Assembly: GCA_943789065.1 (NCBI GenBank)
Contig: CALSSQ010000001.1
Coordinates: 746,426 to 810,425 of the forward strand
Length of the DNA: 64,000 nt
Reading direction: 5' to 3'
Origin: an uncultured Candidatus Actinomarinales bacterium
GTDB taxonomy: Bacteria; Actinomycetota; Acidimicrobiia; Actinomarinales; Actinomarinaceae
The notes under the pieces: model-generated
Databases searched by the model: none
What the model was told of the DNA's origin: nothing
What the model saw: only the letters and a program-made list of their open reading frames with translations
Shown here: positions 1-64,000 of the stretch, one piece after another
Layout: the number at the start of each line of letters is the position of its first letter
Position numbering within the stretch: the stretch's first letter is position 1
Position numbers and translations under genes: made by a program

Positions 1-186
1 AATTCTTCGATAAAGAGGTATCTGACCACCCTCAAAATAAGCAGGTACTGTTTTACGTGCTCCGGTACCTTTAGTACCCCTACCAGCAGTTTTTCCTCTT
101 TTACCAGCTTCACCTCTACCTTTTCTTAACTTCTTTTTTGTAGAGCCAGGAGTTGGCTTTAGATGATGAAATCTTAATTTATCCAT
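1..186 (-). CDS. rplO: 50S ribosomal protein L15 (5' part; gene continues beyond window start)
   Basis: Hand translation of minus strand from ATG at 186: [45 protein letters not shown]..., typical L15 N-terminus; position downstream of rpmD in spc operon. Confidence 0.85.
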
Positions 187-188
187 TA

Positions 189-368
189 TTAAACCTCTTC
201 GATACTTACTAGATGATTTACAACTCGTAACATTCCCTGTAAAGAGTCATCCATATCTCTTTCAACAGAAGAATTGATTTTTTTTAATCCCAATGACTTA
301 ATGGTTTCACGCGACTTGTGACCTTGGCCAATAAGGCTTCTTTTAAGAGTGATTTTTACTTTAGACAT
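189..368 (-). CDS. rpmD: 50S ribosomal protein L30
   Basis: Hand translation (not in ORF track, <60 aa): [59 protein letters not shown]; start overlaps rpsE 3' end; spc operon order. Confidence 0.85.
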
Positions 369-909
369 CTTGTGAAGCTACTTTTCTTTCAGCTTTAGTT
401 TTTTCATAAGCATCTACTAATCCTTTTGGAGCAATTTCAGACGGTTTTTTTCCTCTTAATTTTGCAACTGAATCTGGAGTTCTTTGTCCAAGTAATCCAT
501 TGATGGTTGCTTTTGCAACATTCAAGTGAGTTGGTGAGCCTAAAGACTTAGCAAGAATATCTTTAATTCCTGCAACTTGCAATACCTCTCTTGCGGCACC
601 TCCTGCAATAATACCTGTACCTGGAGAAGCTGGCTTAAGAAGAACCTTTGATGATCCGTGTTCTCCTGTAATTGTATGAACTATTGTTGAGCCCGCCATA
701 GGAATTTGGTGTATATCCTTTTTTGCATTTTCAATTGCTTTCTGTATAGCTAGAGGAACTTCTGAACCTTTTCCATAACCTATACCAGCACTACCATTAC
801 CATCCCCAACAGCTACCAAGGCTGTAAAAGCAAAGTTTCTACCACCCTTAACAACTTTGGCCACTCTGTTTATGTGAATAACGCTCTCTTGTAATTCTGA
901 TTCAACCAT
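361..909 (-). CDS. rpsE: 30S ribosomal protein S5
   Basis: ORF track 182 aa; conserved S5 sequence and spc operon position. Confidence 0.95.
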   Translation of the reverse strand: MVESELQESVIHINRVAKVVKGGRNFAFTALVAVGDGNGSAGIGYGKGSEVPLAIQKAIENAKKDIHQIPMAGSTIVHTITGEHGSSKVLLKPASPGTGIIAGGAAREVLQVAGIKDILAKSLGSPTHLNVAKATINGLLGQRTPDSVAKLRGKKPSEIAPKGLVDAYEKTKAERKVASQDV

Positions 910-1262
910 TAAAACTTAATTCCTTTTTCTCTTATACCTTCAGCTACTGCTTGAACTCTTCCATGATAAATATATCCACCTCTATCAAAAACTGCTTCTT
1001 TAACTCCAATTTCATTAAGTGCTTCACCTAATTTTTCTCCAACTTTTTTTGAAATCTCTACAGTTAAATTCTGATTCTTAAGTTCAGTAGATAAAGTACT
1101 TGCTGTTGCAATGGTACTTTGACCTAAATCATCTATCGCTTGAACATAAATATTTTTGTTACTTTTAAACACAGCCAATCTTGGCTTTGTCGCTGTTCCA
1201 TATATTTTTTTTCTTATTCTAATTTTTCTTTTAATTCTAGGATTCTTTGTTTTCATAACCAT
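909..1262 (-). CDS. rplR: 50S ribosomal protein L18
   Basis: ORF track 117 aa; L18-like sequence, operon order. Confidence 0.93.
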   Translation of the reverse strand: MVMKTKNPRIKRKIRIRKKIYGTATKPRLAVFKSNKNIYVQAIDDLGQSTIATASTLSTELKNQNLTVEISKKVGEKLGEALNEIGVKEAVFDRGGYIYHGRVQAVAEGIREKGIKF

Positions 1263-1263
1263 C

Positions 1264-1815
1264 TTACGCTCCTGCTGTCACAGCAGCTTTACCTGCTTTT
1301 CTTCGAACATATTCGTCTTTGTAACGAATACCTTTACCCTTATATGGCTCTGGAGGTTTAATAGCTCTTATGTTTGCGGATACTTCTCCGACTAGAGCCT
1401 TATCAATACCAGAAACTATTATTGTATTTTGATCTGGAACCTCATATTTTATGTTTTCAACTTTTTTAAATAATACTGGATGCGAGAACCCGCATAATAT
1501 TTCTAAATCATTACCTTTCATTGACACTCTGTGACCAACTCCAACAAGTGTAAGTGTTTTTGAATAACCTTCTAGAACACCCTCTATGTTGTTTGCGACG
1601 AGAGATCTATACAAACCATGTAAGCTTTTAACAACTTTGTCTTCACTTGTTCTTGAAAAGGTAAGAATTCCGTCGTTTATTTCAAAAGTTATTCTGTCAT
1701 CAACAATAGTTGTTGCCAATTCTCCTTTTGGTCCTTTTACTGAAATTGTCATATCTTTTATTAATACTTCAACTTTTTCAGGGATTGTAATTAGTTTATT
1801 GCCAATACGACTCAT
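1264..1815 (-). CDS. rplF: 50S ribosomal protein L6
   Basis: ORF track 183 aa; L6-like, operon order. Confidence 0.93.
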   Translation of the reverse strand: MSRIGNKLITIPEKVEVLIKDMTISVKGPKGELATTIVDDRITFEINDGILTFSRTSEDKVVKSLHGLYRSLVANNIEGVLEGYSKTLTLVGVGHRVSMKGNDLEILCGFSHPVLFKKVENIKYEVPDQNTIIVSGIDKALVGEVSANIRAIKPPEPYKGKGIRYKDEYVRRKAGKAAVTAGA

Positions 1816-2210
1816 GACCAGACCTCACAAATTAACTCGCCACCTAGTTTTCTTTTTCTAGCCTCCGAGTCAGAAAGTAGACCACGTGATGTAGAAACTA
1901 CGACCGTTCCTAAACCACCGTTGTTTCTTGGCAACTTGTCAAAACTTGAATAAACTCTCTGGCCTGGCTTTGACAATCTGTTCATACCAGATATAACTGA
2001 CATACCCTCATCCGAATATTTCATATCGATATCAATGAACTTCTCTACTCCCTCACCAGATACTTTTACATCTGATACGTAACCCTCATTTTTTAAAAGC
2101 TTTGCTAGTTCAAACTTAAAGTTTGAGTGGGGTATTGAGACACTAGGTTTTGAAACCATAGATGCGTTTCTAAGTCTTGTAAGCAAATCGGATATTGGAT
2201 CAGTGACCAT
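1812..2210 (-). CDS. rpsH: 30S ribosomal protein S8
   Basis: ORF track 132 aa, N-terminus MVTDPISDLLTRLRNA typical of S8. Confidence 0.93.
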   Translation of the reverse strand: MVTDPISDLLTRLRNASMVSKPSVSIPHSNFKFELAKLLKNEGYVSDVKVSGEGVEKFIDIDMKYSDEGMSVISGMNRLSKPGQRVYSSFDKLPRNNGGLGTVVVSTSRGLLSDSEARKRKLGGELICEVWS

Positions 2211-2213
2211 TTT

Positions 2214-2519
2214 TTACCACGAAGCTTTCTTTATTCCAGGAAGCTCTCCTTTGAGTGCTAAGTCTCTGAATGTATTTCTTGACATACCAAATTTCCTGAG
2301 TGTACCTCTTGGTCGTCCAGTTACTTGACATCTGTTTCTATGTCTAGTGGCAGATGCATCTCTTGGCATTTTTGCAATCTTTTTTTGAGCAGCTCTTTTT
2401 TCATCATAAGTTGAGTCTGGATCTTTAATTATTGCAAGTAAATCTTTACGCTTTTCAGTGTAAAAATTTACAGTGTCTAATCTTTTATTGTTTTTAACTA
2501 TTTTACTTGTTTTTGCCAT
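2214..2519 (-). CDS. rpsN: 30S ribosomal protein S14 (long form)
   Basis: ORF track 101 aa; S14 C-terminal [21 protein letters not shown] motif. Confidence 0.92.
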
Positions 2520-2521
2520 TT

Positions 2522-3067
2522 TTAATTCTCTCTAAAAGGAAACCCTAGCGAGTGTAATAATACATATCCTTTTTTATTATCGTTAGCGGTTGTACAAATT
2601 GTAATATTCATGCCGCGAATGTCTCTAACCTTATCATATTCAACTTCGGGAAAGACTAACTGCTCGTTTAAGCCAAGGGAATAATTTCCATTACCATCAA
2701 ATGACTTTTGACTAAATCCCCTAAAGTCTCTAATCCTAGGGACTACAACTTGAACGAATCTATCATAAAATTCCCACATTCTGTCACCACGAAGCGTTAC
2801 TGCAACACCCACTGGCATTCCTTCTCTTACCTTAAAACCAGCAATAGATTTTTTTGCTCTTTTAATAACTGGTTTTTGACCAGATATTGCGGTGAGCTCA
2901 TCAACAATTGACTCTAGGGTTCTACCATCTGTTGCAGCTTTACTAGAACCAATGTTTAGAACAATTTTTTCAAGAGTAGGTATTTGGTTTACATTCTCTA
3001 AACCTAACTCTTTTTTTATCTCTTCATTTAATCCAGTATTAAATGCTTCTTTCAACCTTGGAATCAT
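2522..3067 (-). CDS. rplE: 50S ribosomal protein L5
   Basis: ORF track 181 aa; L5-like, operon order. Confidence 0.93.
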
Positions 3068-3366
3068 ACTTCATCTCCTGTTTGAGCTAGAACTCTGTAC
3101 TTCTGACCATTTTTATCAAATTTATAAGCAACTCTTCCGCTCTTCTTTTTAACAACTAAGGCTACATTCGAAATATGAATTGGCATTGTGATGTCAATTA
3201 CGCCACCTTGCATTGTTTGACCTTGTGGTTTTTGATGTTTTTTAGTAATGTTGATGCCTTCAACAAGTACTTTTTCTTTTTTTGGAAAAACTTGCAATAC
3301 TTTACCTTCTTTTCCATTATCTTTACCAGCAATAACTTTTACTAAATCGCCTTTTTTGATCTTCAT
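3064..3366 (-). CDS. rplX: 50S ribosomal protein L24
   Basis: ORF track 100 aa; KOW-like N-terminus [23 protein letters not shown]. Confidence 0.92.
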   Translation of the reverse strand: MKIKKGDLVKVIAGKDNGKEGKVLQVFPKKEKVLVEGINITKKHQKPQGQTMQGGVIDITMPIHISNVALVVKKKSGRVAYKFDKNGQKYRVLAQTGDEV

Positions 3367-3734
3367 TAGATAACCTCCGGTGCCAGCGATACTATTCTCA
3401 TAAACTTTTTCTCTCTTAACTCTCTACCAACTGGTCCAAAAATTCTTGTACCTCTTGGCTGTTCTTGTTCGTTAATAATTACGCATGCATTTTCATCAAA
3501 CCTTATATAGGTACCATCTTTTCTTCTTGTCTCTTTACTTGTCCTGACAACTACAGCTTCGACGATATCCCCTTTTTTTATTTGGCCACCAGGAATTGCA
3601 TCTTTGACAGTAGCCGTGAAAACATCTCCTAGACCTGCATATCTAATTCTTGAACTACCTTTTACTTTGATGCATAACACTTCTTTTGCACCAGAGTTAT
3701 CGGCAACCTTAAGGCGAGATTCTTTTTGTATCAT
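3366..3734 (-). CDS. rplN: 50S ribosomal protein L14
   Basis: ORF track 122 aa; [18 protein letters not shown] typical L14. Confidence 0.95.
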
Positions 3735-3997
3735 CTTGCCCTCTCAATTACTTCAGTGACTCTCCACCTTTTGGTCTTAGAAATTGGCTTTGTTTCCATA
3801 ATTTTTACTGTGTCGCCCATTTTTGCTTCAAAACTTTCATCATGAACATGAAGCTTTCTAGTTTTTTTAACAATCTTTCCATATTTTGGATGAGGATACT
3901 GTAGCTCAATAGCTACCGTAACTGTATTTTGTCTTTTGTCTGAGACAACAACACCAGTTTTAACTTTTCTTGACGATCTTTCTATTTGGTCACTCAT
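3731..3997 (-). CDS. rpsQ: 30S ribosomal protein S17
   Basis: ORF track 88 aa; operon order. Confidence 0.9.
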
Positions 3998-4208
3998 TAT
4001 TATCAGCTTTCATCATATCTTCTCTTTTTTTTTGGTTTAAAACTGTATTTGCTTGTGCAATTTGTTTTTTAATTTTTTTAAATATGGAAGTGTCCTCAAT
4101 CTGACTTGTTGCTAATGAGAATCTTGATTCCATAAGTTCTTTTTTTAATTCAGATACTTTAGTCTCAAGCTCCGAAATAGACAGTTCTCTTAGGTCATTT
4201 ATACTCAT
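3990..4208 (-). CDS. rpmC: 50S ribosomal protein L29
   Basis: ORF track 72 aa, helical, between rplP and rpsQ. Confidence 0.88.
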
Positions 4209-4615
4209 GTGTGCCTCATAACAAATTTTGTATTTATTGGTAGTTTATGTCCTGCTTTTCTAAAAGCCTCTCTTGCTACTTCCTCAGAAACGCCAGAGAT
4301 TTCAAACATTATTCTGCCAGGCTTAACAACAGCTACATAGTATTCGACAGCTCCTTTTCCGGAACCCATTCTTACTTCTGCAGGTTTTGTTGTTATAGGC
4401 TTATGCGGAAAAATATTTATCCAAACTTTACCTTTTCTTTGCATGGTACGTGTAATTGTTATTCTTGCAGCTTCAATTTGACGTCCGGTAATGTAAGAAG
4501 TTTCTACTGCTTGTAAACCAAAGTCCCCAAAATGAACTTCCGTTCCACCTTTGGACATGCCTTTTCTTCTCCCCCTATGGGATTTTCTGTATTTTGTTTT
4601 TTTAGGCATTAACAT
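4205..4615 (-). CDS. rplP: 50S ribosomal protein L16
   Basis: ORF track 136 aa; [16 protein letters not shown] typical L16. Confidence 0.95.
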
Positions 4616-4618
4616 AAA

Positions 4619-5509
4619 TTATTCTTCTTCCAATATTGATTTTTCTTCTTCAAATTGTTCTTGTGCTTTTACGGGGGTTATTTTTTTGCCGCCTCCTGCT
4701 TCTACTATCTTAGAAGTTTGTTCTCCAGCTTTTTTACCGCCTCCAGCTTCAAGGATTCTTGACTCTTTTGCTTCCCCTACTGCAGCTTCGACTCTTGATT
4801 TTACAGATTTAACTCTTCCACTTGCTGGACCTCCACTTGCTAAAGATGCTTCGGCAGCAATTTTTTCTTGATGTAATTTATTTGTTGCCACTACGTCACC
4901 TTTGTAAACCCATACTTTTACACCTATTGCACCAACTGTTGTATGAGCTGCTGCTCTACCAAAATCTATATCTGCTCGAAGGGTGTGTAGAGGAACTCTT
5001 CCTTCTCTGTACCACTCTCTTCTACCCATTTCTGCTCCGCCTAAACGACCAGAACATTCAACTCTAACTCCCTCTGCTCCTGCTTTTAATGCTGAACCTA
5101 CAGCTCTTTTCATAGCTCGCCTAAAAGCAACTCTATTTTCCAACTGATCAGCTACAGCTCGTGCTAAAAGTTGTGCATCCAGTTCTGCTTCTCTGACTTC
5201 AATAATGTTGAGTTTTACTGGTTGGTTTGTGAGCTCTTCAAGGCCCTTTCTTAAACGATCTGCTTCGGCACCTTTTCTACCTATAACAACTCCTGGACGT
5301 GCAGTATGAATGTCTACTTGAACTTTATCTCTTGTTCTTTCAATATCAATTCTTGAAAGAGCACCTTTTAAAAGTTCTGCTGTTAAAAATTCTCGAATTC
5401 TGTAATCTTGGTTTACAAGTTTTGTATAATCTTTGTCGCTAAACCATCTAGACTTCCAATCATTAACGATTCCAATCCTAAATGCATATGGATGTGTTTT
5501 TTGACCCAT
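4619..5509 (-). CDS. rpsC: 30S ribosomal protein S3 with repetitive Gly/Lys/Glu-rich C-terminal extension
   Basis: ORF track 296 aa; S3 core plus ~70 aa low-complexity tail (EAGGGKK repeated). Confidence 0.93.
4681..4750. repeat. Two near-identical ~22-bp units 48 bp apart inside rpsC 3' end (encode the EAGGGKK repeats)
   Basis: tttttttgccgcctcctgcttc at 4681-4702 and cttttttaccgcctccagcttc at 4729-4750. Confidence 0.7.
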
Positions 5510-5511
5510 TG

Positions 5512-5859
5512 TTATCCCTCTACGCTTTCTAATTCAATTAATATGTGGGAAGTTCTTTTATTAATTCTTCCAGCACTTCCTCTAGCTCTAGGTCTAAATC
5601 TTTTTAATGTTGGTCCCTCGTCTGCAATAGCTTTTGTGATCTCGAGGTTTGCGGATGTCATACCGAAATTGTTTTCAGCATTGGCGATCGCGCTCTCTAG
5701 GAGCTGTTTAATATCGGTAGCAGCTTTTCTTTTTGTAAAAGTTAATATATTAAGTGCTTCATTAACGTTCAACCCTCTTATGAGATTCAAAACTAATCTC
5801 ACTTTGTATGGAGATTGTCTAATATATTTACTTTTTGCTGTAACTGTTTGTTTTTCCAT
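5512..5859 (-). CDS. rplV: 50S ribosomal protein L22
   Basis: ORF track 115 aa; operon order. Confidence 0.92.
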
Positions 5860-6122
5860 TAGTTCTGTCCCGGATGTCCTTTGAAAGTACGCGTTGGAGA
5901 AAATTCTCCAAGTTTATGACCAACCATTGCCTCAGTAATAAATACAGGAAGGTGTTGTCTTCCATTATGAACTGCTATTGTCAATCCAACCATTTCAGGA
6001 ACTACTGTTGACCTTCTACTCCAAGTTTTGATTACTGTTTTGTTGCCACTATTTTTTGCGTCCTCTACTTTTGAAAGTAAATGATCGTCTACAAATGGCC
6101 CTTTTCTCAAACTTCTTGACAT
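5859..6122 (-). CDS. rpsS: 30S ribosomal protein S19
   Basis: ORF track 87 aa; S19-like. Confidence 0.93.
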
Positions 6123-6124
6123 AA

Positions 6125-6958
6125 TTAACCTCTACCCTTTTGGGATCGTCCTCTAATAATTGATTTATTACTATATTTCTTTTTATTTCTAGTCTTTTTC
6201 TCTGGCTTACCCCAAGGACTTACCGGAGTTCTACCTCCAGATGATTTACCTTCTCCACCACCAAGTGGGTGGTCAACTGGGTTCATTGCAACACCACGAG
6301 TTTGGGGTCTAACACCCTTCCATCTTTTACGTCCTGCTTTTCCAAGTTTTGTTAATTCTGCTTCAGCATTACCTACCGTTCCAATTGTTGCCCTGCAATC
6401 CATGGAAACGGTTCTCATTTCACCAGAAGGAAGTCTTAAAAGTGCTAATCCTCCCTCTTTGCTCATAAGCTGTACAGATGAACCGGCTGATCTTGCCATT
6501 TTTGCTCCACCTGCAGGTCTTAGCTCAACATTATGTACAAATGTTCCTGCTGGAATATTTCTAAGTGGAAGACAATTACCATCTTTTATGTCAGCTTTTG
6601 GACCTGAAATTATTTCTGCTCCAGGAATAATTCCATCTGGTGCAATAATGTATGCTTTTTCTCCATCAACATAGTGAAGAAGAGCTATGCGAGCATTTCT
6701 ATTTGGATCATATTCTATCGCTGCTACTTTTGCTGGTATATTATCTTTTGTTCTCTTGAAATCTATAATTCTGTACTTTCTTTTGTGTCCCCCACCACGA
6801 TGTCTTGAGGTAATTCTACCTTTGTTATTTCTACCACCGGATGAATTTTTAGATTGAAGTAAGGACTTTTCTGGTTTACTTTTTGTTATTTCTTTAAAGT
6901 CTCCAGATACTTGTCCCCTCATTCCAGGTGTTACTGGTCTTATTTTTTTTTGCCCCAT
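6125..6958 (-). CDS. rplB: 50S ribosomal protein L2
   Basis: ORF track 277 aa; L2-like. Confidence 0.95.
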
Positions 6959-6961
6959 AAC

Positions 6962-7249
6962 CTATACCCCGAATGCCTCAATAGTGTCTCCCTCTTGGAG
7001 GGTGATTATTGCAATCTTCTTTGTGCTTTGTTGACCTAAAATATAACCAAATCTTTTTTTCTTGCCTTTTCTATACATTGTATTAACTGATAATACTTCG
7101 ACATCAAATAGCTCTTGAGCAGCTCTTTTTATCTCAGGCTTATTGGCATCTGAATGAACAAAAAAAGTGTAGGCATTAGAATCTGAAATTCTGTCATATG
7201 ACTTTTCAGATATTACAGGGGAAATTAGTACATCTTCTAAATACTTCAT
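6962..7249 (-). CDS. rplW: 50S ribosomal protein L23
   Basis: ORF track 95 aa; operon order. Confidence 0.9.
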   Translation of the reverse strand: MKYLEDVLISPVISEKSYDRISDSNAYTFFVHSDANKPEIKRAAQELFDVEVLSVNTMYRKGKKKRFGYILGQQSTKKIAIITLQEGDTIEAFGV

Positions 7250-7869
7250 TTAACTTCTCCTGTTAAGTAATCCATTGCATTTTTTGATAAAACTGCATTG
7301 TCTGTTGAGACGACGTCATAAGTAGAAAGTTTTTTTACAGAAACTATTCTTGAATTTTTTAGATTCCTAAATGATTTAATTAAATTGTCATCACCTTCGC
7401 CATAAACGAATATGAATGACCGTTCAATATTAAACTCACTTAATACTGTAGAAGCTAACTTTGTAGATGGTACATCTACTGACTGACCATCAATGACAAA
7501 TAAGGCTTCTTCTTTTATCCTTTGAGAAATTGCCATATTTAATGATTTCTTTTTCATTTTTTTTGGAGTTCTATCAAGATACACTCTTCCACCTGGACCA
7601 TGTGCAATACCACCACCTACAAACTGTGGTGAACGTAAGGAACCCTGTCTTGCTCTACCTGTTCCTTTTTGTGCCCAAGGTTTTGCACCTGTTCCTGAAA
7701 CTTGTGATCTTGTTTTTACAGAAGCTGTGTTATTTCTATAATTTGTTCTATTTGATTTTACGACTTGATGCAAAAGTCCAATATTGATATCCTCAATTAC
7801 TTCAAAATTGAATTGACTCTTAGTGACTTTGTTGTCAGCTGTATTGTAAGTGTCTAGTTTGATACTCAT
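7246..7869 (-). CDS. rplD: 50S ribosomal protein L4
   Basis: ORF track 207 aa; operon order. Confidence 0.92.
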   Translation of the reverse strand: MSIKLDTYNTADNKVTKSQFNFEVIEDINIGLLHQVVKSNRTNYRNNTASVKTRSQVSGTGAKPWAQKGTGRARQGSLRSPQFVGGGIAHGPGGRVYLDRTPKKMKKKSLNMAISQRIKEEALFVIDGQSVDVPSTKLASTVLSEFNIERSFIFVYGEGDDNLIKSFRNLKNSRIVSVKKLSTYDVVSTDNAVLSKNAMDYLTGEVK

Positions 7870-8498
7870 TATGAAACCTTAACCGCTGACTGAATTTGGA
7901 CTATATTTCCTTTTTTACCTGGAACAGGTCCATTAACTAAAATGTAGTTTTTTTCTGCATTGATTTCAACAATTGTTACAGATTGGATTGTCTTTTTTTG
8001 GTTACCCATTCTACCAGCCATTTTTTGACCTTTGAAAACGTGTCCTGGATATGAGGCATTACCTATTGAACCCCCTGCTCTATGTACCTTGTGAACACCA
8101 TGACTAGCTTTTTGTCCGGAAAAGTTGTGACGTTTCATTACACCGGTAAAACCATGGCCTTTAGAAAATCCTGTTATGTCAATTTTTTGACCTACTTCAA
8201 AATACTCGCTTACATTTAATTCTGTTCCAGATTTGATTTCAGAATCTTCATCAAGGGGAACCTCATAAAGACATTCTCCTGGTTCGACTTTGTATTTGTC
8301 ATAATGTTGTTTAGTTGGTCTGTTGGCTTTTTTGTTAGACCCTATTGTTAGCTGGGCTGCGGAGTAACCATCTTTTTCAGCTGACTTAATCTGTACTACT
8401 CGACATCCTGAAATGTCTAATACTGTTACACCTTTTGCATTTGACTCTTCATCAAATATTTGAGTCATTCCCACTTTTTTAGCGATTAATGTATTCAT
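7869..8498 (-). CDS. rplC: 50S ribosomal protein L3
   Basis: ORF track 209 aa; operon order. Confidence 0.93.
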
Positions 8499-8809
8499 AA
8501 CTTAATCTCTACTTCTACGCCGGCTGGTAAATCAAGTCTCATTAATGAATCTACAGTTTTTGGAGTAGGTTCAATAATGTCAATAAGTCTCTTATGAATC
8601 CTCATTTCAAAATGCTCTCTTGATTTTTTATAAACATGTGGTGATCTTATTACACAATATCTATGTATTTGAGTAGGTAGAGGAATTGGACCCTTTACTT
8701 TCGCTTGAGTCTTAATAACAGTTTCGGCAATTTTACGCGCAGACTCATCAACAACATAGTTGTCGTAAGCCTTTAATTTTATTCTTATTTGCTGTTGTTG
8801 CTTTGCCAT
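8495..8809 (-). CDS. rpsJ: 30S ribosomal protein S10 (start moved to internal ATG at 8809)
   Basis: [16 protein letters not shown]... is a canonical S10 N-terminus with GAGGAAG RBS; the longer ORF-track start at 8836 lies inside a terminator hairpin. Confidence 0.9.
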
Positions 8810-8818
8810 TTCTTCCTC

Positions 8819-8853
8819 AAAAAAAACCGGGAGCAAGTAGTCTACCCCCGGTT
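8819..8853 (-). terminator. Intrinsic terminator/attenuator between tuf and rpsJ
   Basis: Minus-strand transcript AACCGGGGG-loop-CCCGGUU followed by U8, immediately before the rpsJ RBS. Confidence 0.6.
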
Positions 8854-8861
8854 GATTTTTA

Positions 8862-10046
8862 TTACTCTATAACTTTTGTTACTTGTCCTGCTCCTACAGT
8901 TCTGCCACCTTCACGGATAGCAAACTTCACTCCTTCTTCCATCGCAATTGGGGAGATTAGCTCAACTGTTACGGAGACGTTGTCACCCGGCATTACCATT
9001 TCGGTACCCTCTGGGAGACTAACTTCACCGGTTACATCAGTAGTTCTAAAATAGAACTGCGGTCTGTATCCCTTGAAAAATGGATTGTGACGTCCACCTT
9101 CTTCTTTTGTCAAGACGTATACTTCACCCTCAAATTTTGTATGAGGTGTAATTGAACCTGGTTTTGCGATAACCTGTCCTCTTTCAACATCTTCTTTATC
9201 GATACCTCTTAAAAGTAGACCAACATTGTCTCCAGCTCTACCTTCATCAAGTAGTTTTCTGAACATTTCAACACCAGTACATACTGATTTTTGAGTATCT
9301 CTAATACCAATAATTTCAACTTCTTCGTTTACATTAACGATTCCTTGTTCAATTCTTCCAGTAACAACTGTACCTCGACCTGTAATAGAGAATACGTCCT
9401 CTACAGGCATTAGGAATGGTTTATCTACGATTCTTGTTGGCTCCTCGATATAATTATCAACTTGTTCCATCATGTCTAAGACAGCTTTTACACCGGCTTC
9501 ATCACCCTCAAGTGCTGCTAATGCTGAACCTCTGACTACTGGAACATCGTCTCCAGGAAAATCATATGCTGAAAGAAGTTCTCTTACTTCCATTTCAACT
9601 AAGTCAAGAAGTTCCTCGTCATCAACTTGATCAACTTTGTTAAGGAATACTGCTATGGCTGGTACTCCAACTTGTCTCGCCAAAAGAACATGTTCTCTTG
9701 TCTGAGGCATTGGACCATCAGCTGCTGATACAACTAATATTGCACCATCAACTTGTGCTGCACCTGTAATCATATTTTTTACATAGTCAGCGTGACCAGG
9801 CATGTCCACGTGAGCATAATGTCTATTCTCAGTTTCATACTCTACGTGAGCAATCTGAATTGTGATTCCTCTTTCCCTCTCTTCAGGGGCTTTATCTATA
9901 TCTTCAAAAGCTGTCGCATCACCATCACCGGCTTCAGCTAAAACTTTTGTTATTGCGGCCGTCAATGTGGTTTTACCATGGTCAATGTGGCCCATTGTAC
10001 CGATGTTCACATGAGGCTTGCTGCGGTCAAATTTTTCCTTTGACAT
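8862..10046 (-). CDS. tuf: Elongation factor Tu
   Basis: ORF track 394 aa; [21 protein letters not shown] GTPase motifs. Confidence 0.97.
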
Positions 10047-10062
10047 ATTTTTCTCCTTTTTT

Positions 10063-10088
10063 AAAAAACCTTAGCTTGAAAACAAGCT
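10063..10088 (-). terminator. Possible weak attenuator hairpin between fusA and tuf
   Basis: AGCTTG-AAAA-CAAGCT hairpin overlapping fusA stop, followed on transcript by AAGG then U6 and the tuf RBS. Confidence 0.3.
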
Positions 10089-12187
10089 TAGACTTCAACC
10101 TCTACTCCACGAATACTCGCAGTTATCTCCTTAGTTATTGCGTCGGGGACGTCTTCATAACTATCAAACTGCATCGTAAATGTTGCACGGCCTTGAGTTC
10201 TTGAACGCAAATCAGTTGCGTACCCAAACATCTCTGATAATGGAACAGTAGCATTGATGACCTTTGCAGATCCTCTTTGTCCCATCTCAGCAATCTTTCC
10301 TCTTCTTGAGGATAGATCTCCGACAACATCTCCCATAAAATCTTCTGGTGTTACTACTTCTACTTCCATAACTGGTTCAAGTAGTTTAATCCCAGCTTTT
10401 TTAGCCCCATCTTTTAGCGCCATCGATCCAGCAATTTTAAATGCCATTTCCGAGGAGTCAACATCATGGTAGCTTCCATCAACTAATGTTGCCTTAATGT
10501 TTTCAAGTGGATAACCAGCTAAAACTCCAGATTCCATTGCTGCTTCAACCCCAGCATTTACAGATGGTATATATTCTCTTGGGATTCTTCCACTTTTAAT
10601 TAAGTCTACAAATTCGTAACCTTCTTTTATTGGCTCAAGTTCCATAACTACGTGGCCATACTGACCTCTACCACCACTTTGGCGAATGTATTTTGCTTCT
10701 ATCTTTACTTCTTTTTTAAGAGCCTCACGATATGCTACTTGTGGCTTGCCAATGTTAGCTTCAACTCTAAATTCTCTTTTTAATCTATCTACAAGAATAT
10801 CTAGGTGTAATTCACCCATTCCTGAAATGATTGTTTGACCAGTTTCTTCATCAGACTGGACTACGAATGTAGGGTCTTCCTCTGCTAGTTTTTGTAATCC
10901 CTCAGAAAGTTTTTCTTCATCTGCTCTAGATTTTGGTTCAATTGCAACAGAGATTACTGGTTCTGGGAATGTCATAGACTCTAACTGTATTGGATTTGAA
11001 GAGTCAGCAAGTGTATCTCCTGTTTTAGCATTTTTAAGTCCCACCCCTGCCACGATGTCTCCAGTGGAAATTGCATCAATATCTTCTCTACTATTTGAAT
11101 GCATTCTTAAAATTCGTCCTAGTCTTTCATCTTTACCAGTAGTTGTGTTTACAACTTTGTCACCTTTTTTAAGTGTCCCTGAATAAACTCTAAAGTATGT
11201 TAATTTTCCAACATGAGGGTCGCTCACAACCTTAAAAGCGAGAGCAGAAAATGGTTCTTCATCAGAGTGTTCTCTAACAATTTCATTCTCTTCATCTCCA
11301 GGTTTAAATCCGGTTGTAGGTTCAATGTCAAGAGGAGATGGAAGGTAGTCTATTACAGCATTAAGAAGTAACTGTACGCCTTTATTCTTAAATGCACTTC
11401 CCGCAAGAACTGGCACAAAAAGTCCTGCAAGTGTACCTTTTCTAATCGCTTTCTTAATTTCTTCTACGGTTAGTTCTTCCTCACCTAAATATTTTTCAAG
11501 AACATCATCATCTGCCTCAGCAATAACATCTAATAATTCTTGTCTTTTTTCATTTGCCTCAGCAAGCATGTCTTCGGCTATATCACTTATATCCCACTCG
11601 GATCCATCATCTTTCGACCAAGTGTGTGATTTCATTTCTACTAAATCGATTACACCAACAAAGTTTTCTTCAGCTCCAATAGGTATATGTAAAACTGCTG
11701 GTTTAGCTTCTAGTCTTTCAACGATTGATTGTACGTCAAAATCAAAGTCTGCACCTGTTCTATCTAGTTTATTAACAAAGCAAATTCTTGGAACGTTGTA
11801 TTTGTCTGCTTGTCTCCATACTGTTTCAGATTGAGGCTCTACTCCAGCTACTCCATCAAATACAGCGACTGCTCCATCTAAAACTCTAAGTGATCTTTCT
11901 ACCTCTACTGTGAAGTCAACGTGACCTGGTGTGTCAATAATATTAATTGTGTGACCTTCCCACTCACATGTGGTTGCAGCCGAGGTGATTGTAATACCTC
12001 TTTCCTGCTCTTGCTCCATCCAGTCCATAACTGCAGCTCCGTCATGAACTTCACCAATTTTGTATGTTTTACCGGTGTAGTACAAGACTCTTTCAGTAAG
12101 AGTTGTTTTTCCTGCATCAATATGAGCCATTATTCCAATGTTTCTAAGTTGTTTTAAATCTATTGCTCTCTCTGACATCTTTACCAC
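10088..12187 (-). CDS. fusA: Elongation factor G
   Basis: ORF track 699 aa; AHIDAGKTT GTPase motif, EF-G domain order. Confidence 0.97.
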
Positions 12188-12648
12188 CTATAGTGAGCAA
12201 AAGCTCTATTTGATTCGGCCATTTTGTGAACATCTTCCCTTTTCTTGACGGATGCTCCTGTATTTTTACTTGCATCAAGAATTTCTCTACCTAAACGTTC
12301 AGCCATTGTTTTTTCTCCTCTTTTTCTTGAGGCTGCAACCATCCACCTGATTGCTAGTGTTGTACTTCTTCTATGTGGGACTTCCATTGGTACTTGATAG
12401 TTAGTTCCACCAACTCGTCTTGATTTTGTTTCGACTTGGGGTTTTACATTTTCAAAAGCTTCTTTTAATACCGCTAGTGGGTCTCCACCGACTTGTTTTT
12501 CAACTAACTCAAGGGCACTGTAAACAATGTTCCTAGCTGTATCTTTTCTTCCATCTAATAAAATTTGATTTGTGAGTTGAGATACCAAAACACTGTTGAA
12601 TAAAGGGTCAGGTTCTGGTTTACGTTTAAGTGATGGTCCTCTTCTCAT
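12181..12648 (-). CDS. rpsG: 30S ribosomal protein S7
   Basis: ORF track 155 aa; str operon order. Confidence 0.95.
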
Positions 12649-12650
12649 GA

Positions 12651-13019
12651 TTAACCTTTTTTACTTCCATATCTTGATCTAGCTTGTTTTCTGTCAGCTA
12701 CACCGGAAGTGTCTAATGCTCCTCTTATGACTTTATACCTCACACCAGGAAGGTCTTTAACTCTACCACCTCTTACTAATACAATTGAATGCTCTTGAAG
12801 GTTATGTCCTTCACCAGGTATGTAGGCTGTAACTTCTGTACCAGTAGATAATCTAACCCTGCACACTTTTCTTAAAGCAGAGTTTGGTTTCTTAGGTGTA
12901 ACTGTATACACACGAGTACAAACCCCTCTTCGTTGAGGTGAACCTTTTAGGCCAGGTGTCTTTTCTTTAGACACTTTAGACTTGCGTCCTTTTCTGACTA
13001 ACTGTTGCGTAGTAGGCAT
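12651..13019 (-). CDS. rpsL: 30S ribosomal protein S12
   Basis: ORF track 122 aa; [12 protein letters not shown] typical S12. Confidence 0.96.
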
Positions 13020-13109
13020 TAATTTTCCAATCTAAATAGTGTTATTGACTTACCGAGAAAGAAGTATATGAGAGTTTTGAACTTACAACAACCAAAAATT
13101 TATAAGTTT

Positions 13110-16100
13110 TTACTCTGTTTCTTCTTCTCCTTCTTCGCCTAGCATAGCTAGCCATTGTGCAGGATTTGGCAATGCATCTCCTTCAGTTTCTTCCGAATCT
13201 GATGATGCTTCCATGAATCCTAATGAAGAAACTTCAGGAGCATCTGGAAGTGAAGGTGTGAGCTTTTGATAAGCTTCAGAACCAGTTCCCGCAGGAATAA
13301 GTGTTCCGATAATCACATTCTCTTTAAGACCCGACAGAGCATCAGTACTTTTCTTCATTGCTGCTTCTGTTAGTACTCTTGTAGTTTCTTGGAAAGATGC
13401 CGCTGATAACCATGAGTCCGTTGCAAGGCTAGCTTTGGTGATACCCATAAGCTCTGGTCTTCCTTCAGCAGGTGTTTTTCCTTCTTTGACTAATGCTTGA
13501 TTAGTCTTTCTAAATAATGTTGAGTCAACTAGTTCGTTTGGTAAGTAATCAGAATCATTAGCACTAACAATTCTTACTCTTCTTAACATTTGTCGAACTA
13601 TCATTTCAACATGCTTGTCGTGAACTTCAACTCCCTGATCACGATAAGTTTTTTGTACTTCGTCAACTAGATACTCTTGGGTCGCACGCACACCATTAAT
13701 TTCTAGAACTTCCTTAGGTGCTTTTGGTCCAGTTGTTAAAGCATCTCCTGCTTCGACGGTATCTCCTTGATTAACTACTAAAGTTTGCCTTCTAAGTACT
13801 TCTACTTCAATATCTTCTTTTTCATTTTGGATAGTCACTACTCTTGTGCCCTCAGGTGTAGTGTCGATAGATTTAATTTTTCCATTTATTGATGACATAA
13901 CTGATTTACCTTTAGGATTTCTTGCCTCAAATAACTCAACAATTCTAGGTAAACCTGATGTAATATCTAAACCAACAACTCCCCCAGTGTGGAAAGTTCT
14001 CATTGTAAGCTGTGTTCCAGGTTCTCCAATAGACTGTGCAGAAATAATTCCTACAGCCTCTCCTACTTCAACTGGCTTACCAGTAGCTAAACTAAATCCA
14101 TAACACAGAGGGTCCATTGTTTCAGGATCCTGTGAGTTAAATGGTGATAAAATATTTACACTTTCAACACCACATTTAGATATTGCATCTAAAACTTCAG
14201 CATCAATATATGTACCTTTTGATAGTTTTTGGGAATTTCCAAATTCAACTACTTTTTTATCTTTTTTAATATCTTCAGCTAGCACTCTTCCATAAAGTTT
14301 TGAATGTAAGTATCTACTAACTTTGCCATCGGATTCAATAACTGTTTTTTTAGTACCTCTCCAGTCAATATTTTCGTCACCTTGATCTTTTACCACAATA
14401 CCAGCAGCAACATCCACTAGTCTTCTTGTGAGGTAACCTGAATCAGCAGTTCTTAGGGCTGTATCCGCAAGACCTTTTCTTGCACCGTGAGTAGATATGA
14501 AATATTCAAGAACTGACATTCCTTCTCTGAAGTTACTCTTAATAGGTCTTTCTATAATGTCACCTTTTGGATTGGCAACCAAACCTCTCATACCTGCAAG
14601 CTGTCTTACCTGCATCATATTTCCTCTTGCTCCAGATTTAACCATCATGTCAACGGGATTAAATTCATCTGCTTCTAAAGCCCGACTCATTGCATACTGA
14701 ATCTCATCTGTAGCTTTTGTCCAAATCTCAATAATGGCTTTTTTTCTTTCATCTTCTGTAATTACGCCACTGTTGAATTGATTTTCCACTTTCTCAGCAT
14801 CACTCTCGTGCTTCTCTAGGATTGTACTTTTTTCTGGTGGTGTTTTTACATCTGTCATAGCTACACTCAAACCAGCTTTAGCACCGTATTTAAATCCAAC
14901 ATCTTTCATTGCATCTAAGAATTCTCTTAACTCTGCTTTGTTATATCTTTCAATGACTTCAGATATAATTCTCTTCATTTCATTTTTACGAACTTTAGCT
15001 TGTATGAATGGAAAGTCTTCTGGAAGTACTGAGTTGAAGTAAACCCTTCCAAGAGTTGTATTTAATAATGCTGAACCATCTACTGGACTTTCAGTGATTA
15101 AATCAGCAAATCTATTTTTAATTTCTCCGTGCATTGTCGCATCACCAGCAATTTCTCCAACTCTTAATCTAATTGGAGTTTGAAGACCAATATGTCCTGC
15201 TTCATATGCTTGTTCTGCTTCATTAACGTCAACAAATGCCATCTTTGCATCTTCAAGTTTTTCATAGCACTCAGTTATGTAATAGAGACCAATAACCATG
15301 TCTTGGCTGGGTGAGACAATTGGGTTTCCACTTGCAGGTGACAATACATTGTTTGTCGCAAGCATCAATACTCTTGCTTCAGCCTGAGCCTCGGCAGATA
15401 ATGGAACATGTACTGCCATTTGATCACCATCAAAGTCAGCGTTAAAAGCTTCACAAACTAATGGATGTACTTGAATAGCTTTACCTTCTACTAAAATTGG
15501 CTCAAATGCCTGTATGCCTAATCTATGTAAAGTAGGTGCTCTGTTTAAAAGGACTGGATGTTCTTCTATAACTTCAGCTAATACATCCCATACTTGGGCT
15601 CTTGATCTCTCAACCATTCTTTTAGCTGATTTAATATTTTGCGCTAAACCTAATTCAACAAGTCTTTTCATAACGAATGGTTTAAAAAGTTCTAAAGCCA
15701 TCATTTTAGGTAGTCCGCATTGCTGAAGTTGCAAATGTGGTCCTACAACAATTACTGAACGAGCGGAATAGTCAACTCTCTTACCTAAAAGGTTTTGACG
15801 GAATCTTCCTTGCTTACCTTTTAACATGTCTGATAAAGATTTAAGTCCACGACCACCAGCACCTGCAACAGCTCTTCCTCTTCTACCATTGTCAAAAAGT
15901 GCATCTACTGATTCTTGTAACATTCTTTTTTCGTTACTAATTATTATGTCTGGTGCTCCAAGTTCAATTAATTTTTTTAACCTGTTGTTTCTGTTAATTA
16001 ATCTTCTGTATAAATCATTTAAATCTGAAGTAGCAAAACGACCACCATCAAGTTGTACCATAGGTCTCAATTCAGGAGGAATTACTGGAACAATCTCCAA

Positions 16101-17033
16101 TATCATTGCTTCAGGTGGATTTTTTCCATCAGCAAATGGCTTGATAACTTTCATTCTTTGAATTGCTCGTTGTCTTCTTTGAGCAGATTTGGAATCTAAG
16201 TCCGATTTTAATTTTTCCATCTCAGCTTTTAAGTCAACTAGTTTAACTAATTCTCTTACAGCTTCAGCACCCATACCACCAGTGAAATATTCATCATACT
16301 TATCAATCATTTCACGCCACAAGGTGTCGTCTTCAATAATGTCTTTTGGTTTAAGAGTTTTTAATCTTGAGAAAGCATTCTTGATTACTTCGATTTCATC
16401 ATCAGATTTTTTCTTTTTACCTTTAATCTCTTTTTCAATATCTTTCTTTCGCTCTTGGACTTCAGCTTCTGGGACTTTTCCATTTTCCATAGCCTTAATC
16501 TCTAGCTTCATTTGCTTAATTCTTTTTGATTCCCATTCTTGATGATCTTCATCTACGATCTCACATTCAGCAACAACTGCTTCTTCGAGCTCACTTAAAT
16601 CTTTAGTTCGTTTTTTTTCATCGATAGAAACAACTAGATATGCTGCAAAGTAAATAATTTTTTCGAGTTCTTTAGGAGACATATCTAGGAAATAACCCAA
16701 CCTACTTGGAACACCTTTGAAGTACCAAATATGAGTCACTGGGGCGGCTAGTTCAATGTGACCCATTCTTTCACGTCTAACTTCTCGCCTTGTAACTTCT
16801 ACGCCACATCTTTCACAGACAATTCCTCTGTAACGAATTCTCTTGTATCTTCCACAAGAGCATTCCCAATCTTTTGTTGGTCCGAAGATTCTTTCATCAA
16901 AAAGCCCATCTTTTTCAGGTTTCAAAGTTCTGTAATTAATAGTCTCTGGTTTTTTAACTTCACCAAATGACCAACTTCTCATTTGGTCAGAAGTAGCGAG
17001 GCTAATACTTAATTCATCAAATACTTTTTCCAT
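13110..17033 (-). CDS. rpoC: DNA-directed RNA polymerase subunit beta'
   Basis: ORF track 1307 aa; NADFDGD catalytic motif, zinc-binding Cys cluster near N-terminus. Confidence 0.97.
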
Positions 17034-17038
17034 AATTC

Positions 17039-20000
17039 CTATAACTCCGGTTCATCTTGTTCTGGTTTCGACATATCAATTCCAAGCGTTTCTGCGGTCT
17101 TGACGTATTCATCGCTAATTTCTTTCATTGAAATTTCTTCACCAGCTGATAAAATTTCTACGTTTAAACACAAACTTTGCATTTCTTTTAATAAAACCTT
17201 AAAAGACTCTGGTATTCCTGGTTCAGGAATATTGTCACCCTTAACAATTGACTCGTATACCTTAACTCTTCCAACAGTGTCGTCAGATTTAATTGTAAGA
17301 AGTTCTTGCAATGCGTAACTAGCACCATATGCTTCTAGAGCCCAAACTTCCATTTCTCCAAATCTTTGGCCACCAAATTGTGCTTTACCACCGAGAGGTT
17401 GTTGTGTAATCATTGAATAAGGACCCGTTGACCTTGCGTGTATCTTTTCATCTACCAAGTGAATTAGTTTCAATATATATGTGTACCCAACAGTGATTTT
17501 TGAATCAAAGGCTTCTCCGGTGCGACCATCATATAATGTGGTTTTTCCATCAGTGTTAACCATTTGTATTCCATCTCTATTTTCATTTACATTTTCAAGT
17601 ATTTTGTGGATTTCATCTTCATCAGCTCCATCAAATACAGGAGTGCTTATTAATGTTCCTGGTTTTGCTCCTTTGGAGGCAAGAGTATCACCTTTATATT
17701 CTCCCCAACCTTGATCTGCTGCCCAACCTAAGTGAGTTTCTAATACTTGTCCTAAATTCATACGACTTGGTACACCTAATGGAGATAATAGAATGTCTAC
17801 TGGAGTTCCATCTTCCATAAATGGCATGTCTTCAATAGCATTTATTTTTGAAATAACACCTTTGTTACCATGTCTTCCAGAAAGCTTGTCTCCAACTTGA
17901 ATTTTTCTTTGGATAGCTACGTAAACTCGTACTTTTTTGTTTACTCCTGGTGGAAGATCTTCTCCATTTTCTCTATCGAGAATTTGCACATCAATAACTT
18001 TTCCTTTTTGTCCGTGAGGAACCCTAAGAGAGGTGTCTCTTACTTCTCTTGCTTTCTCACCAAAAATAGCTCTTAATAGTCTTTCTTCTGGAGTAAGTTC
18101 TGTTTCACCTTTTGGTGTGACTTTGCCAACCAAATAATCTCCCGGTGTGACTTCAGCACCTATTCTTACAATTCCCATTTCATCTAAATCCATTAACACT
18201 TCTTCTGCAACATTAGGAATATCTCGAGTGATTTCTTCTTCTCCTAATTTTGTATCACGAGCTTCTACTTCATGTTCTGCGATATGGACAGATGTTAAAA
18301 CATCTTCTTTTACTAATCTTTCTGATATAACAATTGAGTCTTCAAAGTTGTAACCATCCCACGGCATGTAAGCAACTAAGAGGTTCTTACCTAAAGCAAG
18401 CTCCCCTCCCTGGGTGCTAGGTCCATCTGCCAAGACATCACCAGGTTTAACTTTAGTTCCAACCTTTACAAGTGGTTTTTGATTTGCAGAGGTCGCTTGG
18501 TTAGATCTCTTAAACTTTTGAACTTCAAATGTATGTTTTTTATTAGTTTCTTTCTCTTTAAGGACTATCTCATCTCCGGAGACATTGACGACCTCTCCTG
18601 AAACAGGTGAAATTAGAGCTTCACCAGAATCTCTGGCAACATTCTCTTCCATTCCCGTACCAACATATGGAGCTTCAGTTTTTACAAGTGGAACAGCTTG
18701 TCTTTGCATGTTAGAACCCATAAGTGCTCTGTTAGCATCATCATGTTCTAAAAATGGAATTAAAGCTGTTGTGACAGAACAAATCTGTTTTGGACTTACG
18801 TCCATGTAATCAATTTCTTTATCTGAAACGAAGGCAACTTCACCATCTGTTTTTCTGCATAAAACACGTTTATTTTTGAATGTACCATCATCGTTAAGTG
18901 GAGCGTTAGCTTGTGCAATAGTTACATCATTTTCGTCATGAGCAGTAAGATAAACTTCTTTGTTTGTCTTCACAACACCATTCTCTACTTTCCAGTATGG
19001 AGTCTCGATGAAACCAAAATCATTGATTCTTCCGTAAGTAGCTAATGTTCCAATTAATCCAATGTTTGGACCTTCTGGAGTTTCGATAGGACACATTCTT
19101 CCATAATGGGAAGGGTGAACGTCCCTAACTTCGAAACCGGCTCTTTCTCTTGAGAGACCACCTGGTCCTAAGGCTGAGAGCCTCCTTCTATGAGTTAATG
19201 CTGCAATTGGGTTAGGTTGATCCATAAACTGGCTCAACTGACTTGTACCAAAAAATTCTTTAAGTGCTGCTTGAATAGGTCTGATGTTGATAAGTGATTG
19301 TGGCTTTATCGCATCCGGTTCTTGAGTTGTCATTCTTTCTCTTACAACTCTTTCAAGTCTGCTCAATCCTACTCTTACCTGATTTTGAACAAGTTCCCCA
19401 ACAGTTCTTATTCTTCTGTTAGAAAAGTGATCAATATCATCGAGTCTTACTTTTATATCTTTACCAAGATTGTTAGTCATAGTTTCTTCTTTTGCATGAA
19501 GGGCTATAACATATTTGATTGAGTCTATCATGTCATCGATCCTCAACATTCCATCAACCTCTGTTGTGTATTGTTTTTGATCTTTTTCGCTATAATCTCT
19601 ACCTAATTTTTGCTCTACTTTATATCTACCGACTTTTGATAAATCATATCTTTTTTCGGTATAGAACATTTGCTTAATCAAGTTTCTTGCTGATTCAACT
19701 GTTGCCGGTTCACCGGGACGTAGTTTTCTATATAAGTCTATTAAGGCTGCCTCTGGTGAAGGATCTGGATCTCTTTCAATTGTATTTTGGATTGAAGGAA
19801 AGTCTCCAAAAATGTTAATTGCATCTTCTTTTGTCTCAATTTTATATTTCTCCCATTGAGTTGGATCCACAGCGTAAAGTGCTCTTAAAAATGCTGTAAT
19901 GTGCTGTCTTCTTTTTCTATCAACACGTACACCAATTGTATCTCTCTTGTCTGTGTCAAATTCTAACCATGCACCTCTACCAGGAATCATTTTTCCAATA

Positions 20001-20458
20001 TAAATATCTTTATCTGAAGTCTTATCAATTTCTTTTGAAAAATATACACCAGGAGAACGTACAAGTTGGCTAACTATGACTCTCTCTGTCCCATTGATGA
20101 CGAAAGAACCTGTATCGGTCATGATTGGGAAATCTCCAAGAAATACGGTTTCTCTTTTTTGCTGATAAGTTTCAGCATCTGTAAATTCAGCAATTACATA
20201 TAAAGGTTGAGAATATGTAGAGTCTGTTATCTTACATTCTTCTAAACTTTTCATTGGTGGTTCAAAAAAGTGTTCTAGGAACTCTAGTTTGAAACGTCCT
20301 GAAAAGTCTTTAATAGGTGAGATTTCATTAAGAATCTCGGACAGACCTTCGTCTAGAAACTTTTTAAATGAATCTTTTTGTATATTTAATAAATCTGGAA
20401 TCTCCAAACCTTTGGTTCTTGCAAACGAAAGTCTAGAATTCTGAACAGCGGACAACAA
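17039..20458 (-). CDS. rpoB: DNA-directed RNA polymerase subunit beta (start codon uncertain)
   Basis: ORF track 1139 aa; conserved RpoB sequence; the track start is a TTG only 1 nt after a GAGGAGG motif. Confidence 0.96.
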
Positions 20459-20538
20459 GCCTCCTCAAAAATAAAATACGATAACCCGAAGGGTAAAGTA
20501 TATAAGTACTTCTTATTTAAGCAAACAAATAATGTTAA

Positions 20539-20919
20539 TTATTTGAGTTCTACGGTAGCGCCAGCACCTTCAAGAGCTTCTTTTGCTTTATCAGCATCTT
20601 CTTTTGAAGCACCTTTAAGTATGTCAGATGGAGCACCATCAACGAGTTCTTTGGCTTCTTTCAAACCAAGACTAGTTAGTCCTCTTACTTCTTTAATAAC
20701 TTGTATTTTCTGTCCGCCAGCTTCTGTTAGAACAACATCAAAAGAATCTTTAGCTTCTTCTGATCCGCCATCTCCACCTGCTGGAGCTGCTGCCACAGCT
20801 ACCGGAGCTGCTGCAGTAACATCAAACTTCTCTTCAAATGAGTCTAAGAATTCTTTCAATTCTAAAACTGACATTTCTTCAAAGACAGATAACAACTCTT
20901 CTGTTGTCATTTTTGCCAT
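20539..20919 (-). CDS. rplL: 50S ribosomal protein L7/L12
   Basis: ORF track 126 aa; Ala-rich hinge, C-terminal [11 protein letters not shown] motif. Confidence 0.95.
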
Positions 20920-20921
20920 TG

Positions 20922-21518
20922 TTATTCCTCCTCTTTAATTACATCCTCTGAATCTTCTTTAGAAGAATCAGATTCTTTCGCTTCTGAACTTGTTTCTGGA
21001 TTTGCTTCTTTCATATCAAGCAATGCTTTAAAAGCATACCCAGATTTGCTTAATACTCCTTTTAGACCTAATGCCATTTTCGTCAAAGGTGAATTGAATC
21101 CTCCTGCAATCTTGGCTAAGAGAACGTCTCTAGTTTCTATAGATGCAAGAATGTTAATTTGATCAATTGTTAATGGCTCAGACTCCATTAATCCACCCTT
21201 AACAACAAATGAATCATAGTCTTTGGAAAATTGTTTAAGTACTTTGGCGGCCTCAACCGGGTCGGACTCTATAACGGCAACTCCAGTAGGACCAGCAAAA
21301 TGTTCTAGTATAGATTCATATCCGATATTCTCAGCAGCTCTTTTAGCGAGAGACATTTTCACTACATTAAAAGTTGCGCCTGCATTTTTTAGTTCTCTTC
21401 TAAGTTTTGTTTGTTCAGTTACAGTCAATCCACGGTATTCAGCTAAAACTAATGCGTTTGCAGAACTGAATAGCTCTTCTAGCTCTTTTACTTTATCTGC
21501 TTTATCTTGTCTAACCAT
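20922..21518 (-). CDS. rplJ: 50S ribosomal protein L10 (start placed at internal Met; acidic C-terminal tail)
   Basis: ORF track 205 aa; [10 protein letters not shown] matches L10 N-terminus; upstream of rplL. Confidence 0.88.
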
Positions 21519-21647
21519 AAAAAAATCCTTGCAAACCAAGGACTAGGCAATTTACCTGCGATAGATGTTTAAAGTTTCCTACTATCGGTCTTTGGTTTAA
21601 GTTGTATCTAAACAATATAGCTCAATTGAATTTATCAGCAAATAAAT

Positions 21648-22334
21648 TTATAGATTAATATCTACGCTAACTGACGGCCCCATTGTAGAGGATATATGCA
21701 TTGACTTAATGTACTCTCCCTTTGAGGAGGCAGGTTTAGCTCTGGTAATTACAGCAATAACTTCTTCGAGATTTGATTTTAAATCTTCTGCAGTAAAAGA
21801 TACTTTTCCGATAGATAGATGAACATTCCCCAGTTTGTCATTTTTAATTTCGACTTTTCCTTTTTTAAAATCTTCAACGGCTTTTGCAACATTTGGAGTT
21901 ACAGTTCCTGTTTTAGGATTCGGCATTAGGCCCTTAGGACCTAAGATTTTTCCAAGTTGTCCAACGTCAGCCATCATTTCTGGTGTTGAAATAACTAGAT
22001 CTACATCAAGTTTTTCTTCTGAGGCAACCTTTGTAGCTAACTCTTTACCTCCTACAATATCTGCACCAGCATTCTCAGCTTCGGTTAAAGCTTCTCCACC
22101 GGCAAATACAGCAATTTTAATACTTTTACCATTTCCATGAGGTAATGAAACCGTAGTTCTTATATTTTCTTCCACAGCTTTTGTATCAATTCCTAATGAA
22201 AAAACTGCATCTATAGATTCGTCAAAATTTGCAGTTGAGTTTTCTTTACAGATCGTAAGGGCATCTAATAGGCTCTGTTTCGATTCAGGCATATTTTTTT
22301 TCACTTCGTTGTATTTTTTACCGTATTTTTTCAT
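21648..22334 (-). CDS. rplA: 50S ribosomal protein L1
   Basis: ORF track 228 aa; L11-L1 operon position. Confidence 0.93.
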   Translation of the reverse strand: MKKYGKKYNEVKKNMPESKQSLLDALTICKENSTANFDESIDAVFSLGIDTKAVEENIRTTVSLPHGNGKSIKIAVFAGGEALTEAENAGADIVGGKELATKVASEEKLDVDLVISTPEMMADVGQLGKILGPKGLMPNPKTGTVTPNVAKAVEDFKKGKVEIKNDKLGNVHLSIGKVSFTAEDLKSNLEEVIAVITRAKPASSKGEYIKSMHISSTMGPSVSVDINL

Positions 22335-22380
22335 ATTTCTCCTTTTGGTTCAAACGACCTAAGTCTCCCAAATATATTTT

Positions 22381-22806
22381 TTAACTTTCTACTGTAACGC
22401 CCATTGATCTAGCAGTACCAGCAATAATATTTATTGCCATATCTATATCATTAGCATTTAAATCTACCATTTTTGCTTCAGCAATATTTTTAAGTTGGTC
22501 TCTAGTTATAGATGCTACTTTCACTTTGTGTGGTTCAGCTGAACCAGACTCAAGTCCAATAGCCTTTTTAATTAAATATGATGCTGGAGCTGTTTTTGTT
22601 TCAAAGGTAAATGAATTATCTTCAAATATTGTAATCTCAACAGGGACTGTTTCACCTTGTCTACTTGAAGTATCATTATTAAAAGCTTGGACAAAGTCCA
22701 TAATGTTTACTCCATATTGTCCCAATGCTGAACCAACAGGTGGTGCTGGTGTAGCTCCCCCTCCAGGAATTTGTAGTTTTAATTTCGCTTTTACTTCTTT
22801 AGCCAT
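22381..22806 (-). CDS. rplK: 50S ribosomal protein L11
   Basis: ORF track 141 aa; [17 protein letters not shown]-type L11 motif. Confidence 0.95.
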
Positions 22807-22816
22807 TTTTTATCCC

Positions 22817-23431
22817 TTAATTCTTAACAATATCTGTGAAACCCAGTTCAACTGGAGTTTCACGTCCAAATATGTTAACTAATACTGTAACTTTTGATTG
22901 ATCTAAGTTAATTTCTTCAATTATTCCATTAAAGTCAGCAAAAGGTCCTGTTGTAACTCTCACAGTTTCTGCAACTTCAAAATCTGGTTTGAATTTTGGT
23001 GACTCTTTTTTAACTTCAACTTCTTCATTAGATCCTAGAATTCTTTCAATTTCTCGTCTAGATAATGAAACTGGTAACTTGCCGGATCCAACAAAACCTA
23101 TAATCGATGGTGTATTACGAATTTCGTACCATGTAGTGTCATCTAAGTCCATTCTTACTAATACATATCCTGGAAATGTCTTCTTCTCTACATTAACTTT
23201 TTTACCATTTCTTATTTCTACTACTTCGTCAGTGGGAATAACCACGTCATAAACTTTATCGTCTAAATGTAAGTTTTTAATACGAGTAAGTATGTTTGTT
23301 CGAACCTTCTTTTCATGTCCGGATTGAGCATTCAAAACAAACCATTCCCCTGGAAGATCATATGGGTGCAGATTTGCACTAAAATCTTCTAAGACTTCTT
23401 CAGTCTCTTCAACTAAAATTTCATCATTCAT
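22817..23431 (-). CDS. nusG: Transcription termination/antitermination factor NusG
   Basis: ORF track 204 aa; NGN domain plus C-terminal KOW; between secE and rplK. Confidence 0.92.
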   Translation of the reverse strand: MNDEILVEETEEVLEDFSANLHPYDLPGEWFVLNAQSGHEKKVRTNILTRIKNLHLDDKVYDVVIPTDEVVEIRNGKKVNVEKKTFPGYVLVRMDLDDTTWYEIRNTPSIIGFVGSGKLPVSLSRREIERILGSNEEVEVKKESPKFKPDFEVAETVRVTTGPFADFNGIIEEINLDQSKVTVLVNIFGRETPVELGFTDIVKN

Positions 23432-23436
23432 TATTT

Positions 23437-23739
23437 CTATCCTCCAGAAGATAACAGGCTAATCAAAGTATTTTTAAAACCAAAGTCCATTCCGAAAATT
23501 AATAACGTCATCGAAATAATAGTTACTATTGTTACGACGGTAAATGTAGTCAAGGTATCAACAGTTGGCCAATTTACTCTTTTTAATTCAGTTCTGACTT
23601 CACCAAGGTAAATAGAGATTCTTTTGAATCTAGAAACCTTTTCCTCATTACTAAACTTGCCGACATTTCTGTCTGCTTTTTTTGCCAGGCGTTCTTCACG
23701 CTCTGACATTCTTCTCATTTCTCTATTCATTTCATTCAT
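23437..23739 (-). CDS. secE: Preprotein translocase subunit SecE
   Basis: ORF track 100 aa; C-terminal TM helix; tRNA-Trp-secE-nusG synteny. Confidence 0.85.
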   Translation of the reverse strand: MNEMNREMRRMSEREERLAKKADRNVGKFSNEEKVSRFKRISIYLGEVRTELKRVNWPTVDTLTTFTVVTIVTIISMTLLIFGMDFGFKNTLISLLSSGG

Positions 23740-23752
23740 AATTTACCTCTTG

Positions 23753-23826
23753 CAGGGGCGGTGAGACTCGAACTCACAACCTCAGGTTTTGGAGACCCGC
23801 GCTCTGCCAATTAGAGCTACACCCCT
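23753..23826 (-). tRNA. tRNA-Trp (anticodon CCA)
   Basis: Hand-folded cloverleaf: acceptor AGGGGTG/CGCCCCT, D arm GCTC...GAGC, anticodon stem CGGGT/ACCTG with loop CTCCAAA, T arm GTGAG-TTCGAGT-CTCAC. Confidence 0.85.
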
Positions 23827-23830
23827 AAGT

Positions 23831-24202
23831 TTACTCTTTGTCTAACTCATTAGATGAGCGCTTTAACCCAAAGACCAATATTACTAAAGACATTAATCCA
23901 AGTAGTGTCAATAATATTATTTTTGTACCTTTATTAGTAGTAGTTTTTACTTTTTTATCTAAAGAAGACATGACCCGTGATGTGAAGTCCTCTGGGGCTT
24001 CAATATCAACTTGTACTTCATTTTCAAGTTCCTCTCTAAAAGCTCTATATCTCTTGCCTGCTGTCTGACATTTTAAGCAGTATTGGACATGGTTATCAGA
24101 ATCAAACTGAAAATAAACTCCATTGAGATAGGTTTTTATCATTTGATTTCTTTTCCTTCTGCACACAGCTTGGTACTTTAGGTTTTTTAAAATTTCTTTC
24201 AT
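23831..24202 (-). CDS. Membrane-anchored anti-sigma factor with ZAS-like HxxxCxxC zinc motif
   Basis: 123 aa; HVQYCLKC motif, C-terminal TM helix; start overlaps stop of upstream ECF sigma gene. Confidence 0.6.
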   Translation of the reverse strand: MKEILKNLKYQAVCRRKRNQMIKTYLNGVYFQFDSDNHVQYCLKCQTAGKRYRAFREELENEVQVDIEAPEDFTSRVMSSLDKKVKTTTNKGTKIILLTLLGLMSLVILVFGLKRSSNELDKE

Positions 24203-24783
24203 GCCTCTACATCCTCCAAAATAGTTCTTAGTTTTTGATGTGCTCTATGAAGTCTTACTTTTGCTGCAGTCACACTTATGTCTAAATACTCTGCTATTTC
24301 TTTATGTGATCTACCTTCTATATTTTTCAACTCAACAATAATTCTTTGTTCTAGTGGAATTTGGTCTAACGCTTTTCTTAGTACTGAAGATAAATCTGAA
24401 TTTATTGCGATTAACTCCGGATCATTTTTTTCATCAATGACTATGGGTTCTTGAGTATCTTCGATATTTAGTGAATAATGCTTTTTAGCTTTTTTTCTTA
24501 ACGTCCAAGCTGTATTTACAGTGATCCTGTATATCCATGTGCTGAATGTTGAATCACCTCTAAATTTATCAATTGCTTTCCATGCCCTTATGAAAGCTTC
24601 TTGCCCTACATCATTAGCAAGCTCTTTGTTTCCAGTAAGTTTGAATGCCAAAGAAAATACTAAATCTTGGTGTCGATGTACCAACATTTCAAAAGCAACT
24701 TTGTCCCCTGCTTGGGATTTTTGTACCAGCTCTGAATTAGACGTGTCTTCATTAAAGTTATTAATTTTTGTTACGTTATTCAT
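24199..24783 (-). CDS. ECF-family RNA polymerase sigma-70 factor
   Basis: 194 aa; sigma region 2 (FIRAWKAIDKFRGDSTFSTWIYRIT) and region 4 HTH (SHKEIAEYLDISVTAAKVRLHRA). Confidence 0.88.
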   Translation of the reverse strand: MNNVTKINNFNEDTSNSELVQKSQAGDKVAFEMLVHRHQDLVFSLAFKLTGNKELANDVGQEAFIRAWKAIDKFRGDSTFSTWIYRITVNTAWTLRKKAKKHYSLNIEDTQEPIVIDEKNDPELIAINSDLSSVLRKALDQIPLEQRIIVELKNIEGRSHKEIAEYLDISVTAAKVRLHRAHQKLRTILEDVEA

Positions 24784-24816
24784 CTATGTTAAGAATAAAG
24801 AGAAATTGAGATATTT

Positions 24817-24978
24817 CTACCTTTTTTCTCTATGTAAAATATGCTTTCTACATTTGGAACAATATTTTTTAAATTCCATTCTGTCAGGCACATTAGTCTT
24901 ATTTTTTGTTGTAACATAATTCTGAGCTTTACACTCTGTGCACACCATAGTTAGTGGTGGTCTCTTATCAGAAGCCAT
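24817..24978 (-). CDS. rpmG: 50S ribosomal protein L33
   Basis: Hand translation (not in ORF track): [53 protein letters not shown] with CxxC...CxxC zinc ribbon; next to tRNA cluster. Confidence 0.85.
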
Positions 24979-24997
24979 TACTTATCCTTTCTTTGAG

Positions 24998-25071
24998 TAG
25001 CGGCGGGCAGACTCGAACTGCCGACCTCACGATTATGAGTCGTGCGCTCTTACCAACTGAGCTACGCCGCC
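24998..25071 (-). tRNA. tRNA-Met (anticodon CAT; elongator or Ile2-type not distinguishable by eye)
   Basis: Hand-folded: D arm GCTC-AGTTGGTAA-GAGC, anticodon stem CACGA/TCGTG loop CTCATAA, T arm GGCAG-TTCGAGT-CTGCC; apparent G1-U72 wobble in acceptor. Confidence 0.75.
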
Positions 25072-25094
25072 ATCTAACTTATTGTCATCTACTG

Positions 25095-25167
25095 AGCCCT
25101 CTTCCGGATTTGAACCGGAGACCTCTTCCTTACCATGGAAGTGCTCTACCAACTGAGCTAAGAGGGC
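25095..25167 (-). tRNA. tRNA-Thr (anticodon GGT)
   Basis: Hand-folded: acceptor GCCCTCT/AGAGGGC, anticodon stem CTTCC/GGAAG loop ATGGTAA, T arm TCCGG-TTCAAAT-CCGGA. Confidence 0.85.
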
Positions 25168-25170
25168 CAG

Positions 25171-25252
25171 TGCCGAGAGTAGGATTCGAACCTACGAAGG
25201 CATAACCGGCAGATTTACAGTCTGCTCCCTTTGGCCGCTCGGGCATCTCGGC
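25171..25252 (-). tRNA. tRNA-Tyr (anticodon GTA), class II with long variable arm
   Basis: Hand-folded: acceptor GCCGAGA/TCTCGGC, anticodon stem GCAGA/TCTGC loop CTGTAAA, T arm GTAGG-TTCGAAT-CCTAC, 82 nt. Confidence 0.85.
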
Positions 25253-25331
25253 GTAACAATAAAGTCTCTTTAAAGTTTAGATTATATAGAAAAATTAGTG
25301 AGATGAAATCTTAAATCATTATGATAATCTT

Positions 25332-26315
25332 ATGGATAACAAAATTACCAAATTTTTGGACAACCTGCTTGAAAATGAAGTTTTAGATACTGAAATTTAC
25401 GAAAAAATAATAAAATTTGACGAAAATAATAACCTTTCACAAAAATCTAAGGTTGCAAGAGCTATAACTTTAATTGGAGGTTTCTTTCTACTATCTGGTT
25501 TGCTTGGAACTCTGCCTCTAATTTGGACTAATCTCTCTTATTGGGCTCAGCTTATCCTCTTGATTGTGACAACATGTTTTTTGTTTTATGCAGCCGGTTA
25601 TAGTCAACAAATTGATAAAAATAAATTATTTATTTTCAAAAGCAGTGAAAGAATCTCTTCATTTTTATATTTTGTCTCAACTGTCTCATTTACAGCAGTA
25701 ATAATATTTACTCTGAATATATTGGAAAATATCAGCTCCATTAATATTCCTGAAGATGTTGCAATTTTGATTACTTCAACAATTGTTTTAATTTACTCAG
25801 GATTTTTGTATAAAATAACAGTCGAAATCTTTCAACATATTACTTTGTTTTATTCACTTGTATTTTTTCTTGGAAGTATTGGAAATCTATTTCTAAGAAA
25901 TGTTGAACCCTGGGGAATTGGTTTATTCATAACAGTTGTTGGACTTATATGGGGATTAAATACATACTCCAATTTATTACAACCTAGTTGGCTTGGTTAT
26001 TTCTTGTCCTCAGTGAATATAGCTATTGGAGTTATTGCAATAACTGAAGATTTACTTTCAAATTTTAAAATTATTAACATTCTTGTTCTAATCGTTGGCT
26101 CTTTAATCTACATTTGGACAAGCATACAGCTCTCAGAGCAAGTCATTTTCTATATAGGGGGGCTAGGTTTAATAATAAATTTACCAAGACTAATAACTGA
26201 ATTGCTTCCAAATAATATTTGGCCACCTCTTATATTGTTCATAGTTGGTGGCGTATTGGTTACTGTTGGTCTTTATCTCAACTCTATAAGAGAAAATATA
26301 AGGAAAGAATCTTGA
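25332..26315 (+). CDS. Polytopic integral membrane protein, unknown function
   Basis: ORF track 327 aa; ~8 hydrophobic helices after a ~45-aa hydrophilic N-terminus; no conserved Lys in last helix, so not a rhodopsin. Confidence 0.6.
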   Translation: MDNKITKFLDNLLENEVLDTEIYEKIIKFDENNNLSQKSKVARAITLIGGFFLLSGLLGTLPLIWTNLSYWAQLILLIVTTCFLFYAAGYSQQIDKNKLFIFKSSERISSFLYFVSTVSFTAVIIFTLNILENISSINIPEDVAILITSTIVLIYSGFLYKITVEIFQHITLFYSLVFFLGSIGNLFLRNVEPWGIGLFITVVGLIWGLNTYSNLLQPSWLGYFLSSVNIAIGVIAITEDLLSNFKIINILVLIVGSLIYIWTSIQLSEQVIFYIGGLGLIINLPRLITELLPNNIWPPLILFIVGGVLVTVGLYLNSIRENIRKES

Positions 26316-27076
26316 AGAAGAAGTCAACGCTTATCAAGTCCCTTGTAATTCTGCTATTTTCTGTATTATTAGTTGCTTTATTTGGAGTAGTTCCTTTGCC
26401 GGAATACAACACTGAAGTCAGCTCTGAAATTAGTGGTTCAATCTTTTACATGGTTGAAATAGAGAGTTCAAACTTAATTCCACCAGCACCAGATATTTTG
26501 GATCAATGTATTTTTAAAATTAATATCTCAGTAGAAGACATGAATGAAAAAAAAGTAATCTGTGCAAGTGATCTATATGAATATTCATATAATATTTATT
26601 TAAACGACACAGACATAGATGCGAATCAAAATTTAATTATACGTTATTGGGATAATTCTTCCGATGTTGAAATGGCATTAACTATAGATACTAAAAATAT
26701 TGACATCAAACCAAGCGTTGGTAGTGTTAATTCTCCAAATAGAGATATGTACAAGGTTAATTCATTTGGAGAAAAGCTTCTTAACTCCTGGGATATGAGA
26801 GAAGCAAATACAAGGACGGCTGGAGTTTATTTTCAGAAGAATTCAGAAATAGTAGAAGTATTTAATGTTGAAGCACCTACTAATTACTATTTTGAATCTC
26901 TAGTATGGTCACCGGATGGACGTAGCATAGCGGCTCTAGATACTGAAAATGAAATAATTATTTTCTCTAAGAGTAAAACATTCGATCCAATAAAGTTAAA
27001 TTTTGATAGTTATTCGTCCCTGGAGTTTGCAGATGATGAAAAAGTAATATATCAAATAATTGGTTGGAGTAATTAA
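26311..27076 (+). CDS. Secreted protein of unknown function (start tentatively TTG at 26311)
   Basis: Signal-peptide-like KKKSTLIKSLVILLFSVLLVALFG after a TTG preceded by AAGGAAAG; the track ATG at 26219 would overlap the upstream gene by 97 nt. Confidence 0.5.
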
Positions 27077-28029
27077 GAAAAGTTTTTAGTTGGTCTTACC
27101 CCAACTTCACTTATAACATGCGCAGCACTTCTATTAGCTATATCAGCCGATTCTTCAATAGAAAGTTTTTGTTGTAGGCCGTATAGATACCCTGCTGCAA
27201 AATAATCACCGGCACCTGTTTTATCTACAACTTTTGCTTCAGTTGCGTCATAATGTACTTTCTCACCTTTGCTGACTACAACTGCCCCCTTTGGGCCTAA
27301 TGTGCATACTAATTCTTCTAGATTGGGGAACTCTTTTTTAAAATAATCAAAAGCTTCTTCTGCTGTTTCTTTCTTTGATAGGGCGATAATCTCTTCTTCA
27401 TTGCAAAAAACAAAATCAATACTCTCTTTGATGAATTCAACAAAGCTGTCTCTATGCATCTCCACACAAAATACATCAGATAATGTAATCGCATTTTTTC
27501 CACCTGTTGATTTATTTAGATTTGCAGCATGTAAGAAAGCATCTTTGCTTGTGGGTCTGTCCCAGAGGTATCCTTCCATATACAGAATTTCAGCAGATTC
27601 TATTGCTTTTTCATCTAAATCTTCAACTGTAAGAAATGCTCCAGCTCCTAAATATGTATTCATTGTACGTTCACCATCTGGGGTTATAAAAATTGCACAA
27701 TGACCAGTTTGATTGTCTTCTGATTCAAAAACTGTAAAATCCTTAAGTCCAGAGTCTTTAACACTTGCTTTGAATTGTTCGCCAAGTTCATCCTCAGAAA
27801 TTTTTCCGATAAACCCTACATTTCCACCTAACTGTGCAGCCCAATATGCAGTGTTTGCCGCTGAACCGCCTGCAGCACGAATTGGACTAGTCATTGAATC
27901 CAGCAAAACATTTGATCTATCTTTATCAACTAGTGTCATCCTTGCTTTATTTAATTCAAGTTCATCAATGACCTCTTCTTCAATTTTCTGAAGAGAGTCG
28001 ACCATTGCATTTCCAATACAAATTATCAC
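27073..28029 (-). CDS. PfkB-family carbohydrate/nucleoside kinase (adenosine-kinase-like)
   Basis: ORF track 318 aa; ribokinase-fold motifs incl. C-terminal DKTGAGDYFAAGYLYG. Confidence 0.75.
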   Translation of the reverse strand: MIICIGNAMVDSLQKIEEEVIDELELNKARMTLVDKDRSNVLLDSMTSPIRAAGGSAANTAYWAAQLGGNVGFIGKISEDELGEQFKASVKDSGLKDFTVFESEDNQTGHCAIFITPDGERTMNTYLGAGAFLTVEDLDEKAIESAEILYMEGYLWDRPTSKDAFLHAANLNKSTGGKNAITLSDVFCVEMHRDSFVEFIKESIDFVFCNEEEIIALSKKETAEEAFDYFKKEFPNLEELVCTLGPKGAVVVSKGEKVHYDATEAKVVDKTGAGDYFAAGYLYGLQQKLSIEESADIANRSAAHVISEVGVRPTKNFS

Positions 28030-28038
28030 AAATAAATG

Positions 28039-28398
28039 TTAGATGACTGTGCCAATATTGTCGTGTAAATCTATTATTTTTTCAGAAGTTAGGGATAGCT
28101 TGTTCATACCTCCATTTAAGTTGAAAGAGTTAATACCTTCTTTTTCTAGAAAAGAACAGACACGTCCAGATCTTCCTCCGGACCGACAAATGATAATGTA
28201 GTTTTCGGCTGTTGAGAAATTTTCGATATTTTCAGGGATTGTACCCATAGGAATATGCTCAGCCTCTGAGTGATGCCCCGCATCCCATTCATCTTGTTCT
28301 CGAACATCAATTAGTTTATAGCCTGCCTTTAGTAAATCTTCTAACTTTTCCGGCATAACTTCTTCATTTTTATTATCCATATCGAATACCACTTGCAT
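28039..28398 (-). CDS. Rhodanese-domain sulfurtransferase
   Basis: ORF track 119 aa; active-site loop CRSGGRS. Confidence 0.75.
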   Translation of the reverse strand: MQVVFDMDNKNEEVMPEKLEDLLKAGYKLIDVREQDEWDAGHHSEAEHIPMGTIPENIENFSTAENYIIICRSGGRSGRVCSFLEKEGINSFNLNGGMNKLSLTSEKIIDLHDNIGTVI

Positions 28399-29212
28399 CC
28401 TCCCTAAGTCTTCGTACTCTTTCTGCTGTTGGTGGGTGTGTAGAAAAAAGTTTTCGCATTCCTCCTCCAGATAATGCTTTTAACGGATCTGATATAAATA
28501 ACTGACTTACAGCAGGATTTATATTCATTGGCAGTTTTGCGTATGCCTCAATTTTTTCTAGTGCTGAAGCTAGTGCTAATGGGTTACCAGAAATTTCCGA
28601 TCCTGTTCTGTCAGCTCCAAACTCCCTAGTTCTTGAGATTGCCATACGTATTATTATTGATGCTAATGGAGCTGCTATGAGAGCAATAATAAAAAACAAT
28701 GGATGAGTATTTCTATTTCTGTTACCTCCACCCCACAGAACACTCCTTGACATAAAAGATATCGTTGAAGCTAACATTGCTGCAATACTCGATACTAAAA
28801 TATCTCTATTTTTGATATGTGAAATTTCATGTGCCAATACCCCTTCGAGTTCATCATTATTTAATACCTTTAAAATACCAGTCGTAACAGCGATACTTGC
28901 ATTTTTAGGATTTCTTCCAGTCGCAAATGCATTAGGTTGGTCATTTTGAATAATGTACAATCGAGGCATGGGCATTTTTTCTTTTTGGATAAGATATTTA
29001 ACAATTCCTCTTACCTCTTCATACTCCCCATCTCCAATTTCTATTGCCTTAGTGGAGGAGAGTGCAATCTTGCCAGAATAGAAATATATTAAAAAGTTGA
29101 AAATACCAGCCAAAGCAATAGAAAAAATTAAGTTATAACCAAGTGTTTGTGCTGTAAAAAGAACAACAAGACTCATTAGGGTTAACAGAGCAGTTGTTTT
29201 TACTTGATTCAT
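28373..29212 (-). CDS. htpX: M48-family zinc metalloprotease HtpX
   Basis: ORF track 279 aa; HEISH zinc motif, N-terminal TM helices. Confidence 0.85.
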   Translation of the reverse strand: MNQVKTTALLTLMSLVVLFTAQTLGYNLIFSIALAGIFNFLIYFYSGKIALSSTKAIEIGDGEYEEVRGIVKYLIQKEKMPMPRLYIIQNDQPNAFATGRNPKNASIAVTTGILKVLNNDELEGVLAHEISHIKNRDILVSSIAAMLASTISFMSRSVLWGGGNRNRNTHPLFFIIALIAAPLASIIIRMAISRTREFGADRTGSEISGNPLALASALEKIEAYAKLPMNINPAVSQLFISDPLKALSGGGMRKLFSTHPPTAERVRRLREDASGIRYG

Positions 29213-29236
29213 GTTATTAATTATAAATGGTGTAGT

Positions 29237-30262
29237 TTATATTTTTTTTGCAATAAGCATCTTGAACCCACCTAGACCACGATTATTGTTAATTGCCTCT
29301 AAACCAACAAGATCAGACTTGATTTTTAATTTATCTAATCCGTCAGCATTTTGAAATTTGGTTTGAATTTTTTTATAAAAAGCTTCAAAGCCGTTCAATT
29401 GTAAAAATTCTTTTTGTGTGTGGAGTTCGACTGCGTAATCTAATCTTGATAAACAGTTCTTTATACTAGAAAAATTTACATCATAGGTTATATCAGTTGT
29501 TGTTGGTTGAAGCAATGTTTCACCTGCAAGATGATGATTTTTATAGGTTCTTATAAGTGACTTATAGGGGATGCTTGACCTTTCATGAAATTCATAACCG
29601 TAATCAATTATGAGAAGATAATTAGGATTAAATCTTGATACGATACCTTCAAGATATTTTGTTGCATTTCTCTGAATCTCAATCTCAATGTCATCTAAGG
29701 GCTCAATATTGTTAGATTCTATCCAAGTTAAATTTTCAGGCCTCATGGGCGCTAATTCATAACTTAGTGAATCAGATTCTATTTTAATAATTTTTTCGAG
29801 CCATACACCATCTTTATATACACCAACAGAGCATGGTATATTATCGAGGACTTCATTCATGTATACTAAATTAACTTTATCAACTGGAATCAAATCCAAA
29901 GTTTCAAAAACATTAAATTCTTTTTGTTTCAGAATTCTGAATGCGGTATTTGATTTTTCGACAAGAAAAAGATTATTTGTTGAATATTCTTGAATCTGCG
30001 TAGCCAATGAGCCAGTACCCGCCCCAATTTCTACTACATTAGATTTAATTTTATTTTCATTCATCCAGTGTGAAATAAACTTTCCAAAGTATTTAGATAC
30101 TTCAGGTGACGTTAGGAAATCACCTTCTATGTTAGATCGAACTTTTGTAGTATTGAAGAACCCAGATTCTGAATAAAGACTTTCTTCCATGTATTCATCA
30201 AAAAATATGTCGTTGCGTTGATATTTTTCTTGAAGATGTTTTATAAAATTAAAGCTAGACAA
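29237..30262 (-). CDS. Class I SAM-dependent methyltransferase, MidA/NDUFAF7-like (COG1565-type)
   Basis: 341 aa; GDFLTSPEVSKYFGKFISHWM resembles the MidA DFxTSPE motif, VVEIGAGTGSLA resembles the SAM-binding GPGRGTL block; 5 bp downstream of nuoN on the same strand. Confidence 0.6.
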   Translation of the reverse strand: MSSFNFIKHLQEKYQRNDIFFDEYMEESLYSESGFFNTTKVRSNIEGDFLTSPEVSKYFGKFISHWMNENKIKSNVVEIGAGTGSLATQIQEYSTNNLFLVEKSNTAFRILKQKEFNVFETLDLIPVDKVNLVYMNEVLDNIPCSVGVYKDGVWLEKIIKIESDSLSYELAPMRPENLTWIESNNIEPLDDIEIEIQRNATKYLEGIVSRFNPNYLLIIDYGYEFHERSSIPYKSLIRTYKNHHLAGETLLQPTTTDITYDVNFSSIKNCLSRLDYAVELHTQKEFLQLNGFEAFYKKIQTKFQNADGLDKLKIKSDLVGLEAINNNRGLGGFKMLIAKKI

Positions 30263-30267
30263 CCTTA

Positions 30268-31668
30268 TTAACTATTAAAGAATAATGCCGAAGCATTACC
30301 TAGATTTGAAAAAATATTTGGAAAAATTCCTGCAAGAAATGTAATCACTAGACTTATGAAACCAACTACTTTTAAGGGGCTCAACAGTACAGGTTTAGTA
30401 TTAATTGTTATATTTTCAGATGGAGAATCCATCCAAATTATTTTTGAAATTCTTGCGTAGAAAACAAGACCAATGACTGCATTAATCGCTCCAATAATCG
30501 CCAACGTTATTCCATAGACTTCACCGGTACTTAGCAAGCTTCTAAATACAACGAACTTTGCAAACCAACCACCTAGTGGTGGTATTCCAGCAAGTGAGAA
30601 GAAAAATACAGTTGCAAAAATAGCTGTTAATGGTTGATGTTTTGCTAGGCCTCCCCATTCATAGATATCGTTACTGCCACTAGTATTTATAAGAACATTT
30701 ACGACAAGAAATGCGCCCAAGTTCATGAATGCATAAATAATTAAATAAGTGACGCTGGCATAAATTCCATCAGCATAGTCTCCTGAAATTCCAGCTACTG
30801 CAAGTGGAGCTAAAATAAATCCCGCTTGAGCTATTGACGAATATGCTAAAAGCCTTACTGGATTTGATTGTTGAAGGGCAGATAAATTTCCGATGAACAT
30901 TGTTAGACCTGAAATAAAGACCAATACAATACCCCAACTTGAACCTGAATCTGGGAAGACCTTTGTAAGGATAATCATTAATGCTACGAAACCAGTCGCT
31001 TTAGAACTAACTGATAAATAAGCTGTTACTGGAAGCGGTGATCCCTCATATGTGTCTGGTGCCCATGAATGAAAGGGGACAACCGAAATTTTAAAACCTA
31101 TACCAGCCAGTATTAACATTACGCTCAATAACGCCGCTGGTGATGTTGACAGATTGTTTACTAATAAGATTTTAGAAATTTCAGAAAAGATTAATTCTCC
31201 GGTCAATCCGTAAAGTAAAGAGAATCCATACAAAATGAGTGATGCAGATAATACTCCTAACAAGAAAAATTTAATTGCTCCCTCGTTAGACTTTTGATCT
31301 CCTTTTTTCCAGCCAGACAATAAAAACATAGGTGCAGAAGCTAATTCAATACCAATAAAAAGTGTCAGCATATCTCTTGATGATGTAACAACCAGCGCTC
31401 CGAGTAGTGAGCTTAATAGTAGGTAGTAATACTCCCCCTGGTAATATCTGTCACTTTCTATAAAGTTAATTGAAAGCAGGAATGTAAGATAGGTCACCAA
31501 GATAAAAAGGCCTTTTAAAATAATAGAAAATTTATCAATAACATAGCTTCCTTCAAAAAGGATTATTGGATTTTCGTAATTTACCCACTGAAAAATTAGA
31601 GGTAGGAAGGAAATCAATGATCCCAGTAGTGCAACTAATGCAATGTAAAATTTTGACCTTCTTGGCAA
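30268..31668 (-). CDS. nuoN: NADH-quinone oxidoreductase subunit N (operon 1)
   Basis: ORF track 466 aa; antiporter-like membrane subunit, operon position. Confidence 0.88.
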   Translation of the reverse strand: MPRRSKFYIALVALLGSLISFLPLIFQWVNYENPIILFEGSYVIDKFSIILKGLFILVTYLTFLLSINFIESDRYYQGEYYYLLLSSLLGALVVTSSRDMLTLFIGIELASAPMFLLSGWKKGDQKSNEGAIKFFLLGVLSASLILYGFSLLYGLTGELIFSEISKILLVNNLSTSPAALLSVMLILAGIGFKISVVPFHSWAPDTYEGSPLPVTAYLSVSSKATGFVALMIILTKVFPDSGSSWGIVLVFISGLTMFIGNLSALQQSNPVRLLAYSSIAQAGFILAPLAVAGISGDYADGIYASVTYLIIYAFMNLGAFLVVNVLINTSGSNDIYEWGGLAKHQPLTAIFATVFFFSLAGIPPLGGWFAKFVVFRSLLSTGEVYGITLAIIGAINAVIGLVFYARISKIIWMDSPSENITINTKPVLLSPLKVVGFISLVITFLAGIFPNIFSNLGNASALFFNS

Positions 31669-31750
31669 AATGAGATCGAAAAATATTGTAGCTATAATTG
31701 TAAAAACAACAATTAATTCACTAGAAATTGCAAGGTAATTAATGGAAATA

Positions 31751-33340
31751 TTAGCCTCCGAATGCTTTAGTAACCAAACTGATTACAGCATCATTTGTAG
31801 ATCCGAAAATTAACTTAGGAAATACTCCAATTAAGATTGTTAAAATAACGAGGGGTATCCAAGCTGCTAATTCGTATGCATCCGCATCATGGAGTTTTTT
31901 ATCTTTCCATTCGTCATTTGGCTCTCCTAAATTAACTCTTTGAAGCATCCAGAGTAAATAGCCAGCAGTCAGAACTGTACCTATTGCCCCAGCAACCATG
32001 GATGTTCTGAATATTGTGATATTTAGTCCTGGTAATGGATTGTATGCTCCTAATAGAGCCATAAATTCTCCCCAGAAGCCTGCTAGTCCAGGTAGTCCAA
32101 GTGAGGCCATTGCTGTAAATGCCAGTAATCCACCAGTTTTGGGCAAAAGTTTCATATTTCCACCAAGTCTTCCCATATCTCTGGTGTGATAAGTGTGAGC
32201 CATCGATCCAGATAAGAAGAAAAGTAAACCCGTAATTACACCGTGTGCAACCATGCCAATTATTGCAGCATTAATACCAATAGATGTCAAAGAGGAGATT
32301 CCTAGCATTACAAAACCCATGTGACCCACTGATGAAAAAGCTATTAGCCTTTTGAGGTCAGTTTGTGCTAGACATGCTAACGAACCATAAATTATTCCAA
32401 TAGCTGACAGTATTGCAATCGCTGGTGCCCAAGCTTGTGCTTGCTCAGGTAAAATTGGTAAAGCAATTCTTACAAATCCATAGGAACCTAATTTTAGAAG
32501 TATTGCGGCAAGTAATACTGATCCAACTGTTGGTGCTGCCGTATGAGCATCTGGAAGCCAAGTATGGAGAGGCCACATTGGAACCTTAACTGCGAAGCCC
32601 AGAAATAGAACTGCAAAAACGAGTGTTGCAAAAGTTCCAGTAAATGCCCCACTTGTTCCTAATTCTATTAACTCAGGAATACTGAAAGTTTTGGCTCCTC
32701 TGAAATAAAGTCCTAAAAATCCAAGCAGCATAAAAGCAGAACCGAAAAGTGTAAAAACAAAAAACTTAATACTTGCATATAAGCGAGTCTCAACCTCATT
32801 TTTAAGACCAGCAACACTCCTCATTGTTTTATCTCCCCAAATTCCAATCATGAAATACATAGGTAGTAGGACAAGTTCAAAGAATACAAAGAAGAGTATT
32901 AAATCTAAAGCTACGAAAGTACCATTCATTCCAGTTTCTAAGATTAAAATAAGCGCCATCATTCCCTTTGGACTTTTTGGCTCAGGTAAATGCTCGAAGG
33001 AATAAATTATTGCTAATACTGTAATAAAGGTTGAAAGAAGCAGCATGGGTAGGGATATGCCATCAATACCAATTTCATAATTAGAATTTATTGCCTCTAT
33101 CCAAGAAAGTTTATTTCCCAACTGAAACTGTTCTGCTTTGGAGTAATCAAACTGAATAGCAACAATTACGCTTAATATGAAAGTGATTAGTGAAGAACCA
33201 AGTGCTGTTAACTTTATCAATAACTCTTGTTTTTTTGGCAATAGTGCAACGACTAAAGCACTTAATAGAGGGAGGAATACAACCAAAGTTATACCCAGTC
33301 CATTCTCTAAAAATTCAAAATTATTAGTTACTATTTCCAC
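31751..33340 (-). CDS. nuoM: NADH-quinone oxidoreductase subunit M (operon 1)
   Basis: ORF track 529 aa; Mrp-antiporter-like, WLPDAH motif. Confidence 0.9.
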   Translation of the reverse strand: MEIVTNNFEFLENGLGITLVVFLPLLSALVVALLPKKQELLIKLTALGSSLITFILSVIVAIQFDYSKAEQFQLGNKLSWIEAINSNYEIGIDGISLPMLLLSTFITVLAIIYSFEHLPEPKSPKGMMALILILETGMNGTFVALDLILFFVFFELVLLPMYFMIGIWGDKTMRSVAGLKNEVETRLYASIKFFVFTLFGSAFMLLGFLGLYFRGAKTFSIPELIELGTSGAFTGTFATLVFAVLFLGFAVKVPMWPLHTWLPDAHTAAPTVGSVLLAAILLKLGSYGFVRIALPILPEQAQAWAPAIAILSAIGIIYGSLACLAQTDLKRLIAFSSVGHMGFVMLGISSLTSIGINAAIIGMVAHGVITGLLFFLSGSMAHTYHTRDMGRLGGNMKLLPKTGGLLAFTAMASLGLPGLAGFWGEFMALLGAYNPLPGLNITIFRTSMVAGAIGTVLTAGYLLWMLQRVNLGEPNDEWKDKKLHDADAYELAAWIPLVILTILIGVFPKLIFGSTNDAVISLVTKAFGG

Positions 33341-33348
33341 TTTTCCTC

Positions 33349-35367
33349 CTATAACACTAACAAAATTAATAAGCTAATTACTATTACTCCGCTTAAAAAA
33401 TACATAATATACTGTTGAGCTTTTCCAGTCTGAAGAAGTTTTACTCTTGCACCCAATGCGTCAGTAGATGAAGATGATATGTTTAATGCTTTATCTATCC
33501 CCCCTTGGTCAAATTTGTTGTACACGATATTTCCAAGGAATATAGCAGCAACTCCAAATAGATTCACAGCTTTGTCTAGAATATTTGTGTTAAATCTATC
33601 AACAGTATTTGCAAGTGTGGATTTAGTTGGATTTATGATGTATTTGAAATAAAAATCATCTAAGTAATATTTATTTTCAAGAAGATTCCATATTGGCTCA
33701 ACTTTAATCTTTTCATCTCCATCTTCTGGTCTACCTAAAATTTGATAGACATAGTAAGCAAGTCCAATACCAGCTAGCCCGGCGAGTAAGCCACTTGTTA
33801 ATGCAAAGTAGTCAAAAGATTCAGGATGATACTCGACTATAGGGTTTTTCCTTGTGGTCACCCAATCAGTAAAGCCCGTATATATTCCTGGAATGTTTAC
33901 CCACCCAGCAGTTACTGCGAAGCCTGCAAGTACAATAAGAGGTGTCGTCATCATAGAGTCTGACTCGTGTGGATGACCATTACCTCTATATTCCCCAAAG
34001 AATGTCAGAACCACGGCTCTAGTCATATAAAAAGCAGTGATAAAAGCACCTGCTACAGCAATAGCAAAATAGGTGTTATATCCTCCGTGATTTAAAGAGG
34101 CGAGTATCTCGTCTTTTGAGAAAAAGCCAGCAAGAGGGGGCAGTCCTGTAAGAGCAATTGTTCCCAGAATAAATGTTGTATATGTTCTGGGCATCTCTTT
34201 TTTGAGCCCACCCATTTCTTTCATGCTGTTTGTATGTACGGCATGAATTACTGATCCTGCACCAAGAAACAGTAGGGCTTTAAAAAAAGCATGTGTCCAA
34301 AGGTGAAATAATGCAGCTGTATAGGCTCCAGATCCAATAGCAGCCACCATATAACCAAGCTGACTGACAGTTGAATATGCGAGAACTTTTTTGAGATCAT
34401 CTTGAACTATGGCTATCATTCCAGCTGCAAAAAGGGTTATAACTCCAAACAGCAAGACCACGTCCAATGCTTCGCTTGCCATACCTTCATAAAAAGGAAA
34501 CATTCTTGCTAGTAAATAAACACCTGCTGTGACCATTGTTGCTGCGTGCATTAGTGCTGAGACTGGTGTTGGACCTGCCATTGCATCAGGTAGCCAGACA
34601 TGAAGCGGGAACTGAGCACTTTTACCCATAGCCCCTATAAATAGTAAAACTCCAGCCAGATAGGCAACTGATTTAAGTGACTCATAATCATGAGTTGATT
34701 GATATAAAATTTCACTTATTCTCATCGTACCTGTAGAAAGCGCCAGCACAATTATTCCAATCATTAATCCAACATCTGCAATTTTGTTGGTTATAAAAGC
34801 CTTCATAGCAGCAGATGAGTTTTCTTTCTTTTCCCAATAATGACCAATTAACAAATAGGAGCAAACACCTACTAGCTCCCAACCAATTAAAAGTTGTAAT
34901 AATGTTGGTGAGGAAACCAAAACTAACATACTTCCAGCAAACAAAGTTAGAGAGGTGAAGAAAAAAGTATATCTGACTTCTCCCTGCATATAATTTGTGG
35001 CGTAAATGAAAACTAAACTAGCCACTGTCCCTACAACAAAATACATCATTATAGAAAGACCGTCTACCACCCAACCAAATTCAAGATCAAATGAACCAAT
35101 GCTTCCCACATTGATAAAAAATTCTGAAGCTACTCCTTCTGTCACATTTAAATAGAGTAGGTATGAACTGAAAGCAAAGATGAAACCTATCGTAGCAAGC
35201 GCAATTTCAGCACCCTTAAGTGGTAGATATTTTCCAAAGAAAGTAATTAGAAGAGCAGCTATAAATGGGAGAACAACAATCAACCAAGTGTACTCAGCGA
35301 AAGTTCCACCATCAGTGTATGTAACTTTTCCTTCAGCTAGAAAGGTGATTAAATTACTATTTACCAT
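33349..35367 (-). CDS. nuoL: NADH-quinone oxidoreductase subunit L (operon 1)
   Basis: ORF track 672 aa; WLPDAMAGPTPVSALMHAATMVTAG motif. Confidence 0.92.
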   Translation of the reverse strand: MVNSNLITFLAEGKVTYTDGGTFAEYTWLIVVLPFIAALLITFFGKYLPLKGAEIALATIGFIFAFSSYLLYLNVTEGVASEFFINVGSIGSFDLEFGWVVDGLSIMMYFVVGTVASLVFIYATNYMQGEVRYTFFFTSLTLFAGSMLVLVSSPTLLQLLIGWELVGVCSYLLIGHYWEKKENSSAAMKAFITNKIADVGLMIGIIVLALSTGTMRISEILYQSTHDYESLKSVAYLAGVLLFIGAMGKSAQFPLHVWLPDAMAGPTPVSALMHAATMVTAGVYLLARMFPFYEGMASEALDVVLLFGVITLFAAGMIAIVQDDLKKVLAYSTVSQLGYMVAAIGSGAYTAALFHLWTHAFFKALLFLGAGSVIHAVHTNSMKEMGGLKKEMPRTYTTFILGTIALTGLPPLAGFFSKDEILASLNHGGYNTYFAIAVAGAFITAFYMTRAVVLTFFGEYRGNGHPHESDSMMTTPLIVLAGFAVTAGWVNIPGIYTGFTDWVTTRKNPIVEYHPESFDYFALTSGLLAGLAGIGLAYYVYQILGRPEDGDEKIKVEPIWNLLENKYYLDDFYFKYIINPTKSTLANTVDRFNTNILDKAVNLFGVAAIFLGNIVYNKFDQGGIDKALNISSSSTDALGARVKLLQTGKAQQYIMYFLSGVIVISLLILLVL

Positions 35368-35666
35368 TTCAACAAATCAAATTCATCAATATTTGCAGTT
35401 TTTCTATTTCTAAACAACATTAAAACAATCGCCAAACCAATCCCTACTTCAGCAGCGGCTATGGTGATAATGAAAATAGTAAAAATTTGACCCTGTAATA
35501 ATGCATCTCCTAACATTGCATTGAAGACTACAAAGTTTATATTCACAGCATTGAGGATTAACTCGATAGACAACAACACCATAACAACATTCCTTCTAAC
35601 TAAAATTCCATAAATCCCAATTGAAAATAATCCTGCTGCTGCAATTAAAAAAGGCTGAGCACTCAT
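35361..35666 (-). CDS. nuoK: NADH-quinone oxidoreductase subunit K (operon 1)
   Basis: ORF track 101 aa; 3-TM NuoK-like, AAAEVGIGLAI motif. Confidence 0.9.
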   Translation of the reverse strand: MSAQPFLIAAAGLFSIGIYGILVRRNVVMVLLSIELILNAVNINFVVFNAMLGDALLQGQIFTIFIITIAAAEVGIGLAIVLMLFRNRKTANIDEFDLLKW

Positions 35667-36181
35667 ATTTGATTCTCGTCAACTAAGGCATTATCTTGCC
35701 TTGCCAAGGTGATTCCACCAATTAAAGCGGCTAGTAAAACGAAAGAGACTACTTCAAAAGGAAATACAAACCTGCTTAATAAAATCTCACCCAGTAATTC
35801 TGTTGAGGTTCCGGTTGTAACAATAATTTGCGAATCGAATGTGTTAAACATCACATATGAAAAAATTACAAAAATTGATAGAGAGACAACTAATGCTAAA
35901 CTTTTGTTCTTATCATTATCTAGTTCCGCATTTTGACCTAATGGCGCTCTAGTGATCATTATTCCAAATAAGAAAAGAACTATTACAGCACCTATGTATA
36001 CAAGAACTATCACCAGTGCAACAAATTCCGCGGACAGTAGTAAAAAAGTTGCAGCTGTTATAGCTAATGTGAAAACTAAAGATATTGCTGCATGAATAAC
36101 GTTTGAAGTTGTGACAACTTTTACAGAAACTAATAAAAGTCCTAAAAGTAAAAAATAACTGATGATGTCCAGTGCTTCCAT
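35663..36181 (-). CDS. nuoJ: NADH-quinone oxidoreductase subunit J (operon 1)
   Basis: ORF track 172 aa; operon position, membrane protein. Confidence 0.85.
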   Translation of the reverse strand: MEALDIISYFLLLGLLLVSVKVVTTSNVIHAAISLVFTLAITAATFLLLSAEFVALVIVLVYIGAVIVLFLFGIMITRAPLGQNAELDNDKNKSLALVVSLSIFVIFSYVMFNTFDSQIIVTTGTSTELLGEILLSRFVFPFEVVSFVLLAALIGGITLARQDNALVDENQI

Positions 36182-36182
36182 T

Positions 36183-36668
36183 TTAACTCTCTAAACCTTC
36201 CACTTCAGGAACTGTGTTTAGCCATTGATCGAGTCTATTTTTATCATGAAGCATATCCCCCATATTGTATTCTGAATATTCGTACTCTGGTGTCCAAAAC
36301 AATGCATCAAAAGGACATACCTCAACACAAATTCCGCAATACATGCAGAGAGCATAGTCAATATCGAACCTGTCAAGAACTGCTCTACTGCGTTCCCTAC
36401 CACCAGGTTTTGCAGGGGGTTGTAATTCTTTATGTCCTTCTATGTAAATACACCAATCTGGGCATTGTCTCGCACAAAGCATGCAGCTAGTGCAAGCATC
36501 TGTATCAAGTGCTATGACTCCCCTTGCTCTGGGTGCAACAATTTCTTTTTCAAATGGGTAATTAACATTTGGATTTGGACTTAGTGGAGATAATGTCTTG
36601 AACATATTAAATAAAAGAATTTTCATTCCAGTCAAAAAGCCAGGTAATTTAGGTCTAAATTTTTTCAT
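36183..36668 (-). CDS. nuoI: NADH-quinone oxidoreductase subunit I (operon 1)
   Basis: ORF track 161 aa; two ferredoxin-type 4Fe-4S motifs (CxxCxxCxxxCP). Confidence 0.92.
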   Translation of the reverse strand: MKKFRPKLPGFLTGMKILLFNMFKTLSPLSPNPNVNYPFEKEIVAPRARGVIALDTDACTSCMLCARQCPDWCIYIEGHKELQPPAKPGGRERSRAVLDRFDIDYALCMYCGICVEVCPFDALFWTPEYEYSEYNMGDMLHDKNRLDQWLNTVPEVEGLES

Positions 36669-37649
36669 TTAAAATACAACTTTCATTATGGATGTTATCA
36701 ATATGTTGAGTAAAGAAAGCGGAATTAAAACCTTCCATGCTAAGTTTTGTAGCTGATCTTCTCTGAATCTAGGAAATGACCATCTCACTAAAACTAATAT
36801 GAAGCCCAGCAAAACTGTTTTAGTAATTAAGACAACTGGTCCATAAAAGTTGACCCATTCAGGTGGGAGAAGTGGGACATGATATCCACCTAGAAATAAT
36901 GTGGAAGCAACTGCACATAATACAAACATGTTCATGTATTCAGCAATATAAAATATTAAAAATCTTACGCCAGAATATTCTGTTAAAAATCCACTAACAA
37001 GTTCGGACTCACCAATTGGCATATCGAATGGTACTCTCATCATTTCAGCTGTTGCAGCTATCATAAAAATTAGGAAGGCAAGACCTTGGCCAGAAAGTGC
37101 AAATGGAAGTCCAAATTCTATTTGTTTCTCAACTATCCCAACAAGTGACATGGTTTCTGCCTGGATGACAACTCCAACTACTGCAAGAATTAATGGAAGT
37201 TCATATGCAATTAACTGTCCTGCAGCACGTATTCCACCCATTAAAGAGTACTTGTTTGCTGAGGACCAACCTGCAGTAAGAACCCCTAGTGTTGATAGCG
37301 AACTTATCGCTAGCAAATAGAAGACTCCTAAATCTAAATCACTCCCAACTAAAGTTGGGCTAATTGGTACAACAACGAATAAACCGAAGACTGATGCAAG
37401 TACATAAGCTGGTGCCCATTTAAAGACAGGAGCGTCAACATTAGTCGGTGTGATGTCTTCTTTTTGGAAAAATTTAATTATTTCAGCTAGTGGAAAAATG
37501 AATCCTCTTAATCCAACATGAAGGGGGCCCGGTCTTCTTTGCATCCATGATGCTCCTTTAACATCGAGAATTGTAAATATTACTGCTCCGTTTAGTGCAA
37601 AAGCTAAAACGATACCTGCAGTTACTAATATCTGAGATCCATCAATCAT
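36669..37649 (-). CDS. nuoH: NADH-quinone oxidoreductase subunit H (operon 1)
   Basis: ORF track 326 aa; NuoH/ND1-like. Confidence 0.9.
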   Translation of the reverse strand: MIDGSQILVTAGIVLAFALNGAVIFTILDVKGASWMQRRPGPLHVGLRGFIFPLAEIIKFFQKEDITPTNVDAPVFKWAPAYVLASVFGLFVVVPISPTLVGSDLDLGVFYLLAISSLSTLGVLTAGWSSANKYSLMGGIRAAGQLIAYELPLILAVVGVVIQAETMSLVGIVEKQIEFGLPFALSGQGLAFLIFMIAATAEMMRVPFDMPIGESELVSGFLTEYSGVRFLIFYIAEYMNMFVLCAVASTLFLGGYHVPLLPPEWVNFYGPVVLITKTVLLGFILVLVRWSFPRFREDQLQNLAWKVLIPLSLLNILITSIMKVVF

Positions 37650-38842
37650 CTATCAACATCCCCTAAAACAAAATCTAGACTGCCCATGATTGCAATCAGA
37701 TCAGGTAACAATTGACCTTCAAGCAGTACTGGGAGGATGGAAATATTACTAAAGGACGGTGTTCTAATTTTTAGTCGGTATGGACCTAGACCACCCTCAG
37801 AAATTACATAGTATCCCATTTCACCTTTTGGATTTTCTGTCCTTACATAAGATCGTCCCTTAGGTACTTTTATAACCTTTGGAACTTTTGTCTGTAGGGG
37901 TCCACTTGGCATGGAGTCAATAGCTTGAAGTATAATTTTAGCTGACTCTCTCATCTCTAGTAGTCGAACATACCAACGATCATAACAATCTCCATTTTCT
38001 CCAACAGGAATCTCGTATTCAAATTTGTCATACGGTAAGAAATCGGTTTGAGTCCTTAAATCAAACTTTACTCCAGATGCTCTCAATATCGGTCCAGAGA
38101 CTCCATATTCTTCAGCAAGTTCTTTGGATATTATCCCAACTCCTTTAGTCCTAGCCTTAAAGACTTCGTTGCCACCAACTAAATCTTCCATTCTCTCAAC
38201 AGCTTCTAGAACCTTCTCCATTGCGTCTCTAGTTTCTTGATAGAAACCTGCTGGTAGATCTTGTACATTTTTTTTGGTTGTGGGGCCCGAACCTGCTGCT
38301 GGTTTTACTCCACCTATTCTATTAAAATTTGGATGAAACCTACCACCTGTTACTGATTCTATTAAATCAAGTATTCTTTCTCTATCCTCCATTGCTAAAA
38401 ATATAGGAGTTAACGCCCCGATCTCTAATGCATAAGCTCCATTGAATACAAAATGAGAAGCAATTCTTGCCATCTCTGTGAGAATCAACCTGATGTGCTT
38501 TGCTCTTTCAGGTGCTTCTATCTCCATTAGCTTTTCAGTTGCAGCAATGAAAGGTATCTCATTAGCAAAACCTGATACCCAATCAATTCTATTAACAAGT
38601 GTTGTAATTTGGGGATATGTTCTGACCTCAGCTAATTTTTCATAGCCTCTGTGCATATAACCTAGAACAGGCTCGACACTTGAAATTTTTTCTCCATCTA
38701 CTTTGGCAACCAGTCTTAATACACCATGTGTTGAGGGATGTTGTGGGCCAATGTTTAGAGTCATGTCTTCAGTTTCTATTTCAACTGAGACCGAAGCTTC
38801 TGAAACATAAGGAACATTTCCTGTATTTAAAATATCATCCAT
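37646..38842 (-). CDS. nuoD: NADH-quinone oxidoreductase subunit D (operon 1; start placed at ATG 38842 after AGGAAG RBS)
   Basis: NIGPQHPSTHGVLRL and GYMHRGYEKL motifs typical of NuoD/49-kDa subunit; the longer ORF-track start overlaps nuoC. Confidence 0.92.
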   Translation of the reverse strand: MDDILNTGNVPYVSEASVSVEIETEDMTLNIGPQHPSTHGVLRLVAKVDGEKISSVEPVLGYMHRGYEKLAEVRTYPQITTLVNRIDWVSGFANEIPFIAATEKLMEIEAPERAKHIRLILTEMARIASHFVFNGAYALEIGALTPIFLAMEDRERILDLIESVTGGRFHPNFNRIGGVKPAAGSGPTTKKNVQDLPAGFYQETRDAMEKVLEAVERMEDLVGGNEVFKARTKGVGIISKELAEEYGVSGPILRASGVKFDLRTQTDFLPYDKFEYEIPVGENGDCYDRWYVRLLEMRESAKIILQAIDSMPSGPLQTKVPKVIKVPKGRSYVRTENPKGEMGYYVISEGGLGPYRLKIRTPSFSNISILPVLLEGQLLPDLIAIMGSLDFVLGDVDR

Positions 38843-38843
38843 T

Positions 38844-39395
38844 TTAATTATCTTCCTTTGAACCGTTTTCTGGCATACCTTCGACATCTACTTCACCAGG
38901 CCATGGCTTAACTTCTCTACTGATCAACTCAAATGATTTGAGCATTGGATTTCCCTCGTAGTCATCTGGAAGATACATTTTTGTGAGGTTTGGATGATTA
39001 TTGAACTCGATACCAAACATTTCGTATGCTTCTCGTTCGTGCCAATTAGAACCTGCAAAAACCTCAATTAAGGATGGAATCATTGCATCTTCTTTTTCTA
39101 TTTCAGTAGATACTAAAACAACATTTCCTTCAATTGACTCTGACAAGCAAAAAACTATTTCAAAATGTGGTGATACTGATTCTTTCGGGGGGTCTCCTAC
39201 TGAAACTTCATTTTCCCAATCAATGGCGCTTAGCCATGAAAAGTAAGTAAGTTGAAATTCTTCTTTAAGAATTTTTGCTGTTTCTACCCATTCTTCTGGT
39301 TTTACTTTTATTTTTAGGGTATCAAATTCATTTTCTACACTAGAAAATTTTGTAGATATTGACTCAATAAACTCTGCATTGCTAGACAGGTTCAT
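38844..39395 (-). CDS. nuoC: NADH-quinone oxidoreductase subunit C (operon 1)
   Basis: ORF track 183 aa; NuoC/30-kDa-like ([12 protein letters not shown]). Confidence 0.9.
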
Positions 39396-39879
39396 TTTGA
39401 TCTGCTTTCCATTTTTCTTTCATGTCTTCTCCTCTTATTTTTTCTTGTAGGAGAATAATTCCCTCTTGTAAAGCTTCAGGTCTTGGAGGACATCCTGGAA
39501 CGTATACGTCAACAGGGATAAGTTGATCCACACCTTTTGTAACAGAGTATGAATCCCAATATGGACCACCGCTATTTGAACAGGAACCCATAGATATGAC
39601 ATATTTTGGCTCTGGCATTTGATCATATAGTCTTTTTACTGCTGGTGCCATTTTGTCTGTGACTGTTCCAGCGACAACCATTAAATCAGCTTGTCTTGGT
39701 GATGCAGGTAGTGGGATAATTCCAAGTCTCATAAAATCATGTCTGGGTCCACTTACTGCCATAACTTCTATTGCACAGCAAGCTAATCCAAATTGGAAAT
39801 ACCACAAAGAGTATGACCTAGCCCAGTTTAAAACTGACGATATCGGTTTTGGTAATCCGAATTTATCAACTACTCCCAT
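39382..39879 (-). CDS. nuoB: NADH-quinone oxidoreductase subunit B (operon 1)
   Basis: ORF track 165 aa; N2 cluster ligands CCAIE ... [10 protein letters not shown] ... [11 protein letters not shown]. Confidence 0.93.
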
Positions 39880-40235
39880 TTCAATACATCCTTTCTAATT
39901 GCATAAATTAATCCGATTAACAAAATAAAAATAAAAACTAGCATTTCCACTAAACCAAAATAACCTAACTTCTCAAGATTAATTGCCCATGGGAATATGA
40001 ATACTGCTTCAACATCAAAAATTACGAACAATAGGCCAAAAATATAGTATCGAATGTAAGTCTGACTCCAACCTGTCCCGACGGGGTCAACACCTGACTC
40101 GTAGGTTGTAAGTTTTTCAGGAGAGGGATTATTCGGCCTGAGGATAGCTGCAATAGATGTCAAAATGAGCATAAATATAATGCCCACTGCTAACAATACT
40201 GCTACTGTTGCGTACTCCTGAAAATAAGAATTCAT
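39870..40235 (-). CDS. nuoA: NADH-quinone oxidoreductase subunit A (operon 1)
   Basis: ORF track 121 aa; 3-TM NuoA-like, first gene of operon. Confidence 0.88.
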
Positions 40236-40311
40236 AATTTGATTTTAACCAACCTGTAGGAAATTTTAGTTTTATTTGAAAGTTGAGCGTAATTGTTTGT
40301 AAACTTTTTTT

Positions 40312-41406
40312 ATGAGCAATCTTGAAAATATTTTAGGAAAAAGTAGCTTACTCGACCTATCAAAAAAACTATTTAATGTAGTTACAAAGACAGTTGACTT
40401 TCATGAAGAACATGAAATAAATCTTGATTCTAAAATTCTTCAAGCAGAAACCATAAATTTTGTTTTAGCCGATGGTCTTGGAAGTGAAAACTTAAAACTA
40501 GCTAAGTCTGATTATTTAAAGGATTCAAATTCTTTTTCTGTAAATTCAACTTTTCCTAGCTCAACTAATGTTGCTTTAAGCACTATTAACTATGTATCTA
40601 AGCCTGTGGAGACATCAATTTTAGGTTATTATCTCTTTGATAGAGAAGAGCACGGACTTATTAATGCCTTAAACTGGAACAAAGAAAACAAATCTTTATT
40701 AAAACATCCAGATATTAAAGACCGACAAACCATATGGACTCTTTTAAGAAATAAAGGTATTACCTCCAATAACCTACAACCTCGCGACTTAGTAGATAGT
40801 GCATTGTCTGAATACATCTATAAAGACTCCCATCAGATTGCATATAAAGACACAGAAGAATTAAATGAAATAGTTAGTGACTCTTCAGTATTGGATAATC
40901 GCTTTAATTTTATTTACTATCCGAATATTGATATCTCAGCCCATGTTTTTGGAGTAGGTAGTGATCAGTGGCATGAAGAAGTTGGTATTTTTGAAATGTT
41001 TATAAAGAATTTAAACAGTACTCAATCCAAAAAAATGTACACCTTGATAACGGCAGATCACGGTCTCACAAACATCTCTAATGAGAATCGGATTCATCTA
41101 GATTATGAGGAGGATGTTGTTGTCTACGGAGATCAGAGAAGTGTTTATATCAATGGTGACGAAACGAAAGTTAAAAAAATATTTAAGAATGTCCCTGGAC
41201 GTTTTCTTAACAGTGTAGAAATAAGACACTTAATTGGAGAACCTACAAATAATCTAAACAAAAGGCTTTACCCTGACCACTGTTTCCTTGTAGATGATGG
41301 ATACATTATTTTTCCAAAACATTTAAAGGCCAACTTGGTTGGATACCATGGAGGAATTACAGAAGAAGAAATGCGGGTACCTGTTATAGAAATTATTAAC
41401 TTTTAA
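40312..41406 (+). CDS. Alkaline-phosphatase-superfamily protein (nucleotide pyrophosphatase/phosphodiesterase-like), apparently cytoplasmic
   Basis: 364 aa; metal-ligand-like motifs VLADGLGSE, ITADHGLTN, GYHGG; no N-terminal signal peptide. Confidence 0.5.
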   Translation: MSNLENILGKSSLLDLSKKLFNVVTKTVDFHEEHEINLDSKILQAETINFVLADGLGSENLKLAKSDYLKDSNSFSVNSTFPSSTNVALSTINYVSKPVETSILGYYLFDREEHGLINALNWNKENKSLLKHPDIKDRQTIWTLLRNKGITSNNLQPRDLVDSALSEYIYKDSHQIAYKDTEELNEIVSDSSVLDNRFNFIYYPNIDISAHVFGVGSDQWHEEVGIFEMFIKNLNSTQSKKMYTLITADHGLTNISNENRIHLDYEEDVVVYGDQRSVYINGDETKVKKIFKNVPGRFLNSVEIRHLIGEPTNNLNKRLYPDHCFLVDDGYIIFPKHLKANLVGYHGGITEEEMRVPVIEIINF

Positions 41407-41422
41407 TGGTTAGACTGTATAA

Positions 41423-42208
41423 ATGAAATTTTTAAAAACTTTATTTATATTAGTAATCCTTAGTGCATGCCAGACAAACATAACAGAAGAGGGTTTTGCT
41501 GAGATAGGCATTGAGCCATCTATTGAGCCATATAGAATGGCATCTGACTCAATAGAAAGTAGTTCACTATCTCCAGGAGAGTACATAATCAAATCTGCCT
41601 ATGGAAGCATGGATGTTAGTACGTCTAATTTTGAGAAGAAAGTGGATGAATTCAAAAATCTTGTAACTCAATACAATGGCAATATTTCTGACTCATATTT
41701 ATCTACTAATTACCAAGGATTAAAGAGTTTTAGTATCACATCAAACATACCTGCCGCAGATTTTGATCAATTTATACTCGACGTTGAAAATATTAAAGAC
41801 TTTTCAGATATCAGCATCAATGCAAACGATGTTACAACTTATGTTTTAGATATTGACTCAAGGTTATCTTCATTGGTGAATGAAAAGGAAGCACTTGAGG
41901 AGATCAAACTTGAAGCGAAAACAACATCTGACCGCTTAGAGGTTCAAAATCAACTTCGTTATATCAATCAGGATATTGAGATGCTTAAGGGTCAAAAAGA
42001 ATATTACACAAATGCTGTTTCATACTCAAAACTCACATTAAACATCAGGGAAGGTTCTGGAATTTCATTATTTTCCTGGAATTATTATTTTGAGAGAAGC
42101 CTTAATTGGATTGAGAGCATCGTTGGAATTACTTTTTCAATCGGGATAATCGCTTTCCCAATTTTCTTAATATTCTTATTAATTAAGAAACTGAAAAAAA
42201 GAGAATAA
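41423..42208 (+). CDS. Lipoprotein with central coiled-coil and C-terminal TM anchor (DUF4349-like architecture)
   Basis: 261 aa; lipobox LSAC after N-terminal signal, coiled-coil region, C-terminal hydrophobic helix then KKLKKRE. Confidence 0.5.
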   Translation: MKFLKTLFILVILSACQTNITEEGFAEIGIEPSIEPYRMASDSIESSSLSPGEYIIKSAYGSMDVSTSNFEKKVDEFKNLVTQYNGNISDSYLSTNYQGLKSFSITSNIPAADFDQFILDVENIKDFSDISINANDVTTYVLDIDSRLSSLVNEKEALEEIKLEAKTTSDRLEVQNQLRYINQDIEMLKGQKEYYTNAVSYSKLTLNIREGSGISLFSWNYYFERSLNWIESIVGITFSIGIIAFPIFLIFLLIKKLKKRE

Positions 42209-42286
42209 TGGCCTTTTCCTACATTGGGCTTTTCTTAATAATCCTTTTAGTAATCTTCTTTGGAAGAAAGATTAAATAATCCTCAA

Positions 42287-43090
42287 TTAGTTTGGCTGAT
42301 ATGTTCCAGCAAATACTTGCCATGCTAGACAAGTTTTAGCAAGTAGACTCAACCATATATAGGCTCTTTCACCGTATAAATAGTCTTTCCACTTTCCTAC
42401 ACCTTTATATTGAAGAATCATATTTATTGAAAAAGTGTTAAAAAAGAAAAATATACTAACAAATATCCAGACTACGAATTGGGGAACCCCTTGAGGATTT
42501 GCATCTGTAGCAACTCCATCACCTATTAAATTGATAAAAATAAAAATCCACGGTGCAATACCAGCTAAACAACCCATGATATAAGCAGTCCAATCAACTT
42601 TTTCAGTATATTGATTGTGTACTTCCATCATCCAACCAAACCAACACATCGCAGCATTCATGACAAAAATTCCAGCTAGTGCCCAAACATCATAAATTCC
42701 TACAAGTAAAGCTATCAACACAATCATTACTGAAGCACTAATTGAGTACTCGATCCAGCGGACTTTATTAATACCTTTCATTAAATCTGCTTTATACCTG
42801 TTATAGAAAGGGCCCGATATAAGAAAATGTGCGAGTGCTGATGCCAACAAAAATGTTGCAACTGCAGGTCCGAAGTTTGATACCTCTCTCCAGATTTGTA
42901 GTTCGGGAACTAAAGCGAAGCTTGATGGATCTTCAGGAGTTCCAACTCCAATAAGTTGAGTAATTGTTAAGGGTACTGTGAAACCTGTATTTACTACGGT
43001 TCCCAAATAAAATAAACCTGCTCCTTGGATAAGGTGTACTAATCCCATTCTTAAATTAAATTTCTTAAGCTTCTGAATTTTTACTTCCAT
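42287..43090 (-). CDS. Heliorhodopsin (7-TM retinal-binding protein, inverted topology family)
   Basis: 267 aa; by-eye alignment to heliorhodopsin 48C12: LVHLIQ (His), ALAHFLI (His), RWIEYSISASVMIVLIA (counterion Glu), QYKGVGKWKDYLYGERAYIWLSLLAKTCLAWQ with Schiff-base Lys in last helix. Confidence 0.85.
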   Translation of the reverse strand: MEVKIQKLKKFNLRMGLVHLIQGAGLFYLGTVVNTGFTVPLTITQLIGVGTPEDPSSFALVPELQIWREVSNFGPAVATFLLASALAHFLISGPFYNRYKADLMKGINKVRWIEYSISASVMIVLIALLVGIYDVWALAGIFVMNAAMCWFGWMMEVHNQYTEKVDWTAYIMGCLAGIAPWIFIFINLIGDGVATDANPQGVPQFVVWIFVSIFFFFNTFSINMILQYKGVGKWKDYLYGERAYIWLSLLAKTCLAWQVFAGTYQPN

Positions 43091-43138
43091 TATTTTTTAC
43101 CTTTTTTATTAAATACTCTAAACCCTATTATTACAGAT

Positions 43139-43333
43139 ATGGATATTAATGAAATTAATAATGAGTTAGATAACTTAATTCGTGAATTAAACACTTTAGT
43201 TAAGTCACTAGCAAATTCAAGAGAGCTTATTGCAGAGGATAATTTTAAAAGAGCTACAAACTATCTTTCTGAGACTGAAATAGCACTTCAAGCAATCGCA
43301 GGAAAAGTATCTAAGATTAAACTACTTATTTGA
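43139..43333 (+). CDS. Small helical protein of unknown function (64 aa), divergent from heliorhodopsin
   Basis: ORF track 64 aa, predicted helical, only 48 bp from heliorhodopsin start; 3' end overlaps convergent ABC ATPase gene; could be spurious. Confidence 0.3.
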   Translation: MDINEINNELDNLIRELNTLVKSLANSRELIAEDNFKRATNYLSETEIALQAIAGKVSKIKLLI

Positions 43334-44347
43334 AGGAAAAGTAGTTACTTCCGAAACTTCAATACAAATCTTATCCCCTGGTTCATATATAACAGACGGG
43401 AGAGATCTTGATCGGAATATCTCACCTTTGTTGTTCTGAAAAGAGATAACTTGATCATGTCCGTAAAAAGTGCACTCTTTAACCGTATAAGGTCCCATAG
43501 AGTCTAAATTGATTTCGATACACTCCGGACGTATTGATACATCTAGAGCACCCTCATATGCTGAGGTGAAACTTCCAAGGGATGTTTCTACTCTTCCATC
43601 TACTGAAAATCCCTTAAGAATATTTGGATCCCCAACTGAATTTGCTACAGATTGACTGATTGGATTCAAGTAAATCTCTTGAGGAGTTGCACTTTGTATA
43701 ACATTTCCATTTTCCAAAACACTAACAATATCGCATACCGACAAGGCTTCCTCTTGATCATGTGTAACAATTATTGCAGTAGTCTGAGTCTCTCTTAAAA
43801 GAGACACAACCTCATCTCTAAGGACTCTCGCCATTTGGGCATCTAAACTTGTAAAAGGTTCGTCAAGGAGAATCATTTCTGGTTTTGGGGCAAGTGCTCT
43901 AGCTAAAGCCACTCTTTGTTGTTGACCTCCTGAAAGTTTTTGAGGAAATTTATTTTTATATTGTGTCAAATTACACATATCTATTACTTCTTGCAATCGC
44001 CCACTATTTTGCTCTTCTTTACTAAGGCCAAAAGCTATATTTTTTTCAACGTTTAGGTGGGGAAATAATGCATAATCTTGAAAAACCATTCCTATGTTTC
44101 TGTTTTCAGGCGGTGTGTTTGTTTCGTGATCAAAAATTACTTTGTTATACATTTCGATGCTTCCTGAATCTGGTAATTCAAACCCCGCAAGCATTCTTAA
44201 AGCTGTAGTTTTTCCTGATCCAGAGGTCCCTAGTATTCCGAAAATTGAACCCTCCCATATATCAATATTGAAATTGGAAAGAACAGATTCAGCCCCATAT
44301 GACTTAGATAGGCTTCTAGCTCTCAAAATAAGACTGTCAAATACCAT
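43322..44347 (-). CDS. ABC transporter ATP-binding protein, FbpC/PotA-like with C-terminal TOBE-type domain
   Basis: 341 aa; Walker A GTSGSGKTT, signature LSGGQQQRVALARA, Walker B ILLDEPF. Confidence 0.88.
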   Translation of the reverse strand: MVFDSLILRARSLSKSYGAESVLSNFNIDIWEGSIFGILGTSGSGKTTALRMLAGFELPDSGSIEMYNKVIFDHETNTPPENRNIGMVFQDYALFPHLNVEKNIAFGLSKEEQNSGRLQEVIDMCNLTQYKNKFPQKLSGGQQQRVALARALAPKPEMILLDEPFTSLDAQMARVLRDEVVSLLRETQTTAIIVTHDQEEALSVCDIVSVLENGNVIQSATPQEIYLNPISQSVANSVGDPNILKGFSVDGRVETSLGSFTSAYEGALDVSIRPECIEINLDSMGPYTVKECTFYGHDQVISFQNNKGEIFRSRSLPSVIYEPGDKICIEVSEVTTFPSNK

Positions 44348-45903
44348 TATGTTGTTAAATTCCTTGTACTTAATATATAAGTAGGAATTGCACTTATTGC
44401 CAACAAAATAAATGAAGAAAATGCTGCTTGAGTGAATAATCCTTCAGATGCATATGACCAAATATCAATAGCCATAGTATTTAGACCTGTAGGCCTAAGT
44501 AGTAATGTTTGTGGTAATTCTTTCATCGTTGATAAGAAAACGAGTGCTCCACCTGCAAACAAGCCTCTATATATTAATGGAAGAGTAATTCTGTAAAAAC
44601 TTTTTAACTTTGACATGCCTAATCCAGAACTTGCATCTAAGTAATTAGATTTTACCTGCTCCATGGACGCCTGGCCTGCTCCAATCGCTTGAGGAAGAAA
44701 GACTATTAGGTAGGAGATAATTAAAGCTGTAAAACTTTGATATATAGACGGGAAGATTTTAATTGTAATAAATAAGATGGCAACCCCGACAGATATATGA
44801 GGTAAGCCATAAAGTGCAAGCATGATTCTCTCTAAAACGTTTCCAAATTTTGAACGATATTGTGAAACCATAATAATAATAGGTGTCGAAACAATCACAG
44901 AAAAAAGTGCTGCCAATAGAGATACACTTAGAGATCCTACAACTCCTCCAAATACAGCTCTAACACTATTCCCAGCTGAGAGTCCCCTAATGAGCCAATA
45001 GCTTAAAACTGATATCGGCAAAATGAGTCCTGAAAAAATAACTAAACTCAGAAAGGTATAAATTAGTACTTTAGACCTTGGACTTAGATTAGTTTTTTCA
45101 GATATTTTTGGAGTTCCACTGACTTTCGCTGATCTTGCCTCTTCCGATCCTCTTTGTATAAAACTTATTAGCAGTGCCAAAACTATTAAGATACTTGAGT
45201 AAAAAATAACTGGATCGCCGTTTATATTAAATTCATAATAACTATAAATAGCCTTTGTAAGAGTTGAATATCTCATCAATGAAACTGCACCGAAATCTGA
45301 TATCACATACAAGCCAACCAGGAGACCAGAGAAGATAATTGGTTTTTTTAATCTTGGTATTACAACTTGTGTGTAAACATTAAATCTGTTTTTACCTAAT
45401 GATCGTGCAGCATCTTCAACAGTAGAATCGAGATTTCGAAGTGCGCTACTACAAATTAATAGGACGTAAGGATATGTAAATAATGTCAAAACTAACCAAC
45501 TACCAAAAAAGCCATCAATTCCAGCTATTTCATTTATTCCAAGACTGGAAAATAATTGTACGAATAGACCTTTAGGAGAGAAAGCTGAAACATAAGTTAA
45601 TGCTCCAATGTAAGAAGGGATAACCAAAGGAAGCACAGATAGGGTAAATAAGATTTTGGAACCAGGTATATTAAAGCGAACAAGGATTATTGATATCAAT
45701 AGACCTAAAATTAAACTTGAAATAACAACAAAAATAAATAAAAGAATTGTATTTAAAAGTAAGTCAAAGACATTCCAAGATCTAAAAAAACTTACATAAG
45801 ATTTAGTAAAAGTTAGAAATCTCCAGATTAAATAAAATGTAGGGAGCAAGAAGGTAATAAGAATAATGAAGTTGGTGATTATGAGTGCTTTTGGAGTTTT
45901 CAC
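44347..45903 (-). CDS. ABC transporter permease, fused double-domain FbpB-type (iron(III)-type)
   Basis: 518 aa, about 12 TM; size and duplicated-domain layout typical of FbpB/ThiP-type permeases. Confidence 0.75.
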   Translation of the reverse strand: MKTPKALIITNFIILITFLLPTFYLIWRFLTFTKSYVSFFRSWNVFDLLLNTILLFIFVVISSLILGLLISIILVRFNIPGSKILFTLSVLPLVIPSYIGALTYVSAFSPKGLFVQLFSSLGINEIAGIDGFFGSWLVLTLFTYPYVLLICSSALRNLDSTVEDAARSLGKNRFNVYTQVVIPRLKKPIIFSGLLVGLYVISDFGAVSLMRYSTLTKAIYSYYEFNINGDPVIFYSSILIVLALLISFIQRGSEEARSAKVSGTPKISEKTNLSPRSKVLIYTFLSLVIFSGLILPISVLSYWLIRGLSAGNSVRAVFGGVVGSLSVSLLAALFSVIVSTPIIIMVSQYRSKFGNVLERIMLALYGLPHISVGVAILFITIKIFPSIYQSFTALIISYLIVFLPQAIGAGQASMEQVKSNYLDASSGLGMSKLKSFYRITLPLIYRGLFAGGALVFLSTMKELPQTLLLRPTGLNTMAIDIWSYASEGLFTQAAFSSFILLAISAIPTYILSTRNLTT

Positions 45904-45944
45904 AATATAAGAATATCTATGTTAATGAGTTATATAAAGAAAAA

Positions 45945-45977
45945 ATCTGGCCAGGTTGATGTGACCAGATTTTTTTC
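45945..45977 (-). terminator. Intra-operon hairpin flanked by A-run and T-run between substrate-binding-protein and permease genes
   Basis: ATCTGGCCA-ggttgatg-TGACCAGAT (9-bp stem, 1 mismatch) with aaaaaa upstream and ttttttc downstream; works as terminator on either strand. Confidence 0.5.
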
Positions 45978-46008
45978 TTTTGTATATAGCATTAGTATCT
46001 AATGACTG

Positions 46009-47121
46009 TTAGAAACCTGCCTTTGCTATAAGTTCTACTGCTTTTTCTTGCCATAAAGCTAATGCAGACCAGTTCAAATCCTCAGGAGAGTTCAAACTAT
46101 CGATTTCTGGTAAAAGGGCATTTGGCGTAATACCTGGAACGAGTGGGAACTCAAATACAGTATTTGTGAAATGCTCTTGTGCGCTTGTTGAGTGTAGATA
46201 CTCAATAAATGCTATAGCTGCTGGTTTATTTTGGCTCGAAGATAAAACTCCTGCTCCAGCTGGCATGACCATTGCGCCACAACCGCCATCAAGATATATA
46301 TTTTTAACTGGGCTATCGCCATTTTCAGCTAATACTCTTAATGTGTAGTAGTGATTAATCATTCCAATGTCTAACTCACCTGCATCTGCAGCAGCAACTT
46401 GAGGGGAGTTCTTTGGATATTCTGTATATCCAAGACCATTGATGGCTTTTAACCATTCGGCGACTTTTTCTTCACCATCTGACTCAATCATGCAAGCAAC
46501 CATAGCTATGAAAGATGAGTTACCAGGTGCAAGACCAAGTCTTCCTCTAAATTTTTCATCATTTAAACCATAAATATCTGAAGGCATTTCTGCATCAGTT
46601 GTATCTCTGGTGTCAACAACAAGTGAACGTGATCTTCCAGAAGTTCCAACCCAGTACCCTCTTTGGTCTACTGCCCATGCTGGAACGTTGTCTAATACCT
46701 CAGCTGGTAAGACATCGAAAAGTCCTTCCTTGGCTACAACACCAAGACTTATTGGATCTTGTGATAAGAAAACGTCAGCTGGGCTTATTGCACCCTCAAG
46801 GGCTAAAGTACCTGCTAACGCAGCACTCTTGTCATAACGAACTTCAACTGCTACTCCAGTCTCAGCTGCGAATGCAGCTATGACGTCAGCGACTAAGCTT
46901 TCTTTTCTACCACTATAAATAACTAGAGATCCTTCGACTGCAGCTTCTTCTTCAGCTAAAGCAGCTTCTACTGCAGCATCCAAAGCAGCTTGGCTTATTT
47001 CGCCAGCCTCACCCTTTTCACCTTGTTCTCCTTGAGGGCCTGCTTCTCCGGCATCTCCACCTGCACATGCAGTAAAGACCATTAAGCAAGCAACAAGAAG
47101 GGAAATTGATTTCTTATTCAT
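46009..47121 (-). CDS. ABC transporter substrate-binding lipoprotein, Fe(3+)-type (FbpA/AfuA-like); start placed at internal Met
   Basis: MNKKSISLLVACLMVFTACAGG lipoprotein signal, Gly/Glu/Ala-rich linker, then periplasmic binding-protein fold; upstream of permease and ATPase. Confidence 0.75.
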   Translation of the reverse strand: MNKKSISLLVACLMVFTACAGGDAGEAGPQGEQGEKGEAGEISQAALDAAVEAALAEEEAAVEGSLVIYSGRKESLVADVIAAFAAETGVAVEVRYDKSAALAGTLALEGAISPADVFLSQDPISLGVVAKEGLFDVLPAEVLDNVPAWAVDQRGYWVGTSGRSRSLVVDTRDTTDAEMPSDIYGLNDEKFRGRLGLAPGNSSFIAMVACMIESDGEEKVAEWLKAINGLGYTEYPKNSPQVAAADAGELDIGMINHYYTLRVLAENGDSPVKNIYLDGGCGAMVMPAGAGVLSSSQNKPAAIAFIEYLHSTSAQEHFTNTVFEFPLVPGITPNALLPEIDSLNSPEDLNWSALALWQEKAVELIAKAGF

Positions 47122-47160
47122 AAAATATATTCCTTTTATTTGCTTATTATTGTTAACCAT

Positions 47161-47181
47161 ACTTAACATTAAATGTTAAGT
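47161..47181. promoter_or_regulatory. Perfect 10-1-10 palindrome, candidate operator upstream of the substrate-binding-protein gene
   Basis: ACTTAACATT-A-AATGTTAAGT; spacer too short for a hairpin, so protein-binding site likely; layout resembles DtxR/IdeR operators but sequence differs from consensus. Confidence 0.35.
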
Positions 47182-47467
47182 AAAATTATTTTGAAACTTT
47201 TACTTTTTTTAATGAAAAAGGAATAATTTTTCCGCCTGTGCGAACAACCCACATAAACCCAAAAAGTAAGTAAGCAAATGGACACATCATATAGACTTAT
47301 TATACCAAACGTTTATAATAATAAAAATGGAAAAAAATCCTAAAATCATAACAAAGTATGAACCACTAGCGTGGGTTTTATTTATTGCACTCACTGCTGT
47401 TGTTGGCTGTCCCCTATTTTAATTTTAAAGTTCATTGATTGTTAATTGTTGTTAACATACACCTAGG

Positions 47468-48145
47468 ATGATTAAACATATGCTCACTCAAAAAGAAATG
47501 GAAAAACTGCCGGAATCTTTTTATAAACAAGCAGTTGCAATTTTTCATCTTAATGAAGTGGGTATTGAAGTTAAGCAGACAAGAGTTGCTGAGTGGCTTG
47601 ACGTCAGCAGAGCTAACGTTTCGCAAATTACAGGAAGAATGCAAAATAGTGGCCTAATAAAATTTGAGGACGATCTTCAACTTACAGATAAGGGTTTATA
47701 TTTAGCCAAAACTGTTGCCAGGAGACATAGAATTGTTGAAAGATTTCTATCAGAAGTATTAAAACTCCCATGGGAAAAAGTTTATGCGGAGACTTCTAAA
47801 TGGGAGAATATACTCAGTCCAGTTACTGAAAAAGCAATGCTTTCTATACTCGGCAATCCAACTACTGGACTTTTTGGGAATCCTATACCCTACTCTAAAT
47901 ACAAGAAACTAGAAACTACAAATCTTTTAAATGTACAAAAGGACAGAAATTATTCAATTAATAAAATAACGGAAGAATTAAAAAGAGATGCTTCCATGAT
48001 TAGTTTTTTACAAGAAAATAAAATAGTCCCAGGTTCAAAAATTATTATTGCTGATGCAAATGAATTCTCAATTACTGTAAGTACTGATAACAAAAAATTT
48101 TTTGGTTTAGACCAATATATAGCTGAAAGAGTTTTCGTGAACTAA
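47468..48145 (+). CDS. DtxR/IdeR-family metal-dependent transcriptional regulator with C-terminal SH3-like (FeoA) domain
   Basis: 225 aa; N-terminal wHTH (VAEWLDVSRANVSQITGRMQNSGLI), dimerisation/metal-binding region, C-terminal extension; divergent from iron ABC operon. Confidence 0.8.
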   Translation: MIKHMLTQKEMEKLPESFYKQAVAIFHLNEVGIEVKQTRVAEWLDVSRANVSQITGRMQNSGLIKFEDDLQLTDKGLYLAKTVARRHRIVERFLSEVLKLPWEKVYAETSKWENILSPVTEKAMLSILGNPTTGLFGNPIPYSKYKKLETTNLLNVQKDRNYSINKITEELKRDASMISFLQENKIVPGSKIIIADANEFSITVSTDNKKFFGLDQYIAERVFVN

Positions 48146-48180
48146 TTTATGATTATAAATGAAGAAATTATAATATAATT

Positions 48181-48663
48181 ATGGAAAATTTAATTAAAAA
48201 CATACCTTACGAAACATTTTCTTATGTTGGCGGTTTTATATTATTTTTTGTTATTCTTTACAAGTTTTTTCCAAACTTATTTCTAAAAATTCACAAGCCT
48301 GTATTTTTTATAATTGGAATTTTGTCATTATCTTTAGGTTACGTAGGCATAGTTGTACCAGGATTACCAACAACAGTATTTATTTTGATAGCTGCATGGG
48401 CTTTTTCAAAATGTTCAACAAAATTTACATACTGGATAGAAAATCACAGATTATTTGGTCCAATGGTATTAAATTGGCAGCAATACAGAGGTCTATCTAG
48501 AAGAGCAAAGAAAGTTGCAATTTTGACTATCATTCCAACTTTTGCTTTTACAATTTTTATTGCATTTTCAATGATTGGAGATTTAATATTTGGATTCTTT
48601 GGAATAGCTTTATGTACGTGGCTTGCAACTAGGCCAGAACCACCAGTAAAAAATTCTAATTAG
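48181..48663 (+). CDS. DUF454/YbaN-family inner membrane protein
   Basis: 160 aa; [19 protein letters not shown] motif typical of YbaN family. Confidence 0.65.
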
Positions 48664-49258
48664 CTTCAGGAATTTTATAATCTATTGGAGAAACTTTATC
48701 TAGTTCAAAAATATCTCGAGCTTGAGCCTCATAATTCAATCCGATAGAGACCTGATCTCCCTCTGTAACTCTATTTCCATCTTCATCTAACCTTGCATTA
48801 AATGTAGCCTTTTTACCCGACTTACAAATTGTTTTAAGTTCTACTAGCTCATCAGCCCAGGCCATGAGATATACACTACCTGGAAAAGGCTCACCTCTAA
48901 AATCTGTTCTTAATCCATAACATAAAACTGGAATTTTCAACTTATCAACAATAAGGGTTAATTGGAGCACTTGTTTTGGTGAAAGAAATTGTGCTTCATC
49001 AACTAAAACACAAGATAATTTTTCTCTTTGGTGTTCGTGAGCGGTCCAAACATATAAATCATCCTCACCTTCAAATATTTCAGCTTCTCTATCTAAGCCA
49101 ATTCTTGAAGCTACCTTGCCAACGCCGTATCTATCATCAAGTTTTGGAGTAAAAATAATTGTTTTCATGTAGCGCTCCTCATAGTTGTGCGCTGATTGTA
49201 GGAGGTTCGTACTTTTTCCAGCATTCATTGCTGCGTAGTAAAAATAAAATTTTGCCAT
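48656..49258 (-). CDS. tdk: Thymidine kinase
   Basis: 200 aa; P-loop MNAGKST, C-terminal Cys-containing lasso region. Confidence 0.88.
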
Positions 49259-49296
49259 GATTTTATAATAGTCATTTATAGATATCTTTTTTCTTT

Positions 49297-49692
49297 TTGT
49301 ATGATAGATGTATGATCAACATTTTAAATTTTTCACATATATTAGGTCTTGCAATTTGGCTTGGTTCTATGGTGACTTGGGCCATGTTTGCTCCCAAGCT
49401 TTCAACACTCGATCCGACTAAAAATACTACGAACACTTTACGTGAAATATTTACTAAGCTTTCATGGAGCTCCTTCGGACTTGCTTTAATTTCTGGAATT
49501 GGCATATTAATATTATCTGAAGAGTCTTCTTCTAACTGGGCTTTGTCACTTGGCTTATTAGTTTTAGCTGGGTTAATAATATTTCTTCATAGCTATGTTC
49601 CAAATTTGAGTTCAGCTATAAAGGGTATGATTAACGGTGCTATGTTATTGCTTGGCTTAATTGTGCTTTACTTATCAATAAGCTACATATAA
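49297..49692 (+). CDS. Small integral membrane protein, unknown function
   Basis: ORF track 131 aa, about 4 TM helices. Confidence 0.45.
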
Positions 49693-49728
49693 ACCCATAA
49701 ATTTAGAATAATTACGAAACTGAAGTCT

Positions 49729-50280
49729 TTAGCTACTTAAACTCTTTATATCTGTTATCTCTTCTTTGGAAATAACTCCATATCCCTTTTTTTGAATCTC
49801 ATTAGTTCCCTTTTTAATGAGATACCAATATATAGTTTGTTCATCTGGAATGTTTAATGCATTTTTGAACTCTTCTTTGTTTATGTAAGCAGTTATCGTT
49901 CTGTTTCTGATTCTATCATCTCTGATTCCTGCTCTCATTATTCCATCGAGATAGATTTCACTTAATTTGGATGATTTTTGAATTGTTGGTACTTCTATTA
50001 TATTATGAGTATCTCCAATACCACTTTCCTCCAAAGAATCTATAGTTTCATCAACAATTGCTTGATGCCATTGTTGAAAAGCTACAATGACTATTAAATC
50101 TTTGTCGACAAAATCGTCTGGAACAGTTTTACTTTTTTTATTCAAGTTGTTTCCCTGTACGGATGGAAATATTCCCTCTGAAGAGATCATTGGCGAACTT
50201 TCACTAGATTGACATCCCATAATTAATAGGAAAACAAGACATAGCCATACTAAATTACGGCGTTCCAAGGATTTCTTCAA
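49729..50280 (-). CDS. Putative lipoprotein, unknown function
   Basis: 183 aa; signal peptide with LIMGC lipobox-like motif; last gene of 4-gene minus-strand cluster. Confidence 0.5.
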   Translation of the reverse strand: MKKSLERRNLVWLCLVFLLIMGCQSSESSPMISSEGIFPSVQGNNLNKKSKTVPDDFVDKDLIVIVAFQQWHQAIVDETIDSLEESGIGDTHNIIEVPTIQKSSKLSEIYLDGIMRAGIRDDRIRNRTITAYINKEEFKNALNIPDEQTIYWYLIKKGTNEIQKKGYGVISKEEITDIKSLSS

Positions 50281-50683
50281 GGTTGTAAATATTATCCATA
50301 AGTTTTTTAAATACTCTTCCTAAAAATAATCCAAGGATTATGTATAAACCCTTATATTTTATATTGACTGAGTAAGTTATTTCAGTCCCTTTTGAAGTTG
50401 CTGAAAAGAATAAGGTATCAATAATTTCAAACCCTTTTGTCTCAGTCTTTAATGATGCTCTTAGTGGCTCCCCCCACTCAATGATTTCATATTTAAGCAA
50501 CATAGTTCTATTGTTGAAAACAGTATTTACTTTAAAAATACTCCCTTCACGAAGTGGTTCTTTAGTAATTAACTCAGCCTCATCATGGGGATTCCATTTG
50601 TTTAAATTTCTAAAATCTGCCACAAAATCAAAACATGTTTTTATATCTTCTTTAACAGTTATTGTTTTTGAGTACGTTGGCAT
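50255..50683 (-). CDS. SRPBCC-superfamily protein (polyketide cyclase/START-like)
   Basis: 142 aa; size and pattern consistent with SRPBCC ligand-binding fold. Confidence 0.55.
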   Translation of the reverse strand: MPTYSKTITVKEDIKTCFDFVADFRNLNKWNPHDEAELITKEPLREGSIFKVNTVFNNRTMLLKYEIIEWGEPLRASLKTETKGFEIIDTLFFSATSKGTEITYSVNIKYKGLYIILGLFLGRVFKKLMDNIYNLEEILGTP

Positions 50684-50751
50684 GATTTAATTGTAAGGGA
50701 AAATAGAATCTTTACTAAATCAAAAACTATCTTAGATTTAGTGATCTATTT

Positions 50752-51552
50752 CTAAATCCTATAAAACCGATAGCCAAAAATAATACTATCTTTCCTGCTT
50801 ACAAGAAGTACATCCCCTCCAATTAAACCATCTTGATAAGGATTACCATAAGCACCAAAGGAAGAGATATTGTCATCGATCCACAAAAAGAAGTCATTTG
50901 TGCCTTTTAATGAATTTGCTAGATATTCAATTGCCATAAGACCGCCACCAAAAGCCCATGCCATTGATGATTTACCAGTATATGCTCCAAGGGCAAAGCC
51001 TAAAACGCCAAAACTTACCCCAGCTAGAGCTCCCTGTAGTGTTGCTTTCATAAGAGGAATGTAATCAAGTGTTTGAGTAAGCTCCATGGTTGCAATTGGA
51101 ATAAACATTATATTTGTCCATGCAAAGCATACAAACAAACCAAAAAACACAGCTAACAGTGATTGTGTAAGATAAACTGTTGTGCGAGTCATTGGTAAAG
51201 CCGCAACAAATTCGAAAGTGCCGTCTTCCTCGGCTTTTGATCCAAGTTTGTTTAAAAGAATTATTGTAGCTATTCCAATTAAAATAGGCACAAAAGGAAT
51301 CATAAAATAAGTTGTTACCATTCCTTCTAAGGTAAAAACATTGTCCCAATCTGAAATTCCTAGTAAGTTCATCATCGTTTCATTTTCAGACATACCCCTA
51401 AAAGCTTCTCGTTGAGTATCAATAAGTAAACCCTCTACACTTGTGTTTGCAAAAGCTAGTGGAAGAATCAATAAATACAATCCAGGAGCAATTGCCCAGT
51501 TTATAATAAATTTTCTTGGGACTGTCACCATATATTTCAAGTAATTAAACAT
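50752..51552 (-). CDS. ABC-2-type exporter permease
   Basis: 266 aa, 6 predicted TM; start overlaps stop of upstream ATPase gene. Confidence 0.7.
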   Translation of the reverse strand: MFNYLKYMVTVPRKFIINWAIAPGLYLLILPLAFANTSVEGLLIDTQREAFRGMSENETMMNLLGISDWDNVFTLEGMVTTYFMIPFVPILIGIATIILLNKLGSKAEEDGTFEFVAALPMTRTTVYLTQSLLAVFFGLFVCFAWTNIMFIPIATMELTQTLDYIPLMKATLQGALAGVSFGVLGFALGAYTGKSSMAWAFGGGLMAIEYLANSLKGTNDFFLWIDDNISSFGAYGNPYQDGLIGGDVLLVSRKDSIIFGYRFYRI

Positions 51553-52265
51553 TAACCCTCTCTCTTGTCATAAAATTTAAAAAAGGCATCTTCTAAATCT
51601 TCACCCTGTTCTGCAGCCTTGCTTGAAAACGTCTCATAAGATTCATCATATACTTTTGCACCATCTCGCAATACGGCCATTGAATCTGCAACTTTTTCGA
51701 CCTCAGAAATAATATGTGATGATAAAAGTATTGCAGCACCATTGTTTGCAAATTCTTTAATAATTTCAAAAAAAGTTCTTTGATGAAAAGGGTCTAAACC
51801 TGAAGTTGGCTCGTCTAAAATTAATGCCTTTGGCTTGTGAAGTACTGCGAGTATCAATGCTACTTTTTGTCTGTTACCTTTTGATAATTCTTTAATAGTT
51901 TGATCAACTTCCAATTCAAACTTTTCTGCTAATTCCATTGCATAATCAGTTGATTGACCTCTCATATCAGCGCCAAGTTTAAATAAGGATTTAGAATTTA
52001 AATTTTGTGGAAGTTGAGGATCTCCAGGTAAATATCCTATTATTTTCTTTGCTTCAACAGGATTTTCAATTGTATTTATTTCCTCAACTGAAAGAGATCC
52101 TTCTGAGGGAATTAAGAAACCCATAAGACTTCTCATTGTTGTAGATTTTCCAGCCCCATTAGGACCTAGAAGCCCTTTAACCTCACCATTATCAACAGAG
52201 ATATTTATATCTCCTACACCTTTTCCATTTTTGTATCTCATTGTGAGATTTTTAATTTCAATCAC
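51552..52265 (-). CDS. ABC transporter ATP-binding protein (exporter type)
   Basis: 237 aa; Walker A GPNGAGKST, signature LSKGNRQKVALI, Walker B LILDEPTSGLD. Confidence 0.88.
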   Translation of the reverse strand: MIEIKNLTMRYKNGKGVGDINISVDNGEVKGLLGPNGAGKSTTMRSLMGFLIPSEGSLSVEEINTIENPVEAKKIIGYLPGDPQLPQNLNSKSLFKLGADMRGQSTDYAMELAEKFELEVDQTIKELSKGNRQKVALILAVLHKPKALILDEPTSGLDPFHQRTFFEIIKEFANNGAAILLSSHIISEVEKVADSMAVLRDGAKVYDESYETFSSKAAEQGEDLEDAFFKFYDKREG

Positions 52266-52465
52266 AATTTATTTTATACATAATTAAATATTTACTTCAT
52301 AGAAATAACTGAGTATTTCAAACAATTGAAATTATTCTTCTGAATTTTGATTCTTTTGTTTATTTCTTAACCAAGTTAAAAGCAAAGCTGGAACTAAAAA
52401 GAAAAGAAGCTCATCCCAACCCCCTTGATGATGAAAGTTTGGGGGTGGTATTATTTTTACTAACA

Positions 52466-53938
52466 TTAGAGGTAATTTTGAACTACCCATCGGGAAATGT
52501 TTATGAGGATATTTGGAAACAATCCTAATGTAATGGTTAAGCCAGCAAGTACACCAACGGAAATTTTATCATTCAATTTCAATTGAATCGGTGGAACGCT
52601 GTTCTCAGGTTTATCTATTGCGGCAATCCATATTGGCTTCAAATAAAAGTAAAAACCTGCAACAGTTGATAGCATCAGTGCAAAAACTAGAATATATTTT
52701 TCATATGACCACAGATTGGTGATAAGAATAAATTTCGATACAAATCCACTTGTTAGAGGCAGTCCAGCAAGGCCTAACATAAAAATACTAAAGCATATAC
52801 TCAAATATTTATTTTCTATAAACAGGCCCGAAAGATTTTCCATGGAGAAATCTGATGATAGCTCACCAGTAATTACTGAGAATATAAGGAAGATTCCAAT
52901 TAACTGAACAATATAAGCAGCAAGATAAAATAATGAAGCACTTGTTCCATTTACTCCAGAAGTTATTCCTGAAAGAATAAATCCAGATTGAATTACTCCA
53001 CTGTAAGCAATCAATCTTTTCATGTCCGTTTGGACAGTTGCAAATAGTGAGCCTATAAGAATTGAGAGTATTATTATTGCAGAGAAAAATAATTCGAACT
53101 TATCCATTACCAAACCGAGAGAAACTATACATAGCCTTGCTAGTACAACAAAAGATGCAACTTTTGCTGTAGCGGCCATAAACCCTACATAGCCTGTGGG
53201 TGATCCTTGGTACACATCTGGGGCCCATGACTGGAAAGGGGCTGCTGCTACTTTAAATAACAGACCAATTATGAGTAATAAAATACCGACGAGTGTTGTT
53301 AAGGGAATGTTTTCAATCCCAATGAAGGAGATAGCAATAGTTGTTTCGTAGACTCCAGTAATTGAGAGGGATACATACATTAAAGAGATTCCATATACCA
53401 AGACACAGGATGCTAAAGAACCTAGGAGGAAATATTTAAGAGAGGCTTCATTACTTAATAAACTACCTTTGTTGATCCCAGCTAAAGCGTATAAACTAAT
53501 TGACCCAATCTCAAGTCCAATAAAAAGCATCATGAAATTTTCAGAATCAACCATGAGCATAAATCCTGCGGTACTCATTAAGGTGAGAATTATAGCTTCT
53601 GTTGTTTTGTCCTTTAGTTCAAAAGAGGAATTCCAAATTGGATAAAAATTTAATAAAAGAACTAAGCCAAGTAAAACATTACCAAAAAGTGAAAATTCGT
53701 CGAGAAGAATTTTTTCTGAGAAGTATGATGAAGGGCCCGCTGTTGAAAATAATCCAAATTTTAAAAATATAGTAAATAGTGTCATAAATATTCCACTAAT
53801 AGTCACTACTTTTTTGACATTGTCAGAAGTATTAATGGTTATAGTGCAAAACAACAATACCAGAGCTGTTCCCACTAAAGCCAATGTTGGTCCGATAACT
53901 ATCCAGTTAAGACCAATAATCTGTGAGACTGTGTTCAA
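52466..53938 (-). CDS. nuoN: NADH-quinone oxidoreductase subunit N (operon 2)
   Basis: ORF track 490 aa; distinct sequence from operon-1 nuoN. Confidence 0.88.
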   Translation of the reverse strand: MNTVSQIIGLNWIVIGPTLALVGTALVLLFCTITINTSDNVKKVVTISGIFMTLFTIFLKFGLFSTAGPSSYFSEKILLDEFSLFGNVLLGLVLLLNFYPIWNSSFELKDKTTEAIILTLMSTAGFMLMVDSENFMMLFIGLEIGSISLYALAGINKGSLLSNEASLKYFLLGSLASCVLVYGISLMYVSLSITGVYETTIAISFIGIENIPLTTLVGILLLIIGLLFKVAAAPFQSWAPDVYQGSPTGYVGFMAATAKVASFVVLARLCIVSLGLVMDKFELFFSAIIILSILIGSLFATVQTDMKRLIAYSGVIQSGFILSGITSGVNGTSASLFYLAAYIVQLIGIFLIFSVITGELSSDFSMENLSGLFIENKYLSICFSIFMLGLAGLPLTSGFVSKFILITNLWSYEKYILVFALMLSTVAGFYFYLKPIWIAAIDKPENSVPPIQLKLNDKISVGVLAGLTITLGLFPNILINISRWVVQNYL

Positions 53939-55437
53939 TTTAAACCTCCGCTAAATAATTCAACTACATTCGTAATTATTTGTGCATCATTTAATACATA
54001 ACTTTCAATAAAAGATGGGTATACACCAATAAATAGCATTAAAACCAAAAGTGGTATCACTGAAACCAGCTCTCTAGTATCTAAATCATGTAAGTTTTCG
54101 TTTTCTTCATTATTAATTTCACCTGTAAACATCCTTTGATATGCCCATAACATGTAAATTGCCGCAAGAACCACACCGAAGGCAGAAATGGCTGATAATA
54201 ATTTATACGTACCAAAACTTCCCATTAGAATCATAAATTCTCCTACAAAACCATTTAATCCGGGAAGTCCAATAGATGCAAAAGATGTAAATAGAAAAAT
54301 TGCAGCGTATTTAGGCATTGTAATTTTGAGTCCTCCAAAATCAGAAATTCGTCTAGTGTGACGTCTTTCGTAAACAAAGCCAACTAGCATGAAAAGCGCT
54401 CCAGATGTTAATCCATGATTTACCATTTGAATAATTGCGCCCTCAAGGCTTAAAAGATTACCTGAGGATATTCCAAGCATTACAAATCCCATGTGACTAA
54501 TTGATGAGTATGCTATCAGTTTTTTGATATCTATCTGTGCAATCGCTACAACAGCTCCATATATAATTCCAATGACAGATAAGATAGCAATTATGTCTCT
54601 GTACTCTAAGAATCCTTCTGTGAAAAATGGTATTGATACTCTTAAAATTCCGAATGCGCCCACTTTTAATAACACTCCAGCTAATAATATACTTCCAGCT
54701 GTTGGGGCTTCGACGTGCGCATCTGGAAGCCAAGTATGCAAAGGAAAAAGAGGAACTTTAACTAAAAATCCAAATGTGAATAACAGAAAAAGTGCTTTAG
54801 ATTGTTGGGAAGTAAAATTTAAATTAGATAAAGTTACATAATCTAAAGCTAATGTACCGGTCTGTGAGTAACTTATAACTCCGGTATAAACAGTCCCTAT
54901 AAATATAAATATGGAACCAAAAACTGTATAAATTATAAATTTAATTGTTGCATATCTTCTATTGTCTCCACCCCAAATACCCATTAAAAAATACATAGGG
55001 ATCAATATTGCCTCAAAAAATATGAACAGAGAGAGTAAATCTCCACTCAAGAAAACACCATTAACAGCAAAGTGTAAAACTAATATAGAACCAATAAAAC
55101 CCTTACTTTTTGAATAATTTTCTGTAACCGAAAGAAAGGATAGAAGAACCAATATTGATGTTAACGACAATAAAAGATGGGACATTCCTGAAAAACCTAA
55201 ACTAATCTTTATTCCATAAGAACTTATCCAGTTTATAGAATCAAATTGTTGGTAGGAATCCTTGCTATTCTCATTTGAAAATAAATATAAGCACACGCTA
55301 AATGGAATGATTGAAAGAAATATTGCTAAAGGTTGAAATAGCTCAAATCTCTTTTTTGGCATTAGAAAAATGACCACTGCTCCAAATAGTGGAAACAAAA
55401 TAAGAGTATAAATTAAGCCACTCAATTTGATACCCAT
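53935..55437 (-). CDS. nuoM: NADH-quinone oxidoreductase subunit M (operon 2)
   Basis: ORF track 500 aa; WLPDAH motif. Confidence 0.9.
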   Translation of the reverse strand: MGIKLSGLIYTLILFPLFGAVVIFLMPKKRFELFQPLAIFLSIIPFSVCLYLFSNENSKDSYQQFDSINWISSYGIKISLGFSGMSHLLLSLTSILVLLSFLSVTENYSKSKGFIGSILVLHFAVNGVFLSGDLLSLFIFFEAILIPMYFLMGIWGGDNRRYATIKFIIYTVFGSIFIFIGTVYTGVISYSQTGTLALDYVTLSNLNFTSQQSKALFLLFTFGFLVKVPLFPLHTWLPDAHVEAPTAGSILLAGVLLKVGAFGILRVSIPFFTEGFLEYRDIIAILSVIGIIYGAVVAIAQIDIKKLIAYSSISHMGFVMLGISSGNLLSLEGAIIQMVNHGLTSGALFMLVGFVYERRHTRRISDFGGLKITMPKYAAIFLFTSFASIGLPGLNGFVGEFMILMGSFGTYKLLSAISAFGVVLAAIYMLWAYQRMFTGEINNEENENLHDLDTRELVSVIPLLVLMLFIGVYPSFIESYVLNDAQIITNVVELFSGGLN

Positions 55438-57311
55438 GGTGTAGCAATAAATAGCCCGATTAGTAGAAGCATAAAAAATCCAAAATAAACAACATAGCTT
55501 CTTACGAGACCATTCTGTGATCTTGAGACTTTTTGTGAGGAGTTGTAAAACAAACTAGATATTTTGTTAACTAAGCCATCAATCAAGAGCCCATCAACAA
55601 CAACAGCGGTTTTTCTAGAAAATGATTTCATACCCTTTACAAATATGACTTCACCAAATTTGTTTAAATATAGGGTATTTGAAGACAGCTCTTTTATTTC
55701 TTCTTTGAGTGGAATCTTGACTTTAAAATATGCAAGTATATCAACAATATATATCAGATAAGCAAGCAATAAACCTGTAAATCCAGCACCTATCGAAACT
55801 ACTGCGAGGATAATCAATGTAATCCCCTCAGGAAGATGCGTTATGTCTACATAATGTAGTGTTTCCTCTAGGACTTTTTCTAATCCGTGGAAAAAAGGAG
55901 TATTAATAAATCCAATAAAGAATGAAAATATGCCCAATACAATAAGGGGCCTTACCATCGCTTTTGGTGCCTCATGAACTTCACTGATGTCGTTTCCAGT
56001 TTCTTTGTGAAATATTAATAACCAGTGTCTTCCCATATAGAAAGCTGTCATAAAAGCAGCCAATAATGAGAGAGCCCAATACCCGTAATAGAAGCCACCA
56101 TTTGCAAAAGTGGAAGCGAGTATTTCGTCTTTTGACCAAAAACCTGCAAGTGGAGGGATTCCTGATATTGCTAATGTACCTATACCCATCATTGCAGCGG
56201 TAATAGGCATTTTTGTTTTTAAGTTCCCCATTTTATGAATATTTTGCTCGTGATGCATCTCGTGAATTACAGCACCTGCCCCCAGGAATAGGAGAGCTTT
56301 AAAAAATGCGTGAGTTACTAAATGAAAAATTGCTGCAACATATGCCCCTGATCCTATAGCAATAAACATGAACCCTAATTGAGAAATTGTGGAGTAAGCC
56401 AAGACCTTTTTTATATCATCTTGGTTAATTGCAGAAAAAGCTGCGATCAAAGCAGTCAACAGTCCTGCTGTAATGATGATTAGTTTCCCCGTTTCCGAAA
56501 ACTGTAATATTGGTGAGATTCTTACAAGCATGAAGACACCTGCCGTAACCATTGTCGCTGCGTGTATTAAAGCACTGGCCGGTGTGGGTCCTTCCATTGC
56601 ATCTGGTAACCAACTAAAAAGTGGAAACTGTGCAGACTTACCAAATGCTCCAATAATAAAACAAATTACAATAATGCTTAAACTTTCACGATTCCCATTT
56701 AAGACTTCAGAAAAGACTTTTTCGTAATTGAATGTTCCAAAGGTGTTCAACGTCAGCATTAATCCAACTAGGAACCCAAAATCTCCTATACGATTGAGAA
56801 TGAAGGCTTTGTTTCCAGCTTTTGCAGCTGACTGTTTTTTTGACCAGAATGATATTAAGAGATAGGAACTCAGTCCAACTAACTCCCAGCCAAAAAACAT
56901 CACTAAAAAATTTCCCGACATAACTAATAGCAACATAGAAAATACAAACACATTAAAATATATAAAATATTTGGAGTAATTCTCATCTTTACTCATGTAC
57001 GATGTTGAAAAGATTTGAATGACAACTGATAGCCCTGTTACAAGAAGCATCATGATTCCAGAAAGACCGTCCAAAGTAAATTCAAATAATATTTCTGGAC
57101 TTGGAATCCATGTAAATAATTCTAAGTGAATAGGCTTGAACTTATCTGAAAGAAGTAGACCAAACATTCCGCAGGCTGTTGCAAAAGATAGAAGTGCTGA
57201 GTTAATTGTTAAAAAATTTAGTAAAAGTTCATTTACTAAATTTGAAATAATCTTAATCCCAATGGCTGTTAACAATGGTAAAAATATAATTACTAAAAGT
57301 AAATTTTCCAC
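55422..57311 (-). CDS. nuoL: NADH-quinone oxidoreductase subunit L (operon 2)
   Basis: ORF track 629 aa; WLPDAMEGPTPASALIHAATMVTAG. Confidence 0.92.
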   Translation of the reverse strand: MENLLLVIIFLPLLTAIGIKIISNLVNELLLNFLTINSALLSFATACGMFGLLLSDKFKPIHLELFTWIPSPEILFEFTLDGLSGIMMLLVTGLSVVIQIFSTSYMSKDENYSKYFIYFNVFVFSMLLLVMSGNFLVMFFGWELVGLSSYLLISFWSKKQSAAKAGNKAFILNRIGDFGFLVGLMLTLNTFGTFNYEKVFSEVLNGNRESLSIIVICFIIGAFGKSAQFPLFSWLPDAMEGPTPASALIHAATMVTAGVFMLVRISPILQFSETGKLIIITAGLLTALIAAFSAINQDDIKKVLAYSTISQLGFMFIAIGSGAYVAAIFHLVTHAFFKALLFLGAGAVIHEMHHEQNIHKMGNLKTKMPITAAMMGIGTLAISGIPPLAGFWSKDEILASTFANGGFYYGYWALSLLAAFMTAFYMGRHWLLIFHKETGNDISEVHEAPKAMVRPLIVLGIFSFFIGFINTPFFHGLEKVLEETLHYVDITHLPEGITLIILAVVSIGAGFTGLLLAYLIYIVDILAYFKVKIPLKEEIKELSSNTLYLNKFGEVIFVKGMKSFSRKTAVVVDGLLIDGLVNKISSLFYNSSQKVSRSQNGLVRSYVVYFGFFMLLLIGLFIATPWVSN

Positions 57312-57314
57312 TAA

Positions 57315-57623
57315 CTAACCTCTGGAAGTTCTTAGTAAGTCCACAGATGCTGAAGATTGTTTTTTAAATATTGAAACTATTATGGCCAAACCTACAACTA
57401 CTTCAGCAGCAGCCACCACTAGAACAAAAAATACGGAGATTTGTCCTTCTATTGTTCCAAAATGTTTTGACGCAGTTATGAATGTTAAATTTACAGAATT
57501 AAGCATAAGCTCTATGCACATAAACATAATCAATGCATTTCTTCTAATCATCATCCCCAGGAAGCCGATTGAAAATAAGATAGCGGCTAATGTTAAATAC
57601 CAGTCTGTTGAAACCTCTATCAT
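57315..57623 (-). CDS. nuoK: NADH-quinone oxidoreductase subunit K (operon 2)
   Basis: ORF track 102 aa; NuoK-like. Confidence 0.9.
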
Positions 57624-58144
57624 TTTGGTTTCCTTACTTTTGTATCATAAGCTAAAGCAATAGCTGCAGCTGTAGCAACAATAAGTAATATTGAAATTAT
57701 CTCAAATGGGAGAACCCATTCAGTAAATAGACTTGCAGCAATTAAATCCGGTGTACCCTCTAGGCTATACTCGACTGCAGGAAAGTAGAGATCCCACTTA
57801 AAACCAGAATTTACAACAACAAATGAAACTAGACCAATCAAAATAAAAAGGGTTCCTGAGACCAGAAGGGTTTGACCTTTAATTTCTTCTCTTGTTTGTT
57901 CAGGCTTATCAACACCGATCATCATTATCACAAATAAAAATAAAGTCATTACAGCCCCGGCGTAAACTAGCATTTGGACCATAGCCACAAAGGTTGCATT
58001 CAGAGTGATATAAATTATTGCAAGTGATGCGAGTGTTAAGACTAAACCCATTGAATTGTGAACTGGATTTTTAGCGAATATAACTATTAAAGCTCCTAGA
58101 ATTACTAGACCTGCTGGTACTGCAAAAAGTAGTAGTTCTAACAC
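57620..58144 (-). CDS. nuoJ: NADH-quinone oxidoreductase subunit J (operon 2)
   Basis: ORF track 174 aa; operon position. Confidence 0.85.
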
Positions 58145-58149
58145 TTTTT

Positions 58150-58764
58150 TTACTCTTCTTCCATTGTTTGGCCTTTTTCTGGTTCTCTTTCCCCATAGCC
58201 CAGGGAATTAGTCCATCCAATAACATTTTCAAAATCTGGATTACCATTAGGAGCTGTTGCTCTCATCCAACCATCAATTTTTGTTAACTCTTCTGGATTT
58301 GTTAAATTTGTTTGTTCTTCGTGAGTATTGGCTGAACCATCATCTTTAACAAGCAATACAGATTTATCAAATACTGCCTCAGATCGATCTGCAACACTCA
58401 TTTCAAAAAGTGAAGTCATTGTTATTGCCTCTGTGGGACAAGCCTCTACACAAAGGCCACAATATATACACCTCAACATATTTATTTCATATATGAAGCC
58501 ATATCTCTCGCCTGGACTTACTGGGTTTTCTTCAGGATTATCCTCACCCCTTACATATATACATTGTGCGGGGCATGCTCCAGCACAAAGCTCACAACCA
58601 ATACACTTTTCCATACCATCTTCATATTTGTTAAGAACATGTCTTCCATGAAAACGTTGGGGTTTTTCTCTAAACTCTTTCGGGTATTTATCAGTTACAG
58701 ATTTTTTAAATAACTCTTTAAATGTTACTTTTAATCCTTTTAGTAAGTCGTATCCACTACTCAT
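58150..58764 (-). CDS. nuoI: NADH-quinone oxidoreductase subunit I (operon 2)
   Basis: ORF track 204 aa; CIGCELCAGACP and CIYCGLCVEACP 4Fe-4S motifs. Confidence 0.93.
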   Translation of the reverse strand: MSSGYDLLKGLKVTFKELFKKSVTDKYPKEFREKPQRFHGRHVLNKYEDGMEKCIGCELCAGACPAQCIYVRGEDNPEENPVSPGERYGFIYEINMLRCIYCGLCVEACPTEAITMTSLFEMSVADRSEAVFDKSVLLVKDDGSANTHEEQTNLTNPEELTKIDGWMRATAPNGNPDFENVIGWTNSLGYGEREPEKGQTMEEE

Positions 58765-58767
58765 CTT

Positions 58768-59865
58768 TTAACTCCATGGTAAGCCAAACTCTCTAACTCC
58801 TAAAACAATTGAAGATAATAAAAGCCATACTAGTGAAATCGGAATTAGTCTTTTCCAGCCCAGTTCCATCAATTGATCATATCTCAATCTAGGTAGGGTT
58901 GCTCTTATCCAAACATATATAAATAACAAAGAAAAAGTTTTAACTCCGAGCCAAACGGCTGGCATAAATGCTGAAATGAATGGTGGTAAGAATCCTGAAA
59001 AAGTTGGGCCTAGCCATCCGCCTAAAAAGAATGTAGCTGTTATTGCACACATGTTAAACATGTTTATATATTCGGCAAGAAAAAACATTGCAAAGCGAAA
59101 TCCGGAATACTCAGTATGAAATCCTCCTACCAACTCTTGTTCGGCTTCAACTAAGTCAAATGGTGCTCTATTTACCTCTGCGACAGATGCTATAAAAAAT
59201 ATTGCAAATGCTATGAACTGTGGAAATATATTCCACTTAGGAATAAAGCCAACAATTGAATCTAGTATAGGAATAGGGCTTGATAGAAATCCTGATTGAC
59301 TTTGAACTATATCAGTCATTGACATAGATCCTGAATAAAGTATTACTGGAACTAAGGCTAACCCCATAGCGGCTTCATAAGAGATCATCTGTGCAGAAGC
59401 TCTGACCCCACCAAGTAGTGGGTATTTCGATCCTGAAGACCAACCGGCAAGAACAACACTATATACAGCTATTGATGATAGAGCTAAGAAGAATAAGACG
59501 CCTACGTTAATGTTTGCTCCTACTAAATCTACATTTACGGCTTCTCCCTGTATAACTAAATCAATGCTTGGCCCAAGAGGAATAATCATAAATATTAAGA
59601 ATGATGGTACCAATGCAAGGATAGGAGCTAATAAATACATTGCTCTGTCAGCTTTTAAAGGAAGTATTTGCTCTTTTAGAAGTAGTTTTACTGCATCAGC
59701 AACTGTTTGCAAAATTCCAAAAGGTCCTGCCCTATCTGGTCCAACTCGTGATTGCATACCAGCTACTAACTTTCTTTCGAGCCATATAAGTAAAATTGTG
59801 TTGGTTAATAAAAGCCCTAAAATCAAAGCTGCTTTTGTTACTCCAATTATTAAATCAGTTGACAC
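58768..59865 (-). CDS. nuoH: NADH-quinone oxidoreductase subunit H (operon 2)
   Basis: ORF track 365 aa; NuoH-like. Confidence 0.9.
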   Translation of the reverse strand: MSTDLIIGVTKAALILGLLLTNTILLIWLERKLVAGMQSRVGPDRAGPFGILQTVADAVKLLLKEQILPLKADRAMYLLAPILALVPSFLIFMIIPLGPSIDLVIQGEAVNVDLVGANINVGVLFFLALSSIAVYSVVLAGWSSGSKYPLLGGVRASAQMISYEAAMGLALVPVILYSGSMSMTDIVQSQSGFLSSPIPILDSIVGFIPKWNIFPQFIAFAIFFIASVAEVNRAPFDLVEAEQELVGGFHTEYSGFRFAMFFLAEYINMFNMCAITATFFLGGWLGPTFSGFLPPFISAFMPAVWLGVKTFSLLFIYVWIRATLPRLRYDQLMELGWKRLIPISLVWLLLSSIVLGVREFGLPWS

Positions 59866-60607
59866 TTAAATCCTTCATATTTTTTGTCTCTTTGAGATCA
59901 AAATCTTTAGTAGAGTCTAATTTTTCGAATCCTCTTCTGTTAATTGGAGCTAAAACAAGATTGTCTGGCAAAAGATTATTCAATTTTATATTCACAAAAA
60001 TAGATGATGAGCCTTGAGTTAAAGTAGCAACATTGGACTTTATCCCATATTTGTCTAAAGTAAATTCACTCAACTCGATGAACCTTTCAGAACCTAACAT
60101 TGAAATTGATGGTGAATTAATTTGAGTACTTGAATCTCCATAGAGTCTTTTTACCATCAAAAGAGACGGACTGTCTTGATCTATATCCCTGATATTTAAA
60201 TTAATTTCTTTTTGATTTAGTATTCCAAAAAGATTTGATGGTTTGTTAAGATTATCAAATGTGGGTAATGCTTCTGTCTTTGTAAATTGACTCGCTAGCT
60301 CACTGTTTAGTTCGTTTACACTGTCATAGTTAATATCTTTTCCAAGCGATTGAGCAATCATTATTAAATATTCCCATTCAGAAAGAGTTGAGCCGGGGTC
60401 CGGAAGGATTTTATTTTGCTTCATAACCCTCATTTCCATATTTGTTATCGTCCCCTCTTTTTCACCAAAAGCAGTTGTTGGTAATATCAAATCAGCTAAT
60501 TCTGTTGTTTCATTTTTAAAAATATCAAGTGAAATAACATAGTCTGTATCTTCAAGAAGATCTTTTAATTTTTGATCCAAAAAATGATGAGTTAACTGGG
60601 TTTGCAC
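59855..60607 (-). CDS. nuoG: NADH-quinone oxidoreductase subunit G, C-terminal fragment (gene split by frameshift)
   Basis: ORF track 250 aa in a different frame from the N-terminal part; the two ORFs together make a normal ~795-aa NuoG. Confidence 0.75.
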   Translation of the reverse strand: MQTQLTHHFLDQKLKDLLEDTDYVISLDIFKNETTELADLILPTTAFGEKEGTITNMEMRVMKQNKILPDPGSTLSEWEYLIMIAQSLGKDINYDSVNELNSELASQFTKTEALPTFDNLNKPSNLFGILNQKEINLNIRDIDQDSPSLLMVKRLYGDSSTQINSPSISMLGSERFIELSEFTLDKYGIKSNVATLTQGSSSIFVNIKLNNLLPDNLVLAPINRRGFEKLDSTKDFDLKETKNMKDLSVN

Positions 60608-62189
60608 CTATAGTGAACACAATATTTTTATTTGAATTTTCATATTCAGTGCAGAATTCATTTAATCCCTTTATCTGGTCAATGTGTTGTATTGCTCCAA
60701 AAGTATTCGCTTTACTAAAACAGTTAAATACCTTCAGGTCGGAAACCTTTTGTAAATGATTTATAAGAGTATCTAGTGAATCTTTTTTTTGTAATGGAGT
60801 AGATTTTCCAATAATTGTAGTTACCTTTTTACTATCGATAATATCTTTCAGTTCTTGAATATTGCTTAGACTTGTTTTTAATTCAAAATTATTGGAAACA
60901 ATTTCAGCACCAAGATAGAGGTCTGCAAGACTCTCTAAAGCTGTATTGGTGTGTCCGAATACAACGAGCTTAACTCCGTTTTTAACTGCTTTTTTGATTC
61001 TAAGAAATAGTACTGGTAGGTTATCTTTAATATCCTCTGCCCACACAACGATTGCATCAGAATTATCCAGATCTTCGAAAGTAGCACTTGTATATTCCTC
61101 ACTAAAATATCCGTTATAAATATGATCATCAGCAAAGTAGACATTAGATTTGTCCTTACTTAAAAATTCATTTCTATTTAGGGAGTTAGCAAATTTGTTG
61201 ATTGCAAAATATTCTTCATTTGTGCTGTTTGCTCCAATGATAAACTTTATATCTGGGTTGTCTAAGTCCTTAATCTTATTTTTGATCTTTTCAATTGCAT
61301 CTGAGATATTGATAGTCTGATAGTCTTCATTTTCTCTTGAATGAATATTTAATAATCTATTTTCTGAGTGCAAATATTCAAAATTATATCTTCCTTTATC
61401 TGAAAGCCATCCTTGATTAGTAAATTCATTATCTTCACCAAGTATTCTTAACATTTTATTTTGAGATACATTTAACTCAACGGAACATCCTAACGAACAA
61501 CAATTACATGTTGAAGACACTTTTTTTAAATCCCATGGTCTTGCTTTAAATCTGTAACTAGTTGCAGTTAGTGCCCCAACTGGGCAAATTTGAACAGTAT
61601 TTCCTGAAAAGTAAGATTTAAAAGGTTCGTCAGGAAAAGTATTAACTTGTGTTTTATTTCCCCTTTGGATGAATTCAATTAAAGGGTCTCCGGAAATTTC
61701 ATCAGAAAACCTGGTACATCTCGCACATAAAATACACCTCTCTCTGTCAAGTAATACGATGTCTGAAACAGGAATTGGTTTCTCAAAATGTCTTTTTTCC
61801 TCAATAAATCTTGATTCACCTGGTCCATAAGCCATTGTCTGATCTTGAAGGGGGCATTCTCCTGCTTTGTCACAGATAGGACAGTCAAGGGGGTGGTTGA
61901 TGAGTAAAAACTCTAGAACACCTTCTTGAGCTTTTTTAACAGTATCAGACTCTGTTTCGACAATTAATTCTTCACTTACCTGTGTTGTACAAGAAGGTAC
62001 TAAAGCTTTTCCTCTAGGTGTATCAATTTCAACCAGACACATTCGACACATACCGACTGGATCTAATCTTTTATGCCAACAAAACCTTGGTATATGAATA
62101 CCAGAATCCTCACATGCCTCAATTAGGAGTTGACCCTGTTTTCCTTCAAGCTGTTTTCCATCAACGGTAAAAGTTACTTTTTCGTTCAA
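60552..62189 (-). CDS. nuoG: NADH-quinone oxidoreductase subunit G, N-terminal fragment (2Fe-2S and 4Fe-4S domains)
   Basis: ORF track 545 aa; Cys motifs CxxxxxxxxxxC...C and HPLDCPICDKAGECPLQD; ends shortly after TIGANP motif. Confidence 0.85.
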   Translation of the reverse strand: MNEKVTFTVDGKQLEGKQGQLLIEACEDSGIHIPRFCWHKRLDPVGMCRMCLVEIDTPRGKALVPSCTTQVSEELIVETESDTVKKAQEGVLEFLLINHPLDCPICDKAGECPLQDQTMAYGPGESRFIEEKRHFEKPIPVSDIVLLDRERCILCARCTRFSDEISGDPLIEFIQRGNKTQVNTFPDEPFKSYFSGNTVQICPVGALTATSYRFKARPWDLKKVSSTCNCCSLGCSVELNVSQNKMLRILGEDNEFTNQGWLSDKGRYNFEYLHSENRLLNIHSRENEDYQTINISDAIEKIKNKIKDLDNPDIKFIIGANSTNEEYFAINKFANSLNRNEFLSKDKSNVYFADDHIYNGYFSEEYTSATFEDLDNSDAIVVWAEDIKDNLPVLFLRIKKAVKNGVKLVVFGHTNTALESLADLYLGAEIVSNNFELKTSLSNIQELKDIIDSKKVTTIIGKSTPLQKKDSLDTLINHLQKVSDLKVFNCFSKANTFGAIQHIDQIKGLNEFCTEYENSNKNIVFTIGANPVNSSFFGSKIKRSS

Positions 62190-63475
62190 CCTATTACTAC
62201 TTTCTTTGGTAGTAAAACTTCAACTTCTGATCTAAAGTCTTTCATTAAAGACACAATCGATGCAGTAGCAGAAGGTCCAAGCGGACATATAGTTGTCATC
62301 TTTGGTGGCCAGGTGAGTCCCGGTGAAATATTATCACAGACGTCAAGTAGTAGGTCTATATCTGAAAGTCGTCCTCTGCCGGAAGCAACTCTTTCAAGTA
62401 TATTTTCAAGCCAAGTAGTTCCCTCTCTGCATGGAGTGCATTGTCCACAAGACTCATGCGCAAAAAAGCTTACTAAGCTTTTTGCTGCTAAAACTAAATT
62501 TGTATCTTCATCCATCATTACGACTGCTCCAGAACCAAGCATGGACCCCTCGTTTGCAACGTCATCAATTGTCATTTTGACATCGAGTTGATCTCCACGT
62601 AACCATGGAGCTGACGCTCCACCAGGAATGTATGCTTTAATGGCTTTATTTTTAACACCTTTGCCTAAAGTGTCTACGAACTCTCCAAATGAAGACCCCA
62701 TCTCTATTTCGTAGTTTCCAGGATTGTTTATGTGTCCAGAAAGACTGAAAATTCTAGTCCCTGTTGAACCTTCAACTCCTAAGCTTGAATAATCTTTTCC
62801 AGAGTTACTCATTATCCATGGAACAGAAGAGATAGTCTCAACATTATTTACAAGCGTTGGTTTGTTATATAGACCTTTTACTGCTGGAAAAAATGGTGGT
62901 TTTAATCTAGGCTCACCTCTTCTACCTTCTAGTGAGTTTAGTAAAGCGGTTTCTTCTCCACATATATAGGCTCCTGCACCAAGGTGCACCACAATGTCCA
63001 AGTTCATAGAAGATCCAAATATATTCTTTCCTAAATATCCCTTTTCATAAGCTTCCTCAATAGCACTTTGAACTCTTCTTGCCGGCTTTGCGTATTCACC
63101 TCTTATATATATGAAAGCCTTTGAAATATTTGCGGCAAAACATGTGATTATCATTCCTTCAATTAATTGATGTGGATCTCTTTCAAGAAGAATTCGATCT
63201 TTAAAAGTTCCGGGCTCAGATTCATCACCGTTTATAACAAGGTATCTTTCTTCATCTTCAGCTAAAAAGCCCCATTTGACTCCTGTAGGAAAACCAGCTC
63301 CTCCTCTACCTCTAATGTTAGAATCTTTTATCTCTTGGAGTACTTCTTCAGGGGTACCAGACTTAAGTACTTTTTTAACAGATTCATATCCTCCATTTTT
63401 TTCATAGGATTTCAGAGAGTGGCTGTCTTCAGGATTTTCTCTCATATGTTTGGTCAGAAGAAGGGTTTCTTTCAT
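62186..63475 (-). CDS. nuoF: NADH-quinone oxidoreductase subunit F (NADH/FMN-binding)
   Basis: ORF track 429 aa; GRGGAGFPTG and 4Fe-4S ESCGQCTPCREG motifs. Confidence 0.95.
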   Translation of the reverse strand: MKETLLLTKHMRENPEDSHSLKSYEKNGGYESVKKVLKSGTPEEVLQEIKDSNIRGRGGAGFPTGVKWGFLAEDEERYLVINGDESEPGTFKDRILLERDPHQLIEGMIITCFAANISKAFIYIRGEYAKPARRVQSAIEEAYEKGYLGKNIFGSSMNLDIVVHLGAGAYICGEETALLNSLEGRRGEPRLKPPFFPAVKGLYNKPTLVNNVETISSVPWIMSNSGKDYSSLGVEGSTGTRIFSLSGHINNPGNYEIEMGSSFGEFVDTLGKGVKNKAIKAYIPGGASAPWLRGDQLDVKMTIDDVANEGSMLGSGAVVMMDEDTNLVLAAKSLVSFFAHESCGQCTPCREGTTWLENILERVASGRGRLSDIDLLLDVCDNISPGLTWPPKMTTICPLGPSATASIVSLMKDFRSEVEVLLPKKVVIG

Positions 63476-64000
63476 TTTTTCTCCTTTGATGTGTCATAAG
63501 TTTGAAAACCTGGAACAGGGCTAGTTGCTCCATTGTTATCTGCGATAGCCCAGTCAAAAGACTTCACTCCACCAAATTTATCTTGAAGCTCATCTGCAAC
63601 TACTATTTCAGGTTCTTCTTCTTTAAGCCACTTGCACAAATCTACAGCTTTATCAGGTGTTAGGCCTTCGACAGTCTCATAATTAATTTGAATTGCAGGT
63701 GCTCCACCACACGCGCCAATGCATTCAACAGACTCATAAGTAAAGAAATTTTCATCATCTGTTTCATTGTTACTTAGCCCTGTAAAATTTTTAACACTAT
63801 TAATTACATCACTTGAGTTACTTATCTCACAAGAAATTGATTTACAAACACTGAGTAAATATTTACCTGTTGGCTCCTGTTTGTACATTGAATAAAAAGA
63901 CGCAACCGATTGGACTTGGACTTCTGTTATCCCAATAAGTCCGCTAATTTCAACAATTGATTCATTTGAGATATATCCATCTTTATCTTGAGCTAAATAA
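63472..64000 (-). CDS. nuoE: NADH-quinone oxidoreductase subunit E (5' end beyond window)
   Basis: Reading frame stays open to the window end (..LAQDKDGYISNESIVEISGLIGITEVQVQSVASFYSMYKQEP..); CxxxxC...CGACGGAP 2Fe-2S motif; the ORF-track Met at 63888 is internal. Confidence 0.85.
   Translation of the reverse strand, partial: YLAQDKDGYISNESIVEISGLIGITEVQVQSVASFYSMYKQEPTGKYLLSVCKSISCEISNSSDVINSVKNFTGLSNNETDDENFFTYESVECIGACGGAPAIQINYETVEGLTPDKAVDLCKWLKEEEPEIVVADELQDKFGGVKSFDWAIADNNGATSPVPGFQTYDTSKEKK

Follow-up and report, generated by a model that had tools for sequence, protein, structure and literature searches.

A MidA/NDUFAF7-family methyltransferase gene at the end of an 11-gene nuo operon in Candidatus Actinomarinales, with an arginine of the neighbouring NuoD as its candidate target

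The window analyzed here, a stretch of 64,000 nucleotides, comes from a genome of Candidatus Actinomarinales (Acidimicrobiia) and contains two clusters of nuo genes encoding complex I-type enzymes. The first of these (operon 1) consists of exactly eleven genes, nuoA, B, C, D and H to N, and lacks nuoE, F and G, in agreement with the 11-subunit operon described in the initial annotation. It is followed on the same strand by the gene examined in this study, midA, which begins 5 nt past nuoN as had been claimed: the TAA stop codon of nuoN is followed by TAAGG and then by the TTG start codon of midA. Three further genes encoding an HtpX-like M48 membrane protease, a rhodanese and a PfkB kinase complete the run, in which the genes overlap or stand 0-24 nt apart. 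The coordinates of all the features are given in Table 1.

Table 1. Features of the midA locus and of the two nuo operons in the window.
Feature	Position	Strand	Remarks
midA, MidA/NDUFAF7-family (PF02636) SAM-dependent methyltransferase	29237..30262	-	341 codons/aa; start TTG 30262-30260, stop TAA
N-terminal family motif GDFLTSPEVS, residues 47-56	30095..30124	-	aligns to GDFITAPEVS of Dictyostelium MidA
SAM-binding motif I VEIGAGTGSLA, residues 77-87	30002..30034	-	aligns to VEMGPGRGTL of MidA
nuoN-midA spacer TAAGG, 5 nt	30263..30267	-	between nuoN TAA stop and midA TTG
nuoN	30268..31668	-	directly upstream of midA
nuo operon 1 (nuoA,B,C,D,H,I,J,K,L,M,N), 11 genes, without nuoEFG	30268..40235	-	ORFs, synteny in 44 loci, Pfam on NuoN/NuoD/NuoB
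nuoD1, proposed substrate protein	37646..38887	-	PF00346, 283 bits
NuoD1 Arg80 codon (HRGxE), equivalent of NDUFS2 Arg85	38648..38650	-	alignment
NuoB1 Thr72 codon (VAGTVT), mitochondrial-type partner of the NuoD Arg	39664..39666	-	NuoB2 has Arg there
htpX-like M48 membrane protease gene	28373..29212	-	Pfam; 24 nt downstream of midA
rhodanese gene	28039-28398	-	Pfam; after the htpX-like gene
pfkB kinase gene	27073-28029	-	Pfam; after the rhodanese gene
nuo operon 2, 14-subunit type with nuoE, F, G	52466..63888	-	cut by the window end; NuoD2/NuoB2 outside the window

The midA-htpX-rhodanese-pfkB order is kept in all the Actinomarinales loci, and the three downstream genes are probably part of the same transcript as midA. 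A connection of these three with complex I is not apparent. The spacer between nuoN and midA, 3-8 nt across the 44 Actinomarinales loci, is too short to hold a promoter or a terminator, and a promoter and terminator scan of positions 26500-41000 found no terminator-like site at this junction and fewer sites overall than in shuffled sequence. From this arrangement midA appears to be co-transcribed with nuo operon 1. The 5-nt gap itself is ordinary for this genome, as the median intergenic spacer in Ca. Actinomarinales is 2-3 bp (PMC7771536). Operon 1 is the same 11-gene cluster that was reported in this order as a truncated nuo paralogue without EFG, located near heliorhodopsin and possibly coupled to F420 (Lopez-Perez et al. 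2020, PMC7771536). The word ‘methyltransferase’ is absent from that paper, so that midA, at the end of this cluster, goes unmentioned there. The enzyme is of a known kind, and what is new is its operon context after nuoN of the 11-gene nuo cluster.

The midA product belongs to the MidA/NDUFAF7 family. The initial annotation had proposed this family from motifs, and the profile search bore it out with a match to PF02636 (Methyltransf_28, formerly DUF185; COG1565) over residues 63-271 at 90.3 bits (E 1.7e-25) against a cut-off of 23.3 bits, no other family exceeding its own cut-off. None of the NCBIfam families reached its curated cut-off, and NCBIfam apparently has no MidA model. A phmmer search of the PDB returned the MidA proteins of Dictyostelium (5ztz, E 2.4e-7), Burkholderia (4f3n, 3e-7) and Rhodopseudomonas palustris (1zkd, 3e-5). 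The AlphaFold2 model of the protein is confident and compact with strands alternating with helices (pLDDT 91.1, pTM 0.90), and Foldseek aligned it to the Dictyostelium structure 5zu0_A over 392 columns (E 1.1e-21, TMq 0.79). The scores were similar for 5ztz and 4g67 (both 0.79; 0.76-0.79 across the best MidA structures) and 0.69-0.71 for 1zkd, whereas other methyltransferase families stayed at or below about 0.41. The top PDB matches, by sequence as well as by fold, are MidA/COG1565 structures only. Together, the glycine-rich motif I and the topology of the model place the protein among the class I (seven-beta-strand) SAM-binding folds, and its whole chain, including the extra domain formed by insertions into the core, matches the solved MidA structures.

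Both of the motifs named in the initial annotation, a DFxTSPE-type motif and a glycine block, are found in the product. The first one, GDFLTSPEVS, includes seven residues (D48, F49, T51, P53, E54, V55 and S56) that are invariant among 42 homologues, as are G80, G82 and G84 of motif I. The later family motifs NEVLDN (136-141), DYGY (220-223) and TDITYDVNF (256-264) are also present; each has its counterpart in the alignments with 5ztz and 4f3n, and all are likewise invariant in the 42 homologues. The rRNA adenine dimethylases were rejected as candidates, with 18 bits for PF00398 against a cut-off of 24, 24.6 against 171 for TIGR00755 (KsgA) and 14.6 against 212 for Erm (NF000499), and so was DREV with 25.1 bits against 26. 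These rRNA and small-molecule methyltransferases, together with UbiE, CbiT and PRMT5, match the SAM-binding region only and all remain below their cut-offs.

Human NDUFAF7 and the MidA of Dictyostelium discoideum (5ZTZ, 5ZU0) share with the window protein the PF02636 family, the fold over the whole chain (TMq 0.79) and the DFxT(A/S)PE and GxGxG motifs. The window protein is however shorter (341 aa, compared to roughly 400-440 aa), lacks a mitochondrial targeting sequence and is only about 20% identical to the characterized MidA proteins. Its gene ends a structural operon, while those of NDUFAF7 and Dictyostelium MidA are unlinked nuclear genes. Among bacteria, the proteins of R. palustris (1ZKD) and B. 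thailandensis (4F3N/4G67) also belong to this family (TMq 0.69-0.79) but come from another phylum, the window organism being a member of the Actinomycetota, class Acidimicrobiia. The nearest relatives of the window MidA are all from Acidimicrobiia, and its similarity to the Dictyostelium and proteobacterial proteins is distant.

Many database entries start the protein at Met25, giving 317 aa. This start was ruled out on several grounds: tblastn alignments show residues 5-24 to be conserved even at 47% identity, the segment matches the N-terminal helix of Dictyostelium MidA, and the structure model places it with confidence. In each of the 44 Actinomarinales genome loci, moreover, a TTG or GTG comes first among the in-frame start codons, located 3-8 nt past the nuoN stop. 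The consistent use of a non-ATG start would fit a sub-stoichiometric factor encoded at the close of a structural operon.

The mitochondrial member of the family, NDUFAF7, dimethylates Arg85 of the NuoD homologue NDUFS2 (PMC3750175, PMC3829151), in line with the initial annotation. The only precedents for symmetric dimethylarginine at this position are mitochondria and the equivalent site, R65, of Nqo4 in Paracoccus denitrificans, while Arg249 of the E. coli NuoCD is unmodified (PMC3750175), so that an arginine at the HRG site is not sufficient for methylation. According to a review, bioinformatic and structural evidence points to alphaproteobacterial NDUFAF7 homologues as the mediators of this methylation (PMC9006661). 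The NuoD encoded in operon 1 (NuoD1), whose best solved relative is Nqo4 of Thermus thermophilus (E 1.9e-102), retains this arginine as Arg80 in GYMHRGYEKL, which again agrees with the earlier reading of the locus. Arg80 aligns with the arginine of the mitochondrial ‘llHRGtekl’ and with the threonine of the Thermus ‘ylHTGfek’. NuoD1 thus has the same HRGxE arginine next to cluster N2 as the substrate of NDUFAF7.

The arginine is specific to one of the two paralogues, a finding that the initial annotation had not foreseen and that is the strongest new support for its proposal. The HRG of NuoD1 (R80) occurs together with the AGT of NuoB1 in all 46 loci compared, two of which are from outside Actinomarinales. 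Operon 2 was read whole in locus L088, whose NuoF is identical to that of the window; there NuoD2 has a threonine in GYLHTGMEKT and NuoB2 a compensating arginine in IVAGRVS. This inter-subunit switch of arginine and threonine between NuoD and NuoB has been described for the Thermus arrangement (PMC8042128), and the NuoD of Mycobacterium smegmatis (8e9g) carries the same HTG motif as NuoD2. Complex 2 of the window organism is therefore of the Thermus/Mycobacterium type, with no arginine to methylate in NuoD, and its operon contains no midA gene. As NuoD2 has a threonine and the arginine sits in NuoB2, NuoD1 is the only available target of the NDUFS2 type. It differs from the known targets in its setting: the complex linked to midA lacks the NADH-oxidising N-module (NuoEFG) present in mitochondrial complex I, and it is a paralogous 11-subunit complex whereas the P. 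denitrificans target belongs to the canonical 14-subunit enzyme.

Taking the observed fold, gene order and paralogue-specific spread of the target arginine, we infer from sequence that MidA is enzymatically active, that NuoD1 is its substrate and that it has a role in assembly. On balance, the midA product is probably the SAM-dependent protein-arginine methyltransferase of operon 1, most likely dimethylating Arg80 of NuoD1 during assembly. The gene would be transcribed as the distal gene of the 11-gene operon and the protein made at a low level from the TTG start a few nucleotides past the nuoN stop. The enzyme would act on Arg80 in HRGxE, beside the iron-sulfur cluster N2 on NuoB1, and dimethylate it at the stage when the NuoD1-NuoB1 module is put together in this complex without an N-module, a step that would mirror that of NDUFAF7 on Arg85 of NDUFS2 in mitochondria. 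The dedicated NuoD1 methylation step suggested earlier from the operon linkage is a plausible and well-motivated proposal.

The initial annotation had tied its proposal to conservation of the nuo linkage in related genomes, and this expectation, like that on the profile match, was largely borne out: the linkage is invariant in the closer relatives and recurs in a minority of other Acidimicrobiia. Protein-level conservation of the midA frame extends to over 100 independent loci, with identities of 27-99%. Within Actinomarinales, nuoN lies directly upstream in all 44 species genomes and all 14 metagenome loci (58/58), and the same adjacency occurs in both loci of the sister clade (2/2). In other Acidimicrobiia the two genes are adjacent in only nine of 40 loci, in which MidA is only about 30% identical, and nuoN lies within 10 kb in six more; in the remaining 25, nuoN is absent from as much upstream sequence as could be read. 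The 36 MidA loci sampled from other phyla, a set without Alphaproteobacteria, all lack nuo genes within 10 kb, so that the support from nuo gene neighbourhood at the window midA has no counterpart there. In these other Acidimicrobiia an ancestral order seems to be decaying neutrally, since nuoN-midA (9/40) is kept no better than midA-htpX (10/41).

These counts bear on the strongest of the alternatives, in which the gene encodes a genuine MidA methyltransferase acting on another substrate, either a different protein arginine or a nucleic acid, and its place after nuoN is an inherited order in a compact genome. We regard this as unlikely overall, although it deserves serious weight. The absence of nuoN upstream in 25 of the 40 loci and of nuo genes near the 36 loci from other phyla is in its favour, as is the finding that midA-htpX(-tuf) order is conserved about as well as nuoN-midA. 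Seven of ten sampled unlinked loci have a divergently oriented gene for an F420-dependent LLM oxidoreductase upstream of midA instead, and the very short spacers typical of the order also fit an incidental neighbourhood. In prokaryotes the function of MidA has so far been inferred in silico only, and a Wolbachia MidA has been reported to methylate DNA when expressed in E. coli (PMC12455994). However, the sole experimentally established substrate of the MidA/NDUFAF7 family is the NuoD homologue (PMC3829151), and of the two NuoD paralogues it is precisely NuoD1, whose gene lies in the operon next to midA, that has the target arginine, NuoD2 lacking it. Moreover, several lineages keep nuoN and midA adjacent over a range of MidA identities that runs from 99% to about 28%.

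It is also conceivable, but improbable, that MidA acts on complex I in some other way, as a binding or assembly chaperone with dispensable methyl transfer, on another subunit, or on both complexes. Methylation reportedly weakens the binding of MidA to NDUFS2, which points to a hold-and-release role, and the operon position is silent on which subunit is the target. Against a purely chaperone-like function, none of the SAM-binding and catalytic-core motifs varies among the 42 diverse homologues, which argues for retained catalysis, and since NuoD2 lacks the arginine, complex 2 offers no site of this kind. That midA is a decaying or non-functional remnant is hardly credible: the gene does diverge faster than its neighbours, at 47-50% identity where the Nuo subunits keep 71-93%, and the match in one single-cell genome (SAG locus L042) is split in two pieces, but an uninterrupted frame is seen in all but one of the 44 Actinomarinales genome loci, 38 positions including the family motifs are invariant in an alignment of 42 sequences, the structure model is confident and compact, and such strongly streamlined genomes keep few dispensable genes (PMC7771536).

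Methylation of NuoD1 by MidA, the reading that we prefer, can be extended to the relation between the two complexes, which have opposite solutions for the arginine at N2. On this reading a single cell of Acidimicrobiia would contain both types of complex I-like enzyme. MidA might be a paralogue-specific assembly factor in that dimethylation of Arg80 would give complex 1 a mitochondrial-type N2 site, and the arginine-threonine switch and the methylation might together keep the NuoB/NuoD pairs of the two complexes unmixed. This extension is tentative and in our view rather doubtful.

NDUFAF7 is essential for the assembly of human complex I, while its many relatives in bacteria have been assigned a function by inference (PMC12455994, PMC9006661). 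The window organism provides a natural experiment on the bacterial side, as one small genome encodes two paralogous complexes of which only one has the target arginine and a methyltransferase gene at the operon end. The gene is a new candidate accessory factor for the poorly understood 11-subunit complex of Acidimicrobiia. If the extended reading is correct, its position would be the first gene-neighbourhood evidence of the NDUFAF7-NDUFS2 partnership outside Proteobacteria and mitochondria; if the prediction fails, the locus would caution against reading much function into the place of a gene in an operon of a streamlined genome.

The prediction is dimethylarginine at position 80 of NuoD1 and nothing equivalent on NuoD2. 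As dimethylarginine is resistant to trypsin, the modified NuoD1 would give the missed-cleavage peptide ISSVEPVLGYMH-R(+28.031)-GYEK, whereas the unmodified protein would be cut after R80 to give ISSVEPVLGYMHRGYEK / ISSVEPVLGYMHR, with no +28.03 Da form. Elsewhere in the same protein, NuoD1 was observed to have a tryptophan where the quinone-binding tyrosine is expected.

Every sequence and structural criterion open to testing assigns the product of midA to the MidA/NDUFAF7 family; enzymatic activity and orthology with the mitochondrial branch are putative for this protein. The Pfam profile PF02636 (Methyltransf_28, MidA/DUF185 family) matches it at 90.3 bits (E 1.7e-25, cut-off 23.3), and Dictyostelium MidA (5ztz), a Burkholderia COG1565 protein (4f3n) and a Rhodopseudomonas DUF185 protein (1zkd) were matched in a PDB sequence search. 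The AlphaFold2 model (42 homologues as input; pLDDT 91.1, pTM 0.90) places MidA structures at the top of the Foldseek matches (5zu0, TMq 0.79; 4g67, 0.79; 1zkd, 0.69-0.71), the next families reaching at most about 0.41. Both motifs named in the initial annotation were observed, the DFxTSPE-like motif as GDFLTSPEVS (residues 47-56) and the SAM-binding glycine block as VEIGAGTGSLA (residues 77-87), and the family motifs are unvarying across the 42 homologues. No unrelated methyltransferase family emerged: rRNA adenine dimethylases and all other alternatives score under their cut-offs, with matches confined to the SAM-binding region. Family membership is firm and not new in itself; relatives are already labelled "SAM-dependent MidA family methyltransferase" in the source databases. 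In two related proteins (P0139 and P0144, 534-536 aa) the MidA domain occupies residues ~195-530, after an N-terminal extension of ~190 residues, and the precomputed Pfam list of P0144 (PF12804 and PF02636) points to a fusion protein.

Close matches identify the source as Ca. Actinomarinales, class Acidimicrobiia, in which Lopez-Perez et al. 2020 already described both nuo clusters and the intervening heliorhodopsin (PMC7771536); the word "methyltransferase" is absent from that paper. The heliorhodopsin gene of the window, together with the Fe3+ ABC-transporter genes, fits this published layout. The eleven-gene composition proposed for operon 1 was confirmed, as was the start of midA on the same strand, 5 nt (TAAGG) past the nuoN stop. 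The genes around midA overlap or sit 0-24 nt apart and a median intergenic spacer of 2-3 bp has been published for the order (PMC7771536), so the tight nuoN-midA spacing is uninformative here. The genes of operon 1 otherwise overlap, but nuoM is separated from the TTG called as the nuoN start by 82 nt (31669-31750), much the longest spacer of the operon; either this start is mis-called or an internal element is present. A promoter-like match in the gap lies on the opposite (+) strand (31670-31698).

Positions of the genes and codons discussed, in the window unless a locus is named
Feature	Position	Strand	Remarks
midA	29237..30262	-	single ORF, 341 codons, TTG start, TAA stop
nuo operon 1	40235..30268	-	nuoA,B,C,D,H,I,J,K,L,M,N; eleven genes, without nuoE, F, G
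M48 (HtpX-like) protease gene	24 nt downstream of midA	-	
Rhodanese gene	downstream	-	overlaps M48 protease gene
pfkB-family kinase gene	downstream of midA	-	in same-strand run
nuoD1	37646-38887		compared with nuoD2 at L088:8038-9393
NuoD1 Trp103 codon	38579-38581		also L001-L045, L096-L107, L143, L162
NuoB1 Thr72 codon	39664-39666		VVAGTVT, Thr
nuoB2	L088:7167-7628		IVAGRVS, Arg
Heliorhodopsin gene	42287-43090	-	PF18761, 294.8 bits; between the two nuo clusters
Fe3+ ABC-transporter genes	43322-45903		
Second nuo cluster	52466..63888	-	14-subunit type with nuoE, F, G; continues past window end

The long N-terminus read from the TTG start is real, because residues 5-24 are kept in relatives down to 47% identity, align with the N-terminal helix of Dictyostelium MidA and are confidently modelled by AlphaFold2. 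In all 44 Actinomarinales genome loci midA starts 3-8 nt past the nuoN stop, the first in-frame start being TTG in 31 loci and GTG in 13. The midA match is in two pieces, a few nucleotides apart, in L042:10001-11003 and L124:162-1086, which could reflect frameshifts in single-cell or metagenome assemblies or an occasional pseudogene.

The expected linkage of midA to nuo genes holds in close relatives and is often lost further out. The order nuoA..N-midA-htpX-rhodanese-pfkB is unvarying in 44 Actinomarinales genomes, each representing a species (47-99% identity in MidA), in 14/14 Actinomarinales metagenome loci that reach far enough upstream, and in 2/2 sister-clade loci (40-42% identity). The next relatives, about 30% identical, make up a large clade of Acidimicrobiia (full-library HMMER and profile searches). 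Of 40 loci of this clade that extend 1.5 kb or more upstream of midA, nine have nuoN within 700 bp and six at 0.7-10 kb, with insertions of glgB, toxin-antitoxin or other genes; it is absent upstream in 25. Adjacency of midA and htpX is about as frequent (10/41), and the run often goes on as htpX-tuf-rpmG...secE-nusG-rplK-rplA; the pattern therefore looks like slow loss of an old gene order and not specific selection for nuo-midA coupling. No nuo gene lies within 10 kb of midA in 36/36 loci from Campylobacterota, Verrucomicrobiota, Bacillota and other phyla (24-29% identity). Given this decay, the absence in other phyla and the uninformative spacing, linkage alone is suggestive, not compelling.

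One Acidimicrobiia genome carries genes for a PemK-type toxin and a small partner, on the opposite strand, exactly between nuoN and midA (L085:7370-7908), so the junction is unprotected from insertion in larger genomes. Where midA is unlinked in Acidimicrobiia, its upstream neighbour is a divergent TIGR03619-family F420-dependent LLM (luciferase-like) oxidoreductase gene in 7/10 sampled loci (L110, L112, L116, L127, L140, L144, L156), with 222-250 bits against a cut-off of 166.9 in the three scanned with NCBIfam. This neighbour is noteworthy, as use of F420 has been suggested for the truncated nuo cluster.

Evidence independent of gene order comes from the target residue DISCRIMINATES between the complexes of operon 1 and operon 2. 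NuoD1 was found to keep the arginine, as initially claimed (GYMHRGYEKL, Arg80), and in alignments with solved structures it faces Arg in the mitochondrial motif LLHRGTEKL and Thr in YLHTGFEK of Thermus Nqo4. The mitochondrial residue, NDUFS2 Arg85, is symmetrically dimethylated (PMC3750175) by NDUFAF7 (PMC3829151). The rest of operon 2 was read from L088, a contig encoding a NuoF identical to that of the window, in which NuoD2 has Thr (GYLHTGMEKT), as does M. smegmatis NuoD, its closest solved relative. Hameedi et al. 2021 described an inter-subunit arginine switch between Yarrowia and Thermus: with Thr in Nqo4, Nqo6 Arg83 fills the same space beside cluster N2, and the Arg83 position is Thr in mitochondria (PMC8042128). 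Both states occur here as reciprocal pairs in one genome, NuoD1-Arg/NuoB1-Thr and NuoD2-Thr/NuoB2-Arg; mixed pairs would place two arginines or none beside N2. The operon 1 pair is present in all 46 loci holding both genes, including two non-Actinomarinales Acidimicrobiia, and NuoB1 keeps all four N2 cysteines (C34, C35, C100, C130). As NuoD2 has Thr and NuoB2 the Arg, the sole NDUFS2-type substrate arginine predicted in the cell lies in complex 1, the product of the operon that has midA at its end. This is the main reason for ranking NuoD methylation first.

E. coli is not known to have a MidA homologue. Its NuoCD Arg249 is not dimethylated, and Arg65 of P. denitrificans Nqo4 is (PMC3750175); the same role has already been inferred in reviews for alphaproteobacterial NDUFAF7 homologues (PMC9006661). 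Operon 1 ends with a gene for a MidA-fold, SAM-motif-bearing protein, and the HRGxE arginine of NuoD1 lies beside NuoB1. We lean towards MidA being an operon-linked NuoD1 Arg80 methyltransferase for assembly of complex 1. The gene would be co-transcribed with operon 1 and weakly translated from its non-ATG start, possibly via re-initiation after the nuoN stop; MidA would bind nascent NuoD1 and symmetrically dimethylate Arg80 before or during NuoB1 docking, which may stabilise the N2 site, mirroring the proposal for mitochondria (PMC3829151, PMC8042128).

A possible but less probable reading is that MidA has another substrate and its adjacency to nuoN is inherited synteny. In its favour, linkage erodes outside the marine clade and is absent in other phyla, and Wolbachia MidA expressed in E. 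coli has been reported to methylate DNA (PMC12455994); the Arg/Thr pairing is what places NuoD methylation ahead of it. That MidA acts in complex I independently of Arg80 methylation is improbable, and a decaying gene is excluded for practical purposes by the kept frame and motifs. The family and the arginine modification are already known, as is the presence of this modification in one bacterium. The operon context of midA in Acidimicrobiia, the association of MidA with a nuo paralogue without the N-module and the reciprocal switch between two complexes of one genome appear to be new in the literature searched, and methylation of NuoD1 Arg80 is a sharp and cheap experimental prediction.

NuoD1 is unusual in other respects. 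The quinone-ligating Tyr (T. thermophilus Nqo4 Tyr87, RMDY) is Trp103 (RIDW) in all 46 loci, which suggests a non-canonical acceptor site; NuoD2 retains the Tyr (RMDYLS), and His54 of NuoD1 (Nqo4 His38) is retained. NuoD1 lacks about 22-25 residues near the C-terminus (...SMEALIHHFK.YTEGF...) that NuoD2, Thermus Nqo4 and cyanobacterial NdhH possess, and it contains a 13-residue insertion, PAAGSGPTTKKNV. Because of these three differences, the 11-subunit complex may use an acceptor chemistry other than that of canonical complex I. The membrane-bound hydrogenase-type homologues 6cfw_L and 6u8y_L align to NuoD1 in one stretch.

Follow-up and report, generated by a model that had tools for sequence, protein, structure and literature searches.

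The eleven contiguous nuo genes at 30268-40235 on the minus strand of the 64,000-nucleotide stretch of "Ca. Actinomarina" DNA analysed here (the window) are predicted to encode both the Q-module and the P-module in full, NuoABCDHIJKLMN, of a redox-driven proton pump of the complex-I type; as placed by NuoD, this is Nuo2, the second complex I of Actinobacteria, in its Acidimicrobiia form. By gene content (ORF list and Pfam), the enzyme encoded by this operon, termed operon 1, has no NADH-oxidising module of its own. Its donor is plausibly not NADH, with ferredoxin-type input as the best guess; the reading as a whole, an N-module-less Nuo2 proton pump that would pass electrons from a ferredoxin-type protein to a remodelled quinone site, is one that we believe and doubt in equal measure.

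Operon 1 runs in the order nuoA-B-C-D-H-I-J-K-L-M-N from the start of nuoA to the stop of nuoN, the extent and content that a sequence-only reading of the stretch had already given to it. It comprises nuoA1 (39870..40235, 121 aa; PF00507, E 6.5e-35), nuoB1 (39382..39879, 165 aa; PF01058), which carries cluster N2, nuoC1 (38844..39395, 183 aa; PF00329), nuoD1 (37646..38842, 398 aa; PF00346), nuoH1 (36669..37649, 326 aa; PF00146), nuoI1 (36183..36668, 161 aa; Fer4 families), nuoJ1 (35663..36181, 172 aa; PF00499), nuoK1 (35361..35666, 101 aa; PF00420), nuoL1 (33349..35367, 672 aa; PF00361 and PF00662), nuoM1 (31751..33340, 529 aa; PF00361) and nuoN1 (30268..31668, 466 aa; PF00361), all on the minus strand. 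The longest nuoD1 ORF starts at 38887, but as homologues measure 398 aa the start is probably 38842. The stop of nuoD1 and the start of nuoH1 overlap by 4 nt, which leaves no space for nuoEFG between them, and Pfam detected no PF01257, PF01512 or PF10588 product in 27073-43090. Five nucleotides after nuoN1 follows an NDUFAF7-type methyltransferase gene (29237..30262, minus strand; PF02636, E 1.7e-25) and, as co-directional tail genes on the minus strand identified by Pfam, those for an htpX-like M48 protease (28373-29212), a rhodanese (28039-28398) and a pfkB kinase (27073-28029). The tail genes are found in three related loci (L085-L087) and are missing from three others (L090-L092), their operon link being limited to Actinomarinales. 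The 11 genes and the PF02636 methyltransferase in the same position, on the other hand, occur in Actinomarinales, Ilumatobacteraceae and other Acidimicrobiia, as a self-contained unit in varied genomic contexts.

The core set of canonical complex I is present in operon 1, with 11 Q- and P-module subunits, the ligands of clusters N2, N6a and N6b and the antiporter Lys/Glu residues. NuoB1 retains all four N2 cysteines (E. coli C63, C64, C129 and C158), NuoI1 two CxxCxxCxxxCP motifs for clusters N6a and N6b, NuoA1 the counterparts of E. coli D79 and E81, and NuoK1 those of E36 and E72. Likewise kept with respect to E. coli are E144, D178, K229, H254, K342, K399 and D400 in NuoL1, E144, K234, K265, H322, H348 and E407 in NuoM1, and E133, K158, K217, K247 and K395 in NuoN1. 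Purifying selection acts strongly on each of the eleven genes, with dN/dS values of 0.02-0.2 for gene pairs with estimable dS (relatives at 63-93% amino-acid identity); nuoC1, the most divergent Q-module subunit, is at 0.17-0.2. Judged by its intact Fe-S ligands and tested pump residues and by the low dN/dS, operon 1 is functional. That it is instead a copy of the canonical operon that is inactive or in decay, a condition which the sequence-only reading had named as refuting its proposal, is effectively refuted: although Tyr87 of the quinone site has become Trp and NuoH has lost its ER[RK] motif and E216, these deviations are themselves conserved in the clade, cofactor ligands and tested pump residues are all kept, the ORF list shows neither frameshifts nor internal stops in the operon 1 genes, and a paralogue identity of 30-50% speaks against a recent duplication.

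The quinone site is where operon 1 departs from convention. Aligned to Nqo4 of T. thermophilus, NuoD1 keeps His39 (T. thermophilus H38), but has Trp88 for Tyr87 and Glu140 for Asp139, so that the canonical quinone ligand set of His38 and Tyr87, with Asp139 (Nqo4 numbering), is incomplete, whereas NuoD2 of operon 2 in the same organism keeps Tyr and Asp. In alignments, NuoH1 shows DVK at the ER[RK] motif, PIGESEL as the TM5-6 loop and loss of E216; the deviations of both subunits are kept throughout the clade. Since Tyr87 is considered a key ligand of the quinone (PMC4758237), it is uncertain whether the operon 1 enzyme, with Trp in its place, reduces quinone normally. A phylogeny proposed in the sequence-only reading as a check was run for NuoD and placed NuoD1, which carries the R[HI]DW motif, in the N-module-less "Nuo2" lineage of Actinobacteria (neighbour-joining bootstrap 173/200). 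The best NCBIfam NuoD model for NuoD1 is NF008974, the short 366-aa type, and its bit scores amount to 347 against Thermus Nqo4, 331 against cyanobacterial NdhH (the second-best PDB match) and 127-191 against group-4 hydrogenase subunits. A group-4 [NiFe] hydrogenase can be dismissed on these scores and on the GPQHPSTHG and C-terminal LGDVDR motifs that NuoD1 has where the NiFe CxxC motifs would stand.

NuoD1 also possesses Arg65 within an HRGYE motif. The role of the Arg in the HRGxE motif of a NuoD homologue is known from the NDUFAF7/NDUFS2-Arg methylation system (PMC8042128), and both elements of that system, a PF02636 methyltransferase and the target Arg (HRGYEK in NuoD1 versus HTGMEK in NuoD2 of operon 2), are present here; the NDUFAF7-type methyltransferase is the predicted modifier of NuoD1 Arg65. 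Of 80 high-GC actinobacterial loci with an orphan nuoD2, 70 show this gene linked to a methyltransferase of the same family. In the literature consulted on the subject we found no description of these apparent features of the Nuo2 lineage, namely Trp at Tyr87, Glu/Gln at Asp139, altered NuoH loops and a linked NDUFAF7-type arginine methyltransferase with the target Arg kept in NuoD1.

The paralogous 14-subunit operon 2 (52466..64000, minus strand; Pfam) lies 12.2 kb from nuoA1, measured to its nuoN, and within the window consists of nuoN2 (52466-53938), nuoM2 (53935-55437), nuoL2 (55422-57311), nuoK2 (57315-57623), nuoJ2 (57620-58144), nuoI2 (58150-58764), nuoH2 (58768-59865), nuoG2 (59855-62189), nuoF2 (62186-63475) and a partial nuoE2 (from 63472), all on the minus strand. 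The presence of nuoE, F and G from 52466 onwards, the spacing of 12 kb and the status of the two sets as diverged paralogues had all been recognised from the sequence, with two corrections to be made: nuoE2 is truncated by the window end, and a single additional A near 60562-60565 breaks nuoG2 into two ORFs of 545 and 250 aa. In near-identical contigs nuoE2 measures 204 aa and nuoA-D come next upstream, the complete 14-subunit operon being present in four of them (L001-L004). When nuoA-D of operon 2 are supplied by L002, a locus that matches the window at 99.7% identity, the 11 shared subunits of the two operons are 30-50% identical, which argues for diverged paralogues and against an assembly duplication.

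This single nuoEFG set, 12 kb away, is what could make the 11-subunit core an NADH-dependent enzyme after all, if the Q- and P-modules of operon 1 docked NuoEFG of operon 2 to form a second NADH:quinone isozyme with another quinone site or pumping. Hybrid assembly has a certain plausibility in the phylum, as Streptomyces nuo2 lacks nuoC (PMC8388888, PMC3765725) and has its nuoD2 elsewhere, so that subunit sharing with nuo1 must be possible in some Actinobacteria. We nevertheless regard such a shared N-module as unlikely: the NuoG-contacting subunits of the two sets are just 31% (NuoI), 36% (NuoC) and 38% (NuoD) identical, the 11 genes and the methyltransferase move together across Acidimicrobiia, and regulation is unlike. 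A perfect Rex operator, TTGTGAAAACTTTCACAA, is located, outside the window, 30 bp ahead of operon-2 nuoA beside a rex-like gene, while a motif scan upstream of operon 1, compared with L085 and L087, found none. The presumed operon-1 promoter is the divergent intergenic region of 76 bp upstream of nuoA1 (40236..40311). Two opposite-strand genes part heliorhodopsin from nuoA1 in the window, which argues against a single heliorhodopsin-nuo transcription unit as suggested by Bulzu et al.

For the N-module-less pump itself, we propose that electrons would enter at NuoI from a directly docking soluble low-potential carrier, most likely a ferredoxin-type protein as in cyanobacterial NDH-1 and in proposals for other 11-subunit enzymes, and would travel over N6a, N6b and N2 to a quinone of the membrane (menaquinone, presumably) at a remodelled site in which His is kept, Trp stands for Tyr87 and Glu for Asp139, and the NuoH loops are changed; proton pumping by NuoL, M and N would then follow. 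Dimethylation of NuoD1 Arg65 beside N2 by the methyltransferase would tune the cluster or help assembly. Labour may be split between a Rex-controlled 14-subunit enzyme for NADH and an 11-subunit enzyme as an NADH-independent entry to the respiratory chain. In general, no partner is designated for 11-subunit enzymes, for which ferredoxin is preferred as donor (PMC3144371, PMC11238625); the 11-subunit NUO of B. fragilis has no NADH:quinone activity (PMC7002350). The search for a partner gene covered operon 1, the ORFs scanned around both operons in the 64-kb window and the surroundings of seven related operons, and turned up neither FpoF/FrhB nor a NuoE/F paralogue, a hydrogenase or any further input module; the scanned locus yielded no ferredoxin, no flavodoxin and no enzyme that reduces ferredoxin, and no ferredoxin-docking subunit NdhS, V or O of cyanobacteria was seen near operon 1. 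A Lys-rich NuoI tail that might attract an acidic ferredoxin occurs in Ilumatobacteraceae, but not in Actinomarina NuoI1.

An unlinked FpoF-type subunit feeding the 11-subunit core, in the manner of an F420H2 dehydrogenase as proposed by Lopez-Perez et al. (2020), appears quite improbable. Actinomarinales do make F420 and encode F420-dependent oxidoreductases, and identity to the fpo cluster of M. mazei reaches 35% (PMC7771536). Yet the NCBIfam Fpo models fall far short of their cut-offs (FpoD 333/600, FpoH 244/475, FpoK 95/145, FpoL 366/1050, FpoI 46/180, FpoC 72/220) and score well under the bacterial Nuo models, neither FpoF nor FpoO was found in operon 1, the ORFs scanned around it or beside the seven related operons, and Moparthi and Hagerhall encountered FpoF-type complexes in Euryarchaeota alone. 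Moreover, FpoD has Tyr87 without His38 and Asp139 (PMC4758237), a pattern opposite to that of NuoD1, which clusters with actinobacterial NuoD2 away from archaeal sequences. The sequences here lend the published Fpo/F420 analogy no support.

The clade-wide Trp for Tyr87, Glu/Gln for Asp139, the remodelled NuoH loops and an obligatory NDUFAF7-type methyltransferase tuning N2 might mark a distinct class of enzyme. That Nuo2-type enzymes are no ordinary quinone reductases but form a catalytic class of their own, for example a pmf-driven reverse quinol:ferredoxin (or other low-potential acceptor) oxidoreductase, rhodopsin-powered in Actinomarina, is a speculation to which we attach very little probability; if true, the enzyme, driven in the light by the proton-pumping rhodopsin, would provide low-potential reductant for a streamlined aerobe.

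Among known systems, direct input from ferredoxin has its proven precedent in cyanobacterial and chloroplast NDH-1, a ferredoxin:plastoquinone oxidoreductase with 11 core subunits and no NuoEFG. Archaeal Fpo, an F420H2:methanophenazine oxidoreductase, equally shares 11 homologous core subunits and the absence of NuoEFG with operon 1. The likeness to both, drawn in the sequence-only reading, holds as analogy but not as kinship, with models below cut-offs and NuoD in the Nuo2 clade. Identity with cyanobacterial or plastid NDH-1 is rejected on NdhH (353 versus a cut-off of 583), NdhI (67 versus 302) and the lack of NdhL-S/V/O-type genes among the neighbours; NdhH moreover keeps the Tyr where NuoD1 has Trp, and operon 1 is one contiguous operon. 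Identity with archaeal Fpo is rejected as well, all tested NCBIfam Fpo models and the quinone-site pattern of NuoD opposing it. "Ancestral" 11-subunit enzymes of Bacillota, Bacteroidota, Chlorobi and Dehalococcoidia (Moparthi and Hagerhall, 2011; Willemin et al., 2024) have the gene set and order of operon 1 and, like it, no dedicated partner gene, with ferredoxin favoured as donor. Unlike NuoD1, however, the representatives in our set that fall outside the actinobacterial clade keep Tyr87 and Asp139 almost without exception, and unlike their hosts Actinomarina is an aerobic photoheterotroph with a canonical complex I besides. Operon 1 is a contiguous nuoABCDHIJKLMN without nuoEFG, but the strict definition, no nuoEFG genome-wide (Degli Esposti, 2015), does not apply, as operon 2 holds the full set.

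Closer, as judged by NuoD, is Streptomyces nuo2 (a nuoA2, B2, H2-N2 cluster and an orphan nuoD2), in which the N-module is equally absent, a PF02636 methyltransferase is linked and a canonical 14-gene operon coexists, as in Actinomarina; Streptomyces-type NuoD2 and NuoD1 have the signature L[AV][NS]R[HI]DW[LV]S[AG], Trp at Tyr87 and Glu at Asp139 in common. In Streptomyces and relatives, nuoC2 is absent and nuoD2 isolated, with no further nuo gene inside 10 kb at any of 80 orphan nuoD2 loci, whereas Actinomarina and other Acidimicrobiia have the 11 genes in one uninterrupted run. The exact two-nuo arrangement of "Ca. Actinomarina" has already been published (PMC7771536; bioRxiv 10.1101/2021.02.01.429150), and calling it unusual was an overstatement, since it is a conserved trait of Ca. 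Actinomarinales and Actinobacteria commonly have two nuo clusters. The published locus (Lopez-Perez et al., 2020; Bulzu et al., 2021) is from the same group and structurally no different: NDUFAF7-like, htpX, rhodanese and adenosine-kinase genes come after an EFG-less 11-gene nuo cluster, and heliorhodopsin and an Fe3+ ABC transporter lie between this cluster and the complete 14-gene nuo operon. The present analysis extends that description by residue checks, estimates of selection, the tie to the actinobacterial NuoD2 clade, Trp at Tyr87 as a signature, and the Rex operator.

The eleven co-directional minus-strand ORFs at 30268-40235 (operon 1; products suffixed 1) are assigned by Pfam to NuoA, B, C, D, H, I, J, K, L, M and N with E-values of 1e-12 to 1e-97, and their junctions are 4-14 nt overlaps or 1-8 nt gaps with the exception of 82 nt before nuoN. 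As the stop of nuoD overlaps the start of nuoH by 4 nt, there is no space for anything at the usual position of nuoEFG; the ORFs, the Pfam assignments and this overlap thus confirm the sequence-only reading of an 11-subunit complex-I operon without nuoEFG, in which nuoD abuts nuoH. The longest ORF of nuoD1 has 413 codons, but its homologues are uniformly 398 residues long, so that translation probably begins at 38842. Proteins of "Candidatus Actinomarina sp." and of Acidimicrobiaceae MAGs on hundreds of marine contigs share 83-100% identity with NuoD1, and the GC content of the window (33-39%) is in keeping with these Actinomarina-type matches.

For this very taxon, the arrangement has been published before. 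Two nuo clusters, one of them without nuoEFG, flank the heliorhodopsin gene in all "Ca. Actinomarinales", and F420 use has been proposed for the nuoEFG-less cluster by analogy to Methanosarcina Fpo (Lopez-Perez et al., 2020, PMC7771536). A conserved string of Fe3+ ABC transporter, heliorhodopsin, 11-subunit "ancestral" complex I, NDUFAF7, htpX, rhodanese and adenosine kinase has also been described, with the 14-subunit operon close by (Bulzu et al., 2021, bioRxiv 10.1101/2021.02.01.429150); Pfam assignments reproduce this string in the window. With the locus described in two papers the finding as stated is already known, and what is added here is a residue-level characterisation and a lineage assignment, by which the Fpo/F420 analogy is weakened and experiments are defined. 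The sunlit ocean is rich in Actinomarinales, whose genomes of approximately 1.1 Mb contain very few paralogues, so that an enzyme for which about 10 kb are retained as a second complex I must matter to these organisms. What donates electrons to 11-subunit complex-I-like enzymes has long been a question across many phyla.

Operon 1 is a real, intact and biologically meaningful feature. All four N2 cysteines are kept in NuoB1, NuoI1 possesses two complete CxxCxxCxxxCP motifs and, upon alignment of both paralogue sets to the E. coli K-12 subunits, all tested pump residues are kept in both, namely E144, D178, K229, H254, K342, K399 and D400 of NuoL, E144, K234, K265, H322, H348 and E407 of NuoM, E133, K158, K217, K247 and K395 of NuoN, E36 and E72 of NuoK, and D79 and E81 of NuoA. 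Against two relatives from the Actinomarinales, with amino-acid identities of 63-93% for the individual genes, the window gave a dN of 0.05-0.32 for operon 1 and, for gene pairs with estimable dS, a dN/dS of 0.02-0.2, values which, with dS saturated (> 1.4; undefined for some genes), are upper-bound indications of purifying selection only. As judged from these coding sequences, operon 1 is under strong purifying selection, which refutes the alternative that it is a recent inactive duplicate of the canonical operon with disrupted catalytic residues.

The paralogous operon 2 extends on the minus strand from 52466 to the window end and comprises, according to Pfam, nuoN-M-L-K-J-I-H-G-F and the 3' part of nuoE. 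In near-identical metagenomic contigs (99.5-99.7% DNA identity), nuoA-B-C-D and the remaining nuoE follow just past the window end, which makes operon 2 a standard 14-gene operon. With an identity of 30-50% between the 11 common subunits, the two operons are old paralogues and not an assembly duplicate, and the separate canonical operon with nuoE, F and G and diverged paralogues is borne out. The nuoG gene of operon 2 (59855-62189) is divided into ORFs of 545 and 250 aa by one surplus A in an A-run (ATT AAA A GAT; window 60555-60570). NuoG is intact at 777 aa in three near-identical contigs (KIKDILE or KIKNLLE), and the frameshift occurs also in one contig (L003, 0.34% divergent). Programmed frameshifting was rejected in view of the intact alleles in near-identical contigs and the lack of a canonical slippery site; the split is probably a homopolymer sequencing error and, if real, would truncate NuoG after its Fe-S domains.

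With respect to regulation, the near-identical contigs carry a rex-like gene (PF06971 and CoA_binding; L002 4641-5285) immediately before operon 2. A candidate Rex operator, the perfect palindrome TTGTGAAAACTTTCACAA, is located past the window end about 30 bp before nuoA of operon 2 (L002 6721-6738); by our own estimate, all 12 of the specified Rex-operator bases would be matched by chance approximately 0.003 times in 21 kb. The 76-bp region upstream of nuoA1, a divergent intergenic spacer, does not contain a Rex operator in the window and two relatives. Two plus-strand genes, for a phosphodiesterase and a DUF4349 protein (40312-42208), lie between heliorhodopsin and nuoA1, so that operon 1 presumably has its own promoter and does not form a simple single transcription unit with heliorhodopsin in the window's genome; a single heliorhodopsin-nuo transcript is unlikely here. 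Heliorhodopsin (42287-43090) is located 231 nt downstream of the Fe3+ ABC transporter genes (43322-47169) on the same strand. A consensus promoter and terminator scan of 26500-43500 retrieved fewer sites than in shuffles and nothing usable.

Some observations concern the wider surroundings. In three Actinomarinales relatives (L085-L087), a ferrochelatase gene is located between the genes for the iron-binding protein and an iron-dependent repressor, a position occupied in the window by a 298-bp spacer without ferrochelatase (47170-47467). Two Ilumatobacteraceae-type loci carry a CRP/GlxR-like palindrome, TGTGA-N6-TCACG, about 38 bp upstream of the 11-subunit nuoA (L091 8417-8432; L092 8382-8397), which is absent in Actinomarina. 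Window 361-25252 appears to be a conserved translation/transcription block with ribosomal-protein-sized ORFs, ORFs of approximately 1139 and 1307 aa with sizes consistent with putative rpoB and rpoC, tRNA genes for Trp, Met, Thr and Tyr, and a strongly negative GC skew throughout; these four tRNAs, irrelevant to the nuo finding, were all that the Rfam and tRNA scans recovered.

The subunits of operon 1 fit bacterial Nuo models of NCBIfam (NuoD NF008974, 456 bits; NuoL NF005141, 618 bits), while scores against Fpo/Ndh models are weaker and far under the cut-offs (FpoD 333/600, FpoL 366/1050, NdhH 353/583). A group-4 hydrogenase identity was rejected, as NuoD1 lacks NiFe cysteine motifs and has low PDB scores to hydrogenase chains. 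In an exhaustive representative search NuoD1 is isolated, with best full-length matches outside its own cluster at most 48% identical, besides a few partial sequences of 51-82% identity. A genome scan seeded with its nearest relatives gave 598 confirmed matches; the best 80, analysed as loci, are all from high-GC Actinomycetota, including Streptomyces, Kribbella, Nocardioidaceae, Actinomadura, Streptosporangium, Nonomuraea and Intrasporangium. A second nuo gene within 10 kb of this nuoD2 was found in none of these 80 loci, in agreement with Streptomyces, where a nuo2 cluster (A2, B2, H2-N2) without N-module genes is accompanied by a separate nuoD2 (PMC8388888, PMC3765725). In Kribbella (L013, locus features 7233-8114 and 10004-11206), the surroundings of nuoD2 are a housekeeping region, with panC and folP-like genes on either side.

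In a neighbour-joining NuoD tree (133 sequences, 200 bootstraps), part of the phylogeny proposed by the sequence-only reading, Actinomarinales NuoD1, intermediate sequences and orphan NuoD2 form a single clade (bootstrap 173/200), separate from Actinomarina NuoD2 of the 14-subunit type, E. coli, Thermus and cyanobacterial NdhH. The NuoD proteins of the two operons thus fall apart and, with the Fpo/Ndh models below cut-off, the drawn likeness to Fpo and cyanobacterial NDH-1 does not hold as family membership. A protein search identified the intermediate sequences as Ilumatobacteraceae and other Acidimicrobiia; three of their loci (L090-L092) show contiguous nuoABCDHIJKLMN directly followed by a PF02636 methyltransferase gene in otherwise unrelated neighbourhoods, so that the conserved unit consists of the 11 nuo genes and the methyltransferase gene. 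Linkage of the operon to heliorhodopsin, htpX, rhodanese and pfkB is confined to Actinomarinales. Two complex-I types, regarded as unusual from the sequence alone, are a published trait of the taxon, and operon 1 is one instance of a phylum-wide actinobacterial trait.

The NDUFAF7-family methyltransferase gene (PF02636) of the window starts 5 nt downstream of nuoN1. Mitochondrial NDUFAF7 dimethylates the HRGxE-motif Arg of NDUFS2, which adjoins cluster N2, while Thermus has Thr at this position (PMC8042128). The motif reads HRGYEK in NuoD1 versus HTGMEK in NuoD2. Among the best 80 of the 598 matches, 70 loci possess a PF02636-like gene within 10 kb of orphan nuoD2; the two genes usually share a strand, and in eight cases the PF02636-like gene lies within 45-198 nt upstream. 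That this pairing outlasts complete rearrangement of the other genes supports a functional link, and methylation of the NuoD1 Arg by the PF02636 enzyme is predicted.

Aligned to T. thermophilus Nqo4, NuoD1 keeps His38, with Tyr87 replaced by Trp (RIDW versus RMDY) and Asp139 by Glu, while NuoD2 of the same organism retains Tyr and Asp at positions 87 and 139. Trp occurs in every clade member examined, from Actinomarinales and other Acidimicrobiia to the high-GC orphan NuoD2; Asp139 is Glu or Gln in Acidimicrobiia and most high-GC sequences, and nearly all representatives outside the clade retain both Tyr87 and Asp139. In NuoH1, the first loop reads DVK (-FK in Ilumatobacteraceae) where ER[RK] is the norm, and Ile replaces the initial Glu of the TM5-6 loop (E. 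coli E216); these two deviations are conserved across the Acidimicrobiia operons. A non-exhaustive literature search found no description of these quinone-site and NuoH features. That they mark a catalytic class of its own, perhaps a rhodopsin-powered enzyme running in reverse, is a long shot.

NuoE/F paralogues, FrhB/FpoF, hydrogenase and ferredoxin were found neither in operon 1 and the scanned ORFs of the window nor beside seven related operons. Ranked first as donor route, at slightly less than even chances, is a ferredoxin-type carrier, which would dock directly on the 11-subunit enzyme; ferredoxin input is also favoured in the literature on 11-subunit complex I (PMC3144371, PMC11238625). 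Sharing of the operon-2 NuoEFG, which has published precedents including Streptomyces nuo2 (PMC8388888, PMC3765725), ranks second and is rather unlikely, as the interface subunits are only 31-38% identical between the operons, which are regulated separately. Third and improbable is F420H2 supplied via an unlinked FpoF: F420 biosynthesis is present, but sequence support does not go beyond it.

The NuoI termini differ between lineages. In an Actinomarinales lineage of 84% identity, NuoI (L085 12175-12954; L086 12175-12996) has an N-terminal extension of approximately 100 aa, in which a short head of helical appearance is accompanied by TPVAEEVVE repeated three times in tandem. This extension is absent from the 161-aa NuoI1 of the window and might serve as a docking or tethering arm specific to that lineage. 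Ilumatobacteraceae and other Acidimicrobiia have a Lys-rich C-terminal NuoI tail (GADKKKK, GAEKKKGK; L090 12252-12740, L091 12237-12749, L092 12213-12728), unlike the acidic C-terminus of Actinomarina NuoI1. This tail presumably resembles the Methanothrix FpoI tail proposed to attract ferredoxin.

The actinobacterium-wide lineage, the replacement of the quinone-ligand Tyr by Trp, the dedicated NDUFAF7-type methyltransferase and Rex-independent regulation are testable hypotheses, for which culturable Nuo2-bearing Actinobacteria such as Streptomyces and cultured Ilumatobacteraceae are suitable experimental models, and together they argue against the published F420/Fpo analogy. Of the two residues that hydrogen-bond the quinone, Tyr87 and His38, archaeal FpoD possesses Tyr87 and lacks His38 as well as Asp139 (Degli Esposti, 2015, PMC4758237), a quinone-site pattern opposite to that of NuoD1. 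For the favoured direct docking of ferredoxin, the precedent among known systems is cyanobacterial NDH-1.

Follow-up and report, generated by a model that had tools for sequence, protein, structure and literature searches.

Introduction

Heliorhodopsins (HeRs) are inverted, retinal-binding light-sensor proteins whose cellular role is still debated. Among the type-1 rhodopsins, Anabaena sensory rhodopsin (ASR) has a co-transcribed soluble transducer with a beta-sandwich fold (ASRT). The HeR partners known elsewhere are glutamine synthetase, photolyase and the multidrug ABC exporter OmrDE, the last described for OcHeR of Omithinimicrobium cerasi, in which partner binding is controlled by basic residues of the ICL1 and ICL3 loops (PMC11109279).

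The closest described systems are those of Candidatus Actinomarina, an abundant marine actinobacterium in which a demonstrated HeR partner would be ecologically relevant. Kovalev et al. (2020; PMC7049168) noted two large Nuo clusters around its HeR gene, and in the account of López-Pérez et al. (2020; PMC7771536), which also describes the 11-subunit operon, this gene is "always" placed with one nuo operon on each side. Bulzu et al. (2021; bioRxiv 10.1101/2021.02.01.429150, later mSphere) grouped afuABC, HeR and an 11-subunit complex I, together with NDUFAF7, HtpX, PspE/rhodanese and adenosine kinase, in their cluster C11, and proposed that HeR is a light-induced switch of the energy-metabolism components of this cluster. 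Hence, the HeR gene, its neighbours and the light-switch idea are already known from work published in 2020-2021. The locus analyzed herein is one more member of C11 and adds no new object; our additions are counts of how far the gene block is conserved, its absence from 129 other HeR loci and from a basal Actinomarinales lineage, evidence that a small adjacent reading frame (orf64) is a real gene, and a lead concerning an ATP10-like lipoprotein.

Results

A C11-type locus in an uncultured Candidatus Actinomarinales bacterium

The window, i.e., the whole 64,000-nt stretch of contig CALSSQ010000001.1 that was analyzed, has a G+C content of about 35%, and its left third carries ribosomal-protein genes, EF-G/EF-Tu, rpoBC and nusG. 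The features relevant to the HeR gene are as follows.

27073-28029, minus strand: PfkB kinase (Pfam), the last of four genes (27073..30262) that follow the 11-subunit nuo operon
28039-28398, minus strand: rhodanese (Pfam)
28373-29212, minus strand: HtpX M48 peptidase (Pfam)
29237-30262, minus strand: NDUFAF7-like methyltransferase (Pfam)
30268..40235, minus strand: 11-subunit complex-I-like operon nuoA-B-C-D-H-I-J-K-L-M-N, or nuo11 (ORFs, and Pfam labels of 75-93% identical orthologues in loci L001 and L002)
40312..41406, plus strand: alkaline-phosphatase-superfamily gene (type I phosphodiesterase/PglZ-like), divergent from nuoA (Pfam Phosphodiest, E 3.1e-10)
41423..42208, plus strand: DUF4349 lipoprotein gene, convergent with HeR (Pfam DUF4349, E 7.9e-32)
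42287..43090, minus strand: heliorhodopsin (HeR) gene, 267 aa, ATG start (PF18761 and NF038020)
43091..43138, no strand: 48-nt divergent spacer between HeR and orf64 (sequence read directly)
43139..43333, plus strand: orf64, encoding a 64-aa helical (coiled-coil-like) protein, divergent from HeR (conservation in relatives)
43322..47169, minus strand: ABC importer operon (Pfam SBP_bac_6/11, two BPD_transp_1, ABC_tran)
43322-44347, minus strand: afuC, ATPase (ABC_tran)
44347-45903, minus strand: afuB, fused two-domain permease (two BPD_transp_1)
45940..45975, minus strand: terminator- or attenuator-like hairpin with a T-run between afuA and afuB (terminator scan, 14-pair stem)
46009-47169, minus strand: afuA, SBP lipoprotein (SBP_bac_6/11)
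47468..48145, plus strand: DtxR-family metal-dependent repressor with a FeoA-like C-terminal domain (Pfam Fe_dep_repr_C, E 1.2e-18)
49729..50280, minus strand: ATP10-like lipoprotein gene, 6.6 kb from HeR (Pfam PF05176)
52466..63888, minus strand: second, full-size nuo operon (N, M, L ... H, G, F, E), toward the window end (Proton_antipo_M, NADHdh, NuoG domains, Complex1_51K, 2Fe-2S_thioredx)

As in cluster C11, the HeR gene is preceded by afuABC and followed by nuo11 with the NDUFAF7, HtpX, rhodanese and PfkB kinase genes; the protein belongs to the same clade (80-100% identity), and a second, 14-subunit nuo operon lies nearby. That operon includes the E, F and G subunits, while in nuo11 nuoD abuts nuoH and the NADH-oxidising module E/F/G is absent. 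Compared with locus L001, the window copy lacks the ferrochelatase gene that L001 carries between DtxR and afuA. The counterparts of the 40312..41406 gene in relatives carry precomputed PglZ matches.

The geometry given in the original prediction, with a convergent DUF4349-like gene, a 64-aa ORF 48 bp away and an 11-subunit nuo operon at about 2 kb, was reproduced: the gap between the DUF4349 gene and HeR measures 78 nt, and the start of nuoA at 40235 (minus strand) lies 2.05 kb from HeR. Its statement that the window holds no retinal or carotenoid biosynthesis genes agrees with our scan, in which none were detected among the window ORFs covered, those of the ribosomal-protein region being included in part. 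The adjacent "DtxR-linked Fe(3+) ABC transporter" stood in part, as both an importer operon and a DtxR-family gene are present; the Fe(3+) substrate, in turn, is a label taken from the literature, where afuABC is a KEGG-type assignment (Bulzu et al., 2021), and it is not secure, because the NCBIfam matches of the three transporter proteins all fall below their cut-offs. The product of 47468..48145 likewise reaches 128.5 bits against NCBIfam DtxR, under the cut-off of 290.

The 42287-43090 product is a genuine heliorhodopsin

The 267-aa protein is a genuine member of the HeR family. It matches Pfam PF18761 (Heliorhodopsin) with an E-value of 5.5e-88 and 294.8 bits (cut-off 26.7), its residues 8-263 covering positions 1-241 of the 242-position profile, and the NCBIfam HeR equivalog NF038020 with 312.8 bits (cut-off 100). 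The top matches among PDB sequences were TaHeR (6is6, E 7.8e-67) and 48C12 (6su3/9ljj, E about 3.5e-58), aligned over residues 2-266. The AlphaFold2 model (pLDDT 84.6) is predicted to have seven helices and the long AB-loop beta-hairpin typical of HeRs, with DSSP strands at 38-49 and 59-71; in Foldseek comparisons it superposes on TaHeR with TM scores of 0.88/0.94, an rmsd of 1.9 Å and 46% identity, and on 48C12 with TM 0.80-0.87, while the best non-HeR structures reach E-values of about 1e-3 and TM scores of about 0.5-0.6. The initial, sequence-based recognition of a 267-aa, 7-TM heliorhodopsin is therefore borne out by Pfam, NCBIfam, PDB matches and the model alike.

The alignment with 48C12, originally made by eye, was repeated with MAFFT on 25 sequences, including 23 database HeRs and 48C12 itself. 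It confirmed the full-length match to 48C12 (47% identity) and the conservation of both His residues, the counterion Glu and the Lys near position 252. Residues H19, H88, E114 (RWIEYS), S248 and K252 (SLLAKTCLAWQ) are invariant across this alignment and correspond to H23, H80, E107, S237 and K241 of 48C12; the Schiff-base lysine in TM7 (K252) and the single Glu counterion in TM3 (E114) are invariant both in this and in a second alignment. Moreover, the polar residues of the Schiff-base cavity N12, N108, S84, Y115, W112 and E156 are the equivalents of 48C12 N16, N101, S76, Y108, W105 and E149. The alignment also places M224 at the position of Q213 in 48C12, Met being the common variant outside the subfamily 1 to which 48C12 belongs (PMC7049168).

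TaHeR, from a Thermoplasmatales archaeon (PDB 6is6/7clj/7u55), is the best match in both sequence and fold and has in common with the window protein the counterion Glu, the lysine of TM7 and both histidines; in contrast, the Actinomarinales protein carries insertions in the AB and EF loops and comes from a bacterial marine host. These clade-specific insertions comprise about 10 residues of the extracellular AB hairpin and about 4-8 residues of the EF loop. The AB loop also distinguishes the protein from 48C12 (PDB 6su3/6su4/6uh3/9ljj), with which it shares the same positive-inside topology. When helices are taken from the AlphaFold2 model, 13 Lys/Arg residues fall in the N-terminus and the BC, DE and FG loops, and one in the AB, CD and EF loops and the C-terminus. 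The count, which was the topology check suggested at the outset, predicts the inverted orientation, with a cytoplasmic N-terminus and the C-terminus outside. The loops ICL1 (GPFYNRYKADLMKGINKVRW) and ICL3 (QYKGVGKWKDYLYGER) agree with the family consensus in the alignment.

A type-1 microbial rhodopsin was considered and rejected. In the proposed comparison of profile models, the HeR models were matched above their cut-offs and Pfam Bac_rhodopsin gave no match at E<=0.01; in Foldseek, structures of type-1 rhodopsins, that of the Actinomarina pump MacR among them, stay at TM 0.45-0.6 with 10-16% identity; and the charge distribution indicates an N-in protein, in contrast to the N-out topology of type-1 rhodopsins.

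Transcriptional setting of the HeR gene

The HeR gene is bracketed by genes on the opposite strand, orf64 upstream and the DUF4349 and PglZ-like genes downstream, before nuoA. Since opposite-strand genes flank it on both sides, HeR is probably transcribed alone as a monocistronic unit, as judged from gene order, and therefore does not belong to an ordinary operon with either afuABC or nuo. The 48-nt spacer must contain or overlap the promoters of both HeR and orf64; in it are TATTAT, ending 7 nt ahead of the orf64 start codon, and AAAGGT, upstream of that of HeR. The afuC-HeR gap is 231 nt long, its predicted RNA fold is not unusual (z -0.79) and only a weak AT-rich hairpin follows afuC, and transcriptional read-through from afuC into HeR across this gap may occur. 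Scans of positions 40000-47600 for promoters and terminators returned fewer sites than did shuffled sequences (21 promoter sites versus 28.8 expected).

An iron-regulatory tie of HeR was rejected: with up to 3 mismatches allowed, the window contains no match (0) to the DtxR/IdeR consensus box TWAGGTWAGSCTWACCTWA, and a perfect palindrome of 23 bp, overlapping the start of afuA and retained only in the nearest relatives, has no copy near HeR.

orf64 is a real, lineage-specific orphan gene

All 64 codons of orf64 are intact in 13 of 13 full-length copies from relatives. Its codon-position entropy (0.71/0.38/1.04) reveals that variation is dominated by the third position, and pairwise dN/dS values of about 0.04-0.6 indicate purifying selection. 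In 32 of 35 clade loci the gene is present at a distance of 44-74 nt from where HeR starts, and its last 12 nt overlap the 3' end of afuC. Searches of Pfam and NCBIfam, and phmmer against 1.84 billion proteins, yielded only coiled-coil noise and near relatives, the latter amounting to 9 representatives at E<=1e-3 among the 1.84e9 proteins. Hence, orf64 is a real, lineage-specific orphan gene. The label "ElaB/YqjD/DUF883" that one source gives to it is without Pfam support.

The gene block is confined to one lineage

Our scan, with one genome taken per species, revealed an HeR 99.6-100% identical to the window protein in an uncultured Candidatus Actinomarinales MAG (L008) and HeRs of 87-96% identity in Ca. 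Actinomarina genomes; an identical protein is encoded on 214 public contigs, of which the longest measures 1.02 Mb. Database relatives form a tight marine clade at 80-99% identity, followed by a gap down to about 56%. Our comparison covered 43 HeR loci of this Actinomarinales clade, among which the HeR gene occurs in 37 different nucleotide versions, as well as 129 HeR loci outside it, bacterial and archaeal, which were drawn from scans of genomes and metagenomes and comprise 1.52 Mb of flanking sequence.

Counting only clade loci with sufficient flank, afuC lies upstream of HeR in 31/31, nuoA is found in 24/25 and the PglZ-like gene in 24/26, while the DUF4349 gene is variable (22/33) and the DtxR-family gene occurs in only part of the loci, being absent from those of the L002/L108/L109 type. 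The same-strand order afuABC, HeR, nuo11 is retained even in loci with a transporter as far diverged as 49-61% identity (L002/L115/L116). In the non-clade sample, tblastn with 25 window proteins gave a different result: nuo subunits, afuA/afuB, PglZ, DUF4349, DtxR and orf64 were found at 0/129 loci within the 1.52 Mb, and the sole afu-type matches were generic ABC ATPases. The neighbourhood conservation that the original prediction asked for is thus real within the canonical Actinomarinales branch and nil in the non-clade loci.

Two loci, L088 and L089, form an exception within the clade. Their HeRs are 80% identical to the window protein and carry the clade-specific insertions, and their G+C content is 35%; orf64 is missing, and the gene order is csp (a cold-shock gene), two small membrane ORFs, HeR and PmbA/TldD genes. 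A gene neighbouring these HeRs clusters with a protein labelled Ca. Actinomarinales, and in a neighbour-joining tree this HeR type branches at the base of the Actinomarinales HeR clade. The published "always" is thereby qualified, since in this basal lineage the HeR gene lies outside the block.

Discussion

We herein show that the afuABC-orf64-HeR-(DUF4349)-PglZ-nuo11 block is a synteny inherited in one lineage and represents one evolutionary event; it counts as a single event because it is confined to one lineage of extremely syntenic, streamlined genomes, and, as single-lineage synteny, it is weak evidence of function. With the basal exception in mind, the clade counts should be read with caution and not be taken as replicated evidence. 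The suggestion made with the discovery of the gene, that a recurring context would point to a role in respiration or iron/redox homeostasis, is therefore answered in two ways: the context does recur within the canonical branch, but it is absent from the 129 other loci and from the basal branch. The link to iron and respiration is thus neither refuted nor independently supported.

Given this, we favour, with a probability of roughly 60%, a stand-alone sensory or regulatory HeR whose genomic context is inherited synteny. By analogy with TaHeR, 48C12 and the partner-binding HeRs, the protein would bind all-trans retinal. Retinal synthesis is absent from the order (López-Pérez et al., 2020; PMC7771536), and since the Actinomarinales cell does not make retinal it would have to scavenge it. 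The protein would then act as a slow-cycling light sensor that does not pump ions, and its conserved, positively charged cytoplasmic loops may be in contact with one or more partner proteins and modulate them, as has been described for OcHeR. Three points sit less comfortably with a stand-alone sensor. The very tight linkage in the canonical branch could reflect selection, as Bulzu et al. (2021) argue; transcription might run on from afuC into HeR; and the clade-specific AB and EF insertions lie in extracellular loops, hinting at a lineage-specific interaction outside the cell for which a cytoplasmic-loop model gives no account.

An unlikely alternative, in our estimation, is the published proposal of Bulzu et al. 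(2021), in essence also that of the original prediction, of a light switch for the neighbouring genes: HeR would in the light modulate the complex-I-like enzyme of 11 subunits, the ABC importer of Fe(3+) type, or both, so that respiration or iron uptake would follow the day-night cycle. The persistence of the afuABC, HeR, nuo11 order (afuC in 31/31 and nuoA in 24/25 loci) despite a diverged transporter speaks for it, as does the same-strand conservation argument of Bulzu et al. (2021), namely that only same-strand genes are conserved. That argument is weakened by our locus counts, according to which the opposite-strand orf64 and PglZ-like genes, which separate HeR from both of its proposed targets, are as constant in the clade as the same-strand genes. 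The linkage, moreover, goes back to a single lineage and event, and is seen neither in the 129 other loci nor in the basal lineage, while the iron assignment is weak and DtxR is missing from several lineages.

The experimental precedent for such a switch is the OcHeR-OmrDE system, in which HeR binds and up-regulates an ABC transporter (PMC11109279). The likeness consists in a HeR gene adjoining ABC-transporter genes and in conserved basic residues of ICL1 and ICL3. However, OmrDE is a heterodimeric exporter with fused TMD-NBD subunits that is co-transcribed with helR, whereas the window encodes an SBP-dependent importer that lies on the same strand as HeR with an opposite-strand gene in between and is not arranged with it as an operon. 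Set against the HeR-regulated ABC-transporter operons of Cho et al. (2024), in which a single promoter drives helR together with the genes of a fused TMD-NBD exporter, the locus differs in both respects, as orf64 intervenes between afuC and HeR and the importer is built of separate SBP, permease and ATPase proteins.

We regard it as rather more doubtful still that HeR is a light switch in physical contact with a product of its own neighbourhood, be it the Fe-type importer, the 11-subunit complex I devoid of an NADH module or the orf64 protein; in a variant of this idea, it would be the outer face of HeR that engages extracytoplasmic lipoproteins such as the ATP10-like protein. If true, a HeR coupled to a neighbour or to a lipoprotein would offer a concrete partner on which the function of HeRs could be tested.

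Taken on its own, a role of orf64 as a soluble transducer or regulator of HeR signalling appears improbable. The analogy is with the 14-kDa transducer of Anabaena sensory rhodopsin, where a small soluble protein is likewise encoded beside a non-pumping rhodopsin, and it is an analogy only, as orf64 is helical, divergently oriented and unrelated in sequence to ASRT. Its position next to the HeR start in 32/35 clade loci, the purifying selection acting on it and its restriction to the lineage would suit such a protein, as would its being missing exactly where the HeR context differs (L088/L089). The linkage of orf64 to afuC, with overlapping 3' ends, is nevertheless equal to its linkage to HeR; it has no recognisable domain and no homologue beside HeR in the 129 other loci, and the basal lineage retains an 80%-identical HeR without it.

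There is very little likelihood that HeR itself is a transporter or an enzyme, i.e., that it conducts protons under light gating in the manner of viral V2HeR3 or photoreduces carbonate or nitrate bound within the Schiff-base cavity. Its closest characterised relatives are the prokaryotic TaHeR and 48C12, at 46-47% identity, and no redox cofactor site is evident in the protein. To our knowledge, ion transport has not been detected for TaHeR or 48C12. Proton transport has been reported for a viral HeR (cited in PMC11109279 and PMC12873467), but among the HeR subfamilies it is the viral one that has diverged furthest (PMC7049168). The photoreductant idea is a speculation of Kovalev et al. (2020; PMC7049168) and is consistent with the anion-binding cavity of 48C12 described there, residues N12, H19, H88, N108, E114 and S248 being conserved in the window protein.

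Finally, an inactive apoprotein or evolutionary relic in an organism unable to make retinal, which would fit the missing retinal pathway of the order (PMC7771536) and the result of our window scan, was rejected along with a pseudogene as scarcely credible, given that chromophore-pocket and Schiff-base residues are invariant in the clade, protein identity is 80-99%, the exact protein recurs on the 214 contigs and the same genomes retain a proton-pumping type-1 rhodopsin that also depends on retinal (PMC7771536).

A separate observation concerns the ATP10-like lipoprotein gene at 49729..50280. PF05176 is matched by 8 of 10 members of its family (best E 2.6e-14), the family has no significant match among PDB sequences, and no mention of HeR together with ATP10 was found in the literature searched. 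Among the 129 distant loci, 5 have a homologue at most 10 kb from HeR, directly adjacent to it in 3 of these, where about 0.5 matches in 1.5 Mb would arise by chance for a gene that is single-copy per 3-Mb genome, a rough rate uncorrected for phylogeny. Reverse look-ups starting from the ATP10-like homologues revealed HeR about 2 kb away in 2 of 4 cases, and the protein recurs beside HeR in Chloroflexota, Nanopelagicales and Actinomarinales.

Genes Accompanying Heliorhodopsin at Distant Loci

Two genes in the surroundings of the heliorhodopsin gene (HeR; window 42287-43090, minus strand) have homologues near heliorhodopsin genes outside the Actinomarinales HeR clade:

48181-48663, plus strand, DUF454 (YbaN-like) small membrane protein gene, 5 kb from HeR
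49729-50280, minus strand, ATP10-like (PF05176) lipoprotein gene, 6.6 kb from HeR

Homologues of the ATP10-like gene lie at most 10 kb from the heliorhodopsin gene in 5/129 unrelated loci, belonging to Chloroflexota, Nanopelagicaceae and others, and directly adjoin it in three of those five. Reverse look-ups starting from ATP10-like homologues recovered a heliorhodopsin gene approximately 2 kb away in two of four cases, and a literature search combining "heliorhodopsin" with "ATP10" found no paper pairing both. DUF454 homologues occur within the same distance (≤10 kb) in 4/129 distant loci (L086, L130, L131, and L156).

ATP10-like homologues at other heliorhodopsin loci (recurrence is also recorded for L174 and L176)
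L030, 3019-3468
L065, 5478-5870
L162, 7308-7706
L085, 7474-7899
L071, 1832-2194

The published statement that heliorhodopsin is "always between two nuo operons" is contradicted by loci L088 (1-7435) and L089 (1-3974), with a G+C of 35%, whose heliorhodopsins (80% identity) form a basal branch of the Actinomarinales clade. Their gene order is csp, two small membrane ORFs, HeR, PmbA/TldD, and DNA-alkylation repair, as read from contigs in which the upstream sequence stops 0.6-0.8 kb from HeR.

Heliorhodopsin Loops and the Divergent ORF

Compared with all other heliorhodopsins, the protein of the window carries clade-specific insertions at residues of about 31-34, 47-51, 70, and 192-199, which are situated in the extracellular AB hairpin and the EF loop; its cytoplasmic loops follow the family consensus. 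The divergent 64-aa ORF (orf64; 43139-43333, plus strand) represents a true gene, and purifying selection acts on it. Its distribution is restricted to Actinomarinales, with nine representatives among 1.84e9 proteins, and no family assignment was found for it; the label "ElaB/YqjD/DUF883", given to its relatives in one source, is without Pfam support.

The Adjacent ABC Importer

The substrate assignment of the "Fe(3+)" importer afuABC (43322-47169, minus strand) is uncertain: the best NCBIfam matches are 2-aminoethylphosphonate, molybdate, polyamine, and ferric, all far under their cut-offs. The substrate-binding lipoprotein AfuA possesses a collagen-like GEAGPQGEQGEKGEAGE linker C-terminal to the lipobox. 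In one Actinomarina lineage (L002, L115, and L116), whose locus lacks DtxR, the ABC transporter occupying this position shares only 49/53/61% identity (substrate-binding protein/permease/ATPase) with that of the window, compared with 83.5% for HeR and 92% for NuoB. Replacement or fast evolution of the transporter, with the gene order kept, seems to have taken place. Two putative regulatory elements were located:

47160-47182, perfect 23-bp palindrome TACTTAACATT-A-AATGTTAAGTA, overlapping the afuA start codon
45940-45975, minus strand, 14-pair hairpin followed by a T-run, between afuA and the permease gene afuB

The palindrome, a candidate operator, persists in the closest relatives (L008 and L011), is degenerate in L096, L100, and L117, and is absent elsewhere; no copy was found near HeR. 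The hairpin resembles an attenuator or terminator within the operon, which would favor an excess of the substrate-binding protein.

Other Genes of the Window

NuoG of the 14-subunit nuo operon (59855-62189, minus strand) is encoded by two overlapping ORFs, 60552-62189 (545 aa) and 59855-60607 (250 aa). The break falls within the molybdopterin domain and could stem from a frameshift, from misassembly, or from a gene that is truly divided. Beside the tRNA cluster (region 23831-24783) lies a regulatory gene:

24199-24783, minus strand, ECF-type sigma factor

It belongs to the small number of sigma factors that a genome of such limited size would be expected to have, and is followed by a 123-aa ORF (23831-24783, minus strand, for both genes), possibly encoding an anti-sigma factor.

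Follow-up and report, generated by a model that had tools for sequence, protein, structure and literature searches.

In the genome of an uncultured bacterium belonging to Candidatus Actinomarina, the gene for the NuoG subunit of complex I is read as two open reading frames, and the question that this locus raises is whether nuoG is broken in any living cell or whether the break arose when the sequence was assembled. The window, by which we mean the whole stretch of DNA that was analysed (64 kb, ~35% GC), contains the following features relevant to this question.

52466..63888, minus strand: visible part of the canonical nuo operon, in ORF order nuoE, F, [G], H, I, J, K, L, M, N
60552..62189, minus strand: N-terminal nuoG ORF, 545 aa, the first 542 residues being the same as in intact relatives of 777 aa
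59855..60607, minus strand: C-terminal nuoG ORF, 250 aa counted from GTG 60607
60562..60566, minus strand: nuoG lesion, +1 base (coding strand ATT-AAAA-G-AT; plus strand C 60562, TTTT 60563-60566)
60579..60584, minus strand: A6 run (T6 on the coding strand), whose length does not differ between the window and any intact relative

The initial annotation had described NuoG sequence in two minus-strand ORFs lying in different frames and overlapping at 60552-60607, and this description is accurate; the overlap measures 56 bases, and deletion of a single base at any position within it produces one ORF. Residues 1-542 of the N-terminal ORF are true NuoG, comprising the Fe-S cluster domains and the start of the molybdopterin-like domain, while its final three residues (RSS) and the stop codon are the product of reading on past the frameshift. 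In the C-terminal ORF the opening 15 codons are out-of-frame overlap, and NuoG sequence begins only with the GAT at 60562-60560 (DLLEDTDY..., 235 aa). The repaired protein is accordingly 777 aa in length and not ~795 aa as first calculated, the 18-codon overlap having been counted twice. It differs at 3/777 residues from a database protein (P0007) annotated as 'NuoG [Candidatus Actinomarina]'. Two ORFs that each match NuoG, and a repaired product so close to P0007, show that the split is not a chance pattern. The order of Pfam domains in the repaired protein is 2Fe-2S (Fer2_4), NADH-G 4Fe-4S, Fer4_Nqo3, Molybdop_Fe4S4 and molybdopterin-oxidoreductase-like, and its best match of solved structure is the NuoG of Mycobacterium complex I (8e9g_G, E = 1e-106). 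The gene sits between nuoF and nuoH in a nuoA-N operon, as seen both from the order of ORFs in the window and from the gene tables of three related contigs (L001-L003), and no further lesion was found in the canonical nuo genes of the window, all others of which are full length.

The break had been attributed to an A6 homopolymer, and the exact position of the extra base bears directly on this. The A6 run had been placed at 60569-60574, whereas it lies at 60579-60584; on the plus strand 60569-60573 is T5 and 60563-60566 is T4. Alignment of the window with the intact relatives L002 (GCA_028475125.1) and L003 shows that the relatives read through the run in the upstream frame (...NSSFFGSKIK), and that window and relatives diverge not inside A6 but at 60562-60566. 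At this point the coding strand of the window reads ATT AAAA GAT CTT, where the relatives have ATT AAA GAT CTT or ATT AAA AAT CTT; put otherwise, ATT-AAA-GAT of the relatives has become ATTAAAAGAT. The junction is therefore not ...SSFLDQKLKDL..., as had been supposed, but ...GANPVNSSFFGSKIKDLLEDTDY..., i.e. ...GANPVNSSFFGSKIK-DLLEDTDY.... Removing a base at the site originally proposed (near 60569) does regain an open frame, but the peptide so obtained is wrong, the homologues showing a different junction.

In favour of a miscall of length in the A6/T6 run, an open frame does follow base removal there, and errors of this kind do occur in sister contigs, for example where A7 is read as A6 in the nuoI-nuoJ spacer. 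Against it, both T6 (60579-60584) and the neighbouring A5 (60569-60573) have the same length in the intact relatives, the peptide SSFFGSKIK is read through T6 in the upstream frame, and the difference in length is found 13-17 bases further along the gene. The alignments with relatives refute the homopolymer mechanism, and we regard it as exceedingly improbable. Of the options initially offered, a sequencing or assembly error is still the best supported, but both the mechanism and the place assigned to it were wrong. The nuoI-nuoJ spacer itself (58145-58151) has A7 in the window and in short-read metagenome-assembled genomes and A6 in all ten contigs of the ERZ1064xxxx/ERZ1065xxxx records, a difference that changes the called start of nuoJ (191 versus 174 aa) and that has the look of a homopolymer undercalled systematically across this set of records.

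NuoG is encoded by one uninterrupted ORF in the relatives and not in the window (545 + 250 aa). A search of a large protein collection returned >120 entries at 98-99% identity, every one of them 777 aa long, with junctions reading SKIKDIL, SKIKNLL, SKIKDLL or SKIKNIL, so that the intact protein runs ...SSFFGSKIK[D/N][L/I]LEDTDY. The sequence across the intact junction is GSKIKDLLEDTDY, and a tryptic cut at IK would yield junction peptides such as DLLEDTDYVISLDIFK or NLLEDTDYVISLDIFK. Orthologue comparison, which had been suggested at the outset, extends the result to more distant relatives: the GTDB Actinomarinales representatives (L006-L022; 97%, 88%, 86%, 72% and 54-56% identity) each gave one continuous tblastn match over residues 1-777, with the exception of two matches cut at or near the end of the contig or of the match. 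Single-cell genomes (AG-/AH- isolates) among the species representatives, which are of other species, are intact where covered, and 9/10 sister long contigs carry an intact 777-aa nuoG. No relatives were found that share the split and conserve each of the two ORFs on its own. One lead towards a conserved split, a set of ~25 proteins of 304 aa from a clade at 55% identity, was rejected, N-gaps in scaffolds being their cause. In that Ca. Actinomarina clade, several short-read scaffolds (L086-L089, 2946-4915) have an N-gap at the same place in nuoG, giving rise to many 304-aa database 'proteins', and the gap may point to a stretch that assembles with difficulty.

These comparisons also bear on the idea that full-length NuoG is made from the two frames as they stand, either by programmed +1 frameshifting of the ribosome at AAA-AGA or by transcriptional slippage there. 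A Lys-tRNA paired with AAA could in principle move onto the overlapping AAA within A-AAA-G. The shift is, however, absent from every orthologue compared (99% to 54% identity), the site has neither a stop nor a hungry codon (the 0-frame TGA comes three codons later), and the sequence GGA TCA AAA ATT AAA AGA TCT TCT TGA holds no upstream Shine-Dalgarno-like stimulator or GGAGG-like motif. For transcriptional slippage to be efficient, A4 is much too short a run. The initial annotation had already ranked programmed frameshifting low, and we find it extremely unlikely. A basecalling error linked to methylation was also considered, the extra base lying directly 5' of GATC; it was set aside as unnecessary, comparable events at three other sites described below (50798, nuoH and L110) being without GATC.

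The extra base falls on a site that is polymorphic in the population. At codon 543 the common alleles are AAA-GAT (Asp) and AAA-AAT (Asn), with Asp in 74/120 and Asn in 46/120 near-identical 777-aa proteins, and three further SNPs lie within 15 bases. Three haplotypes can be told apart by the residues that they encode here: DIL (GGATCCAAAATAAAAGATATT), NLL (GGATCAAAAATTAAAAATCTT) and DLL (GGATCAAAAATTAAAGATCTT). The window and one sister contig, L098, read GGATCAAAAATTAAAAGATCTT, which matches the NLL allele except for a G added at the A/G SNP. In a 13-sequence alignment the extra column is a G adjoining the A/G SNP column; the window and L001/L098 carry ATTAAAAGATCTT, and intact relatives carry ATTAAAGATCTT, ATTAAAAATCTT or ATAAAAGATATT. 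The 31-mer diagnostic of the frameshift allele is TTGGATCAAAAATTAAAAGATCTTCTTGAAG, the intact-allele 31-mers being TTGGATCAAAAATTAAAAATCTTCTTGAAGA and TTGGATCAAAAATTAAAGATCTTCTTGAAGA. The lesion may be described either as the Asn543 allele (AAA AAT) with an additional G at 60562 or as the Asp543 allele (AAA GAT) with an additional A, and under either description both alleles of a common A/G SNP stand in tandem. The flanks of the window alternate between DIL-like and NLL-like sequence within 300 bases, at each variable site of the two nuoG fragments the window has an allele that is also present in intact genes, and there are no window-private substitutions in the 9.9 kb around nuoG. Judged by these sites, the window would seem to behave as a consensus of common alleles.

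We hold it very probable that the nuoG frameshift is an assembly artefact, produced from collapsed strains at the consensus or polishing stage and present in no cell. We favour this reading, drawn from sequence comparison, because of where the extra base lies and its falling on a SNP, the repetition of the same signature at other sites and in other long contigs (see below) and the intact state of the gene in relatives. The window comes from a metagenome contig of ~1.02 Mb, in which Actinomarina strains that are 99.5-99.9% identical would have been collapsed into one sequence, and the source assembly was probably made from long reads. Reads carrying the minority allele may have been aligned to the draft with a gap and not with a mismatch, and the consensus would then have retained both A and G (AAA-A-G-AT), with the gain of one base and the splitting of the ORF. 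Flye has been found to merge strains ~98.7% identical into consensus contigs (PMC8302730). If this account is correct, the NuoG of the organism should be a normal protein of 777 aa, and its 14-subunit complex I should work.

Strain collapse of this kind should leave indels that fall on population SNPs and whose inserted base is the other allele, and like indels should be seen elsewhere in the contig and in its sisters; both were found. A census of the whole window against relatives, carried out in four blocks over the 64 kb, gave exactly two indels in the window, that in nuoG and the following.

50798, minus strand: second +1 insertion, in ABC-2-type permease ORF 50752..51552

The alleles at 50798 are GTA-GTA-GGA and GTA-ACA-GGA, and the window has GTA-A[G]CA-GG, in which both alleles of an A/G SNP are again present. 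The insertion alters the last 22 residues of the permease (266 aa versus 274 aa); one intact 274-aa version of this protein occurs on 399 contigs and the frameshifted version on two. A check by Pfam of ten candidate overlapping ORF pairs in the window revealed no other split gene. The same signature is seen in nuoH, where the alleles TCACGAG and TCGAGAG have given TCGACGAG, again +1, in 4/10 sister contigs (L098, L099, L101 and L103) that belong to different nuoG haplotype groups. There nuoH is split into 44 + 314 aa at 3899-4997 of these contigs (window equivalent ~59750), and the 314-aa product is found in ENA only, on ten contigs; nuoH of the window is intact. In a 440-kb JGI contig (L110, 3300046163), an A/G SNP with the alleles CCAA|GG and CCAG|GG has become CCAAGGG (+1, window equivalent ~324). 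The same contig has the gene for ribosomal protein L14 split by a deletion from A4 to A3 (window equivalent ~3663), and both L110 frameshifts are further spurious frameshifts in long contigs. Finally, in L093 (GCA_943840565.1) ~20 insertions of one or two bases lie in 1.3 kb of haplotype divergence (window equivalent ~51000-52320) and fragment an ABC ATPase, a permease and nuoN; this stretch looks like a chimeric consensus of two haplotypes.

Enumeration shows that 399/29,718 (1.34%) of the one-base insertions possible in the region would mimic the retention of both SNP alleles. The signature is present in both window events and in both other events that were fully resolved (nuoH and L110), and the chance of four independent coincidences is ~1e-7 to 1e-8; for the two window events alone it is ~2e-4.

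In ORF 29237..30262, at ~29690, there is an in-frame (ATTGAG)n tandem repeat of 6 bases, of which L095 has one unit more than the window and L096, and this copy-number difference is the only natural-looking indel among the relatives. At ~47193, between 46009..47169 and 47468..48145, a ferrochelatase presence/absence polymorphism totals 1.1-2.1 kb, with one ferrochelatase gene in L092 (7693-8718), two in L094 (6646-8718) and none in the window, L090, L091 or L093. A 267-aa ORF at 42287-43090 on the minus strand has sister-contig homologues that match Pfam PF18761 (Heliorhodopsin).

The alternative to be weighed most carefully is that of a real and recent one-base insertion, segregating in the Actinomarina population and making nuoG either a fresh pseudogene or the source of a NuoG composed of two polypeptides. 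The exact 545-aa product is found on five contigs, all of at least 0.2 Mb and in NCBI/ENA only, one of which, 1,019,454 bases long, is evidently the window's own record. A second carrier (L001/L098, ENA ERZ10646655 contig_4280, 855 kb) is 99.77% identical to the window and has the same extra base; set side by side, the identity of the window is 99.72% to the intact L103 and 99.76% to the frameshifted L098. Ten long contigs from the ENA analysis series ERZ10645735-ERZ10646685 are 99.5-99.8% identical to the window, and sister contigs bear names of the form contig_N / scaffold_N, the naming style of Flye. The same +1 is therefore present in the window and in at least three to four other contigs from other, separately assembled data, just as an inherited allele would be, and the window is otherwise clean with few other errors, its A7 in the nuoI-nuoJ spacer, for instance, matching short-read assemblies; both observations run counter to an artefact. 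The downstream ORF, on the other hand, exists in at least three protein variants (P0136, that of the window, P0137 and P0143), and the same +1 must therefore stand on different haplotypes, which argues against a single recent insertion.

No frameshifted NuoG was seen among short-read, JGI or Logan-derived proteins; intact alleles, by contrast, occur on hundreds of contigs. At the DNA level, the frameshift-allele pattern gave 0 matches in JGI contigs; a pattern covering both alleles gave only two intact matches there, which makes for a thin control, and 0 in GTDB representatives. Because the pattern was too specific to one haplotype, the DIL allele having different flanks, these scans carry little weight. 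The allele is thus confined to assemblies of the long-read type, a finding that must be read alongside this thin JGI control and the preference of short-read assemblers for majority alleles. These assemblers keep the majority path, so that a real allele present at 10-20% could be missing from short-read contigs, and the argument from distribution is weakened because of this suppression of minority alleles. The lesion was likewise not found in independent accurate data (short reads, single cells) within the collections searched.

A preprint also lends some weight to a real insertion: it reports ~5.5 frameshifted genes per genome in ONT-assembled Actinomarina genomes, and frameshifts without long homopolymers, or recurring across genomes, are there regarded as biological in many cases (bioRxiv 10.64898/2026.04.03.716425). 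As a pseudogene, a truly broken nuoG would leave cells reliant on a second, 11-subunit Nuo-like complex or on other dehydrogenases, and the window does contain a second Nuo-like operon without nuoE, F and G. This operon, at 30268-40235 on the minus strand, has 11 genes (homologues of nuoA, B, C, D, H, I, J, K, L, M and N), lies ~12 kb downstream of the canonical operon and shows no break in any of the relatives seen, to judge by the gene tables for L090 and L095.

Several features of the gene itself speak against a real insertion. The extra base is exactly on a SNP and is the other allele, a coincidence with a chance of ~1.3% per event that recurs in all events examined. Neither nuoG fragment contains a private substitution or a second lesion, and in the 9.9 kb including nuoG no further disabling change and no excess of private or non-synonymous changes was found. 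The break, at residue 543, falls inside the molybdopterin-like domain (Pfam 290-608) and not at a domain border, and the C-terminal ORF lacks an evident ribosome-binding site, no Shine-Dalgarno-like sequence being seen in the window before GTG 60607. The same logic would make nuoH a broken gene in 40% of the sister contigs, and in a genome so streamlined this is implausible. Genuine pseudogenization, the second option of the initial annotation, therefore finds little support: there is no further decay, the lesion is confined to very long contigs and spread over several haplotypes, and like insertions occur elsewhere. We judge a real segregating insertion to be unlikely. It is slightly less likely again that the +1 is real at roughly 10-20% in the population, with some cells devoid of an intact NADH-oxidizing module and making use of the second complex, encoded 20 kb away, or of a two-polypeptide NuoG split inside the molybdopterin-like domain.

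If nuoG was split by collapse of strains during assembly, as we think very probable, annotation of the organism should record nuoG as intact, not as a pseudogene, and complex I as complete with its 14 subunits. The case then has very little biological weight, and what it offers is a lesson of method. Frameshifts outside homopolymers need not be biological when they lie in long metagenome contigs in which strains were collapsed: those described here sit on SNPs, keep both alleles and recur across assemblies, and so come to look 'inherited'. This bears on surveys in which recurrent non-homopolymer frameshifts are classed as real pseudogenes (bioRxiv 10.64898/2026.04.03.716425), to which the nuoG case would add another route by which such frameshifts arise. 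A simple filter is to ask whether an indel adjoins a population SNP and whether the inserted base is the other allele. Were the +1 real, one of the smallest free-living bacteria would include some cells without an intact NADH-oxidizing module of complex I.

Comparison with known systems places the nuoG case as follows. In prfB-type +1 frameshifting, as here, a change of frame by +1 is needed for the full protein; the nuoG site differs in not being conserved in relatives and in having neither a stop at the shift site nor an upstream Shine-Dalgarno-like element. The nuo pseudogenes of Mycobacterium leprae represent genuine loss of complex I genes in a reduced genome. They resemble the present case in that a nuo gene is frameshifted in a small actinobacterial genome, but here nuoG has only one lesion and no additional substitutions, the window's other nuo genes are undamaged and close relatives have the intact gene. 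Homopolymer errors in nanopore, 454 and Ion Torrent data resemble the nuoG case in that an ORF of an AT-rich genome is interrupted by an indel of one base; in those errors a long run changes in length, whereas here the neighbouring runs of 5 and 6 bases are correct and the lesion can be written as a G placed between two A's. Strain-collapsed long-read assemblies, such as metaFlye contigs, polished or not, are the closest parallel. We found no paper in the literature describing the exact signature of both SNP alleles kept in tandem, and the read-level mechanism for nuoG is one that we infer. In common with such assemblies, the nuoG case has an insertion at a polymorphic site that corresponds to the alternative allele, recurrence in sister assemblies from the same population, restriction to very long contigs and flanks that are a mosaic of co-occurring haplotypes.
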